This document shows, piece after piece, positions 1 to 64,000 of a stretch of 64,000 nt of DNA. The stretch lies in contig NIVC01000263.1 of NCBI GenBank assembly GCA_002269645.1, positions 1 to 64,000 of the forward strand, written 5' to 3'. A program made the position numbers and the translations under genes. Position 1 is the first letter of the stretch; every line of letters begins with the position of its first letter. The notes under the pieces are model-generated. The model saw only the letters and a program-made list of their open reading frames with translations, did not search any database and was not told the DNA's origin. Source of the DNA: Macrostomum lignano (taxonomy: Eukaryota).

Positions 1-126
1 AACCTCAAGATTTAATCGATCGAATCGAAGATCCATCGAATCCACATGAAGACTCTGCACGACCGTGACCAGGCTAGGCAAGGCGGACTCTCTTCTCAGC
101 CTCTCACCGCTTTCGCCAGAACAATA

Positions 127-1269
127 CACCCATTTTACCTCCTATTTTGAACAAAGTCTTGTTCAAGAAACAAGCAGAACTTCAATTCAAACACTTTAAC
201 AAATAACAGCCCTTGCGAAACTTCAATTCAAACAAAGTCCCTTTCTATTGAAACAGAAGAACTTCAATTCAGACTGTCTGTGCCCAAAATTGTCCCCGAA
301 TGACGCGCATGCATGGATTTGAAATTCAAAAGAAACAAAGTCACATTCTATTTCGACAGATATTTTTGCACATACATTTAGATACGAGTACATTTTTAGT
401 ACATTAATCTAATTTTTGTTTTTCCTGTACTGCATAACTGTACAATCGTTGCGCAATAAGAAACGATATGAATGCTGAAGATCAGATTGAAGAAGACGAT
501 GAATTGCTGGAAGAAGGTGGAATCGGTGAATTTGAACCAGAATTCGATGAAGATATCACGATGAAGATATGAAGTACGCTATTGTAAGCAACAGTGACAG
601 AGACCGTATCATCAGGGCTGCTGATCGTGAGGATGACTTTGTGGAACTGGCGCGCCAACTTGGAGTCAAGAGGTCAACAGCGTACACGATTGTGAGGTCA
701 GGGAGAGCGGAAAAGCAGCCTACGAGATTCCGGACTCCATTCAGGTCAAGCGGCTTCCACCCTACCACCATTTTGACTCCTGTGGAGAACTTAATCTCCT
801 GCTGGAAGGCCAAACAGCAAAATTTTATCGCTCCGACAGCTGGGAATCAATCGATGGTGGACTATCGGCGAGACATTCTGTACAGCATGGTGGACAGAAC
901 CATTGGCTGCATCTCTGCGGACAAGTGCACTGAGTGGTTCAACCATGTGTTTACATGCTTCCCTCTCTGCCTTGGTGGACAGGCAATTTATGGTTAGGTG
1001 CCTCAAGTTGGCCAACTGACACTGTCTTGTTCCTGTTTTTCATTTTACTCTTATGTTCGTCGATATGTTGCGTTTTATCCCTTTGTCTTAATAGAATGTA
1101 ATAGAATGTGACTTTGTTTCTTTTGAATTTCAAATCTGCGCATGCGCGTCATTCGGGGACAATTTTGGGCACAGACAGTCTGAATTGAAGTTCGTCTGTA
1201 GTGTTTGAATTGAAGTTCTGCTTGTTTCTTTAGAACAAGACTTTGTTCAAAATAGGAGGTAAAATGGTG
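127..1269 (+). mobile_element. Internally deleted Tc1-like (IR/DR-type) DNA transposon
   Basis: Long terminal inverted repeats (~127-352 and ~1100-1269; ends CACC(C)ATTTTACCTCC / GGAGGTAAAATGGTG) flanked by TA at 125-126 and 1270-1271. The left TIR has three AACTTCAATTCA direct repeats (178, 219, 260); the right TIR lacks part of this. Internal transposase remnant. Confidence 0.85.
569..997 (+). pseudogene. Truncated Tc1/IS630-family transposase
   Basis: N-terminal HTH-like segment (DRIIRAADREDDFVELARQLGVKRSTAYTIVR) fused directly to a segment resembling the C-terminal DDE motif (ILTPVENLISCWKAK, cf. SPxLNPIENxFSxWK). The catalytic core between them is missing. Lies inside the TIRs. Confidence 0.7.
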
Positions 1270-1271
1270 TA

Positions 1272-1983
1272 ATAACAACAGCAACAATAACAATAAAAAC
1301 AATAACAGTAACAGCATCAACGACAATAACAGCAGCAGCAGTAGCAACAACAACAACAATAATAGTAACCCCCTGGGATTTACTCCCAGCCTGCTGGGTA
1401 ATCAGCAGGCCCTATCCGGCGCCGCGTCTTTGTCGCGGGGGGAGGCAACGCCCGTTCTTCGGGCGGCGAAGAGCGCCGGGAATCGGTCACCGCTCCTGGC
1501 TCAGGGGCGGTGGATGTGGCCCGGTCCGGCCCTCTGTGCTCAGCCTTTGTCGCTGGCTCTGTCAGCGGTAGGGGTTTGGTACCTGGTCCGGTTATTTCGA
1601 GCTCGGTCCGCAGTCAACAACAACAATAATAGTAACAACAACAATAACAATAACGAAAACAACAACAACAACAAAAACAACAACAACAACAGCAACAACA
1701 ACAACAACAACAGCAACGACAATAACAGCAGCAGCAGCAACAACAACAACAACAATAAGATTAATAACAACAACAATAACAACAAACAGCAACAACAATA
1801 ACAACAATACCAGCAACAGACGGTGGTTTGACGGAGTTGGAAGACCTCAGGAAGGAGAACATGGTGGTGAGGTTCCTAAGGGCGGCCCACCCGCAGTGGA
1901 TCGCCTGATGGTTCCGGGCCGAGGACACACACAGCAACAACAACAACAACAATACTAACAACATCAACAACAACAACAATAGC

Positions 1984-2063
<80 letters not shown>
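1272..2063 (+). repeat. (AAC)n microsatellite tracts interrupted by two short unique inserts
   Basis: Imperfect to perfect AAC/AAT/AGC runs at 1272-1367, 1616-1817 and 1932-2063. Confidence 0.95.
1368..1477 (+). ncRNA. Candidate HDV-like self-cleaving ribozyme (slightly degenerate)
   Basis: Manual fold: P1 ACCCCCT(1368-74)/GGGGGGA(1437-43); J1/2 with two hairpins; P2 GGCGC-C(1418-23)/GAGCGCC(1471-77); P3 GCG/CGC; L3 TCTTTGT; P1.1 GG(1444-45); P4 CGCCC/GGGCG; J4/2 GCGAA. Deviations: A.A at the +1 pair and a 1-nt gap in P2. Confidence 0.55.
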
Positions 2064-2737
2064 GTTAGTTCTATAATTATAATAGCTTTGATCAATAAGA
2101 ATGCTGCTTACTTTACTGCAAGTAGCAGAATAAGTTTATCTACTCAATATTAGCGAAGCGCTTCCAATATGGGAATAAAAAAAGTTGATTTTCAGCCTGT
2201 CTGAAGATGCGTTTTCAATCGATGAAGCTTCGGAGGCTGCGTCTCGAGAAGCAGGCAGTTTCACACCTGCTGTCTGTTGATGCGCTCGAAGCCAAAGCAG
2301 AGTTTTGCCTAGTTTACAGAATAAACCACCGGCCTCTGGGATGCGAGAGGCCGGCTTATCAAGTGCCTCGCGTCAGACAAGGAAGTTCCCGGCCGGCCCT
2401 CCCGGTCAAATAAGAAAACAAGAGAAGTACACGCATCACTTGTAGGTGGCAGCAGAGTCAAAGCCTTGCTGATTGACATGACAAACGCGCCCTCCACCAA
2501 CCTCTTTGCTAAGCCCCATATTTCAGCTGCACCTGTCTTCACCTTTTTTGCGAAAATAAACCGCAATAAACATGATGGCGAGGAGGGCACGCGGGGACAA
2601 GTGGCTGTGCGAATTTCCCAGTTCCCGATTGCCCGGAGAAGCGGGCCAGAAACCTTCAGGAAATGCTCAAAGTTTCACTTGTTGCTGGTTTTGGAGACAG
2701 TTCTAAAATGTATTTAATTTTCCTTGGGACCTTGGAA

Positions 2738-3610
2738 AATTAGTCCTTGGCTTCAGTTTTGGGTGTCACCTGTTAGCAATAGTCCTTGGCTTCAGTAGTG
2801 TCACCTGTTTGCAATAGTCCTTGGCTTCAGTTTCGGGTGTCGCCTGTTAGCAATAGTCCTTGGCTTCAGTTTCGGGTGTCACCTGTTAGCAATAGTCCTT
2901 GGCTTCAGTTTCGGGTGTCGCAATAGTCCTTGGCTTCAGCTTTGGGTGTCACCTGTTAGCAATAGTCCTTGGCTTCAGCTTTGGGTGTCACCTGTTAGCA
3001 ATAGTCCTTGGCTTCAGCTTTGGGTGTCACCTGTTAGCAATAGTCCTTGGCTTCAGCTTTGGGTGTCACCTGTTAGTAATAGTCCTTGGCTTCAGTTTCG
3101 GGTGTCGCCTGTTAGCAATAGTCCTTGGCTTCAGTTGTGGGTGTCACCTGTTAGCAATAGTCCTTGGCTTCAGTTTCGGGTGTCGCAATAGTCCTTGGCT
3201 TCAGCTTTGGGTGTCACCTGTTAGCAATAGTCCTTGGCTTCAGCTTTGGGTGTCACCTGTTAGCAATAGTCCTTGGCTTCAGCTTTGGGTGTCACCTGTT
3301 AGCAATAGTCCTTGGCTTCAGCTTTGGGTGTCACCTGTTAGTAATAGTCCTTGGCTTCAGTTTCGGGTGTCGCCTGTTAGCAATAGTCCTTGGCTTCAGT
3401 TGTGGGTGTCGCCTGTTAGCAATAGTCCTTGGCTTCAGTTGTGGGTGTCACCTGTTAGCAATAGTCCTTGGCTTCAGTTGTGGGTGTCACCTGTTAGCAA
3501 TAGTCCTTGGCTTCAGTTGTGGGTGTCACCTGTTAGCAATAGTCCTTGGCTTCAGTTGTGGGTGTCACCTGTTAGCAATAGTCCTTGGCTTCAGTTTCGG
3601 GTGTCACCTG
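2738..3610. repeat. 39-bp minisatellite
   Basis: Unit AATAGTCCTTGGCTTCAGCTTTGGGTGTCACCTGTTAGC, about 22 copies. Explains the 13-aa periodic ORFs. Confidence 0.95.
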
Positions 3611-4793
3611 CTAGCAACCTACACGGCACTGACCTTTCGACAATTCGAAAGTTTCAGTTAAAAAATCAATAAAAAACTGTAATAGTACGAGGTATTTCAT
3701 TCTCTCTGCACTGGACAGGTCTGTCATCAATTTATTAGGCATTAACTAGTCAGGCGCAGCCCTTACTGACATGGTAAAATCGGAGCAAATTGTCAAAGTT
3801 TAGATGATAAACAATTAAGAAAATTTTACTGTCAAGTCATCAAGCAAGTTTTGTTTTGTTTTAATCAGATAAACTCGGGGGGTTAACAGCAATGATTACT
3901 CAGTATTTCACGGAGAAACAAATTCTAAATATACTACTATCCAAGCTGGTTGGGTCTTCGGGCGCATGGAAACCTGCATTTTTAATATAAAACACTGCTG
4001 CTGTTTGTAGCTAACAATACATATGCCAGCTTGCATTAAGGCCACAAGAACAAGCAGCTCCATTGCGTACTGTTTATGAGTTCAGACGAGCTTAGTTTAA
4101 TAGCATGCAGAGACCGACAGATAGGGGTGGACACGGGGGGAGACAAGTAAGTCATGCTATGTGATTTATGACAACTACTAGTATGAGCTGAAACTAGCCA
4201 GCGCTCAGTTCTTTGGTCAGTTAGTTGCACCAAGGCCTACTCAGTGTTTTCTTAGAAAATTCCTCAAGACAGCAGCAGCTAGATAGCAACAAAGTGCTCA
4301 GAGATGTGGGTAGCAGCCATTCGTTTGAGCGGCTGGATTTTCCAAGTCAACAAGGGTGAAATTATCGATCACTGTGTCAAGTGGCAAGAGGGTTGGGTGG
4401 CTTTGCAATGCGCATGGGATACTTCAACAGAGACAGACGGGCAAATGAAACAATGAAAAATGAACGAACCGCAAAGTTTGACAGACGTATGAAAGTCTGC
4501 AAAGCCACCCCGTGTCAAGCATTGAATTCTCTTTGTTCCTAACAAAAGCAACCGTTTTCACGCGTGAGTGACTGACTGAAACGAGAGGGGGGGTCAAACG
4601 GGGTTGCCCTGACTTTGCGATAATTGTGTAAGATTTTCCTACTTTTCCAACATGGGAGTCTGGGCGATGAAGCGGTTTCAGACGCTGCAACAAATCTATT
4701 GCAACGAGAGGAGAGAGAGGTCTGCCCGTGAACTTTGGAAGCATTCGTTTCTGTTCGCTGAAGTCAGAAGAGAGACTGAGACAGAGGCAGACA

Positions 4794-20535
<15,742 letters not shown>

Positions 20536-20605
20536 TGCGCTGGCGTCTCACTCAACCTCTGAGCATCCATCCACTTCGCTACTCCTCACTGTTGCTTACC
20601 GTCTC

Positions 20606-21150
20606 TTGGCATCTCATCCTCTTGGCATCTCATCCTCTTTGCATCTCATCCTCTTTGCATCTCATCCTCTTTGCATCTCATCCTCTTTGCATCTCATCCT
20701 CTTTGCATCTCATCCTCTTGGCATCTCATCCTCTTGGCATCTCATCCTCTTGGCATCTCATCCTCTTTGCATTTCATCCTCTTGACATCTCATCCTCTTG
20801 GCATCTCATCCTCTTTGCATCTCATCCTCTTTGCATCTCATCCTCTTTGCATCTCATCCTCTTGGCATCTCATCCTCTTGGCATCTCATCCTCTTTGCAT
20901 CTCATCCTCTTTGCATCTCATCCTCTCGTTATCTCATCCTCTTGACATCTCATCCTCTTGGCATCTCATCCTCTTGGCATCTCATCCTCTTGGCATCTCA
21001 TCCTCTTGGCATCTCATCCTCTTGGCATCTCATCCTCTTGGCATCTCATCCTCTTGGCATCTCATCCTCTTGGCATCTCATCCTCTTGGCATCTCATCCT
21101 CTTGGCTTCTCATCCTCTTGGCATCTCATCCTCTTGGCATCTCATCCTAT
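20606..21150. repeat. 16-bp minisatellite (GCATCTCATCCTCTTG/T)n
   Basis: Directly visible. Confidence 0.95.
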
Positions 21151-22960
21151 AGTCATCTGAAACTCTAGCTTCTTATCCTCTAAGCTAACAAATTTCCTCG
21201 TTGCAGTCTTTCAGCTTCTGGCAAAGCGACCTTAGCAAGCTAATGAGAACAGCGCCAAAACCAAGGTCGAATCAAAATTGCCTTCCTTTGCCAACAAGGA
21301 GGCAACGGTTTGTACTTTAAAGCCAGCCTCGCTGACTCTGAAGGCCAGTGCGGACGGAAGCGAATGCACTGGTTTTGCAATTGAGCAGTGGATTTCCCGG
21401 CAGCTCAGTGGGGCTCTGGGACCCAGCGCTGATTGACATTAGTGAAGCTGGGCGGAAATCTTGATGGGGCTGCCCGGCCGACTGGAAGGAAGGGGAAATT
21501 TCCCCGCCTGCTCCCCTTTTTTCTGCCACTGTTGCCACCGTCTCAACCCCCGGATATGCCCGTGCCAGCGCCTTCCTCTGTCAGGATTTCTCGCCCTCCC
21601 GTCCGTGTCAGAGGGGCGCTGCTCTCTCTCTCTCTCTCTCTCCTCTCTATCTGCTCCGCGAGGGCGAGGCGGACCTGCCGGACCGCCGCTTCTCTGAGCT
21701 GTTTTTCTGTCTCCCGCCTTTTTTACTCGGCAGCCTCCTCGTCTTCTCTCCTCCCCCATCTAATATCCCCGTGCAACGCCAGCTTTCACGGCAAACGGGA
21801 AGGGGATCGGGGCTGGCGGGGGCGGGAGGCGGGGACCTGATCAGAAGAAATGTGAAATTGTAAATCAGATTCCTGTCCTCTCCCGGCTCCTGAAGAGAGA
21901 GCTCGCTGTCCTCGGATTCGTTCCACGCGAAGCTGCAGCTGCATCAGCGGGAGAGGCTGCTAGCCCGGGGAGCAGATGATTACAAACTTTCCAGTGCCGT
22001 CCTTGGTGCTCGGTGTACTTTTCTGGTTTCACCGACTGTTATGAGACTGGCGGGATGGCCCGACTGTCTAAGCCAGAGAGTGGGGAGCGGTCAGAATTCC
22101 CGATATTCGCACCTGGCCTGGGCTCTGAGAGTTCACCGGGTCGATGCAGGAGGCCAAAGAGCTCAGCTTCTGAGTATGTGGTGTGGCTCCCGTGCTCAAC
22201 ATTGCCCAAGGGAATAAGAGGAGAAATATGGATTATCGATTTTAGCGGCGGCTGAAGTTCCAATTGGGATTTCGCGGGGAGGCGGGCAAAGTCGGACAAG
22301 AGGGGAACAGAAGACGAATAGCTCAATAAGGGGATCAGGATCCCGGTCTTGTGGTCAGGGCAGGATTAGCGGTCCTCACCTGCAGCTAGTGGCATAGTAA
22401 TCCAGTCCGCTGATCCGCCCAGGGCATTCCGGCTGCGGCCCGGGTCAACGCTGGCACTGAAGAGCTGCGGCCGCCGCGCCCTCGATCCGTGGCATCGGCC
22501 TGTGCGGCCCTGCGGTCCAAGTTGACGCTGAAGAACTTGGCCACTCCCTTACTGTCAGGCACCGAAGCTGGCTGGGTTGATAGGCTGAGAGGCTCTGCTG
22601 CTGTCTGGTTCAGGAGGGAATTGCGAAGTTGCTTCGCTCCACTGCCAAGCTGGGACGCCAGATGATAAGGAGGATAGGGGGGGGGGGAGCAGCGAGGGAG
22701 AGGGCGCGCTGTGGGCCAATCATTGACGCTGCAATCTTCTCCAATTGCCTGGCAGCCCCTCCCAGGGCTTCAGCTGTGAGTCGGTGGGAAGGGGGGGGCA
22801 TGCGATCCCAACCAGGTCTGCCCCCTTCCACTATCCTTCTCTCCCCCCTCTATCCCTTCTCTCCACCCCCCCCCACTTCAGTGGCAGGAAGGCACGTATT
22901 GGCCAAAATAGAGAGGGCTTTGACACCCTGGACTGCCGGGAGCTGCCCGTTCTTCTAGTA

Positions 22961-22991
<31 letters not shown>

Positions 22992-23374
22992 TTTTTGCCC
23001 CGTCCCCTCTCTCGCACTGAGGGCGGCAAAACCCGTGCACGAGGCTTGCGGGCTGCGGTCGCGGTATTAAGTCCAAATCGCTCGCCTCCCAGAGCTTCTG
23101 CCTCAGTGTCTGGTTTCCTTCTGCTTTGAGTCTGTTTGCCACACTGAAATAAAATATTTAAGTGATATGACGAAGTGACACCTAAACTGCGCCACTTTCT
23201 AGATAAACTGAACTCATTGTTTATGAGGCTGTCTCACCATGATTTATTGGCCTAGCATGCACTTTTACTGCAATATCTTTGCCGATTTAAACCTTTCAAC
23301 AGTAAAAATTTCTTTAGGAAACTCTATTTTAATATGGGGTTTTATATAGAGAGAATGGCTGCGAGATTCTGTGA

Positions 23375-24190
23375 GATTCTCAGTGGAGTGAGATTCTCTG
23401 AGAAGTGAGAATCTCTGAGAAGTGAGATTCTCTGGGGAGTGAGATTCTCTGGGAGTGAGATTCTCTAGGAGTGAGATTCCGGGGAGTGAGATTCTGGGGA
23501 GTGGGATTCTGGGGAGTGAGATTCTGGGGAGTGGGATTCTGGGGAGTGAGATTCTGGGGAGTGAGATTCTGGGGAGTGAGATTCTTTGGAGTGAGATTTG
23601 GGGGATTGAGATTTTGGAGAGTGAGATTCTGGGGAGTGGGATTCTGGGGAGTGGGATTCTGGGGAGTGGGATTCTGGGGAGTGAGATTCTGGGGAGTGAG
23701 ATTCTGGGGAGTGAGATTCTGGGGAGTGAGATTCTGGGGAGTGAGATTCTGGGGAGTGGGATTCTGGGGAGTGAGATTCTGGGGAGTGGGATTCTGGGGA
23801 GTGAGATTCTGGGGAGTGGGATTCTGGGGAGTGAGATTCTGGGGAGTGAGATTCTGGGGAGTGAGATTCTGGGGAGTGAGATTCTGGGGAGTGAGATTCT
23901 GGGGAGTGGGATTCTGGGGAGTGAGATTCTGGGGAGTGGGATTCTGGGGAGTGAGATTCTGGGGAGTGAGATTTTGGGGAGTGAGATTCTTTGGAGTGAG
24001 ATTTGGGGGAGTGAGATTTTGGAGAGTGAGATTGGAAAGTGAGATTCTGGGGAGTGAGATTCTCTGAGGAGTGAGATCTTGGGGAGTGAGATTCTTTGGA
24101 GTGAGATTTGGGGGAGTGAGATTTTGGACAGTGAGATTTTGGAGAGTGTGAGATTCTGGAGAGTGTGAGATTCTGGGAAGTGAGATTCTG
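23375..24190. repeat. 15-bp minisatellite (GAGATTCTGGGGAGT)n
   Basis: Directly visible. Confidence 0.95.
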
Positions 24191-24949
24191 GGAATTTTTT
24201 TCGCAGTTGTACGTTAAAAAATGATTGAACAAATTTATAAAACTTATAAAGTTATCGTTCCGTGCGCAAGACATGTTTCAGCGGCGCTTTAAAATGAAAA
24301 AAAAACGTCAGACAGACAGAAACTGTTGGCTCCGCCCGCTGCACAGGGGGCAGCCATCCTGCTTTCAGCAGATCAGAACCGTGGCTGCAGAGTAAACAGC
24401 CAGTCAGAGCCAGCTCGAGCCGGCCTGAAGGGGGCTGGAGAGGCCCCGGCTGGCATGATTTATGCATGACAGCGCGTCAGTTCCTCGACGCGTAAACGTT
24501 CGAGCCTTGACAAATCTCGCTGCGATTCCTGCGTCCTGACGGATCCGGCGGAATCCCCGCTCGGCTGGGGTTGGTAAGGCCTGCCAGCGACGCCCCGCCC
24601 TCCTCTCGCCTCCCAGCAACCCGCTGCGGCCAGAAGGAGGTGTTGAGTTCTCATTAGGGCCGATTTCCATGCAACGAGACTTCGGCTTTACTGGTCTCTC
24701 TGCCGTCCTGCCGCCAAAGGCGCTGGCTGTCTCAAGGGCAGCTGCTGCTCATTGTTGCTGGGCCACAGCTGTCTTGGCTTCTCCTAATCATAATTTGAGA
24801 CAGGCAGGTGTTCTACATAGCGATTGCAGAACAGGAAAAGTGATACAATCGAAGGCAGAAAAAGACGGTCAGAACTTTAGAAGTTGTAGAGAAATCAATG
24901 CAATGTTGGTTTTAGTTTTGGCCTCTTCCAGCTGGCCAGCTTTGGTGCC

Positions 24950-25640
24950 ATGAGGACCCTCTCTGCGCCAATATGAGGACCCTCTCTGCGCCAATATGAG
25001 GACCCTCTCTGCGCCACTATGAGGACCCTCTCTGCGCCAATATGAGGACCCTCTCTGCGCCAATATGAGGACCCTCTCTGCGCCAATGAGGACCCTCTCT
25101 GCACCAATATGAGGACCCTCTCTGCGCCAATATGAGGACCCTCTCTGCACCAATATGAGGACCCTCTCTGCACCAATATGAGGACCCTCTCTGCGCCAAT
25201 ATGAGGACCCTCTCTGCGCCAATATGAGGACCCTCTCTGCGCCAATATGAGGACCCTCTCTGCGCCAATATGAGGACCCTCTCTGCGCCAATATGAGGAC
25301 CCTCTCTGCGCCAATATGAGGACCCTCTCTGCGCCAATATGAGGACCCTCTCTGCGCCAATATGAGGACCCTCTCTGCGCCAATATGAGGACCCTCTCTG
25401 CGCCAATATGAGGACCCTCTCTGCGCCAATATGAGGACCCTCTCTGCGCCAATATGAGGACCCTCTCTGCGCCAATATGAGGACCCTCTCTGCGCCAATA
25501 TGAGGACCCTCTCTGCGCCAATATGAGGACCCTCTCTGCGCCAATATGAGGACCCTCTCTGCGCCAATATGAGGACCCTCTCTGCGCCAATATGAGGACC
25601 CTCTCTGCGCCAATATGAGGACCCTCTCTGCGCCAATATG
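24950..25640. repeat. 23-bp minisatellite (AATATGAGGACCCTCTCTGCGCC)n
   Basis: About 30 near-identical copies. Confidence 0.95.
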
Positions 25641-27514
25641 AGAACCCCAATCGGCACCACCATGAAGACCCTCTCGGTGCCACCACGAGAACCCCCATTA
25701 GCGCTATTATTGATTTTCGGTGAAAAGTATAAAGGTAAAAATTTCCCCCCCCCCCACGGTTTATAGGCCAAAAACAGTCGGCAGAGTGGGAAAATTTCCG
25801 GGGATTTTTTCACTCTGGACGAATGGCAGCATACAGGAACTGGCAACTATAGTCTGGCAGTGAGCACAGACGAGCCGGAATATCAATGTACAATCCAGAG
25901 AGCGCTTCGCATCCAGTGATACCTATCTCTGCTCTCCTCCCCCTAAGGCTCTGGGAATCCAATTATTCCTTCAAGACTTCGCCCGCCTTGGGAGACAGAA
26001 AGTAGAGAGGAAGAGAGACAGTGACGGGCCGACGGCAGCTGCATTGCACGGATTTCTGGTCTCAAGGACGCAAGAAACTTCGACTTTGGTCCCGGCTACC
26101 ACAGTGTTGCTCAAAATGTTGCTGAAACTCCTGGTTTTAAAGTACAAATCCAGTCTTACTGACTGGTCAAAATGTTCTAGTCACGTCATTCAGCGGTAAT
26201 AAGTAAATTTCCCAACAAGCCTGTTGCAAGTAGTGCATAAAGAGTATCAGTGCGCCATACACAACTGACAAAAGAGATAAAAGTCGTTTTAATACTGCGG
26301 ATTTCGAATTTGGAACCGCCACTTTCTGAGTGCCAGTGGAAGCTGTGGAACGTCATTGCGGGCTGTGGAGCGTCAGTGGAGGCTGTGGAGCGTCAGTGGA
26401 GGCTGTGGAGCGTCAGTGGAGGCTGTAGAGTGTCAGTGGAGGCTGTGGTGTCAGATGCTATGGGGTGTCAGATGTTCTGTGGTGTCAGAGGAAGGCGTTT
26501 GCTTGTCAGTAGGATCGAAAACCTTGAAATGACGCCATTGAGATACCACATTAGCTCTACGGCCGGATTCATATATCTGAATTTCTTGTCAGATGCATTT
26601 CTTGTTTTAAATTCGTGAAAATTCCACCGCCACACCCGCAGAAGGCAGGCGGCAGAGAGCGTACAGCAAGTTACTGAAGAGTGCAGAGCACCTGGCAGCG
26701 GACTACCCACCCCTTGAATGCGCAGCCTCTGCAGCGCCCGCAACCGAAGTTCCTCATGGCCTTTTTAGTGTCTGCTTTCAGCCAGGCACCGCGCATTCGT
26801 ATTGATCCGACCTCCGAACACTCGGAATCGCCTTGTTTGCGACGGCTTGCGGCGCAGGGAGGGTACAGAGGGGAGAGGGAGGAGAGGGAGAGAGACATCC
26901 TTGATGCCTTCCCTAAGCTTGTCTCGTGCGCTGTTGCGGCAATCAAGGTTGCACTGACTGCGCCAAAGCCTCATAAAGACAGAACTGTAGCTCGAAGCAG
27001 GCAGGCAGCGGGACCGAAAGCTCCGCGCAAGAATTGCACCTGCACCGGCAGCGTGAGACGCAAGCAACCCAGAAGCAGTCACCTGTAGTCAGCTGTAAGT
27101 GCTGTGCTCTCTGTTCATGGACCCGGGGCTGCAATATTTTAAAATAGGGTTCCTTTTCCAATATGGGGACAGTTGAACCCTCCTGCAGCCACGACTGTCT
27201 GAAGTGCTTTGTTGACTTAGTGTCGCGGCTTGAATACAAACATACACACTGCGCAAAGTTGGTTTTAGCTGAACAAAAATAATCCAAAGCACTTCTTTGC
27301 TCTGCCACATGCGGCTGGTGCCCCCCCCCCGCTTTAGCGCTGGCCTGATAAGCCACGGGGAGCGTGACATTTCATCCCGGACTTGGCCTGCAGCAGGGCG
27401 GCCGCTCTCCTAAAGTTTTAGAACATCTCTGTGCAACCGACTGTTCTGATGTTCAATTGAAGACCCTTATGTGTTAAACGGGCGAATGGAAATATCTACA
27501 GGGTATCGGCAATT

Positions 27515-27860
27515 TACATCAGGTATTTGTAATGTCTAACAGGTGTCTGCAATGTCTAACAGGTATATTTAATGTCAAACAGGCATCTTTATTGTCAAAC
27601 AGGTATCTGTAATGTCAAAAATGCATCTGTAATATCAAAAATGTATCTGTAATGTTCAACAGGTATCTGTAATGTCAAATTAGTGTCTGTACTCTTCATC
27701 AGGCATCCTGCAATGTCCAACAGGTATCTGTAATGTCCAACAGGTATCTGTAATGTCAAACAGGTGTCTGTAATGTCCAGCAGGTGTCTGTAATGTCAAA
27801 CAGGTATCTGTAATGTTCAACAGGTGTCTACAATGTCTAACATGTATCATGTAATGTCCA
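27515..27860. repeat. 20-bp degenerate minisatellite (CAGGTATCTGTAATGTCAAA)n
   Basis: Directly visible, immediately upstream of the G-gamma acceptor. Confidence 0.9.
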
Positions 27861-27893
27861 AAATGTACATGTATCTGCTCCGCACTCCCCCAG

Positions 27894-28094
27894 ATGGCGG
27901 CCATTTCTCAACAGAAGAAGATGGTTGAGCAGCTGCGTCAAGAGGCCGCCCTGGAGCGAAAGCCGGTGTCCGAGTGCGTTCGCGAGATGCTGCAATTCGT
28001 GGAGAAGGAGAAGGAAGGCGACTGCCTGGTCATCGGGTTCGCCGCCAAGAAGGACAACCCGTTCCAGGAGAGCGGCGGCTGCTCCCTGCTTTGA
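27894..28094 (+). CDS. gng: Heterotrimeric G-protein gamma subunit, paralog 1 (66 aa)
   Basis: QQKKMVEQLRQEAALERKPVSEC...DCLVIGF...NPFQESGGCSLL: GGL domain, NPF motif, CaaX ending in L. Acceptor cccccag directly before the ATG. Confidence 0.92.
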   Translation: MAAISQQKKMVEQLRQEAALERKPVSECVREMLQFVEKEKEGDCLVIGFAAKKDNPFQESGGCSLL

Positions 28095-28734
28095 TCTGGG
28101 ACTGCTGGCAGAAACAGGAAGGGGCTGTCAGCGGGAGGCTGTAAATTTAAGTCTGTGTCAGTTGTGAAGGCTGTAAATTGGAGTCTGTGTCAGTTGTGAA
28201 GGCTGTCAATTGGAATTTATGCCAGTTGTGAAGGCTGTCAATTGGGGTCTGTGTCAGTTTGTGTCGATTGGAGTCTGTGCCAGTTGTGAAGGCTATATCA
28301 ATTGGAATGTTGTATGAGCTGTCTGCCATGCCCAAGATACTAAATTATTTATCAATCTGCGAGAACCTTCGGCTTGCTTTGCTTGTAGCCGCATTTCCCA
28401 AATCCCCCTTTTTCATGCTACGGCCAGTTCCAACACGGTAATTCAAGGTGTACGCATTGTTAAAGCTTGTCTCACCATAACTGTCCACCCGTAAATGCTT
28501 ACCGCACTGACACAAGGAACCCTATGTGCTGGACACTGTTCTTCATTTAAATAGAGCATGACCCCCGCCTTCTAGTAGCTATCACACCTGCGATCACATT
28601 GTTTGATATTTTCACGTCAAACAGATACTACGAAAATATAAGTGCATCAGGAATGTATGATTGCGCGTAGTTTTTCACGAGTTTTGTTTAAATTGAATTA
28701 AACATTTCACCAGCTATTATCACCATCTAGCACT

Positions 28735-29150
28735 CCATTGTCACATCTGGCATTCCACTGTCTCATCTGGCACTCCATTGTCTCATCTGGCATTCCACTG
28801 TCTCATCTGGCACTCCACTGTCTCATCTGGCACTCCACTGTCTCGTCTGGCACTCCATTGTCTCATCTGGCACTCCACTGCCTCATCTGGCACTCCATTG
28901 TCTCATCTGGCACTCCACTGCCTCATCTGGCACTCCATTGTCTCATCTGGCACTCCACTGTCTCAACTGGCACTCTATTGTCTCATCTGGCACTCCACTG
29001 TCTCATCTGGTACTCCATTGTCTCATCTGGCACTCCACTGTCTCTGTCTCATCTGGCACTCCACTGTCTCATCTGGCACTCCATTGTCTCATCTGGCACT
29101 CCACTGTCTCATCTGGCACTCCATTGTCTCATCTGGCACTCCGTCTCATC
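28735..29150. repeat. 20-bp minisatellite (TGTCTCATCTGGCACTCCAC/T)n
   Basis: Directly visible. Confidence 0.95.
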
Positions 29151-31151
29151 CATCGCACTCTACTTTCTAAATTGTCACTCCACTGCCTTCCCTGGCACTC
29201 AGCTCCCCTCCAGTCGGCAGCCAGAAGCACTAATATTTGTATGAAGAACCGCATCAGTCCTGCGGTCATGAGCCCGCGCCGCCCATTCAACCACAGTAGG
29301 TCGTATAAGTGCAATTTCCCACTCAATCTCAAAGCCACTCGCAACCATTTTTTGAGTTCATTTATGACGCCTCCGGCTGACTCTGAGCCGAAGCTAGCAA
29401 AGCGGCGGCGCCGGGCTTTGATAAAAATAAATAGTAATAAAAAGGGCTGCGGGCGCCATAAATTACACCGCGATCAGGTGCTTGCAGCTGAGATCCTGCC
29501 GGATGCTATGACTGTAAATATTATCATATAAATCGATAAGATTTGCAGCTTAAAAGTTATCCATTATTGCCTGTGCACTTCGTAGATTTTAATTATATTT
29601 TTATTATACTGTAAGCACGTGATTGGCGCGTGTCATATACGTCATACGCGGTGTCGTGACTTTCTTAGTCATCTCTTCAGCCCTCGTCTCTCTCTCTCTC
29701 TCTCTCTTCACTCTGTTTTCTCTCCCTCTCAGTCCAGTCCAGTCCTGTCTTGTTATTCTTCTCTCTCTCCCTCACTGCCTTCTGATTGGCTATTCAATCT
29801 CGCCTCTTTCCTCAGTCGCGCACTGCACCCCTCCTTCTCTAATCTATTTCCCTCACTGCTTTCTGATTGGCTATTCAATCTCGTCTCTTTCTTCAGTCGC
29901 GCACTCTACCGCTCCTTTTCTTATCTGCATTTAACTCCTAGGCCTAAATTTAAGTCTTACATATGTAACACTCATGTGGGCCCTACGCCACTCACTGTTG
30001 TTTCTTAACAATTCCAATTAATATATTCTGGTTTAAGTAAAAACCAAATAATTCAATAGGTATCTTAAATTACTCTACACGTGGTACTCCCAGTGAAGCT
30101 ATTTTTCCCAGTGGGAGATCAGCTGCCCCCATTGACCCCACAGGATCCAGAGCCTCAGAGGCCGATGCGTATGCATACGAACTCAGTGCCACATCGTCTC
30201 GAACCTTCTTAAACAATCATATTATTGAGTTCAAAGTGAGAATTTTCGTACGAGCTAAGACTACCATTTCATTGGCTGGTCATTTTTTTGCGATATTTGC
30301 TACGCTCATTAATGAAGAATAAGACCACAACGTTAAATAATATTTTACGATTGCAAAATAGTTTCCATGGTTGGCCATGCCAGTTAGAAAATTCGGACGA
30401 ACAAAAACCTCTGGCATGGCGGAAATCGAGCGGAGTTATGAAAGGCTGAAACCGGGGTGCATATAAAGCCCATGCATTCAGTGTTCGCTTTTGCCGGGAT
30501 GAAAGCGCTGCATGACGCTGCATTGGCCATGACGGGTGGCCCTAAAAAACGCATATCTGCCAAGCCCAGCCCCGGGAGCAGCAATAGCTAATGTAAATTT
30601 TCCACACCCGAAAGCGCCACAAATTTGCACTTTGCGCCACCACCCGCCATCTCGAATTGCAAATTGGAAGGCCCGGTCATTTCTGCCTCCGCACCGCGCC
30701 CGTCCATAAAGAGGGGAAGGGGAGTTCGTGTGAACGGAGAGAAGGGAAAATGAAAGATACACCGTTTCAGTTAGTTGACAGTTGAATATGGCCTGTGTGG
30801 GACTTGACTTGCTGCTACGCTATTCCTACGGTTGCTGGCTTGGCGAAGAGGAATAATAATACGAGTATGGAGAATACAGGAGCGCTGGAAAAAGCAATAG
30901 AAGAAGAATAAGGGGCGCAGGCAACCCAAGGCAGCATTTCAAATTTCAGGGAGTAGCTGGGGAGGAGGGAACGCAGTACCAGAAGACAGGCAGACAGGGA
31001 GGACGGGGGCGTGCGTGTCTTCAACGCCACCAGTAAAAAGCAGCTGTTGCAGTCTGCACGACAATTGCCTGGTCTATAGCATAGTTCATATCCCATGGGC
31101 TGCAGGGGGGATTACAGCCACGGTTGCAGTCAAGGGGGAGGCCATTGACCA

Positions 31152-31290
31152 ATGGGAGCTGCGCTTTTGAGAATTAGGCAGCAGCACTCCAGAGGATTGG
31201 TACAGATCCTATACAAAGAGGCCATCTCTCGGCGGCTTCAATGCAATGCAGACAGCGTCGCTCACAGCAGGACACGCAGCGTGAAGGTTT
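31152..31290 (+). pseudogene. Possible decayed G-gamma copy
   Basis: RGLVQILYKEAISRR matches the V..L..EA...R pattern. After an apparent deletion/frameshift, CRQRRSQQDTQREGFLKQ resembles CEDRSADDMLINGFTKQ. No NPF or CaaX. Confidence 0.3.
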
Positions 31291-31464
31291 TCTTAAGCAA
31301 AAAAGTGTTCTTCTCTCCTGTGCTCAGCATTCCGTGAGACTGTCTTTTAGAAAAGTAAGGACCCGTCAAGTTCTCTCAAGCAAAATTGTTTTTACTCGTC
31401 ATTGCTGATTTTAATTATGCACAGATCGCTGCAAAAAGGAACGAGGTTCATAACTTTGCGGAGT

Positions 31465-32470
31465 ACAGCAGTTTCTGAGGGTCAATTGGTCTCAGACTGC
31501 AGAAGTTACTGAGGGTCAATTGGGTCTCAGACTGCAGCTGTTTCTGAGGGTCAATTGGGTCTCAGACTGCAGCAGTTACTGAGGGTCAATTGGGTCTCAG
31601 ACTGCAGCAGTTACTGAGGATCAATTGGGTCTCAGACTGCAGCAGTTACTGAGGGTCAATTGGTCTCAGACTGCAGCAGTTACTGAGGGTCAATTGGGTC
31701 TCGGACTGCAGCAGTTTCTGAGGATCAATTGGGTCTCGGACTGCAGCAGTTTCTGAGGATCAATTGGGTCTCGGACTGCAGCAGTTTCTGAGGATCAATT
31801 GGGTCTCAGACTGCAGCAGTTACTGAGGGTCAATTGGGTCTCAGACTGCAGCAGTTACTGAGGATCAATTGGGTCTCAGACTGCAGCAGTTACTGAGGGT
31901 CAATTGAGTCTCGGACTGCAGCAGTTTCTGAGGATCAATTGGGTCTCGGACTGCAGCAGTTTCTGAGGATCAATTGGGTCTCAGACTGCAGCAGTTTCTG
32001 AGGGTCAATTGGGTCTCAGACTGCAGCAGTTTCTGAGGGTCAATTGGGTCTCAGACTGCAGCAGTTACTGAGGGTCAATTGGGTCTCAGACTGCAGCAGT
32101 TACTGAGGATCAATTGGGTCTCAGACTGCAGCAGTTACTGAGGGTCAATTGGGTCTCAGACTGCAGCAGTTACTGAGGATCAATTGGGTCTCAGACTGCA
32201 GCAGTTACTGAGGGTCAATTGGGTCTCGGACTGCAGCAGTTTCTGAGGATCAATTGGGTCTCGGACTGCAGCAGTTTCTGAGGGTCAATTGGGTCTCGGA
32301 CTGCAGCAGTTTCTGAGGGTCAATTGGGTCTCGGACTGCAGCAGTTTCTGAGGGTCAATTGGGTCTCGGACTGCAGCAGTTTCTGAGGATCAATTGGGTC
32401 TCGGACTGCAGCAGTTTCTGAGGATCAATTGGGTCTCGGACTGCAGCAGTTTCTGAGGGTCAATTGGGTC
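31465..32470. repeat. 35-bp minisatellite
   Basis: Unit ACTGCAGCAGTTACTGAGGGTCAATTGGGTCTCAG, about 28 copies. Confidence 0.95.
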
Positions 32471-32508
32471 TGCATGACAGCAAACAGACGAGACACTACA
32501 GGTGGAAC

Positions 32509-32782
32509 AGTAAGTTGCGGATGAAGACGCCACAACTGCTAGGATTCCAAACCCAATTTACCGATTTCAGTGAGCAAACTGGCTGACGCTCTGGCGGTGC
32601 AGCGCTGCATGGTGGAACAGCTGCGAGTGGAGGCCGGCCTGAACCGCCTGTCAGTGTCGCAGACAGTGGCGGAGCTGATAAAGTACTGCGAGGATCGCTC
32701 TGCCGACGACATGCTAATCAACGGGTTCACCAAGCAGACTGAGAATCCATTTAAAGAGAAGGGCGGCTGTGTAGCTTTGTGA
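32509..32782 (+). CDS. gng: Heterotrimeric G-protein gamma subunit, paralog 2 (70 aa; ATG split by a 61-bp intron)
   Basis: QRCMVEQLRVEAGLNRLSVSQTVAELIKYC...DMLINGF..QTENPFKEKGGCVAL. Intron 32510-32570 (gtaagt...gatttcag) joins A(32509) to TG(32571-72). The ORF-track start is a GTG overlapping the acceptor. Confidence 0.9.
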
Positions 32783-34554
32783 GCAGATTGGAGAGTAACC
32801 TGTGATAGGGGGCGAAAAAACCAAGATCTACGAGTACATCAAAGAATAGACAGGGATAGGCAATATTGCATCGGTACTTCGTATCAAGTGATAGTGCGGA
32901 CTAAAACAGACCCAGACTAGCACAGCATAGTAATTTGGTCTCCTGGGAGTCTTCACGAGTAGGCAGATGCCAGACGAGTTGGTTCGAGTTCAAGTCAAGC
33001 GATAGAACTTTCTAGGAAAGACGATCCGTCACAAATTAGGCACCATATTTAATCGATGACAATTTATTTGGATTAACAAATTGCCCGCCTTACATGATTT
33101 TAGCACTATTAATGAATTCAATGCACTTCAATGTATGCCGTGACTGCACTGTTTCGAGTTACCAACTTCAATCTTTCGCGTTTCTCTAGTCACTAACCAA
33201 CGAACGATTTAATACGACATGCTGCGACCTGCCTATTCGATCGTTTTAATTGTTGCAGAGTTGCTTTCCTTGTAGTTTTGATATTTGATCGATTTCAAAG
33301 TCTTTTAGGTAAAAAAACAAATTTTGGATAAGCTTGTGTATTCCTGATGCATATAATAAAAAATACCGACATGCAGGGAGACATGAAGAAGTAATGTGTA
33401 CCCTAATAGTAAAATAATAAAATAAATCTTCATAACTTGAAACGATTTTCCAGCATAAAACAATTTAATGCTTTGCAAATCTAACTTCAAATAATTTTCG
33501 AACTGTTGTTGCACACTACGAACAGTATAGTTAAAAAAAACTGCTCAAGAAGAAATTAAAACTGAGATTTTATGTTTACGACAAAAGTATCGTTGAATTA
33601 GAATTATAATTAGCTCTTGTTTTTGTTATAAATTCAAATTTATTAGCTACCATCAGACATGGCACATCTTACACTCGTATATATGATCGAAGCTATAAAC
33701 TATAGGCCCAATAAAATGACGCGATATGGGTAGTACTGCCAAGAGTGAGCTTCGCTGATCAAAAACGAACAAATTATCTTAGTAAGCTGTCAGACAGGCA
33801 GGTAGACAGTTGTAAGATTATAGTAGTAAACAATAGCACTATTTTGCAGACCGCAACTTTAGTTTGTCCCTAAACAGAAGCCGCGGGGTAGAAAACTTTC
33901 TGTCTGGATATCACCACTTATTCGAGTAAAAATAGTAAATTATGATTGAAATATCTAAAATTTTAGTCCGCAGATTGTCAAGCTATCCATCCACTCCTTG
34001 ATCAAATCAATGGTTAGATTATACTCAAGCTTTTCAGAATAGCGTAGATGCATGATGCATGTTGAATCGATTAATGAGAATAAACCGAAAATCTGATCAG
34101 GAGTGATTTTACGGATTGCCATTTAAGAAGCAGGAGCATCCATTCTTTTAAATTAGCTAAAAAATTAAAGTAAACTCCTACAACCGTGATGAACAAAATT
34201 ATTGTACAAACCATGCGGTTTTGCAAAAAATTGCCCTCATTCGATGCCTAACAGTGCGAGAAAGTCCACGAGCTAAGGTTTTTCTGCGTCATGGCGTGCG
34301 TCATTCTGAATTTTAACCACAGACGCCATGTAACTTAAGTTCTATACTTAATGTAGTGTATACTTCATTTGGAGTATAAATATTTTCATAATTAGGGAAC
34401 TACGAGTATTGGGATCTTTGGGATTCCAAGATATTTCTTTCAATTTGGGTAATCTGTACGCTCGTAAACATAGAGTCCTTGGATCAGAGGCTGAGTAGTG
34501 TAAAAGTGAAGCAAGCAATGTTGGTATCTTATTCGATTTTTTATTTTTTGACTG

Positions 34555-34940
34555 ATGCATCCTGGTTTTCAATTTGGCAGCCAGCTGCAGCTAGCATCCT
34601 GGTTTTCAATTTGGCAGCCAACTACAGGTAGCATCCTGGTTTTCAATTTGGCAGCCAACTACAGGTAGCATCCTGGTTTTCAATTTGGCAGCCAACTACA
34701 GGTAGCATCCTGGTTTTCAATTTGGCAGCCAACTACAGGTAGCATCCTGGTTTTCAATTTGGCAGCCAACTACAGGTAGCATCCTGGTTTTCAATTTGGC
34801 AGCCAACTACAGGTAGCATCCTGGTTTTCAATTTGGCAGCCAACTACAGGTAGCATCCTGGTTTTCAATTTGGCAGCGGACAGGTAGCATCCTGGTTTTC
34901 AATTTGGCAGCCAGCTGCAGCTAGCATCCTGGTTTTCAAT
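34555..34940. repeat. 37-bp minisatellite
   Basis: Unit GCATCCTGGTTTTCAATTTGGCAGCCAACTACAGGTA, about 10 copies. Confidence 0.95.
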
Positions 34941-36918
34941 TTTGTAGCCTGAATTTGGACCCAGGATGCCCAACAGCACAGTGATTCTGACCCTCAAAGA
35001 ACCCATGCATGCAGGTGGCAATGAGCTAGCTGATTCATACTGTCATCAGCAGAGGCATCAGATCGCAGGACCGATTAACGAAAAAAGCTGATGTCATGCC
35101 ATCACAAAACCAAACGCGCAGATTGTGGCAGAAAAAATGATTTGCACTATAGAAATTGCTCCCATATCTGTGCGCAGGTGCGTGACAACACTAGAGTCGA
35201 ACATGTTAAGAGGAGACAGCAAACAGCAAATACTCGGTTATTTTTCTTCAACGTTTAAAATGGAACGCAGCAGGCGTTCTGCAAATGAACTACTCTCCTG
35301 GGCATTTACAAGTAGTTCCACTATTCAATGCAATGCAAGAGCAAACTATTCAGAGATTTTCCGTGACATAATTTATATTTCCGGCCAGTTTACTTTTCTG
35401 CAGGTGCAAATCGGATGAAATTATAGGGAAAAAGATTTCAGATCCGCTCAAACAATTGAAAACCAGATTAAACGAACAATAAACTAAACAGGTAGCATTT
35501 GATTCCGACTACTGTCTATTTAAAGCATCTCAGTATTCTCAGGACGCAGTGGGAATTCTTAGTCTTAGAAAATAGCAAGCTCTTAAAAAAGTGAAGTAGC
35601 CGCTTCATCCATGCCTCAGTTGGTCAACAAGACAACACGGCCGCTAAGAGTGGCTTTGGGAATCGGGAGCGGCCACTTAGAGTAGATGAGGGAAGAGCGA
35701 GTTAAGTGCCAATTCTCTGCCAGGAATACCCAGACTGTCTCTCATCTGGTGCGCTGAATATTTCATGAAGCAGCTTCCGGCTGACAATTCTGAACAGAAT
35801 GGGAGAAAATACAAGGCAGTTGCCTAAGCGCTGGGCAGCTCAAAGATATACGGGCCACGGAATGTGGAGAAAGGTGGAGAGATTCACATGGGATTTTATT
35901 TTGAGTATACGATCCAGGGATTTGCTATAAATTTAGCTGGCACATCGACTTAAGTTGCCAGAATAGAAGGCCTGGGATAATGATGACGGGGATTATGTAG
36001 TGCAAGACGCGCCTAAAGGTAGTTTATAGTGGCTCTATTATCACTAAAAACTATTTGTCAATGTCAAGCAAGTATGAGCTCAAAGCAAAGGTAAGGAGAG
36101 CATAACCGTAAGTATTGATTATATTGGATTTTTGTCTAGCTGTAAGAGGTAAATACCAATCTCTTTACAACCCATTATATAATGTTAGTCCTAGAATTAA
36201 AAAAATAAAGACCAACACACATTCTAATGAATTTTCCAAACAGAATACAAAAACACTAAAACTCAACGTTGCAAACCAAACAAACTTCAGAAACGTTTAT
36301 TATTACGGCTCCACTCTCAAAAAGCGGAGAGCAGCAGTCCAACTAGGAAAACACCGGGGAACTCTTAAACTAGAAAACTGAGTAGGGCTAGAATCTTTAA
36401 CTGTAAATTCAGTTACACAACAGAAATTCTCAGAACTACTTAAAGTAGTAAAATGCAAATAGTTAGACAGAGTTGAGCACCTATCTATAAATACGAGGGA
36501 ATATTATATTAGCCTTGTATAAGTTTGAAAAAATCCAATTTTTGAATAGGTTTGAAAATTATTAAGCTAAATTTTTTAAACGAAAACAACGATAAAAAGA
36601 TAATTACAGAAAAATAGCAATTTAGCAGCAACTAAGATAGACTACCCATGCAGAGGGATCAAGCCGTGTGATACGTTATAGTAAATGTCATCGAACACTA
36701 AAAACTACTAAGATTACTCAGCTGTTTTAGTAAGAAAATAAGTATACACTAAAAAGTTTTATATACTTATCAGAGGCAGTTCTGGTAGTTGGTTTTTTTA
36801 TTCTGCCTTTGGACCTTGACTTTTCTGCATGGAACAACTTAAAAAAAGCGTAGTTATTTGCTTATCTAAAACCTGAATTAATTAGCTAAGTGCTGAACAA
36901 AGTAGGTTGCAAACGATA

Positions 36919-39900
36919 TTATTTCTCAACATTCCTGTCAGCGTTTTTAGAAGGCGGCAACAGACAGCAAGTGCCATCAGACAGTACTTCAATGCCGGCG
37001 CGTTTCAGAGACGGCTGTTGCGGCAACACGTCCTTGCTAGCCAATCTACAGATGCAGATGGCAGCTGGCCATTCTGGTCCTGTCAGGTCCGGTGGCAACT
37101 CGCGAATGAAACTAGTCAGTAGGCCAGACGACACAAAGCCGTAGTCCACTGCCAAAACGGTGGCGGAGACCTCTTGAGAGTTCCGAGTATCGATGGACAG
37201 TACGCGACCGCGGTACCATTCACCACCACCATGGGATTTCATGGTGAAGAAAGCAACAGACTTTCCTGGGTACAACTTGGTTACAGGCTTGATAAGCAAG
37301 CCAAGCTTATTGTACCAGAAGTGCATGCGCTTAGCTAGCCGATCTACCTGCTGGAGAGACTGCGGCAGCAGGTGCACCATCAGTTGGCTGGAGTTTGATG
37401 ACGGCAGGATAATAACAGAGTAACGGCCTGGCAGCGGAACTGGTGTAGGCACAATGGTGCAACCATAATCATGTACCATACTAGCGAACACAGCACGCAA
37501 CTGATCTGGAGTGTACCGCAGTCGAGGTCTGTATTGCTGGTGCTGCCGCTTTTCTGCCTCGCTGTTGCAGGTGTTCGATTGTTTGGAGCAGTTGGTGATG
37601 GGTTGAAGACAGCAAACGGTGGCCAAAACTTCCGAGTTTTCTGGACGATCGCTACCTGATTCGTAACTCATTGGCGTCAATGGGACTTTGCACCAGCTTT
37701 TATGAAAATTTTCATTATTTTCCCCGTCGAAAAAGATACTCGTACTGGCTGGTAGCACGGCCGGTTTCAATTTGTTATTATTGATAGAAGCCAAAGATGC
37801 AGCAGAATTGGTGACTTCAGTGACTGTAAGAGACTGCAGAATGTCTTTTGGTATGCTGACCGTGGGCGGCTCAGAATCAGTTGACGGATCAATGCTGAAC
37901 TGCAACTCTCCATATTCGACGATCTTGTCGCAGGCGTCAGTAGTAAAGCAGCAATTATCGCTAGATTGCAGAATGCATTCGAAAGCAAAAGCATCTCGGT
38001 ACAACTCTTCACGCTGCGGCAAAACCTTCAACTGCAGCTCGTCTAGCGAGCCTTCCTCTTCGTTGCCATAGTCGATGAACAACACGCGAATCGAGTCGGA
38101 GCTGACAGCCTTTACCTCGGCTCGGTACCAGCTTCCTTCGAACAGGCCAATGCAGAACTGTCCTATCTGAGGTGCAGTCAAAGCCTCTGAGCTGGCTGCC
38201 TTAATATCTAGTTGGCTCTGTAAAGAAGCCAGATCATCTAGATCTCGGCTGCTCTGAATCCACAAGCGAAGACGTCTCGGATCGTCTTGAACTTGAATAG
38301 CGAAAACAACCATAGCGGAAACCAAGCCGAACAAATGTTTTTTGGAGACGCTCCATTTACACTGAGGGACAGAAATGCTGGAGGTAGTCGTATATGCTTC
38401 TTCTTTCATGTGAGCACAATTTTTATCTACATTATCATTAGTTATAGCACAAAACTCTGTAGATTCTTCTGCAGTGTTACTAGCGCACAAACTGTGTTGA
38501 GCAACGGGTCCTATAATCTGATTCACGCCAGGACAAGGCAGAATGCACTCGAAAGCAAATGATTCACAGTAAAGCTCCTCTTTGTAGGGCAAAGGTTTTA
38601 GTCTAAAAATACTAGGTGAGCCCTTCACTTCAATACCATAGTCCAGAAGAAACAATTCAATTGTCACTGAAGATGTGGCAAGAATCTCGGCACGGCACCA
38701 TTGGTCCTTGTGAAAAACAAGACAAGTCTGGCCAAGGCTCGGCTGTTTTAAATCTGACGCTGAATCAGCTTCAATTTTGAACAAGTCTTGCAGAGCCTTT
38801 AGCTTTACACTATCGCAGGTTCGATGAACCCAAAGGCGCAGATATTCCTTATTGTCACCAGTTGGGACACAAGCACACACAGTACCAGTAAAAGTGCCGG
38901 TAAGTTGACGTCGCTTTACTCGCCAAATTTTTGTACGAGAATCGTGCTCCATTATAGCATGCTGCGATGCATCTCTGACTTCTCGAATGTCATTGGTAGA
39001 TGAACTGACTGGAGCATCCTTTTGAGGCTCATCATAAGCAGCACTGATGGGTTCCAAACTGCAAATCCTCGATTCCAAAGCTGCCAGAAGGTCGGAGTCG
39101 ATACCAATAGTGCGTAATCCAGAAGAAAAATCTTGCAAAATGTTTACCGTAAGACAATCAAAGGCAGTGATTAAAGCATCAGCATTCGAAGTGAATCGGC
39201 ACTTGCTAGAAGATTCCAGAATACATTCGAATGCAAGAGCGTCTCGGTACAACCCTTCACGATGCGGCAAAACCTTCAACTGCAGCTCGTCTAGCGAACC
39301 TTCCTCTTCGTTGCCATAGTCGATGAACAACACGCGAATCGAGTCGGAGCTGACAGCCTTTACCTCGGCTCGGTACCAGCCGCCTTCAAACAGACCAATG
39401 CAGAACTGTCCTATCTGAGGTGCAGTCAATGCCTCTGAGCTGGCAGCCTCAACGTCGAGTTGGCTCTGCAAGGAAGCCAACTCATCCAGATCTCGGGTGT
39501 TCTGAATCCACAAGTGCAGCTTAGTACCATCATCTAGAAGCGTTGCGTTGCTTACAACTCCTGTGAATGTTCCGCTTTGGATGCTCTTCGAAACTGCCCA
39601 TGTCTCCGACTTATTGGCTTGTGATTCAATCTGTTGCTTCCCTAGCTCAATAACTACGGTATTGTTTGCGTTGGATGCAGCAGAATCCGTGACTTCAGTG
39701 ACTGTAAGAGACTGTAGAATGTTTTTGGGTATGCTGACCGTGGGCGGCTTAGAATCAGTTGACGGATCAATGCTGAACTGCAACTCTCCATACTCGACGA
39801 TCTTGTCGCAGGCGTCAGGACTAAAGCAGCGGTTGTCACTAGATTCAAGAATGCATTCGAAAGCAAAAGCATCTCGGTACAACTCTTCACGCTTCGGCAA

Positions 39901-40519
39901 AACCTTCAACTGCAGCTCGTCTAGCGAGCCTTCCTCTTCGTTGCCATAGTCGATGAACAACACGCGAATCGAGTCGGAGCTGACAGCCTTTACCTCGGCT
40001 CGGTACCAGCCGCCTTCGAACAGGCCAATGCAGAACTGTCCAGCCTTTGGCTTATCCAAAGCTTTACAGCTGTCAGCATCAGCGTCAAGCAGATTTTGTA
40101 ATGATGTCAGTTTATCAAAATCGCTGCTGTTTTGAACCCATAGGTGCAGGTTCTTCAAATCCTGAGTGGCAGAACTAACAACGCCTGTAAATGAATCAAT
40201 CCATTTTTGCTTTTTTATGAGGATATTATCTTCGTCAATTTCAAATTCCGAATGGATTAAATTTTGTTTTGCATCCAGCTCGAGGGCATTATTACTTTCA
40301 GTCCTAGTGAGACTCAATTGTTGATTATTTTCCACCAAAAAATCCATGATTTTTTTGTCAACCGAGACGACTGGTAGGTCAAAAATGATGTCACTTTGGA
40401 CAGTAAATTCTATTGGGCCCAGTTGCAGAAGTTGCTCAAAAGCATTGGCCACGAAATTCATCGTGACAGGGCAGGGGCTATTGCATTCGACTCTGCTTTT
40501 TCGTAAGTTCAGAGAATCA
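36919..40519 (-). CDS. Multi-Tudor (TDRD/Tudor-family) protein, single large exon, 5 extended Tudor domains
   Basis: Three CIGLFEG(G/S)WYRAEV...FIDYGNEE domains, one diverged (WCRAEI..LLDYG) and one C-terminal (WYRGRV..VDYG). Acceptor cttttttcag at 40520-21, first in-frame ATG at 40461, TAA at 36919. The true 5' end is uncertain. Confidence 0.88.
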
Positions 40520-41429
40520 CTGAAAAAAGTAGGAGAGGATGACAAATATATACTTTATATATATATTACAACGTAGCAAAATCACGATTACTCCTAAAAT
40601 GTTGCACCAAAACGCTAAGCGACACCGCGAAATACATAAATAACTACTGATGGCAAAAACATTCTATAACTTAAAAATAACTAAACATTCAAGGCCAAGC
40701 TCAGCTTAAAGATTGGTTTCCTACTCGTAAATACGAGGGTTGTACAAAAAGTTCTGTGTATTACATAACGACTTTAAAATGATAACCAGCAGACACAAAA
40801 CTTTAAACTTATCTTAGGCATCATTTCACTTAAAATATACACCCTCAGCCTCCATGCACTTCTGCCATCGCCACACGAGCCTCTCCTCAATTCTAGCACT
40901 AATGTCATTCTTTGTCATAGTTTCGATTCCCACCTCATATGCCTAGTTCAACTTATCTGAAACACTGGCCCTGCATTAAGTCCTTGATGCGGGAAAAGAG
41001 GAAGAAGTCGCATAGACTGAGGTCTGGCATGGGGGGCATGGCGGATGCGGAAGTACTTCCCACCCCCATGACTTGACGGCTGTCAGCACAATCTGCTTTA
41101 AATGAGGAGATGCATTGTCTTAAAGCAAAATTGGGCCCCCTCCCCAATTAGAGCCCCCTCCAATGATATGCATCATATTACTGCATCATATCGAAGATCT
41201 CAGTTGGCAAACAAACCTGCAGGACATGAAACTTGATCATGGCTCGCTCGCTGATCATGACCTTGTGCAACAAAGTCAGCCATGGGTGAAAGAGGAAAAT
41301 ATTCACTACACCATTTTATCCTCAATTTTGAACAAGGAGAATTTCGGAACTGACAAACTCCTCTTCAATATTGACAGATCAAGCTTCAGTTTTGACAAAC
41401 TCTGGTTCAATTTTGACAATGCACATTTA

Positions 41430-42725
41430 CGAGGGGTATTTCAGAAGTTCGTAGAAAGCCGGCTTTGCATAAAGCTATAGCCTTGAAACTTTTCACAAAT
41501 ACTATTTCATATATCTACAGCCTGCAGCTAAATTTTCAGCAAAATTGATTGAAATCGCCACCAGAAATCTGCGATCAAACTCTGAACCCCCTACTGTATT
41601 TCCTGCGTTCTCCAAAGAGCAGTCAAGAGCCATAATGCTGTTCCTGTTTCGTAGAGGCTCTAGCGCAAATGAAGCTGCTGCTGAGATGAGGACTGTACTG
41701 CAAGATGAAACACCATCCCTCAGCACTGTGCACAAGTGGTTTGGTCGCTTTAGAGCCGGCCATTTCGATCTGGCTGACAAGCCAAGAGAAGGTCGTCCAA
41801 GAACATCAACAGACTCCTTGAATGTGGCTGCTGTGCAGTCGGCGTTGAACGAGGATGCAAGACTGACGATCGAGAGGATGGAGGAGAGTCTGGGCATTGA
41901 GGCCACATCGATTTGGAGGATCTTGCACGAAGATCTTGGTGTCACTAAGAAAGCTGCCAAATGGGTGCCACGAATCCTCTCGCCTGAGCAGAAAATTGAT
42001 TTCTGCAGAAATTTCCTGGATCAGTTCAAAGATGGAGCATCTGCAAACTTCCAGAACATCGTAACAGGTGATGAAGCCTGGTTCCATCAGTACGACCCGC
42101 CAACTAAATCACAGTCGATGGTTTTGCCACTCAAAGGAGCCCCACCTCCCCAAAAGGCGAAGCGGGTGAGGTCAGGTGGGAAAATCATGTTCGCGATTTT
42201 CTTCTCGCCCAGAGGCATTGTGGCCTCAGTGCCAGTTGAGCAAGGCCGCACTGTGACCTCTGATTGGTATGTGACCAGCTGCTTGCCTGCTGTGTTCAAT
42301 TCCATCGCAGCTGGCCGTGGCAAAGCTGAGCTACGCGCTACTTCCTGCATCACGACAACGCACCTGCACACACAGCAAACAACACAGTGCAGCACATTCG
42401 TGCTTCTGGCATCAAGCTGCTGAGCGCTCCGCCTTATTCACCGGATCTGGCGCCGTGCGATTTCTGGTTATTTCCGAAAATCAAGCAGCCGCTGCGTGGA
42501 AAGTTGTTTGAGACTCGTGATGAGCTGATTTCTGCTGTGAATGAGCAGCTCAACTCCATTGAAAAAGCTGATTTTAGGGGTTGCTTTGATAGCTGGCTGC
42601 AGCGCATGCGAAAGTGCATAGAAATCGGTGGCGAGATCGGATTTAGATGATGATTATGTGTCGCAACCCGCTTTTTGATATCTGCTTGCTTTCTATCAGT
42701 TTCTACGAACTTGAAATACCCTTCG
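41430..42725 (+). mobile_element. Full-length (1296 bp) mariner element
   Basis: ~28-bp TIRs CGAGGGGTATTTCAGAAGTTCGTAGAAA / TTTCTACGAACTTGAAATACCCTTCG, TA flanks at 41428-29 and 42726-27. Confidence 0.92.
41545..42650 (+). pseudogene. Mariner D,D34D transposase with one frameshift
   Basis: HTH, WVPRIL, IVTGDEAW; frameshift near 42340 before FLHHDNAPAH; YSPDLAPCDFWLF. The second and third catalytic Asp are separated by 34 residues (counted manually). Confidence 0.9.
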
Positions 42726-42727
42726 TA

Positions 42728-43902
42728 GTCAACTTCTCCTGGGAGAATTCGGTAACAAAGTAATCCAATGAAAGCCTGAACGGGGCTGAAGTGAGCTGTG
42801 CAAAATCAGCTTATTCTGACTTTGCTTTTGGGATCTACAAGTATTGATAAAATTTAGGGGGGCCGTAGCCCAGCGGTAGCGCAGCTGCTCTGGTGTGCCA
42901 GCGACACAGGCTCGATTCCAAGTGCAGTCACATTAATTTGGGGCTGAATTGGAATCTCGGCTTGGCTCTGCTCGTGCAATTAACGGCCTTGAGAGCCAAC
43001 CGCCCAAGGCGCAGTGAAGTGTACATGCCTAACGATAATATAAAGTTAGGGCCGCTGTACACTCCTGTGTGAGTGTGTGCCTGCGTACGTATCCGCGCGC
43101 TTGTATGCCTGCTCAGGGGAGTCGGCGGAATGGGCAGTAATGCCTCTCGCCGGTTGTGTGCTTATGTCGCTTAAAGTGCGCCAGGGTGCACACAACCCCC
43201 TGCCTCTAATAAAAAAAATTGATAAAATTTATTTTTCTTCATCCTTTACACACAAACTAAAATAGCCTGACTGGTTGGGGCTGCTAAGTCTGATTCTATT
43301 TTGACAGAGTTGCTTCAAAACTGACACTTTATGGTTTGTGTACCCAAAAAGTCCGCTTCATTTTTGACAACTCCGAATCAATATTGAACAGTTTACAATC
43401 AATTTTTACTAAAAAACTTTTTGAAAAAGATTTTGACAATTTTGACTAAGAATCGTTTAGCTTGGAAATGTCGAGGCAGTCTTTTGTCTATGACAGTTTG
43501 TTTTTTGTCAAGTCTTGAGGCAGCCTGCGCCTCGAATCTAATTGGCTACTGCTTCAGTTTTTACCATCGAGGTTGGTCAGATCAACGTATGCACATCTTA
43601 CGTGCACAACGTAAACTGTTCAATATTGATTCGGAGTTGTCAAAAATGAAGCGGACTTTTTGGGTACACAAACCATAGAGTGTCAGTTTTGAAGCAACTC
43701 TGTCAAAATAGAATCAGACTTAGCAGCCCCAACCAGTCAGGCTATTTTAGTCTGTGTAAAGGATGGAGAAAAATAAATTTTATCAATACTTGTAGATCCC
43801 AAAAGCAAAGTCAAAATAAGCTGATTTTGCACAGCTCACTTCAGCCCCGTTCAGGCTTTCATTGGATTACTTTGTTACCGAATTCTCCCAGGAGAAGTTG
43901 AC
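42728..43902. mobile_element. Foldback/MITE with long inverted arms
   Basis: GTCAACTTCTCCTGGGAGAATTC ... GAATTCTCCCAGGAGAAGTTGAC; arms ~300 bp after removing the SINE; TA flanks at 42726-27 and 43903-04. Confidence 0.88.
42857..43217 (+). mobile_element. tRNA-derived SINE, copy 2
   Basis: Head GGGGGGCCGTAGCCCAGCGGTAG...GGCTCGATTCC, polyA tail, 14-bp TSD ATTGATAAAATTTA (42843-56 and 43218-31). Confidence 0.9.
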
Positions 43903-46420
43903 TAAACGTGCAATTTCAAAATTGAAGCTTGATTGTAGATTTGAGTGCCCGACCATAGAGTGTCAATATTGAAGAGGAGTCTGTCAGTTTCGAAGACGAG
44001 GGTAAAATGGTGTACGCAGGCTAAAATGATTTTAAGACGTAAAACTTCCATCAAAGTTATCAGCTCTTTACATACGAAATTGTCTATGGCGAAACCTATG
44101 CTTTGCCAGCTAGCTTTAAAACCAAGCTATGCCACAATATACAGAGCTTTTTGTACAACCCTCGTAGTATGCTCAGAGAATTGTCTTCGACGATGCTCAA
44201 TTTCGAGCTTAGGAAAGCCACCCTATCTAACTAGGGGCAAGAGCCAGGGATTACAGAAGTCGAAAAGCGTTGTCTCTGCTTCAGAAACCGGGTAAGCAAG
44301 CTACCTCATTACAAAACTGTTTCTAAAATGTCAGACTAAGAAAAGGAAATTAAAAGCTAGGTTAAAAAAATTTCACCCGACGCTATACGATTGCAATAAT
44401 AAGCACCAATTGTTTACAAACAATATAGGCTTGTATATTTGCCATAAAGATCGAGTTACAAACAGGTAATTAAAAATATTAGTATTTAGTTGAAACCAAC
44501 AGCAGACTAAAACCACAGAATGCAGCTACACTGAAGCCAACAAAATCGATTCGCACAAAATTAAGCCTTAAAGCTTCTTGCCTGATCGGGTTTTGAATCA
44601 TCTCCGCTCCTGCCGGGATGGTACGCAGTGCTTACCATAGTTATTCTTTTAGCAAAGAGAGACATTCCTATTCACAACTGAGCGTGCAGCGGATACATAG
44701 AACAGACAGAAGAGGACTGACTATGACGCTGTGACAACAATGAACATCGCTCGATTACCATAGACAACAGTTATGTTTATAGTCTACTGCTTGACTGTAC
44801 TATGTGGGGTACAATGGTACAGTCTTTTCTGTGTCTAATTTTTGTGAATCCCGCTGGGGCTTTAAAACTAAGGGGTGATTTGACCGAGGGGTGAGGTAAG
44901 ATCAAAGGGGTGAAAGCGAGTTAACTGAGAATATTTAGTCACAATGCCGACTATGCTATCCATAGAGGCGACTGCAAATGAGTAAAGTTTCAGCTTTAAA
45001 ATTTCATTTATCTTGCAAAAATATCAGATACTCCTGTATGGTCAGCAGGGCATACCATAGCCGGCAAGAACGGACATGGTAGGCGTGACCATAGACACGA
45101 AAGAGGCACAGGTCGGCAGCTAGAAGTGAAAGCGCGACGTTCAATAGTTTTATATTCGTTTCGATAGATTACCTAATTTCTGTGGAGCTATTTAGATTAG
45201 TGGCCTCAATAACAGCTGCAACATTGCGGCTCACAGAAGCGAAAATTGGCACTCGTAAATTAAACGTAAAGTTGCGAAAAATCAGCGACAGAAAATGCTT
45301 ATTGAATTCGTAAAGACTGCTAATGCAACGTTTTGAATAAACAAAAAATATTTAGGGAACGAATAATGAACAAAAGGCGTAAGAAAAAGGATGTAGATAG
45401 AAAGTTTTTGGGTGCCAAGTTTTTGCAGCACTTATTATTTTACTGTAGCAAATTGGTAGCTTCTTAGAAGTACATGTAACTTTCAGCATGCAGTGTAAAG
45501 TACGAAAGAGTCGAGATTAAAATAAATGCTTGGACTCTTGCCTTGACTATTTATTTTATAGCAAACATAATAACACTAAAGTTAACCCAGAGCAAGTAGC
45601 AACAAATTAACTTTAGAAAGAAGCCGATTGGCTCTAACGGAGATCCATATAATATTGGACCTAAAATAATAAGAATAAGCTTAAAAATAAGTGGACAGAA
45701 TGCATACTAGCACCCAGAAACAAACATAGCAACAAGAGATTACTAAACCATGAAAGAACACTAACAGGAAACAGTAACTAGAATATTAAATGCCTATAGA
45801 AGTATTATTAAAGATTTAGTATATTGTGATCAAACTTGTTTTAAACATTAGCATGTTAATTTTAAAGTCATCTTTCAATAACGATTGTTGTTTGGCCCCT
45901 AGTATTAAAAGTGCATTCGAACATTTCACCCGAAGGACTAAGGCTTACTGAAAAAATACTCGTATACAGGACAAAATAAAAATTTAAATACTACCCCAAG
46001 ACACACGCCCCTAGACCAAGTGTTTAAACTGTAGTCAAACTGTAAGTACGAGTACATTATTACTGGCTTGATGGAGCAGTTTAACCTGTGAATACAATTC
46101 AATCTACATTCACTACTTATTTGTACTAGCTAAAATCAATATTTTCAGACAACCTACACACTTTTGTAGTTACTCGAAACGATCTCGATTTTGTTGACGA
46201 ATTTAGGCACTATACTAGCCGTGACCAAAACACACTTTGATGCACCACATGCATCTAGAAGCCGGAAGAACAAATATAATTTCAAGCCCACTGTCGCTCC
46301 CTCATAGCAAAATATGAGACGATCCATAATAACTGGCAAAGCGACGCAACACCAAAAAACACGTACTTATGAAAGATTGCAGCAAAAAACAGCGTTAGTA
46401 AAAGTTCGTCTAAAGTGCAT

Positions 46421-49400
46421 TTAAGCAGAATATAAAAACTTCAGACACACGTCCGCTATGCTGGCTCGAGGGAGGCCCAATTCCAATAAACAATTAATGC
46501 TGAACTTCAACTCTCCGAATTCGATAATCTTGTCGCACGCTTCGGGACTAAAGCAGCGATTGTCGCTAGATTCAAGAATGCATTCAAAAGCAAAAGCATC
46601 TCGGTACAACTCTTCACGCTGCGGCAAAACCTTCAACTGCAGCTCGTCTAGCGAGCCTTCCTCTTCGTTGCCATAGTCGATGAACAACACGCGAATCGAG
46701 TCGGAGCTGACAGCTTTTACCTCGGCCCGATACCAGCCGCCTTCGAACAGACCAATGCAGAACTGTCCTATCTGAGGTGCAGTCAATGCCTCTGAGCTGG
46801 CAGCCTCAACGTCGAGTTGGCTCTGCAAGGAAGCCAACTCATCCAGATCTCGGCTGCTCTGAATCCACAAGTGCAGCTTAGTACCATCATCTGAGGGTGT
46901 AACGAGGCTTACAACTCCTGTGAATGTTCCGCTTTGGGTGCTCTTCGAAACTGCCCATGTCTCCGACTTATTGGCTTGTGATTCAATCTGTTGCTTCCCC
47001 GACTCAATAACTGCGGCACTGTCTGCGTTGGCTGCAGCAGCATCCGTGACTTCAATGACTGTAAGAGACTGCAGAATGTCTTTTGGTATGCTGACCGTGG
47101 GCGGCTCAGAATCAGTTGACGGATCAATGCTGAACTGCAACTCTCCATACTCGACGATCTTGTCGCAGGCGTCAGGACTAAAGCAGCGGTTGTCACTAGA
47201 TTTCAAAATGCATTCGAAAGCAAAAGCATCTCGGTACAACTCTTCACGCTGCGGCAAAACCTTCAACTGCAGCTCGTCTAGCGAGCCTTCCTCTTCGTTG
47301 CCATAGTCGATGAACAACACGCGAATCGAGTCGGAGCTGACAGCTTTTACCTCGGCCCGATACCAGCCGCCTTCGAACAGACCAATGCAGAACTGTCCTA
47401 TCTGAGGTGCAGTCAATGCCTCTGAGCTGGCAGCCTCAACGTCGAGTTGGCTCTGCAAGGAAGCCAACTCATCCAGATCTCGGCTGCTCTGAATCCACAA
47501 GTGCAGCTTAGTACCATCATCTGAGGGTGTAACGAGGCTTACAACTCCTGTGAATGTTCCGCTTTGGGTGCTCTTCGAAACTGCCCATGTCTCCGACTTA
47601 TTGGCTTGTGATTCAATCTGTTGCTTCCCCGACTCAATAACTGCGGCACTGTCTGCGTTGGCTGCAGCAGCATCCGTGACTTCAATGACTGTAAGAGACT
47701 GCAGAATGTCTTTTGGTATGCTGACCGTGGGCGGCTCAGAATCAGTTGACGGATCAATGCTGAACTGCAACTCTCCATACTCGACGATCTTGTCGCAGGC
47801 GTCAGTACTAAAGCAGCAATTATCGCTAGATTGCAGAATGCATTCGAAAGCAAAAACATCTCGGTACAACTCTTCACGCTGCGGCAAAACCTTCAACTGC
47901 AGCTCGTCTAGCGAGCCTTCCTCTTCGTTGCCATAGTCGATGAACAACACGCGAATCGAGTCGGAGCTGACAGCTTTTACCTCGGCCCGATACCAGCCGC
48001 CTTCGAACAGACCAATGCAGAACTGTCCTATCTGAGGTGCAGTCAATGCCTCTGAGCTGGCAGCCTCAACGTCGAGTTGGCTCTGCAAGGAAGCCAACTC
48101 ATCCAGATCTCGGCTGCTCTGAATCCACAAGTGCAGCTTAGTACCATCATCTGAGGGTGTAACGAGGCTTACAACTCCTGTGAATGTTCCGCTTTGGGTG
48201 CTCTTCGAAACTGCCCATGTCTCCGACTTATTGGCTTGTGATTCAATCTGTTGCTTCCCCGACTCAATAACTGCGGCACTGTCTGCGTTGGCTGCAGCAG
48301 CATCCGTGACTTCAATGACTGTAAGAGACTGCAGAATGTCTTTTGGTATGCTGACCGTGGGCGGCTCAGAATCAGTTGACGGATCAATGCTGAACTGCAA
48401 CTCTCCATACTCGACGATCTTGTCGCAGGCGTCAGTACTAAAGCAGCAATTATCGCTAGATTGCAGAATGCATTCGAAAGCAAAAACATCTCGGTACAAC
48501 TCTTCACGCTGCGGCAAAACCTTCAACTGCAGCTCGTCTAGCGAGCCTTCCTCTTCGTTGCCATAGTCGATGAACAACACGCGAATCGAGTCGGAGCTGA
48601 CAGCTTTTACCTCGGCCCGATACCAGCCGCCTTCGAACAGACCAATGCAGAACTGTCCTATCTGAGGTGCAGTCAATGCCTCTGAGCTGGCAGCCTCAAC
48701 GTCGAGTTGGCTCTGCAAGGAAGCCAACTCATCCAGATCTCGGCTGCTCTGAATCCACAAGTGCAGCTTAGTACCATCATCTGAGGGTGTAACGAGGCTT
48801 ACAACTCCTGTGAATGTTCCGCTTTGGGTGCTCTTCGAAACTGCCCATGTCTCCGACTTATTGGCTTGTGATTCAATCTGTTGCTTCCCCGACTCAATAA
48901 CTGCGGCACTGTCTGCGTTGGCTGCAGCAGCATCCGTGACTTCAATGACTGTAAGAGACTGCAGAATGTCTTTTGGTATGCTGACCGTGGGCGGCTCAGA
49001 ATCAGTTGACGGATCAATGCTGAACTGCAACTCTCCATACTCGACGATCTTGTCGCAGGCGTCAGTACTAAAGCAGCAATTATCGCTAGATTGCAGAATG
49101 CATTCGAAAGCAAAAACATCTCGGTACAACTCTTCACGCTGCGGCAAAACCTTCAACTGCAGCTCGTCTAGCGAGCCTTCCTCTTCGTTGCCATAGTCGA
49201 TGAACAACACGCGAATCGAGTCGGAGCTGACAGCTTTTACCTCGGCCCGATACCAGCCGCCTTCGAACAGACCAATGCAGAACTGTCCTATCTGAGGTGC
49301 AGTCAATGCCTCTGAGCTGGCAGCCTCAACGTCGAGTTGGCTCTGCAAGGAAGCCAACTCATCCAGATCTCGGCTGCTCTGAATCCACAAGTGCAGCTTA

Positions 49401-52400
49401 GTACCATCATCTGAGGGTGTAACGAGGCTTACAACTCCTGTGAATGTTCCGCTTTGGGTGCTCTTCGAAACTGCCCATGTCTCCGACTTATTGGCTTGTG
49501 ATTCAATCTGTTGCTTCCCCGACTCAATAACTGCGGCACTGTCTGCGTTGGCTGCAGCAGCATCCGTGACTTCAATGACTGTAAGAGACTGCAGAATGTC
49601 TTTTGGTATGCTGACCGTGGGCGGCTCAGAATCAGTTGACGGATCAATGCTGAACTGCAACTCTCCATACTCGACGATCTTGTCGCAGGCGTCAGTACTA
49701 AAGCAGCAATTATCGCTAGATTGCAGAATGCATTCGAAAGCAAAAGCATCTCGGTACAACTCTTCACGCTTCGGCAAAACCTTCAACTGCAGCTCGTCTA
49801 GCGAGCCTTCCTCTTCGTTGCCATAGTCGATGAACAACACGCGAATCGAGTCGGAGCTGACAGCTTTTACCTCGGCCCGATACCAGCCGCCTTCGAACAG
49901 ACCAATGCAGAACTGTCCTATCTGAGGTGCAGTCAATGCCTCTGAGCTGGCAGCCTCAACGTCGAGTTGGCTCTGCAAGGAAGCCAACTCATCCAGATCT
50001 CGGCTGCTCTGAATCCACAAGTGCAGCTTTCTATAATCTTTTAGAGGTGATGCATGGCTCACAACACTTTCGCTGGAACTAATGTAAGATTTTTTTGAAA
50101 CAATCCAATTCAACTCCATGCAATTTAAGAGGTGTTTGCTTTTACTGGATTTGACATGATCCGCATACAATTCGTTTGCATCATGTTTAGAATAAGCTTG
50201 TTGATAAGCAGTAGTTGGTAGTTTATGCAGACTAGTGAGAAAATCGTGCTTCTCAAACTGTAATCGGACCTTAATCGGGATAGAGTCCTTATCGACGACT
50301 TTGACGGACAGTTGTTTATTAAGAAGCTTTCTAAAACTCGTAATGGCCTCCTCTCTATAGAAGCGGAGGTCACAATCTGCAAGGCTGCAGTGAAGTGCAA
50401 ACGCGCTGCATTTTAAAGCCTCGTCGGATATACACCGCAAAAAGTCTTGTGGCACAAGAGCGATGTTTCCATAGTCCACGAACTTGACTACGTAGTGGGC
50501 GTTATCTAAATTGGCAATGAGCGCGGCACGGTACCAAGTAAAGTTTTCTGTATACATGGCAAGGCATGGTTGTCCAGCATGCAACTCTCCTTCCAGCTTA
50601 CATGATGATTTAGCGATTTCTTGGATTTTGGACATAGTAGTGCGTAAAAGCTCTACGTCTTCGTCCAGCAACAAGTAAAATGAACACAGATTTTCGATGT
50701 GCGTGATGTTGGCCAAGAATGAATCGTTAGGAGGTGACTTGGCTATGTAGGCAATGCTTAGCGGAGTTAGGCGGGTGTCGTAAGAACAAAATGAGCCTGA
50801 CAAAGCGCTGGTCGAGTTTGCTCGCTCAACTGAGATTTCGACACCGTTTGGATCAATAGTCAAACCATTTAAGTCAGCTGATAAAGCAACGCTCGCAGAG
50901 ATGACATCAGCTGAAACGGAATTAATCTTGATAATACAACAGGCGCCTGATAAAACAGAGCTAAGAGAGCTTTTTAGCAGCCTAAAGTCATTAATGTCTA
51001 CCTTTACACAACAGACAGGAATGTTGCAGATTTTATTGGAAGCAGCAAAAATGCTTGACATAGAAACAGTGTCAAGGGTGCCAAAGTCGACGGAGAAAAT
51101 GAGACATGTGTTGGTATCGTAGCTAACAGAGCGAATCAAGCCTCGGCAAAGGCAATTATTTTGCTTGAAAATAACTGGCGCACCGATTTTGAAAGTTGAG
51201 AGCAGCGACAGTTCGTTTAGTGAGTTGCTGTTTAAAACACTTGATACCATTTCAAGAATAGATTTGTCTTTGTCCAACTGAAAGTAGGCAGCGCCGGTGC
51301 CTTCAGTCGCGCAGCACACAGCAGAGTAAGAGCAACCTGCATTCAAACTGGTATAGTCGTATGGAACAAAGCTAAGTCCTTCTGAGTTTTCCAAAGATTG
51401 AACGTCATCTAAAACGCATTTGATTTCATTTTGAGATAACTGGCTGGTAGCACGAGAATTCGGATTGCCATTTGCGGTGTCAGCAGCCTTAAAAATGTTT
51501 CTGGTCTCAAGCCAGTCAGAGAGGCGCAATCCACTGTGGCATGGAATTATTTCGGCATAATTGCCTAGTGAATTAGAATCCTCTACTGGCGTCACAGAAA
51601 CAATAGCAGGAAATCCAATGAAGTTTCTTACTTCAGCTAAATGCTTTTCATTGAGCGGATTGTTGACTCGCTTGTCAATAAGGAAGGCTTTTGCCAAAGG
51701 AGCATACTGAAGCTGACTTGGAATCACAAAGCAATCAGTAACTTTAATGGTAGCGTTCGAACCATAATCCAGTAGATTAACTTGTAGGGCGTCATCAGAC
51801 CTCCCTAGAAGGCTTGCACGGTAGTATTTTCCACCAACTTCAACACCAAAGACGCTGGGAACATCCGAATGAGATGAAAATCGCACGTTAGCTAGAATTT
51901 CAAGCTGGCTCTCTAGCTGATGAAGTCTTTTGGCGTCAGATACTTTTTGAACAAAAATTAATCCGCTCGAGGATATGTGAGTTACGACTCCAAGATAGTT
52001 CACACCTGCGCTTGTGGTCATCTGAGTCATATTGGACTCTAAATCAAGGCTTTTAGTAGCAATTCCGAACCTAACGTTGATGGACTTGCAAGTTGTTCGA
52101 CTGCAAAGTTCCACCGGGACAAGAGATTCAACAGATTCAGAATCATCGGGGACGAAAACTGCCTGAAGAACGTCGGTACCTTGAGAGCTCATCTCCGTCC
52201 ACAAGCGTTGGCACTCGTCAGGTTTCCAACCTCCGTCTGGTTCCTTGATTAATCGTAGTTTGCAATGCACTGCTTGCTTGTTTAACGCCTTGAATTCTTC
52301 TGGCAGAAGAAACAATGACTGAATGGGGACATTGATGGTCTCACCAGAGTCTACAAGCAAAATCCTATAATAGTCGGATGATTCAGAAGCAAGCACTTGG

Positions 52401-52630
52401 CCGCGATAAACATTTTCTGAATTAATCACTGCGACGAAGTCCGAAGTTTTGACTTTAGCTATTGGCTTTAAAAGTCCTTCGCTATGGAGAGAAGTCAACT
52501 CAGAAGTCAATTTTTGCAATGATCGACTATCATCATCTTTTAGCTGTAGCCAGAAATCAGTGGGGCTTGTGAATTGCGAACAGCACACAGCCCTCTCAGT
52601 AGCTGTATCAAGACGTATAGCAGGTTGCAT
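46421..52630 (-). CDS. Multi-Tudor (TDRD6/Tudor-like) protein, 2069 aa, 10 extended Tudor domains, single exon
   Basis: Four diverged N-terminal eTud domains followed by six near-identical copies. Acceptor cttttttcag 8 nt upstream of ATG 52630; TAA at 46421. Confidence 0.92.
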   Translation of the reverse strand: MQPAIRLDTATERAVCCSQFTSPTDFWLQLKDDDSRSLQKLTSELTSLHSEGLLKPIAKVKTSDFVAVINSENVYRGQVLASESSDYYRILLVDSGETINVPIQSLFLLPEEFKALNKQAVHCKLRLIKEPDGGWKPDECQRLWTEMSSQGTDVLQAVFVPDDSESVESLVPVELCSRTTCKSINVRFGIATKSLDLESNMTQMTTSAGVNYLGVVTHISSSGLIFVQKVSDAKRLHQLESQLEILANVRFSSHSDVPSVFGVEVGGKYYRASLLGRSDDALQVNLLDYGSNATIKVTDCFVIPSQLQYAPLAKAFLIDKRVNNPLNEKHLAEVRNFIGFPAIVSVTPVEDSNSLGNYAEIIPCHSGLRLSDWLETRNIFKAADTANGNPNSRATSQLSQNEIKCVLDDVQSLENSEGLSFVPYDYTSLNAGCSYSAVCCATEGTGAAYFQLDKDKSILEMVSSVLNSNSLNELSLLSTFKIGAPVIFKQNNCLCRGLIRSVSYDTNTCLIFSVDFGTLDTVSMSSIFAASNKICNIPVCCVKVDINDFRLLKSSLSSVLSGACCIIKINSVSADVISASVALSADLNGLTIDPNGVEISVERANSTSALSGSFCSYDTRLTPLSIAYIAKSPPNDSFLANITHIENLCSFYLLLDEDVELLRTTMSKIQEIAKSSCKLEGELHAGQPCLAMYTENFTWYRAALIANLDNAHYVVKFVDYGNIALVPQDFLRCISDEALKCSAFALHCSLADCDLRFYREEAITSFRKLLNKQLSVKVVDKDSIPIKVRLQFEKHDFLTSLHKLPTTAYQQAYSKHDANELYADHVKSSKSKHLLNCMELNWIVSKKSYISSSESVVSHASPLKDYRKLHLWIQSSRDLDELASLQSQLDVEAASSEALTAPQIGQFCIGLFEGGWYRAEVKAVSSDSIRVLFIDYGNEEEGSLDELQLKVLPKREELYRDAFAFECILQSSDNCCFSTDACDKIVEYGELQFSIDPSTDSEPPTVSIPKDILQSLTVIEVTDAAAANADSAAVIESGKQQIESQANKSETWAVSKSTQSGTFTGVVSLVTPSDDGTKLHLWIQSSRDLDELASLQSQLDVEAASSEALTAPQIGQFCIGLFEGGWYRAEVKAVSSDSIRVLFIDYGNEEEGSLDELQLKVLPQREELYRDVFAFECILQSSDNCCFSTDACDKIVEYGELQFSIDPSTDSEPPTVSIPKDILQSLTVIEVTDAAAANADSAAVIESGKQQIESQANKSETWAVSKSTQSGTFTGVVSLVTPSDDGTKLHLWIQSSRDLDELASLQSQLDVEAASSEALTAPQIGQFCIGLFEGGWYRAEVKAVSSDSIRVLFIDYGNEEEGSLDELQLKVLPQREELYRDVFAFECILQSSDNCCFSTDACDKIVEYGELQFSIDPSTDSEPPTVSIPKDILQSLTVIEVTDAAAANADSAAVIESGKQQIESQANKSETWAVSKSTQSGTFTGVVSLVTPSDDGTKLHLWIQSSRDLDELASLQSQLDVEAASSEALTAPQIGQFCIGLFEGGWYRAEVKAVSSDSIRVLFIDYGNEEEGSLDELQLKVLPQREELYRDVFAFECILQSSDNCCFSTDACDKIVEYGELQFSIDPSTDSEPPTVSIPKDILQSLTVIEVTDAAAANADSAAVIESGKQQIESQANKSETWAVSKSTQSGTFTGVVSLVTPSDDGTKLHLWIQSSRDLDELASLQSQLDVEAASSEALTAPQIGQFCIGLFEGGWYRAEVKAVSSDSIRVLFIDYGNEEEGSLDELQLKVLPQREELYRDAFAFECILKSSDNRCFSPDACDKIVEYGELQFSIDPSTDSEPPTVSIPKDILQSLTVIEVTDAAAANADSAAVIESGKQQIESQANKSETWAVSKSTQSGTFTGVVSLVTPSDDGTKLHLWIQSSRDLDELASLQSQLDVEAASSEALTAPQIGQFCIGLFEGGWYRAEVKAVSSDSIRVLFIDYGNEEEGSLDELQLKVLPQREELYRDAFAFECILESSDNRCFSPEACDKIIEFGELKFSINCLLELGLPRASIADVCLKFLYSA
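46560..50030 (-). repeat. 630-bp coding tandem repeat (210 aa, one Tudor domain per unit)
   Basis: The anchor GAATCCACAAGTGCAGCTT recurs at 46861, 47491, 48121, 48751, 49381 and 50011. Confidence 0.97.
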
Positions 52631-53888
52631 GCAGATACCTGAAAAAAGAAGCTATTATTTAAATACAAGTAACTTTTTCTTTACAAGAATTATAAAGTTA
52701 TTATAGCCCTGAACACAAATCAAGGTATACTTAGGTTGACTAATCAATTTGTTTGAGTGAGCTTGCCTCTAGTAGTTCTTGACAGTAGTCAGTAGTCAGC
52801 AGACAGTAGTTCACCCTCAAAATTGAACATTTTCTATAGTAAAGTTATACAATAATTTGACTGTTGCTGACTTAAGTCAGCTGTGACAAACTGTAGGTGT
52901 CAATGTAGAAACTTATAGGCTTTATGTCAGAGATAGGCTGGGTAATAAAAATGAAAAGTCCCTTTTAATCTAGTTAGCCAATAGAGTTAAAGCCATAGAT
53001 TAATTGGAGAGGCACTACTTATTTTTGTTCAGAAAATTAGGATTCTGCATTATTTTTTTCTACATACATTCCCTATATCCACTATTATAAAAATGCATAG
53101 CACAGCTCAAGTCTGCTTTATGAGTCTATTTTATCATCTTTGTTACATATATTATAACACAATCAACTAAGAAAGACAAAATAAACTTGAAGAATCAATG
53201 AGCCAAGCTGAGCATTTTAATGATTTTTGCATAGGACATGTGCAATTATATGTAAAATAAAAAAACAAGATATAATGCTAATTTTTTAAACAAAAAGCTT
53301 TACGAATATCAATAGAGCTATAAGAAGGGCACAACATATCAAAAGATGAACATTTAGTCTGCCTCTTATTGAAAGTAATAAGAATTTATTGTTTTTCTGG
53401 CAATAACAATTTGTTGAAAAATAATATTATTTTTCTATAATGCATTAAACCAGCCCTATAATTATATTTTTTTAAATGTAGTTTCCTAACTTTCTACTTT
53501 AGTAGTCCTTGATTGAATGGTCTTCAATTTGTGAATAGAGGAGCTAGACTCTAATTTACAAGTCAATATTTGAATAAACTTAGTTACAAGTATAAGCCTG
53601 AACTTAAATGATATATACAAGAAATTTTAGATCTAAGTTAAGATACACTTAAGGAAAAGAGAGCTTAAGCACAAAATAGATTTAATATTATAGCGGCTTT
53701 AGCTAAAAACTTTGAAACATTTCAACAGCATTCCTAATGAATGCTTTATAATTATTGACTAATGTATATCTGACTATAAACTTAATATTCTTGAGGCCAT
53801 GCACATAAAAGCTTTGTCCCCCAACCTCAACACTCAACTCCAACATAGTTCTCAATGTTCTCCATAGTTCTCTATGTTTTCCATCATA

Positions 53889-54156
53889 CATGCGCAACCC
53901 CCCTGATTTACACTGGCCATGCGACTTACTTTTTGACCAAAAATGCGACTTACCTGTGAAAGAAACCCTAAAGCAAAATAAACGCTTATTTGGGTAAACG
54001 GCAGGAGTAACTATGACTGTCTTATCAGGCCTAAATGCCTCGGCATCTAATTAGTACTACGTCCATATTCTTTGGGGTGGCATTTTTGCGACTTACCCCT
54101 GGTCCACCACAATTTACGGTGGCCAGATCGGCCAGGTCGGCCAGCAGTTGCGCATG
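53889..54156. mobile_element. 268-bp MITE inserted in the upstream pseudo-LTR
   Basis: TIR CATGCGCAAC / GTTGCGCATG flanked by TA. Absent from the homologous downstream pseudo-LTR. Confidence 0.7.
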
Positions 54157-54365
54157 TATGTTTTCCGTGTTTTTTAAGTTTTGAGAGAGTATACCAACTA
54201 GGGGCTTGCACTGCTCTGCCAAAATTTGTCTCCAACTTGCCTATTGATCTTTGGACAAGTTTACTGTACAGAATAATTCGTTACTCATCAAAAAAATTTC
54301 TTTTGCCTCACACAAATATTTATTATCATCAGACTCAGTTTTTTGTTCATACTATTAAAATAAAC

Positions 54366-54391
54366 CTGAAGATGCACCATAGAGTGCAAAA
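54366..54391 (+). ncRNA. Degenerate hammerhead ribozyme core in the Penelope pseudo-LTR
   Basis: CTGAAGAT-GCAC-CATAGA-GTGC-AAAA, versus the canonical CUGANGA..stem II..GAAA. The counterpart at 57084-57110 is further mutated. Confidence 0.55.
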
Positions 54392-57149
54392 TTTGTGTTG
54401 ACTTACAAATGTTGATAGTTGGTTTTCTATTTTTATTATTTGCAAAGCAAGCAACTTTATCTGATTTCTATTTTGACATCAACACTCGTTATCAAGATGT
54501 GACAATCCAGAGCCTCAGGAAACTTGAACGACTGACACACTTGATCAAAAAATGCTCTATTGACAACCAGTTTCTAGAAGGATGCCTAGAACTTTAGCTT
54601 TTACCATGGTTTACAAGGTTCAAGATACCTTCCAACCCAGCATTTTGGGATTGCACCAAGATCTATGAAACCCTCATCCAAAAGCAACTAAAGCAGAATT
54701 GTCATAAGCAGCAGGCCTAGCAGCTTCAAATCAGAGGTCTGAAAGACAGTCTCCAACCTAAACTTGGACTCATCACTTTTTCAGTCCTATGCCACCTAAT
54801 CAACAAGAAGACAAGCCAAAACATTGTTGCTAAGAAAATCAAACTTGAAAAGAAGCTCCAAAACTTCTGGTTGGATAAATAGCAACTTGGTAACATTCCA
54901 CAAACCATCACTAACATTTTGAACTATAAGCTCAGCCCATCTTAACAACATACCCTCCAATTTATTTAGCCTTTGTCATCTTATTCTACCACAAAAACTC
55001 AATAAACTCTACATAGCTACTAAAATCGAAGCAGCCATAAGTAGTGTTGCCTCTTTTAGAACAACACAGAAGAGAATAGACTACACCAATGCCCTGACAG
55101 CTTTAGCAGGAAAATCATTGCCGAATTTGAACAACTCACCATTAGGACTGCCAACTGCTTGTCTAACAAGAGAAACAAACTCTTATACCAAACTCTCAAA
55201 CACCTCAGTAAGTTGGAAAAAATCAAGATTGTCAAATATGACAAGGGTAAGTGTTGCCATCCTCAATAGCAAAGACTAAAACAACAAGCTCAATAACATA
55301 ATCCAAGACAAAAGCAGATTCCAATGCCTTGGAAATCATGACACGGTCACCATGTCCCACCCAATTCTCAAAGCTAAACGATCCTTTCAAAATTTCTTAC
55401 ATACTCATATCAAGCAACACATAGACATCAGCATTTATCAACATATCTTACCCAGTGGCAGCCAACCAGGCCAGCTCTATGGGGTCTGTAAGGTTCACAA
55501 ACCTGAAAAACCCCTCAGACCAATTGTCTTCATGGTCAATACTGCTGAATATGAGCTAGCTAAGTACCTTGACTTGCTTATCAAACCTTGCATTCCTTCT
55601 AAATTCACCTCGAAATCCAACAGACTTTTTCAATGATCTTAATAATTCTTGCTCTGACATTAAGAAGTTAGACATTCTTTGCAGCTTTGATGTAACTACT
55701 TCTCTTTTTACCAACATTCCCCTCAAACTTGCTATCGATTTAGCCACTGACCTGGTGTATAAAGAAAACCCAGTGATCAAGTCTAAGTCTAAAACTCTTG
55801 AATTAGCGACCTCAGGAATTTTCCTATTTGAAAACAATTACTACCAGCAAATTGAAGGCTGCACCATGGGAAGTCTGCTTGCCCCTACTCTTGCTGACAT
55901 TTGCATGACCCATTGGGAAACCAGCAACTGGTTGTCCCTCGACTGTGCCCCAAAATTCTACAGACATTATGTTGATGACACTTGCCATCTTTGATTGCAA
56001 AAACAAACTAGACCATTTCTTTGATACTCCTAATTCCACACATGAAAACATCAAATTCACCGCCGAGACCACTCCGAACCAAAAACTTTTGTTCCTTGAC
56101 ATTGAAATTAATCTTAACAGTGGTAATCTCTCTACTAAAGTCTTTTGCAAAAAACCTTTACCAATCTCATTCTCAACTATCAAATGTTGTGCCCTAGACA
56201 GTGGAAGTCCAATTTGATCAGATGTTTGCTTTACAGAGCTTTTACTGTCTGCAACACCTGGATCAACTTCAACCAAGAAGTCAAAACCTTAACCAAAATC
56301 TTTTAACCAAAACAAAATGGCTACCCACTTGCCTTCATTTATTACAACATCAATAAATTTATTACCAAAAAAGTCAACCCACAACAAACCACTAAAGCTG
56401 AAAACATCAACTCCAGTGAACTGATCATTGTTCTTCCTTTTTTTGGTTATCTGTCTCTTATCTTTAAAAGCAAAATCAGCAAACTTTTCAACAATATGCT
56501 TAACAGAAAAATCTGTATTGTCTTTCAGTCATCCAAAGTTGGTGATTTTGTCAGCCAGTTGAAGTCACAGGTGCCATCCATGTGCTCTGTGTGCAGGTGT
56601 TGTCTACCATTTCAACTGCTCTGGTGACCAGAGTGTCTCTTATATAGGGAAAACAAAAAGGCACTTGCACACCAGAACCAGAGAGCATTGGCTCAAACCA
56701 TCGGGCATTCAAACCTACCTCTTAGAATGCAATAGCTGCTTCAATAGCATTCCTAATAATTATAATTATCAACCAATGTACATCTGACTATAAACTTAAG
56801 ATTCTTGAGGCCATGTACATAAAAGCTTTGTCCCCCAACCTCAACACTCAACTCCAACATAGTGGCACAGACCATGTTCTTTGTGTATTTTTAAGTTTTA
56901 AGAGAGTACACCAACTAGGGGCTTGCATTGCTTTGCCAAATTTTCTGTCCCCAATCTGCCTATTGATCTTTGGACAAATTTACTGTACAAAATAATTCAT
57001 TACTCATCAAAAAATTTATTTTGGCTCATACAATTATTTATTATTGTCAGCCTTAGTTTTTTGTTCATTCTATTAAAATTAACCTAAAGATGCACCACGG
57101 AGTACAAAACGCATTGACTTACAAATGTTGATAGTTGGTTTTTTTATTT

Positions 57150-57344
57150 CAAATCTATGCATGTGTGTCACTTGGGGACAATTTTGGCCATAGACAATCT
57201 GAATTGAATGTCTTCTGTTTCAATAGAAAGGGGCATTGTTTGAATTGAATTTCTGCAAAGACTGATACTTTTTAAAGCTTTTACATTGAAGTTCTGCTTG
57301 TTTTTTTAATAAGAACTTTGCTAAAAATAGGAGGTAAAATGATG
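57150..57344. mobile_element. Solo, diverged right TIR of the Tc1-like family at 127-1269
   Basis: Aligns by eye to the reverse complement of 127-320; ends GGAGGTAAAATGATG + TA. Confidence 0.8.
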
Positions 57345-60300
57345 TACTAAATTCAAAGATAATATAGCTTTAATTGATCAAATTATAGATATTCTAGAAT
57401 AAGTTTAATTAGATAATAAAGAAATAATTAGGCCTAGAAAAAACATAGCTTTTAAACTTTAATTCTGAATTCAAATTAAATTGAGATCTTTCTATTATAG
57501 GTCTAATATATTTATAAATAATTTTTAACACTTTTATAGTGATTAGGCCTAATAAAGTTTTATTCTATATAAACTCAAATTACCGAACAATTTTTAAACT
57601 CAAGCAAGTCAAAGGCCAAGGCATGGCTGTATATAAAAAGGCAAATAGAAAATCTGGTTTTATTAGGCCTTTTGGATTTATTGATTAAACATTGATTCCT
57701 AAACAAATAAAACTTAATTGAGTATATACTTTTTTAAAACAAACTATAATAATAATTTTTGGCTTTATATATACAAATGAACATTATAACATGCTTTGTC
57801 TTGAAAAGCATTTTGCAAATTATGCAAGACAGCATATTTGCTATGCTTGCATTGCAACACTAATAATTAACTTTGTTAATATATATAAAGTATAAAAGTA
57901 TTACAAAAAGGGTTAGCATGTTATTTATAGGGGCCTAAAAGTTTTTTTGAACAAATAAAATTATTTTTTTAGGGGGCCTAATAAATTTGTGATTAAAATT
58001 AAACTTTGGGCCTAGGACTATATAATGTAGACCTTTATTTTATTTCTATTATCTGCTAGAAAAGGTTGTTTTATTTGCTTACAGACATTAGACAAAAAGC
58101 TAGCCTAGTACACAAATGATTATATACCAAAAATAGTCTAGTTTATAGTAATATAGTTATATTTCTATGATTCATAGGCCTATTATTAGAACTAGTCAAA
58201 ACAACAGTAGATCCCATTTCCTCATAATTTACAATCAACTTCTTAGACTTTAGGTAGGCTGATAACAAATGCTCTCTTGATTTTCTCATCTCATTTGTAT
58301 TAGGAAATTGAGGAATAAACTTTTGCCAAAGACTAACTGGGCCACTGAGTGAGTGGAGGGTGGAGCAGGTTGGTTATGCAAATGTGGTAGGTTTTAAGTG
58401 GCTAGGTGGTCCCTACAGATCAGGAGTTATTATACCTAAACTCCTAAACTAGAAATCAGCTCTATGCCTTTAGATAGATAGTCACCTACCGGCAAACAAA
58501 TTTTAGTAATGGATATAAAATCTATCTTAGACTTCATGAAGTCGTGAAGAATCTCACTAACACTGAAACGCCTCGGTGGTTGGTTTTACACCTTTAACTA
58601 TGTGGTCCCATGGGTTAGGAATGATGCTGAGAAACAAATGTTTGCAAACTGCCGTGGGTAAATTAGCAAGATTTTTAATTAAATAAAAGCAGCCACGTCC
58701 ACGACAATAGATAGGTGTACACATAGTTTTAATTTTTTGCATATCGGATTGGACAGACTATTCTGTCGGGCTTAGAAGACATTCAAACAATTTCTTACAA
58801 AAGTTAATACCCTTTTAAACGCAAAACCTAAAACATACTATATTTAAGTTTTTTGAATTTTTACTCATTAATTTTCAATTTAATTCAATTTATTATTTAT
58901 TTTTTGCGTGCAAAAATTTCAGTTTTCTTATCGATGTTAAAGAAAATGTTCCTCTATACAGTGTGGCAGTGGGGTTGCCACGGTAAATTTCTATTGCCAA
59001 CTTTCTATTAATTAACTTTTCTGATAATTAAATTTGTGCCATTTTTTTAAATTCCACTTGTACGGCCAACCGAGGTCCGGCCTATGACCACCCTTTTGTT
59101 GGCCCCGAGTTTGGTCCACTTGTTGTCATTTTGTCTCCCAGTGTTTGGATGTTGCAACCCCCCCCCCTCAATTGGTTATACTTATTTTTCGTATTTGTTT
59201 CCGTTATTTTCGCTGTCTATCCATCGCGTGGTCCATGTGTTGGCCAACCTAAGCCCCAAGCACGGGAATTAATATGTTTTATTTTATATATCGCCAGTTT
59301 TGTTTCATTTCTTCAAGTGTTTCCCCGCTCTCCTTCTTCCCCTCTCTCTGCTGCTCCACTCTGATCTTTTGTTTTAACTTTTAACGTATTTAGCTTCTGC
59401 ATTACTGCTAGTTAGTTCAGCTCGACCGTTTCTTATACATTTCATTTCGCGCCCCGGCGCCCGCGACATCGTCCGTCATTTATTATTAAAACATTAGTCA
59501 TATTAATTATCCTTTCAATTTAACAAGCCTGCTTTGCAAATAATAACCGGTACTAACTAACTACTTAATATTTATCCGTTGATCAAATCAAACCATAGCC
59601 TGCCTATCTTGAGTCATTTGCCCACGGGGCGTAAAACAATCATTTCTTAACTCAAAGAAAGCTCTGAGACTAAATTCGTTCCGTAATACGTAAATTACGG
59701 TGGTGGCAGCTCTACCCTACTGAAGTAACAAGTTCAGCAAAATCGACGCATTAATTTACGGCGCCAAAATCTCCAGCGTCCACCATTTGAACGACCGTGC
59801 CGCTCAAACGACGACCGCTCAGCCACGATTACGACTACCCTCCCCCCCGGAACTTGAGGACCCCGGCGCAGTCGGAGTAAAACAGGAGAAAAAATCTTGT
59901 TGGGATTCGTCTGCACGACTTTCCGGATTTGATCATGCGAACGCAACGCCGACCGGTTTCAAAGAAATCCCGAAGAAACCGAAAACCCACCAATCCCAAA
60001 CCAATACACCCCTACCCTTTCTTTTCTCCGCCCCCACCTCAACAGGATTCTGTATACGGTATCATCCTTTCTAACTTATTCAGGGAATTTTATTCTTCTA
60101 ATTTGTTTTGCTTGTCTATATATCTTGTATATAGTTGGGCCCATACTATGCTCATAGTATTACATAACCTTGCTTTAACCTAACATAGCCCCTAGCCTTA
60201 ACCTTAAATGCTAACAAATAGAATATAATTCTACCGTTCTATGTGTTTATTTGTACCTTCAGCTCTAGCATTGGCTATATTAATTGTTTAGTATGAATGT

Positions 60301-61756
60301 GAAAACAAACATTAACTTTTTTATTTTCTTTTATTTAATGGCCAATGTATTTTTACCCTTATAGGTCTGAGGTCATCCTTAGGGCAGTTATGAAATTGAA
60401 AATTATATTAACTGTCGAATAAATATACCTGTAATTAGTTGAATAAACTATATAAATTACATGTACATAGTTTTCAATTAAAACAAGTTCTAACAAATAG
60501 TGCAATAGCCACATAGCGTATACTCCAAGCTAAAACATGCTGAGTAGGTGGCTAGCACATCCCATACCATAGCTATTCATTAATGAATGAAATTCATTAA
60601 TTTTTAATTTAATTTATTTTAAATTTAACTTTAGCATGCAAAAATTTCACTAAATTAAATATAACTATAAGCCTACATTGTTTTTAATTGAAACAAGTAA
60701 GACTAACAAATGATGCAATAGTATACACTTTAAGCTAAAACATGCTGAGTAGATGGCTAGCATATCCTACAGCTAGCTGGCTAGCAGTTTAGGTTTCTGT
60801 TTTGATCTTTGATATATATAGCCTCTAATATGTTCAGTATGCTCATGGTGGTAGGAATTGATAATCTTAAATAAATCAATAGGTTTGTTGTTAGGCCTAC
60901 AGCATAAGTTGCATACAAGAAGGTGCTCTTATATAGCAGATCTTTTGGTCCAGTGCTCCTTGACCTTAATGTACAAGTATTGCTTAGTTTTTCTATGAAT
61001 GAAATTTATAAATGACACCTGCATTAAAAGGCGGAGGCACATGGTGGGACTTCAAGTTGCAGACATACTGGGACACCTTCTCCATGCAAAATATGATCCT
61101 AAGCTAAATGTTAAAGCCTTTTTGAATAGTTTTTCAACTCTTTTCTTGAACTCAGAGCATAGGCCAAAAAACAGCAACATAATCTTAGTGCTTTTAGTTT
61201 CTCTAGCATTATCCTCCTGAGTGCTCTATTGATTAGTCAGTTTGTTTTTTAAAAACTGGTTAACAATGCGAAATACATAGGTAACAATTTCCAATAAGAT
61301 AGCCATTGATGGCCTAGTAATTTAATTTATTTTTATCTCTTAATGTACAATTATAGACTTTGACTGTACTAAACCCATTTGCCTATTGCCCTGTACAATT
61401 TTTGATTTGCTTTATTTAAATATATGGAATTGTAAACCATGTGTGCAAGCTCTGTAGATGACCACTTGTGTTGAAATGTGAGGGTTCCCCGACAGATATT
61501 CGCGACAGATATTTTCTCCTTCAAACGGATAATTCAAACAAAAAATGAATTTATGTTTCGGGATGCATTACTTACTCTGACGCCGTATTCAGCTTAAAAT
61601 TTTGTAGACAAAAATTTTATGTCTTAAAGAAAAAAATATTAGTACGAATACAAAGTGTGTCAAAACGAATTTTATCGCACATTCTTTACAAAAAATTCTC
61701 ACGCCAAAGAACTTATGAAGTAACGGTAGCAATGAATTTTTTGTCAGTTTCTGACG

Positions 61757-62580
61757 CATGTCTCAACTTTGCAATGACACCTTAGACACATGTCCTACTT
61801 TTGTATTTCCCGGGATATCTGCTTCCAAAGTGTGCTTTCCGTGAGTCATTCATCATCCGTACCAAGACCAACCAAAACTTTGACTTATCGCTCCGTCTCT
61901 ATGCTTCAATCATTTGCTCTGAAACTTCTACCACTTCTTGACGCATGTCTCAGCTTTGCAGTGACACCTTAGACACATGTCCTACTTTTGTATTTCCCGG
62001 GATATCTGCTTCCAAAGTGTGCTTTCCGTGAGTCATTCATCATCCGTACCAAGACCAACCAAAACTTTGACTTATCACTCCGTCTCTATGCTTCAATCAT
62101 TTGCTCTGAAACTTCTACCACTTCTTGACGCATGTCTCAGCTTTGCAGTGACACCTTAGACACATGTCCTACTTTTGTATTTCCCGGGATATCTGCTTCC
62201 AAAGTGTGCTTTCTGTGAGTCATTCATCATCCGTACCAAAACCAACCAAAACTTTGACTTATTGCTCCGTCTCTATGCTTCAATCATTTGCTCTGAAACT
62301 TCTACCACTTCTTGATGCATGTCTCAGCTTTGCAGTGACACCTTAGACACATGTCCTACTTTTGTATTTCCCGGGATATCTGCTTCCAAAGTGTGCTTTC
62401 CGTGAGTCATTCATCATCCGTACCAAGACCAACCAAAACTTTGACTTATCGCTCCGTCTCTATGCTTCAATCATTTGCTCTGAAACTTCTACCACTTCTT
62501 GAGGCATGTCTCAGCTTTGCAGTGACACCTTAGACACATGTCCTACTTTTGTATTTCCCGGGATATCTGCTTCCAAATTG
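61757..62580. repeat. 187-bp tandem repeat, ~4.4 copies
   Basis: Identical short ORFs start at 61790, 61977, 62164 and 62351. Confidence 0.95.
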
Positions 62581-63304
62581 TGCGTTCCGTGGGTTATGTC
62601 TATATATCTCTCGCTGCGTCTTTTGCTCAAGCATACTACGAGACACGCGATCAAACACATGATTGGTTTGCATATTTCTCGAGATATTTTTTGAGCTCTT
62701 TGGTTTCAAAATGACACCTTTAGATAGAGTCAGCTAGCTTTTGTGTTATTCCTGAACAATGTCTGTTTCTTGGCGAATCCGGTGGCAAAAAGTATATTGT
62801 CGACATAAGTTTTTTGTAAAGTATTACAAGCAGTTTCTCGAAACAAAAAACAATAACTCATTAAGAACAACTGTATTTGTGTAAATGTCTTGTACTATGT
62901 ATAGATTATTGCAGTTACTATTGTAGTTGAGGGGAAAGAACAAATGGTCGTATGAATAAAGTGAGTAGTTGCTCAAACTCGGCGAGATTCTCAAATCAGT
63001 ATGAATAAAATGAGTGCGTCCTCCTGAGCAAGTGCTCAAAATCGAAAACCAGTAACGAAAACCAGCGGTCGCACTTTACCTGTTACCGCCATACAAAAGT
63101 GGCCTATCTAGGGAATATAAGATCTATGATTCATATGAACATTGAGCAACTGCTCCAGATCAGAGCAGTTGCTCGAGTTCGAGCTTTTGCTCAATCTCAG
63201 AGTTTGAGGTGAAACTCGCCAGTTATTGCTCACTGTAGTCATACGGCCAAAATAAAGCTAGGAAATTTTAGGAAATGTAACTTTCGTATAAACAAACATA
63301 ACCG

Positions 63305-64000
63305 TCAGCTGTCTAAATTAATGCATGTGACACACACCTTGTTGTTCTGGTCTTGTTGTCGAGTCCAGCAAGATTTGTGAAACCAGAAGAGGCACGATGG
63401 GCACTCGATCTGCAGATTTTATACGGTATAGCTATGCCTCATACGCTCATATATACTTACATGAATTACCTTAGTGCGTCCAAAAAGTTCTTAGACACCC
63501 CTCCTATCTCTGCACATGTTCAATCGATTTTTATAAAAATTGACAAAAACATGTACCTATATGTAATGAATTCAGTGCTAAAGTTTCAGCTTAATCAGGT
63601 TGACATAGCAAAAGAAATTGATCGTTTCTAAGGTACACTAAGGTGTTAATTTTCAACGTAACTTACCCACTCAATTGTACTCGTAGAACGATTTCGACCC
63701 CGCAGCCGGGGTTCTTCTAAATGGCAACCGTGGCATGTGTTTTGCTCTGATTTTTCGTCAAAATTGGTTATTGCTGTCTTTATAATGCCTCGAGCAACGG
63801 ACAGCTTTGGCTGCACATTAGGTATAATAGTGCACCTACCAAGCAATAAATTTCTTCCAAAGAGCGAAACAAAAACGCCGCAGGAGTCGGAGTCTATTTG
63901 CTGTGTGCAAATCCGATGGGAAACTGCGAAGCATTCCCTCTGGGAGTTTTCAATGAGTGGGCCAAGACATTCGTCGACATCTGACAATAGGAGTAGCGCG
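63305..64000 (-). CDS. 3' part of a Ulp1/C48 cysteine-protease + PHD finger protein (5' end beyond the window; probably transposon-encoded)
   Basis: Exon >=64000-63667 has QQIDSDSCGVFVSLF and CHGC...IEW|gtaagt. Exon 63409-63305 (ctgcag|ATC) reads IECPSCLFWFHKSCWTRQQDQNNKVCVTC...TGA, completing a C4HC3 PHD. Confidence 0.75.

What the first reader, a model, noticed from the sequence alone, without database searches (positions are those of the whole stretch)
1368..1615. Candidate HDV-like ribozyme heading a short element embedded in (AAC)n
Seen: all HDV-fold elements appear in the correct order (P1, P2, P3, L3 TCTTTGT with U20/G25 equivalents, P1.1 GG, P4, catalytic C in GCGAA at 1467, P2'). The J1/2 carries two clean hairpins (GGGA/TCCC; GCCTGCTG/CAGCAGGC). 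About 140 nt of unique sequence follows, then an AAC tail. Deviations: A.A at +1 and a missing T in P2. Established: R2, RTE and Ingi-type non-LTR elements and their SIDE/RIDE derivatives use 5' HDV-like ribozymes. Inference: a ribozyme-headed, microsatellite-associated SINE-like family, perhaps undescribed in this lineage.
Basis: partly seen in the sequence, partly recalled or inferred. Interest (0 to 1): 0.7.

Follow-up and report, generated by a model that had tools for sequence, protein, structure and literature searches.

The report
Ribozyme-headed retroposon in flatworm microsatellite
A 245-base insert in an (AAC)n repeat of the flatworm Macrostomum lignano starts at the predicted cut site of an HDV-type self-cleaving RNA and has a 22-base target duplication on each side, so it looks like a small retroposon of a known kind in a lineage where none was reported.

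Summary
All HDV-fold elements lie at 1368-1480 (+) in canonical order. These include a perfect 7-8 bp P2, L3 UCUUUGU, P1.1 GG, CAAC, a 5-bp P4 and catalytic C1467 in GGCGAA. A canonical descriptor hits once in the window, never in 19.2 Mb of window shuffles, and twice in 19.8 Mb of GC-matched shuffles. Rfam gives only a sub-threshold match (F. prausnitzii HDV model, 24.9 bits against a gathering score of 44).

New here: the island is flanked by an exact 22-bp direct repeat, CAACAACAACAATAATAGTAAC, at 1348-1369 and 1615-1636. This 22-mer occurs nowhere else in the window. It marks a target-site duplication around an insert at about 1370-1614. The 5' edge of the insert matches the predicted cleavage site within 1-2 nt. 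The flanking (AAC)n is therefore the target, not simply a tail.

The window is M. lignano contig NIVC01000263.1, positions 1-64000. A second, unrelated island (1819-1934) in the same tract has its own diverged flanking repeat.

Best reading: one copy of a ribozyme-headed, non-coding non-LTR retroposon (SIDE/NARTc-like), inserted by target-primed reverse transcription. Copy number, covariation, the partner element and cleavage activity could not be tested, because no other M. lignano DNA was reachable. This is a new member of a known kind, of moderate interest.

The parts
1348..1369 (+). Left copy of the target-site duplication, CAACAACAACAATAATAGTAAC. It is a distinctive variant stretch of the host (AAC)n tract.
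   Evidence: The exact 22-mer occurs only here and at 1615-1636 in the whole window, on either strand. It abuts the island directly.
1370..1614 (+). The inserted element: 245 nt, give or take 1 nt at each end because C1369 and C1615 could belong to the element or to the duplication. It is 66.5% G+C, against 32% in the flanks.
   Evidence: Bounded by the duplication. Composition. Single copy in the window. No ORF with a domain, no tRNA and no other Rfam match.
1368..1374 (+). P1 5' strand. C1369-U1374 pair with G1442-G1437 (5 C-G pairs and 1 U.G pair). A1368 lies opposite A1443. Predicted cleavage is 5' of C1369 in the 6-bp register, or 5' of A1368 in the 7-nt register.
   Evidence: P1 duplex -11.6 kcal/mol. 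Register by comparison with the Rfam RF02682 alignment.
1375..1415 (+). J1/2 insert with two hairpins (1375-1387 and 1389-1410) and a CCUAU linker.
   Evidence: Recovered in the MFE fold. The size is well within the 23-700 nt reported between P1 and P1' in R2 ribozymes (PMC3774820).
1416..1422 (+). P2 5' strand, CCGGCGC. It extends to U1415 by a U.G pair.
   Evidence: Perfect complement of 1473-1479. Duplex energy -15.6 kcal/mol.
1424..1436 (+). P3 (GCG/CGC) enclosing L3 UCUUUGU. U1427 and G1432 are the U20 and G25 equivalents. C1428 and U1429 pair with G1445 and G1444 to form P1.1.
   Evidence: Aligned to P3/L3 of RF02682 with high posterior probability.
1437..1449 (+). P1 3' strand GGGGGG, then A1443, P1.1 GG (1444-1445) and J1.1/4 CAAC.
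   Evidence: AGGCAAC is identical to the RF02682 consensus.
1450..1464 (+). P4 hairpin, GCCCG-UUCUU-CGGGC.
1465..1472 (+). J4/2, GGCGAAGA, with the putative catalytic cytosine C1467.
   Evidence: The RF02682 consensus here is GGCUAAGA.
1473..1480 (+). P2 3' strand, GCGCCGG(G). It closes the outer pseudoknot.
1481..1614 (+). Highly structured 3' domain. It has a 12-bp hairpin at 1487-1513 and a 16-bp hairpin at 1542-1576 inside a longer stem. By inference this is the part recognised by the mobilising reverse transcriptase.
   Evidence: RNAfold gives -67.2 kcal/mol for 136 nt. There is no similarity to anything else in the window.
1615..1636 (+). Right copy of the target-site duplication. It matches the left copy at 22 of 22 positions.
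1263..2063 (+). Host imperfect (AAC)n tract that received the insertion. It contains an older higher-order duplication (1271-1368 against 1667-1764, 84% identical).
1819..1934 (+). Second, unrelated GC-rich island in the same tract. It is flanked by a diverged direct repeat (CAACAATACCAGCAACA at 1802-1818, CAACAATACTAACAACA at 1947-1963). It is probably an older, independent retroposed fragment followed by about 4 AAC units.
   Evidence: CAACAATAC occurs only at these two places in the window. No alignment to island 1. 61% G+C.

Best explanation
Positions 1370-1614 are one copy of a short, non-coding, non-LTR-type retroposon whose first ~110 nt encode an HDV-like self-cleaving ribozyme.

Proposed life cycle:
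1. A source copy has no promoter of its own and is transcribed as part of a longer read-through RNA (inferred).
2. The ribozyme folds and cuts at its own 5' edge, just upstream of C1369. This removes all upstream host sequence and defines the RNA 5' end. The fold is shown; the cleavage is inferred.
3. The structured 3' domain is bound in trans by the reverse transcriptase of an autonomous element (inferred). The partner could be a LINE with an AP-type endonuclease, such as RTE, or a Penelope-like element.
4. A nick in the (GTT)n strand of an (AAC)n tract provides the primer, ...GTTGTTGTTG-3'. This primer can anneal to CAACAACAAC at or after the RNA 3' end. Target-primed reverse transcription with a staggered second nick produces the 21-22 bp target-site duplication. 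The duplication is shown; the priming detail is inferred.

The insertion is recent: the two duplication copies are identical, while older duplications in the same tract are only 84% alike.
For: - All HDV-fold elements and the conserved nucleotides (U20/G25 equivalents, P1.1, CAAC, G-C-G-A-A with C1467) are present in canonical order.
- The MFE fold recovers the nested helices.
- The only Rfam model that matches is an HDV-type ribozyme (E = 0.004 for the 131-nt stretch). It matches exactly over L3, P3', AGGCAAC, P4 and GGCNAAGA.
- The descriptor hit 0 times in 19.2 Mb of window shuffles and 2 times in 19.8 Mb of GC-matched shuffles.
- An exact 22-bp direct repeat, unique in the window, abuts both ends of the island. 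A length of 21-22 bp fits TPRT-type retroposition and does not fit cut-and-paste or LTR elements (established knowledge).
- The 5' boundary from the duplication (1368|1369 or 1369|1370) matches the predicted cleavage site (1367|1368 or 1368|1369). It excludes the alternative P1 registers at 1379-1381.
- There is no coding capacity and no tRNA or other small-RNA head.
- The 3' domain is strongly structured.
- A second insert flanked by direct repeats lies in the same (AAC)n tract. This suggests the tract is a preferred TPRT target.
- Precedents exist: R2 SIDEs, L1Tc/NARTc, RTE and baggins ribozymes (PMC3774820, PMC6765202); RTE elements with SSR 3' ends (PMC2887409); microsatellite insertion bias of Penelope-like elements (PMC8557442).
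Against: - Only one copy was seen. No homologue was found, so there is no covariation and no consensus.
- Rfam scores are below every gathering threshold (24.9 against 44 bits).
- The usual G.U pair at the base of P1 is absent (C-G, or A opposite A). This copy, or the whole design, might cleave poorly.
- No candidate autonomous partner shares its 3' end within the window. The only RT there is a decayed Penelope-like element with no similarity to it.
- The descriptor was written after seeing the hit, and at whole-genome scale a few chance hits are expected.
- A translated search for spurious ORFs over other copies found nothing. This is weak evidence, because the M. lignano proteins in that database appear to be annotated ones only.
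Confidence: 0.7

Rival explanations
1. The insert is a genuine retroposed fragment (a SINE or LINE piece, or a processed transcript), but the HDV-like fold within it is fortuitous or long dead. The 5' end is then simply where reverse transcription or integration stopped.
For: - The sub-threshold Rfam score.
- The non-canonical first P1 pair.
- GC-rich shuffles of the same composition do give rare full descriptor hits, 2 in 19.8 Mb.
- There are no homologues to show selection on the fold.
Against: The motif would have to arise by chance and also start within 1-2 nt of the independently defined 5' boundary, out of roughly 40 possible positions. It also matches non-required consensus features (AGGCAAC, GGCGAAGA, an 8-bp P2, a 5-bp GC P4). 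I estimate the joint chance for this window at about 3e-4, combined with the boundary coincidence.
Confidence: 0.12
2. The insert is a unit-length copy of a small ribozyme-processed RNA, possibly circular or rolling-circle: an HDV-type counterpart of the hammerhead 'retrozymes'. It would have been reverse-transcribed by a Penelope-like or LINE enzyme. The 3' end (..GCAGUC) would then be the sequence that precedes the cleavage site in the multimeric RNA.
For: - The insert starts exactly at the ribozyme cut site, is only ~245 nt long, and is highly structured throughout.
- Animal hammerhead retrozymes of 170-400 nt are proposed to be non-autonomous partners of Penelope-like elements (PMC7761336; bioRxiv 10.64898/2026.07.22.740005).
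- A Penelope-like element remnant is in the window.
- Penelope-like elements favour microsatellite targets (PMC8557442).
Against: - Only a single genomic unit is present, not a tandem array, so one ribozyme cannot define the 3' end.
- The predicted fold is branched, not rod-like.
- There is no ribozyme on the minus strand.
- No HDV-type retrozyme has been described in the literature searched.
Confidence: 0.07
3. This is not an insertion at all. It is a residual piece of unique host sequence around which (AAC)n expanded, and the 22-bp repeat arose by slippage or unequal exchange within the microsatellite.
For: The tract does contain higher-order duplications (1271-1368 against 1667-1764, 84% identical).
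Against: The 22-mer carries a four-substitution variant of three consecutive AAC units (AAT AAT AGT) that occurs only twice in the window. It abuts both edges of the island exactly and is 100% identical, while the other duplication is 84% identical. Slippage would not place a 245-bp island of 66% G+C between the two copies.
Confidence: 0.04

Closest known systems
R2 SIDEs (short internally deleted elements of R2; Eickbush & Eickbush 2012, described in PMC3774820)
   Same: A non-coding element made of a 5' HDV-like ribozyme plus a 3' region for the partner's reverse transcriptase. The ribozyme trims the element out of a co-transcript at its own 5' end, as in Drosophila R2. P1 is 6-7 bp and a sizeable J1/2 loop is normal.
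   Different: R2 and its SIDEs insert at one 28S rDNA site. This element sits in an (AAC)n tract with a 22-bp target duplication. No R2-like partner or shared 3' UTR was seen. L3 is UCUUUGU, against the R2 consensus CCUCCUCGUGG over P3/L3/P3' (PMC5035012).
L1Tc / NARTc (and ingi/RIME) of trypanosomatids, with the ribozyme-bearing first 77 nt (PMC6765202, citing Sanchez-Luque 2011)
   Same: A dispersed, TSD-flanked LINE (about 12 bp for L1Tc) with an HDV-like ribozyme as its first nucleotides. From my own knowledge, NARTc is its short (~0.26 kb) non-autonomous partner and carries the same head. This is the closest match in size and architecture.
   Different: The phylum differs (kinetoplastids against a flatworm). 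Those elements end in poly(A) and come from polycistronic transcripts. Here there is no poly(A), and the 3' end runs straight into (AAC)n. No sequence similarity was tested or expected.
RTE and baggins elements with 5' HDV-like ribozymes (Ruminski et al. 2011, as summarised in PMC6765202), and RTE elements with SSR 3' ends (PMC2887409)
   Same: Promoter-less elements released from read-through transcripts by a 5' HDV-like ribozyme. RTE 3' ends consist of simple-sequence units and are associated with microsatellites. They make variable-length TSDs through an AP-type endonuclease.
   Different: Those are autonomous elements with an RT ORF, or 5'-truncated copies that lack the ribozyme. This one has the ribozyme but no ORF. 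Membership of the RTE clade cannot be judged without the partner.
Rfam RF02682, the HDV-like ribozyme of Faecalibacterium prausnitzii (the best-scoring model)
   Same: Near-identical core: P3/L3 pattern UCU..GU, P1' followed by AGGCAAC, a short GC P4, and GGCNAAGA.
   Different: The score is 24.9 bits against a gathering score of 44. The candidate's real P1 lies 41 nt further upstream, so the model mis-pairs P1. The source is bacterial, so the resemblance reflects fold constraints, not descent.

Membership tests
HDV-like self-cleaving ribozyme (fold class) | Nested double pseudoknot with helices in the order P1, P2, P3, P3', P1', P1.1, P4, P2' | tested here: met
   All helices were located: P1 of 6 bp, P2 of 7-8 bp, P3 of 3 bp, P1.1 of 2 bp (C-G and U.G), P4 of 5 bp. 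The nested part has an energy of -44.4 kcal/mol and the P2 duplex -15.6 kcal/mol.
HDV-like self-cleaving ribozyme (fold class) | Catalytic cytosine in J4/2 (C75 equivalent) followed by R-A-A, and an L3 with the U...G pair | tested here: met
   C1467 lies in GGCGAAGA. L3 is U1427-C-U-U-U-G1432-U.
HDV-like self-cleaving ribozyme (fold class) | G+1 forming a G.U wobble at the base of P1 | tested here: not met
   The +1 nucleotide is C1369 (paired with G1442), or A1368 opposite A1443. R2 ribozymes tolerate a 6-7 bp P1 with mismatches at the top of the stem (PMC3774820), so this lowers the expected activity rather than excluding the fold.
HDV-like self-cleaving ribozyme (fold class) | Reaches the curated score of an Rfam HDV-type model | tested here: not met
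   No match at gathering thresholds. The best is RF02682 at 24.9 against 44 bits. The covariance model cannot see the pseudoknotted P2, and the 41-nt J1/2 insert makes it mis-place P1.
HDV-like self-cleaving ribozyme (fold class) | Compensatory changes in the helices among homologues | not testable with these tools
   No homologue was reachable.
HDV-like self-cleaving ribozyme (fold class) | Site-specific self-cleavage that depends on the catalytic C | not testable with these tools
   Needs a bench assay.
Ribozyme-headed non-autonomous non-LTR retroposon (SIDE / NARTc type) | The ribozyme occupies the extreme 5' end of the inserted copy | tested here: met
   The duplication puts the 5' boundary at 1368|1369 or 1369|1370. 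Predicted cleavage is at 1367|1368 or 1368|1369.
Ribozyme-headed non-autonomous non-LTR retroposon (SIDE / NARTc type) | Flanked by a target-site duplication of a length typical of TPRT | tested here: met
   A 22-of-22 direct repeat, unique in the window.
Ribozyme-headed non-autonomous non-LTR retroposon (SIDE / NARTc type) | No protein-coding capacity | tested here: met
   The insert is 245 nt. The one open frame has no relatives among 5.8 billion proteins.
Ribozyme-headed non-autonomous non-LTR retroposon (SIDE / NARTc type) | 3' end shared with an autonomous partner element | tested here: inconclusive
   Nothing in the window or in L001 resembles the 3' domain. The rest of the genome could not be searched.
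Ribozyme-headed non-autonomous non-LTR retroposon (SIDE / NARTc type) | Multiple dispersed copies with the same 5' end and different flanks | tested here: inconclusive
   One copy was found in 64 kb plus 19 kb. The genome-wide count is not obtainable with these tools.
R2 / R2-SIDE specifically | Insertion at the conserved 28S rDNA target site | tested here: not met
   The target is an imperfect (AAC)n tract, and Rfam finds no rRNA in the window.
Classical SINE | Head derived from tRNA, 5S or 7SL RNA with an internal Pol III promoter | tested here: not met
   ARAGORN finds no tRNA in 1-4000. There are no Rfam small-RNA matches.

The most novel reading that the evidence does not exclude
The 245-nt insert is a retroposed unit-length copy of a small HDV-ribozyme-processed RNA, possibly circular. 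It would be an HDV-type analogue of the hammerhead 'retrozymes', mobilised by a Penelope-like or LINE reverse transcriptase with a preference for (AAC)n tracts in flatworms.
Probability: 0.07. Interest if true: 0.7.

Novelty: new member of a known kind. Interest (0 to 1): 0.38.

Why it matters
If confirmed, it would extend ribozyme-headed non-autonomous retroposons to free-living flatworms (Macrostomorpha). These elements are so far documented for R2 SIDEs in flies and L1Tc/NARTc in trypanosomes. M. lignano is a regeneration model whose genome is very repeat-rich and poorly annotated for repeats.

It is also a clean single-locus case. The RNA 5' end predicted from a ribozyme fold can be checked against an independent landmark, the target-site duplication.

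It also points to (AAC)n tracts as preferred landing sites for target-primed reverse transcription in this genome. That bears on how microsatellites and retroposons seed each other.

It does not reveal a new mechanism.

Tried and rejected
- **Self-BLAST for other copies.** Self-BLAST of 1368-1615 and of 1811-1935 against the window found none.
- **Rfam.** There were no matches at gathering thresholds over the whole window. Permissive scans gave only RF02682, plus low-complexity CrcZ noise on the (AAC)n.
- **Spurious ORFs over other copies.** The frame starting at 1367 is open through the whole element, so I used its translation to look for ORF calls on other copies. It found no relatives.
- **Paralogous or allelic loci for a filled-versus-empty site comparison.** The 381-aa exon ORF at 4794-5939 gave nothing; low-complexity candidates swamped the search. 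The paralogous contig NIVC01004554.1 (L001, 94-98% identical) probably ends near window position 4-6 kb.
- **Metagenome scan.** I scanned with a gapped core pattern that leaves P1' and P4 free. All 31 hits are chance matches inside GC-rich bacterial coding sequence, with no GCG upstream and no P1 or P2.
- **Other collections.** The gapped core pattern found nothing in viral contigs. An exact 24-mer of the core found nothing in viral contigs or in the bacterial/archaeal genome contigs.
- **Exact look-up of the neighbouring transposon's ORF**, to sample more M. lignano contigs. It is not on record.
- **Island 1 against island 2.** No alignment, so they are not two copies of one family.
- **Alternative P1 registers at 1379-1381** (6 of 7 pairs, with G.U). 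Rejected, because the RNA would then start 10-12 nt inside the insert.
- **tRNA-derived head.** None found.
- **Hammerhead ribozymes near the Penelope-like remnant.** None at E <= 1.

Full report
**What the window is.** The Tudor-domain ORF at 36919-40545(-) is 97% identical to an NCBI protein of Macrostomum lignano. An exact look-up of the 66-aa G-gamma protein encoded at 27894-28094 returned contig NIVC01000263.1 of assembly GCA_002269645.1. The record coordinates equal the window coordinates. The window is therefore the first 64 kb of that 361-kb contig of this free-living flatworm. A second contig, NIVC01004554.1, is a 94-98% identical paralogue or haplotype of window positions ~27.5-46 kb.

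**Checking the observation.**
- P1 5' strand: (A1368)CCCCCU1374.
- J1/2: 41 nt with two clean hairpins (1375-1387 and 1389-1410).
- P2: CCGGCGC 1416-1422 with GCGCCGG 1473-1479. This is a perfect 7 bp, or 8 bp with U1415.G1480.
- P3: GCG/CGC around L3 UCUUUGU 1427-1433.
- P1 3' strand: GGGGGG 1437-1442, then A1443.
- P1.1: GG 1444-1445, which can pair with C1428/U1429.
- J1.1/4: CAAC.
- P4: GCCCG-UUCUU-CGGGC 1450-1464.
- J4/2: GGCGAAGA, with C1467 in the catalytic position.

The unconstrained MFE fold of 1368-1615 recovers P1, both J1/2 hairpins, P3 and P4 (z = -3.25 against shuffles). Rfam gives nothing at gathering thresholds. With permissive thresholds, the only structured match is the F. 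prausnitzii HDV-like ribozyme model RF02682, at 24.9 bits against a gathering score of 44. That model aligns L3, P3', AGGCAAC, P4 and GGCNAAGA with high posterior probability. It mis-places P1, because the true P1 lies beyond the 41-nt J1/2 insert, and it cannot score the pseudoknotted P2.

**Is it more than chance?** I wrote a descriptor with the canonical constraints. It requires a 3-bp P3, a 7-nt L3 of form UC...G., GG, a P4 of at least 4 bp, C[GU]AA, a P2 of at least 6 bp, and at least 6 of 7 P1 pairs within 80 nt upstream.
- It hits this locus and nothing else on either strand of the window.
- It gives 0 hits in 19.2 Mb of dinucleotide shuffles of the window.
- It gives 2 hits in 19.8 Mb of shuffles of the GC-rich element itself.

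The motif is therefore very unlikely by chance for one window. At whole-genome scale a few chance hits would be expected, and the descriptor was written after seeing the hit. The fold alone is suggestive, not conclusive.

**The new observation: a target-site duplication.** The island is bracketed by an exact direct repeat, CAACAACAACAATAATAGTAAC, at 1348-1369 and 1615-1636. This 22-mer contains a four-substitution variant of three consecutive AAC units (AAT AAT AGT). It occurs only at these two places in the window, on either strand. Older duplications within the same tract (1271-1368 against 1667-1764) are only 84% identical.

This is the signature of a recent insertion with a 21-22 bp target-site duplication. 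Removing 1370-1636 restores a continuous imperfect (AAC)n tract. A duplication of that length fits target-primed reverse transcription. It does not fit DNA transposons or LTR elements (established knowledge).

The insert is 1370-1614, give or take one C at each end. It is 66.5% G+C against 32% in the flanks. Its 5' edge (1368|1369 or 1369|1370) falls on the ribozyme's predicted cleavage site (1367|1368 for a 7-position P1, 1368|1369 for a 6-bp P1). The P1 5' strand could have started at roughly 40 positions inside the insert, so this coincidence is worth about a further 20-fold. It also rules out the alternative P1 registers at 1379-1381 that the descriptor allowed.

P2 needs no extra T. The A opposite A1368 need not be a defect. 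In the RF02682 consensus the P1 3' strand is likewise followed by A-GG-CAAC. R2 ribozymes typically have a P1 of 6 or 7 bp, some with mismatches at the top of the stem, and P1 and P1' are separated by 23 to more than 700 nt (PMC3774820). Still, the usual G.U wobble at +1 is absent. The activity of this copy is an open question.

**Context.** The (AAC)n on both sides is the pre-existing target, not simply the element's tail. The first ten bases of the right-hand repeat (CAACAACAAC) could equally be a short tail, or the microhomology by which a ...GTTGTTGTTG-3' primer annealed to the RNA 3' end (inference).

A second GC-rich island (1819-1934) lies in the same tract and is unrelated in sequence. 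It is flanked by CAACAATACCAGCAACA (1802-1818) and CAACAATACTAACAACA (1947-1963). These are the only two occurrences of CAACAATAC in the window. About four AAC units lie between the island and the right-hand repeat. This looks like an older, independent retroposition into the same tract, and it suggests that (AAC)n is a favoured landing site.

Immediately upstream (130-1267) is a DNA transposon with ~220-bp terminal inverted repeats.

The element has no tRNA-like head and no coding capacity. Its 136-nt 3' domain is strongly structured, at -67.2 kcal/mol with 12-bp and 16-bp hairpins.

**Mechanism proposed.**
- Shown: the fold elements, the insertion, the duplication, and the coincidence of the two boundaries.
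- Inferred: a promoter-less source copy is transcribed by read-through.
- Inferred: the ribozyme cuts at its own 5' edge.
- Inferred: the 3' domain recruits a reverse transcriptase in trans, and TPRT at a nicked (GTT)n strand inserts the copy.

The partner is unknown. [quoted passage not shown] Penelope-like elements are also plausible, because of their microsatellite insertion bias (PMC8557442). A decayed Penelope-like element (an RT fragment, plus a GIY-YIG-like stretch read by eye) lies at ~55-57 kb in the window. It shares nothing with the insert.

**Comparison with known systems.** The architecture works like two known kinds of element.
- R2 SIDEs: a ribozyme plus a 3' UTR and no ORF (PMC3774820).
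- NARTc, the short partner of L1Tc, and L1Tc itself, whose first 77 nt carry an HDV-like ribozyme and which is flanked by ~12-bp TSDs (PMC6765202).

It is not an R2 or SIDE member, because the 28S target criterion is not met. It is not a classical Pol III SINE. No paper in the held library links Macrostomum or flatworms with HDV-like ribozymes.

**What could not be done.** No other M. lignano DNA could be searched by nucleotide sequence. The following all failed to yield a second copy:
- a translated search for ORF calls over other copies;
- a search meant to pull paralogous loci;
- a gapped-pattern scan of metagenomes, whose 31 hits are all bacterial coding sequence;
- scans of viral and prokaryotic collections;
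- an exact look-up of a neighbouring transposon ORF.

Copy number, covariation, the partner element and activity therefore remain untested.

**Verdict.** This is a new member of a known kind, of moderate interest.

Noticed in passing
window 1819-1934 (flanking repeats 1802-1818 and 1947-1963): A second GC-rich (61%) island lies in the same (AAC)n tract and is unrelated in sequence to the ribozyme element. It is bracketed by a 15-of-17 direct repeat containing CAACAATAC, which occurs only at these two places in the window. About four AAC units follow the island. It is probably an older retroposed fragment.
   Followed up: partly
window 130-1267: A DNA transposon with long terminal inverted repeats (outer arms 130-195 / 1200-1267 at 100% complementarity, inner arms 253-352 / 1100-1199 at 96%) and a decayed internal ORF (551-994, no Pfam match). 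It abuts the start of the (AAC)n tract. Its left flank (120-127, AACAATAC) also looks microsatellite-derived.
   Followed up: partly
window ~54900-57000 (+): A frameshifted remnant of a Penelope-like retroelement. There is an RVT_1 match at 55560-55991, below Pfam's cut-off (25.1 against 29.6 bits). A GIY-YIG-like stretch at 56563-56784 was read by eye only. No hammerhead ribozyme was detected by Rfam at E <= 1 in 52500-64000.
   Followed up: partly
window 41473-42647 (+): A mariner/Mos1-type transposase remnant (HTH_48, and DDE_3 above its cut-off), split by a frameshift.
   Followed up: partly
window 36919-40545 and 46421-52630 (-): Very long intron-poor Tudor-domain ORFs with about 630-bp internal tandem repeats. 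They are annotated in NCBI as one 2580-aa gene. The paralogous contig NIVC01004554.1 carries a 97% identical copy.
   Followed up: partly
window 2741-34949 (many arrays): An unusually dense series of minisatellites, for example 39-mer x23 at 2741-3617, 21-mer x158 at 8859-12105, 20-mers at 13330-14639 and 15522-16263, and 35-mer x29 at 31466-32471. Many lie within the span of the CUB/LDLa-domain gene (751-aa product, minus strand, about 4794-22395).
   Followed up: no
window 61752-62591: A 187-bp satellite, 4.5 copies, 97% identical.
   Followed up: no
window 19779-20141 and ~42930-43260: Two inverted copies of a ~360-bp repeat. The same translated stretch ([21 protein letters not shown]...) appears on opposite strands. 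One lies in an intron of the CUB gene and the other next to the mariner remnant. The repeat family was not identified.
   Followed up: no

What the first reader, a model, noticed from the sequence alone, without database searches (positions are those of the whole stretch)
46560..50030. Recent six-fold amplification of one intact methyl-arginine-reading Tudor module
Seen: six 630-bp in-frame copies, the middle ones apparently identical. Each carries the full aromatic cage (F in CIGLF, Y in WYR, F in LFID, Y and N in DYGN). N-terminal domains 1-3 have degenerate cages; only domain 4 is also intact. Established: extended Tudor domains bind symmetric dimethyl-arginine on PIWI/Vasa-type proteins and scaffold germ granules. 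Inference: the valency of a piRNA-pathway or condensate scaffold is being tuned by a coding macro-repeat, possibly with copy-number polymorphism between individuals.
Basis: partly seen in the sequence, partly recalled or inferred. Interest (0 to 1): 0.75.

Follow-up and report, generated by a model that had tools for sequence, protein, structure and literature searches.

The report
Amplified Tudor modules in flatworm gene
A germ-granule-type scaffold gene of the flatworm Macrostomum lignano carries a very young tandem array of near-identical methyl-arginine-reading Tudor modules, six in this copy and seven in a sister copy of the same genome, so the number of binding sites of this scaffold is changing now.

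Summary
On the minus strand, ORF 46421-52630 (2069 aa) holds six in-frame copies of a 630-bp unit. Units 2-4 are identical, unit 1 differs by 2 nt and unit 5 by 8 nt. Unit 6 loses homology after about 390 nt and ends in a stop. Every unit has the F/Y/F/Y/N cage, aligns to the SND1 extended Tudor domain, and models as an extended Tudor plus a disordered linker of about 35 aa.

The window is Macrostomum lignano, assembly Mlig_3_7, contig NIVC01000263.1. The gene is a Tudor/TDRD6-class multi-Tudor protein.

- Three more copies of the same core lie 6 kb downstream in a second ORF (36919-40545), beyond a transposon-filled spacer.
- A homeologous locus in the same assembly has seven units. Its internal units are identical to each other but carry locus-specific variants, while the edge units match by position. 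The array therefore predates the homeolog split and has since turned over by unequal crossing-over.
- Mosaic identity tracts show the same core overwriting older domains by gene conversion.

Still open: sDMA binding, any germline role, polymorphism between individuals, whether the two ORFs form one mRNA, and confirmation of the unit count by reads. I rate it a new variant of a known kind, of moderate interest.

The parts
46421..52630 (-). ORF1, 2069 aa. It runs from ATG 52630-52628 to TAA 46423-46421 and encodes ten Tudor domains (D1-D4 and U1-U6).
   Evidence: Pfam PF00567, 10 stretches, E=3.5e-145. It is part of the annotated model PAA86802.1 / BOX15_Mlig002131g2.
52639..52650 (-). Acceptor-like site ttcttttttcag, 8 nt upstream of the ATG. 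The annotated partial CDS starts just after it at 52636. It may be an SL trans-splice acceptor or a cis acceptor.
   Evidence: That the site is used is inferred, not shown.
52253..52534 (-). Tudor domain D1, degenerate cage (N-Y-L-S-E).
51704..51958 (-). Tudor domain D2, degenerate cage (E-Y-L-Y-S).
51050..51286 (-). Tudor domain D3, degenerate cage (Q-C-S-F-T).
50261..50665 (-). Tudor domain D4, unique sequence, intact cage (Y-Y-F-Y-N).
46527..50034 (-). High-identity tandem array, period 630 nt, 5.57 periods.
49400..50029 (-). Unit U1, the edge unit. It differs by 2 nt from the internal units and is positionally orthologous to unit 1 of the homeolog.
47510..49399 (-). Units U2, U3 and U4: three units of 630 nt, 100% identical to each other.
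46880..47509 (-). Unit U5, the penultimate unit. It differs by 8 nt from the internal units, seven of them clustered at unit positions 303-333. Several are shared with U6, like a conversion tract.
46421..46879 (-). Unit U6, the last and partial unit. It has a full Tudor core. Homology decays after unit position about 290-390, and a private tail ...INCLLELGLPRASIADVCLKFLYSA precedes the stop. It is identical over 630 nt to the last unit of the homeolog.
46447..46448 (-). Weak GT, phase-compatible with the downstream acceptor. The UniProt gene prediction A0A1I8H6A6 uses it as donor. It is a candidate donor only.
40546..46420 (.). 5.9-kb non-coding spacer or putative intron between ORF1 and ORF2. 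It is conserved at about 98% in the homeologs.
41545..42423 (+). Mos1/mariner-type transposase remnant inside the spacer.
   Evidence: HTH_48 E=5e-15, Transposase_1
42711..43919 (.). Nested inverted repeats (146-147-nt arms, 95-99% complementary). This is a foldback or MITE-like insertion in the spacer.
40520..40532 (-). Strong acceptor-like site ctacttttttcag, with the exon starting at 40519. In homeolog contig L002 the annotated transcript-based CDS starts 4 nt after the same site.
36919..40545 (-). ORF2, 1208 codons open. It holds an orphan C-terminal half of an extended Tudor, units A, B, C and D', and a C-terminal Tudor. It is either the 3' exon of the same gene or a separate cistron.
40336..40506 (-). 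Orphan half-domain, matching unit positions 93-149 only, old and diverged.
39523..40152 (-). Unit A. The first 135 nt or so are old and diverged (62-73% identity). The rest is 87-100% identical to the master unit. The cage is intact.
38893..39522 (-). Unit B. The first 270 nt or so are 93-100% identical to the master unit and the rest is unrelated. The cage is intact.
38275..38844 (-). Domain C, an old Tudor domain that was not converted. Its cage is degenerate (H-C-L-Y-I).
37645..38274 (-). Unit D'. It is 82-100% identical to the master unit to about position 450, then unrelated. The cage is intact.
37084..37236 (-). C-terminal Tudor core, degenerate cage (H-Y-A-Y-F).

Best explanation
The locus is a Tudor/TDRD6-class multi-Tudor scaffold gene of the neopolyploid flatworm Macrostomum lignano. 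One extended-Tudor module with a complete methyl-arginine cage is being multiplied and spread within it by DNA recombination.

Each 630-bp unit (210 codons, so any unit-to-unit exchange stays in frame) encodes a complete extended Tudor fold and a disordered Ala/Ser/Gln-rich linker of about 35 residues (pLDDT below 50 at 155-188).

Unequal crossing-over between units changes the unit number (six here, seven in a homeolog) and keeps the internal units identical. The edge units escape and stay positionally orthologous. Gene conversion has pasted the same core over parts of three older domains further downstream. As a result, 9 of about 15 Tudor domains at the locus now carry the same intact cage.

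Inferred function: each intact module binds a symmetrically dimethylated arginine in the RG/RA-rich tails of PIWI, Vasa or Sm-type proteins. The protein then acts as a multivalent scaffold of nuage or chromatoid-body-type granules, and unit number sets its valency.

Shown: the repeat anatomy, the fold and cage by homology, the 6-versus-7 difference, the concerted-evolution pattern and the mosaic tracts. Inferred: ligand, cellular role and any selective value of valency.
For: Repeat anatomy.

Domain identity:
- Pfam TUDOR, 10 stretches in ORF1 and 5 in ORF2.
- Unit versus SND1 extended Tudor, E=8e-9 over residues 2-119, with cage columns matched.
- Cage table.
- AlphaFold model with pLDDT 83-96 over residues 1-154 and a disordered segment at 155-188.
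- Best Foldseek matches in the PDB are sDMA-peptide complexes of TDRD1 eTD3, SND1 and Drosophila Tudor eTud11.

Family: the best named relatives are 'maternal protein tudor' and 'TDRD6'.

Organism and locus: the window equals NIVC01000263.1 positions 1-64000.

Homeolog comparison:
- NIVC01000266.1 has seven units in a 2280-aa ORF.
- Its units 2-5 are identical to each other and differ from the window's internal units by 4 nt. First and last units match by position.
- Unique N-terminal CDS diverges by 1.31% and ORF2 by 1.9-2.0%. This fits the published S/L1/L2 subgenome divergence of 1.4-2.4% (PMC10733133).

Conversion: mosaic tracts in units A, B and D'.

Unusualness: in 18 relatives the maximum identity between domains of one protein is 34-50%.

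Unit count: a second annotation, UniProt A0A1I8H6A6, shows the same six units.
Against: - No reads were examined. Mlig_3_7 and ML2 were built from the same PacBio reads. Mlig_3_7 was polished with Pilon using multi-mapping short reads (PMC5730564), which can make repeat units look more alike. Unit U5 differs at three residues between the two annotations.
- The third homeolog contig breaks 0.5 kb from the array, so arrays do trouble the assembler.
- Divergence between homeologs inside the array (0-0.6%) is lower than in the flanks. This could be cross-polishing rather than biology.
- There are no expression, localisation or binding data for this gene. Searching for its three gene identifiers found no paper.
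- The homeolog's ORF2 carries a 4-nt frameshift, and the rough dN/dS in the unique part is about 0.4. With three homeologs, some copies may be decaying.
Confidence: 0.72

Rival explanations
1. Assembly artefact. The array, or its exact unit number and perfect identity, comes from mis-assembly of a repeat in a neopolyploid genome and from short-read polishing.
For: - Mlig_3_7 has only about 64% error-free bases by REAPR and was polished with Pilon.
- 93% of read pairs map to several loci.
- A homeolog contig ends 0.5 kb from the array.
- U5 differs between two annotations built from the same reads.
Against: - Two contigs carry arrays with the same edge units but different, internally consistent diagnostic variants and different counts.
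- Two assemblers give six units for this homeolog.
- The array is 3.5-4.2 kb. It should be spanned by single PacBio reads at the reported 130x coverage, although the read-length distribution was not checked.
- The reading frame is intact through 6.2 kb.
Confidence: 0.1
2. An old, fixed architecture kept uniform by gene conversion alone. The units are ancient domains and no recent gain of units occurred.
For: - Mosaic tracts in A, B and D' show that conversion operates at this locus.
- Edge units are orthologous between homeologs, so an array existed before the split.
Against: - Six versus seven units needs at least one unequal exchange since the split.
- Whole 630-bp units, including the disordered linker, are identical, not only the cores.
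- Relatives never exceed 50% identity between domains.
Confidence: 0.1
3. A decaying redundant copy. After whole-genome duplication this homeolog is drifting, and the array is neutral repeat instability in a gene that no longer matters. ORF1 may be cut off from its original 3' half by transposon insertion.
For: - ORF1 ends in a stop just after U6.
- A 5.9-kb spacer with mariner and foldback remnants follows.
- No strong in-phase donor was found.
- The homeolog's ORF2 has a frameshift.
- There are 19 non-synonymous against 15 synonymous codon changes in the unique part.
Against: - A 6.2-kb and a 3.6-kb ORF are both intact here, and the 3.6-kb ORF is also intact in contig L002.
- The spacer predates the homeolog split and is conserved.
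- Transcript-based annotation covers the locus.
- All nine converted cores keep the cage.
Confidence: 0.08

Closest known systems
Drosophila Tudor and vertebrate TDRD6 (multi-Tudor germ-granule scaffolds)
   Same: - The protein is made almost only of extended Tudor domains: 10 in ORF1 and about 15 with ORF2, against 11 in Tudor and 7-8 in TDRD6 (counts for the known proteins are from my own knowledge).
- The best named database relatives are 'maternal protein tudor' and 'TDRD6'.
- The unit model superposes on Tudor eTud11 bound to Aubergine sDMA peptides.
- It mixes domains with intact and degenerate cages.
   Different: In those proteins, and in 18 relatives tested here, domains of one protein are at most 34-50% identical. 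Here nine domains share a core that is 93-100% identical, three to four whole units are identical at the DNA level, and unit number differs between homeologs.
SND1 / Tudor-SN and TDRD1 extended Tudor domains (structurally solved sDMA readers)
   Same: - Same fold: a Tudor barrel inserted in an SN-like domain.
- Same five cage positions.
- Sequence E=8e-9 to SND1. Foldseek E about 1e-7, TM about 0.55, rmsd 2.8-3.0 A over about 158 columns.
   Different: Only 22-26% identity. The third cage residue is F here and Y in SND1. Ligand binding was not tested.
Coding macrosatellites with whole-domain units, such as the LPA kringle IV-2 repeat, PRDM9 zinc-finger arrays and mucin or ubiquitin arrays (from my own knowledge)
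   Same: - In-frame tandem units that each encode a whole domain.
- Internal units homogenised and edge units divergent.
- Unit number changed by unequal exchange.
   Different: Polymorphism between individuals is documented for those arrays and not shown here. The domain type (an sDMA reader in a condensate scaffold) is, as far as my limited searches show, not described as such an array.
Sponge 'maternal protein tudor-like' proteins (for example Dysidea avara, 3557 aa)
   Same: They are the highest-scoring non-Macrostomum relatives and have 17-18 Tudor domains, so a count of about 15 is not exceptional.
   Different: Their domains are old paralogues, with median identity about 35% and maximum 48-50%.

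Membership tests
Extended Tudor (eTud, sDMA-reading) domain | Tudor beta-barrel core recognised by the family profile | tested here: met
   Pfam PF00567 scores 476 bits with 10 stretches in ORF1 and 186 bits with 5 stretches in ORF2.
Extended Tudor (eTud, sDMA-reading) domain | SN-like (OB-fold) flanks around the Tudor core, forming one extended domain | tested here: met
   The SND1 alignment covers unit residues 2-119. The AlphaFold model has pLDDT 83-96 over residues 1-154. The top 25 Foldseek PDB matches are all extended Tudor structures.
Extended Tudor (eTud, sDMA-reading) domain | Four aromatic cage residues plus the Asn of the D-Y-G-N motif | tested here: met
   F45, Y50, F66, Y69 and N71 are present in U1-U6, A, B and D'. 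D4 has Y-Y-F-Y-N. D1-D3, C and the C-terminal domain fail this test.
Extended Tudor (eTud, sDMA-reading) domain | Preferential binding of symmetrically dimethylated arginine peptides | not testable with these tools
   This needs ITC or fluorescence polarisation with a recombinant unit.
Tudor/TDRD6 orthology group | Many eTud domains and no other domain type (no LOTUS, RING, KH, helicase or MYND) | tested here: met
   Only Tudor-clan families pass their own cut-off with a proper stretch. The other Pfam rows have 0 significant stretches.
Tudor/TDRD6 orthology group | Orthology shown by phylogeny or reciprocal best hits | tested here: inconclusive
   The best named hits are 'maternal protein tudor' and 'TDRD6' at 21-27% identity. 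No tree or reciprocal search was done. Apart from other Macrostomum lignano gene models, the closest representative in the 1.84-billion-protein library is 28-32% identical.
Tudor/TDRD6 orthology group | Germline or stem-cell expression and localisation to germ granules | not testable with these tools
   No paper mentions the three gene identifiers.
Coding tandem macro-repeat with variable unit number | Head-to-tail in-frame units, each a whole domain | tested here: met
   Spacing is exactly 630 nt, or 210 codons, within one ORF.
Coding tandem macro-repeat with variable unit number | Concerted evolution: internal units more alike within a locus than between loci, and edge units orthologous | tested here: met
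   Unit difference matrix.
Coding tandem macro-repeat with variable unit number | Unit number varies between alleles or individuals | not testable with these tools
   Only a difference between homeologs of one inbred line is shown, six versus seven. Population data are needed.

The most novel reading that the evidence does not exclude
One fully competent sDMA-reading module is sweeping through a multi-Tudor scaffold by duplication and gene conversion. It replaces older, cage-degenerate or divergent domains and gives homeologs, and possibly individuals, scaffolds of different valency. This would be adaptive tuning of germ-granule or piRNA-pathway condensation in a transposon-rich neopolyploid (about 75% repeats). 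It would also be a natural allelic series of scaffold valency in a transgenesis-ready animal.
Probability: 0.2. Interest if true: 0.7.

Novelty: new variant of a known kind. Interest (0 to 1): 0.45.

Why it matters
Multi-Tudor proteins are textbook multivalent scaffolds of germ granules. How many competent binding modules such a scaffold needs has mostly been studied by engineered truncations.

This locus offers a natural series. There are 6 versus 7 identical modules in the array, and 9 versus 10 copies of the shared core at the two loci. The organism allows RNAi and transgenesis. The locus also shows two ways in which the valency of such a scaffold can change on a very short time scale: unequal crossing-over, and gene conversion over older domains.

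There is a practical point as well. The deposited gene models for this locus and its homeolog (PAA86802.1 and PAA86760.1) skip repeat units in register and probably under-report the protein. Short-read transcriptomes will collapse this gene.

Tried and rejected
I replaced it with lag autocorrelation and the repeat finder.
- An exact look-up of the ORF1 product found no gene on record.
- A third word-index protein search with the non-repeat N-terminus, meant to find the third homeolog's array, returned nothing, even though known models contain that sequence. The third homeolog's unit number stays unknown. Its contig L002 starts 0.5 kb after the array.
- The full-library HMMER search found no close orthologue from another species. 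After the M. lignano models, the next hits are 28-32% identical. The sister-species test could not be run.
- A paper search for Mlig002131, Mlig022547 and Mlig033634 gave 0 papers. A search for described intragenic Tudor duplications found nothing relevant.
- I looked for a convincing splice donor linking U6 to the strong acceptor at 40520. Only weak phase-compatible GTs exist, at 46448, 46610 and 46607.
- I rejected the annotated 'introns' (46621 to 39895 and 39264 to 38017) as evidence of splicing. They join repeat units in register. They can look canonical only because the unit contains AAG|GT. This is what BLAT mapping of repeat-collapsed de novo transcripts would produce.
- I rejected the Pfam rows Herpes_V23, PUA_4, DUF5374 and similar. 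They have 0 significant stretches, and their whole-protein score is inflated by summing over repeats.
- A tRNA-like stretch in the spacer was not called by ARAGORN.

Full report
**1. The observation**

The repeat is real. Identity of the sequence to itself at a shift of 630 nt is 0.98-1.00 from about 46581 to 49400, and about 0.25 outside. The high-identity array runs from 46527 to 50034, which is 3508 nt or 5.57 periods. The repeat finder reports six copies spaced exactly 630 nt apart. Tandem Repeats Finder reported nothing only because its longest period is 500.

The array lies on the minus strand inside one uninterrupted ORF, 46421-52630, of 2069 aa. Since 630 nt is 210 codons, all copies are in frame.

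| Unit | Window coordinates | Relation to the internal units |
|---|---|---|
| U1 | 49400-50029 | differs by 2 nt |
| U2, U3, U4 | 47510-49399 | identical to each other |
| U5 | 46880-47509 | differs by 8 nt, seven of them at unit positions 303-333 |
| U6 | 46421-46879 | matches U5 exactly over the first 292 nt, then decays to background by about position 390 and ends in TAA |

**2. The domains**

Pfam finds ten Tudor stretches in the ORF (E=3.5e-145). One unit aligns to the extended Tudor domain of human SND1 over residues 2-119 (E=8e-9). In that alignment F45 (CIGLF), Y50 (WYR), F66 (LFID), Y69 and N71 (DYGN) fall on the columns that form the SND1 cage. From my own knowledge of the SND1-PIWIL1 structures, those are F740, Y746, Y763, Y766 and N768.

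A profile alignment of all domains gives the following cages:

| Domain | Cage residues |
|---|---|
| D1 | N-Y-L-S-E |
| D2 | E-Y-L-Y-S |
| D3 | Q-C-S-F-T |
| D4 | Y-Y-F-Y-N |
| U1-U6 | F-Y-F-Y-N |

An AlphaFold model of one unit, built from a 17-row alignment, has these features:
- pLDDT is 83-96 for residues 1-154.
- Residues 155-188 form a disordered Ala/Ser/Gln-rich stretch with pLDDT below 50.
- A short strand at 195-201 is probably the leading SN-like strand of the next module.

The best PDB matches are extended Tudor domains in complex with sDMA peptides: TDRD1 eTD3 with MILI, SND1 with PIWIL1 or E2F, and Drosophila Tudor eTud11 with Aubergine. E is about 1e-7, TM about 0.55 and rmsd 2.8-3.0 A.

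**3. Whose gene it is**

The ORF is 99% identical to PAA86802.1 (BOX15_Mlig002131g2) of Macrostomum lignano. The reverse complement of the fetched locus equals window 26919-62636, and the locus record coordinates are the same numbers. So the window is positions 1-64000 of contig NIVC01000263.1 of assembly Mlig_3_7.

The next-best named relatives are 'maternal protein tudor' of sponges and insects and 'TDRD6' of vertebrates, at 21-27% identity. No other domain type is present. I therefore file the gene as a Tudor/TDRD6-class multi-Tudor protein. Orthology was not tested by a tree.

**4.

A second minus-strand ORF, 36919-40545 (1208 codons), lies 5.9 kb downstream. It contains, in order:
- an orphan C-terminal half of an extended Tudor;
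- units A, B and D', which carry the same core and the same intact cage;
- one old, unconverted domain C (H-C-L-Y-I);
- a C-terminal Tudor with a degenerate cage.

The window therefore holds nine copies of the core, not six.

Identity to the master unit is mosaic:
- A is 62-73% identical for its first 135 nt or so and 87-100% afterwards.
- B is 93-100% identical for about 270 nt and unrelated afterwards.
- D' is 82-100% identical to about position 450.

That is the footprint of gene-conversion tracts laid over older, different domains.

The spacer 40546-46420 holds a Mos1/mariner transposase remnant and nested inverted repeats.

**5. Comparison within the genome**

M. lignano DV1 carries three subgenomes (S, L1, L2) that differ by about 1.4-2.4% in SNPs (PMC10733133). 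Two further contigs of the same assembly are syntenic with the window and have the same G-gamma genes downstream.

Contig NIVC01000266.1 is colinear with the window locus at about 98% identity, spacer included. There the first ORF is 2280 aa and has seven units.

The unit-by-unit difference matrix is the key result:
- In that locus, units 2-5 are identical to one another.
- They differ from the window's internal units by 4 nt per 630. The variants are locus-specific (SS to NT, G to E).
- The first units of the two loci match each other.
- The last units are identical over all 630 nt.
- The penultimate units are partly alike.

For comparison, the unique N-terminal coding part differs by 1.31% (34 of 2601 nt, with 15 synonymous and 19 non-synonymous codon changes). 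ORF2 differs by 1.9-2.0%.

The conclusions are as follows. An array with at least first, internal, penultimate and last units existed before the homeologs diverged. The internal units have since been duplicated or homogenised independently in each locus. At least one unequal exchange changed the number, giving six versus seven.

There are zero differences among three (here) or four (homeolog) whole units. That puts these events at well under a tenth to an eighth of the homeolog divergence. The rough Poisson upper bound is 0.16-0.24% divergence.

The third contig (NIVC01004554.1) begins 0.5 kb after the array, so its unit number is unknown.

**6. Is this unusual for the family?**

In 18 relatives with 3-18 Tudor domains each, the most similar pair of domains inside one protein is 34-50% identical. 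Here the figure is 98-100%. A total of about 15 domains is not unusual, since sponge proteins have 17-18.

**7. How far the assembly can be trusted**

I could not look at reads. Mlig_3_7 was built with Canu from the same PacBio reads as the older ML2 assembly, and polished with Pilon using Illumina and RNA-seq reads (PMC5730564). Polishing with multi-mapping reads could make units look more alike than they are. It could also explain why divergence between homeologs inside the array (0-0.6%) is below that of the flanks.

On the other side, a second annotation of the species, UniProt A0A1I8H6A6, is colinear with ORF1 residues 602-2061. From my own knowledge, accessions of this series come from the ML2-based WormBase ParaSite gene set. 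It shows the same six units and differs at only three residues, all in U5.

So the count of six is reproduced by a different assembler, while base-level detail inside the array is not fully stable. I put the chance that the whole array is an artefact at about 5% or less, and the chance that a count is off by one at roughly 15-20%.

**8. Gene structure is unresolved**

The deposited models for this locus (2580 aa) and for the homeolog (2787 aa) join ORF1 to ORF2 through two 'introns' that connect repeat units in register. Here these run from 46621 to 39895 and from 39264 to 38017. Such junctions can look canonical because the unit contains AAG|GT. They are what BLAT mapping of repeat-collapsed de novo transcripts would give. 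I do not accept them as evidence of splicing.

Independent hints:
- A strong acceptor-like site (ctacttttttcag, AG at 40521-40520) precedes ORF2.
- On contig L002 the transcript-based CDS starts 4 nt after the same site.
- No strong phase-compatible donor exists in U6. The weak candidates are GT at 46448, which the UniProt prediction uses, and GT at 46610 and 46607.
- About 7% of M. lignano transcripts are polycistronic and resolved by SL trans-splicing.

Three readings remain open:
- one mRNA encoding about 15 Tudor domains;
- two cistrons, of 2069 aa and about 1180 aa (the latter starting at M of MNFVANAF, 40461);
- isoforms that skip units.

The central finding does not depend on which is right.

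**9. Mechanism**

*Shown.* The array consists of an in-frame 630-bp unit that encodes an eTud module plus a flexible linker. It evolves by unequal crossing-over, with homogeneous interior units, orthologous edges and six versus seven copies. The core also spreads by gene conversion, seen as mosaic tracts.

*Inferred from the family.* Each intact cage binds one sDMA in the N-terminal RG/RA repeats of PIWI-clade, Vasa or Sm proteins. The protein would then be a multivalent scaffold of nuage or chromatoid-body granules, and unit number would set the number of competent binding sites:
- 7 in ORF1 here (D4 plus six units);
- 8 in the homeolog;
- up to 10 or 11 if ORF2 is part of the same protein.

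Whether the change in valency is selected or is neutral repeat instability in a redundant polyploid gene is open. A rough dN/dS of about 0.4 in the unique part, and a 4-nt frameshift in the homeolog's ORF2, leave room for relaxed constraint.

**10. Verdict**

- Supported: a young, dynamic array of intact eTud modules.
- Refined: the array is older than the homeolog split, its interior has turned over since, and conversion also acts at a distance.
- Not tested: polymorphism between individuals, sDMA binding and a germ-granule role.

This is a new variant of a known kind: a multi-Tudor scaffold that behaves like a coding macrosatellite. Interest is moderate.

Noticed in passing
window 46621-39895 and 39264-38017 (model PAA86802.1); L003 (model PAA86760.1): Both deposited gene models jump between repeat units in register and drop one or more units, the spacer, and part of ORF2. 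This looks like an artefact of mapping repeat-collapsed de novo transcripts, so the deposited proteins (2580 and 2787 aa) are probably wrong in unit number.
   Followed up: partly
L003 about 23640 (NIVC01000266.1), equivalent to window about 39545: The homeolog lacks 4 nt at a CAACGCAACGC slippage site between units A and B. Unit spacing is 626 instead of 630, which frameshifts its ORF2. ORF2 is intact in the window and in contig L002. This is either real decay of one homeolog or an assembly indel.
   Followed up: partly
window 46250-46879 versus L003 16391-17020: The last unit plus the 170 nt beyond the stop is 630/630 identical between homeologs whose flanks differ by 1.1-2%. The whole array is less diverged between homeologs (0-0.6%, apart from the penultimate unit at about 1.1%) than the unique parts. 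Possible causes are inter-homeolog conversion or cross-polishing by Pilon. Not resolved.
   Followed up: partly
L002 position 1 (NIVC01004554.1), equivalent to window about 45915: The third homeolog contig starts 0.5 kb downstream of where the array should end. The assembler seems to have broken at the array, so that homeolog's unit number is unknown.
   Followed up: partly
window 41545-42423 (+) and 42711-43919: The spacer holds a Mos1/mariner transposase remnant (HTH_48, Transposase_1) and a nested foldback with arms of 146-147 nt that are 95-99% complementary. The UniProt prediction A0A1I8H6A6 even turns the antisense of the transposase (41861-41630) into an exon.
   Followed up: partly
window 1600-35000: The window has a very high density of minisatellites. 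Examples are a 21-nt unit x158 at 8859-12105, 20-nt units at 13330-14639 and 15522-16263, a 23-nt unit x30 at 24950-25647 and a 35-nt unit x29 at 31466-32471. They also create the long overlapping pseudo-ORFs on both strands at 13-26 kb, which have no Pfam match.
   Followed up: partly
window 31354-32782 and 27894-28094 (+): Two annotated G-protein gamma subunit genes (PF00631) lie downstream of the Tudor gene and are conserved in all three homeologous contigs. The 35-nt minisatellite at 31466-32471 lies inside the span of the first gene.
   Followed up: no
window 61752-62591: A 187-bp tandem repeat, 4.5 copies, 97% identical.
   Followed up: no
tool behaviour: The word-index protein search missed UniProt A0A1I8H6A6 (99% identical over 1460 aa). 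In one search it returned nothing for the non-repeat N-terminus, although PAA86802.1 contains it. Absence of hits from that tool is therefore weak evidence here.
   Followed up: no
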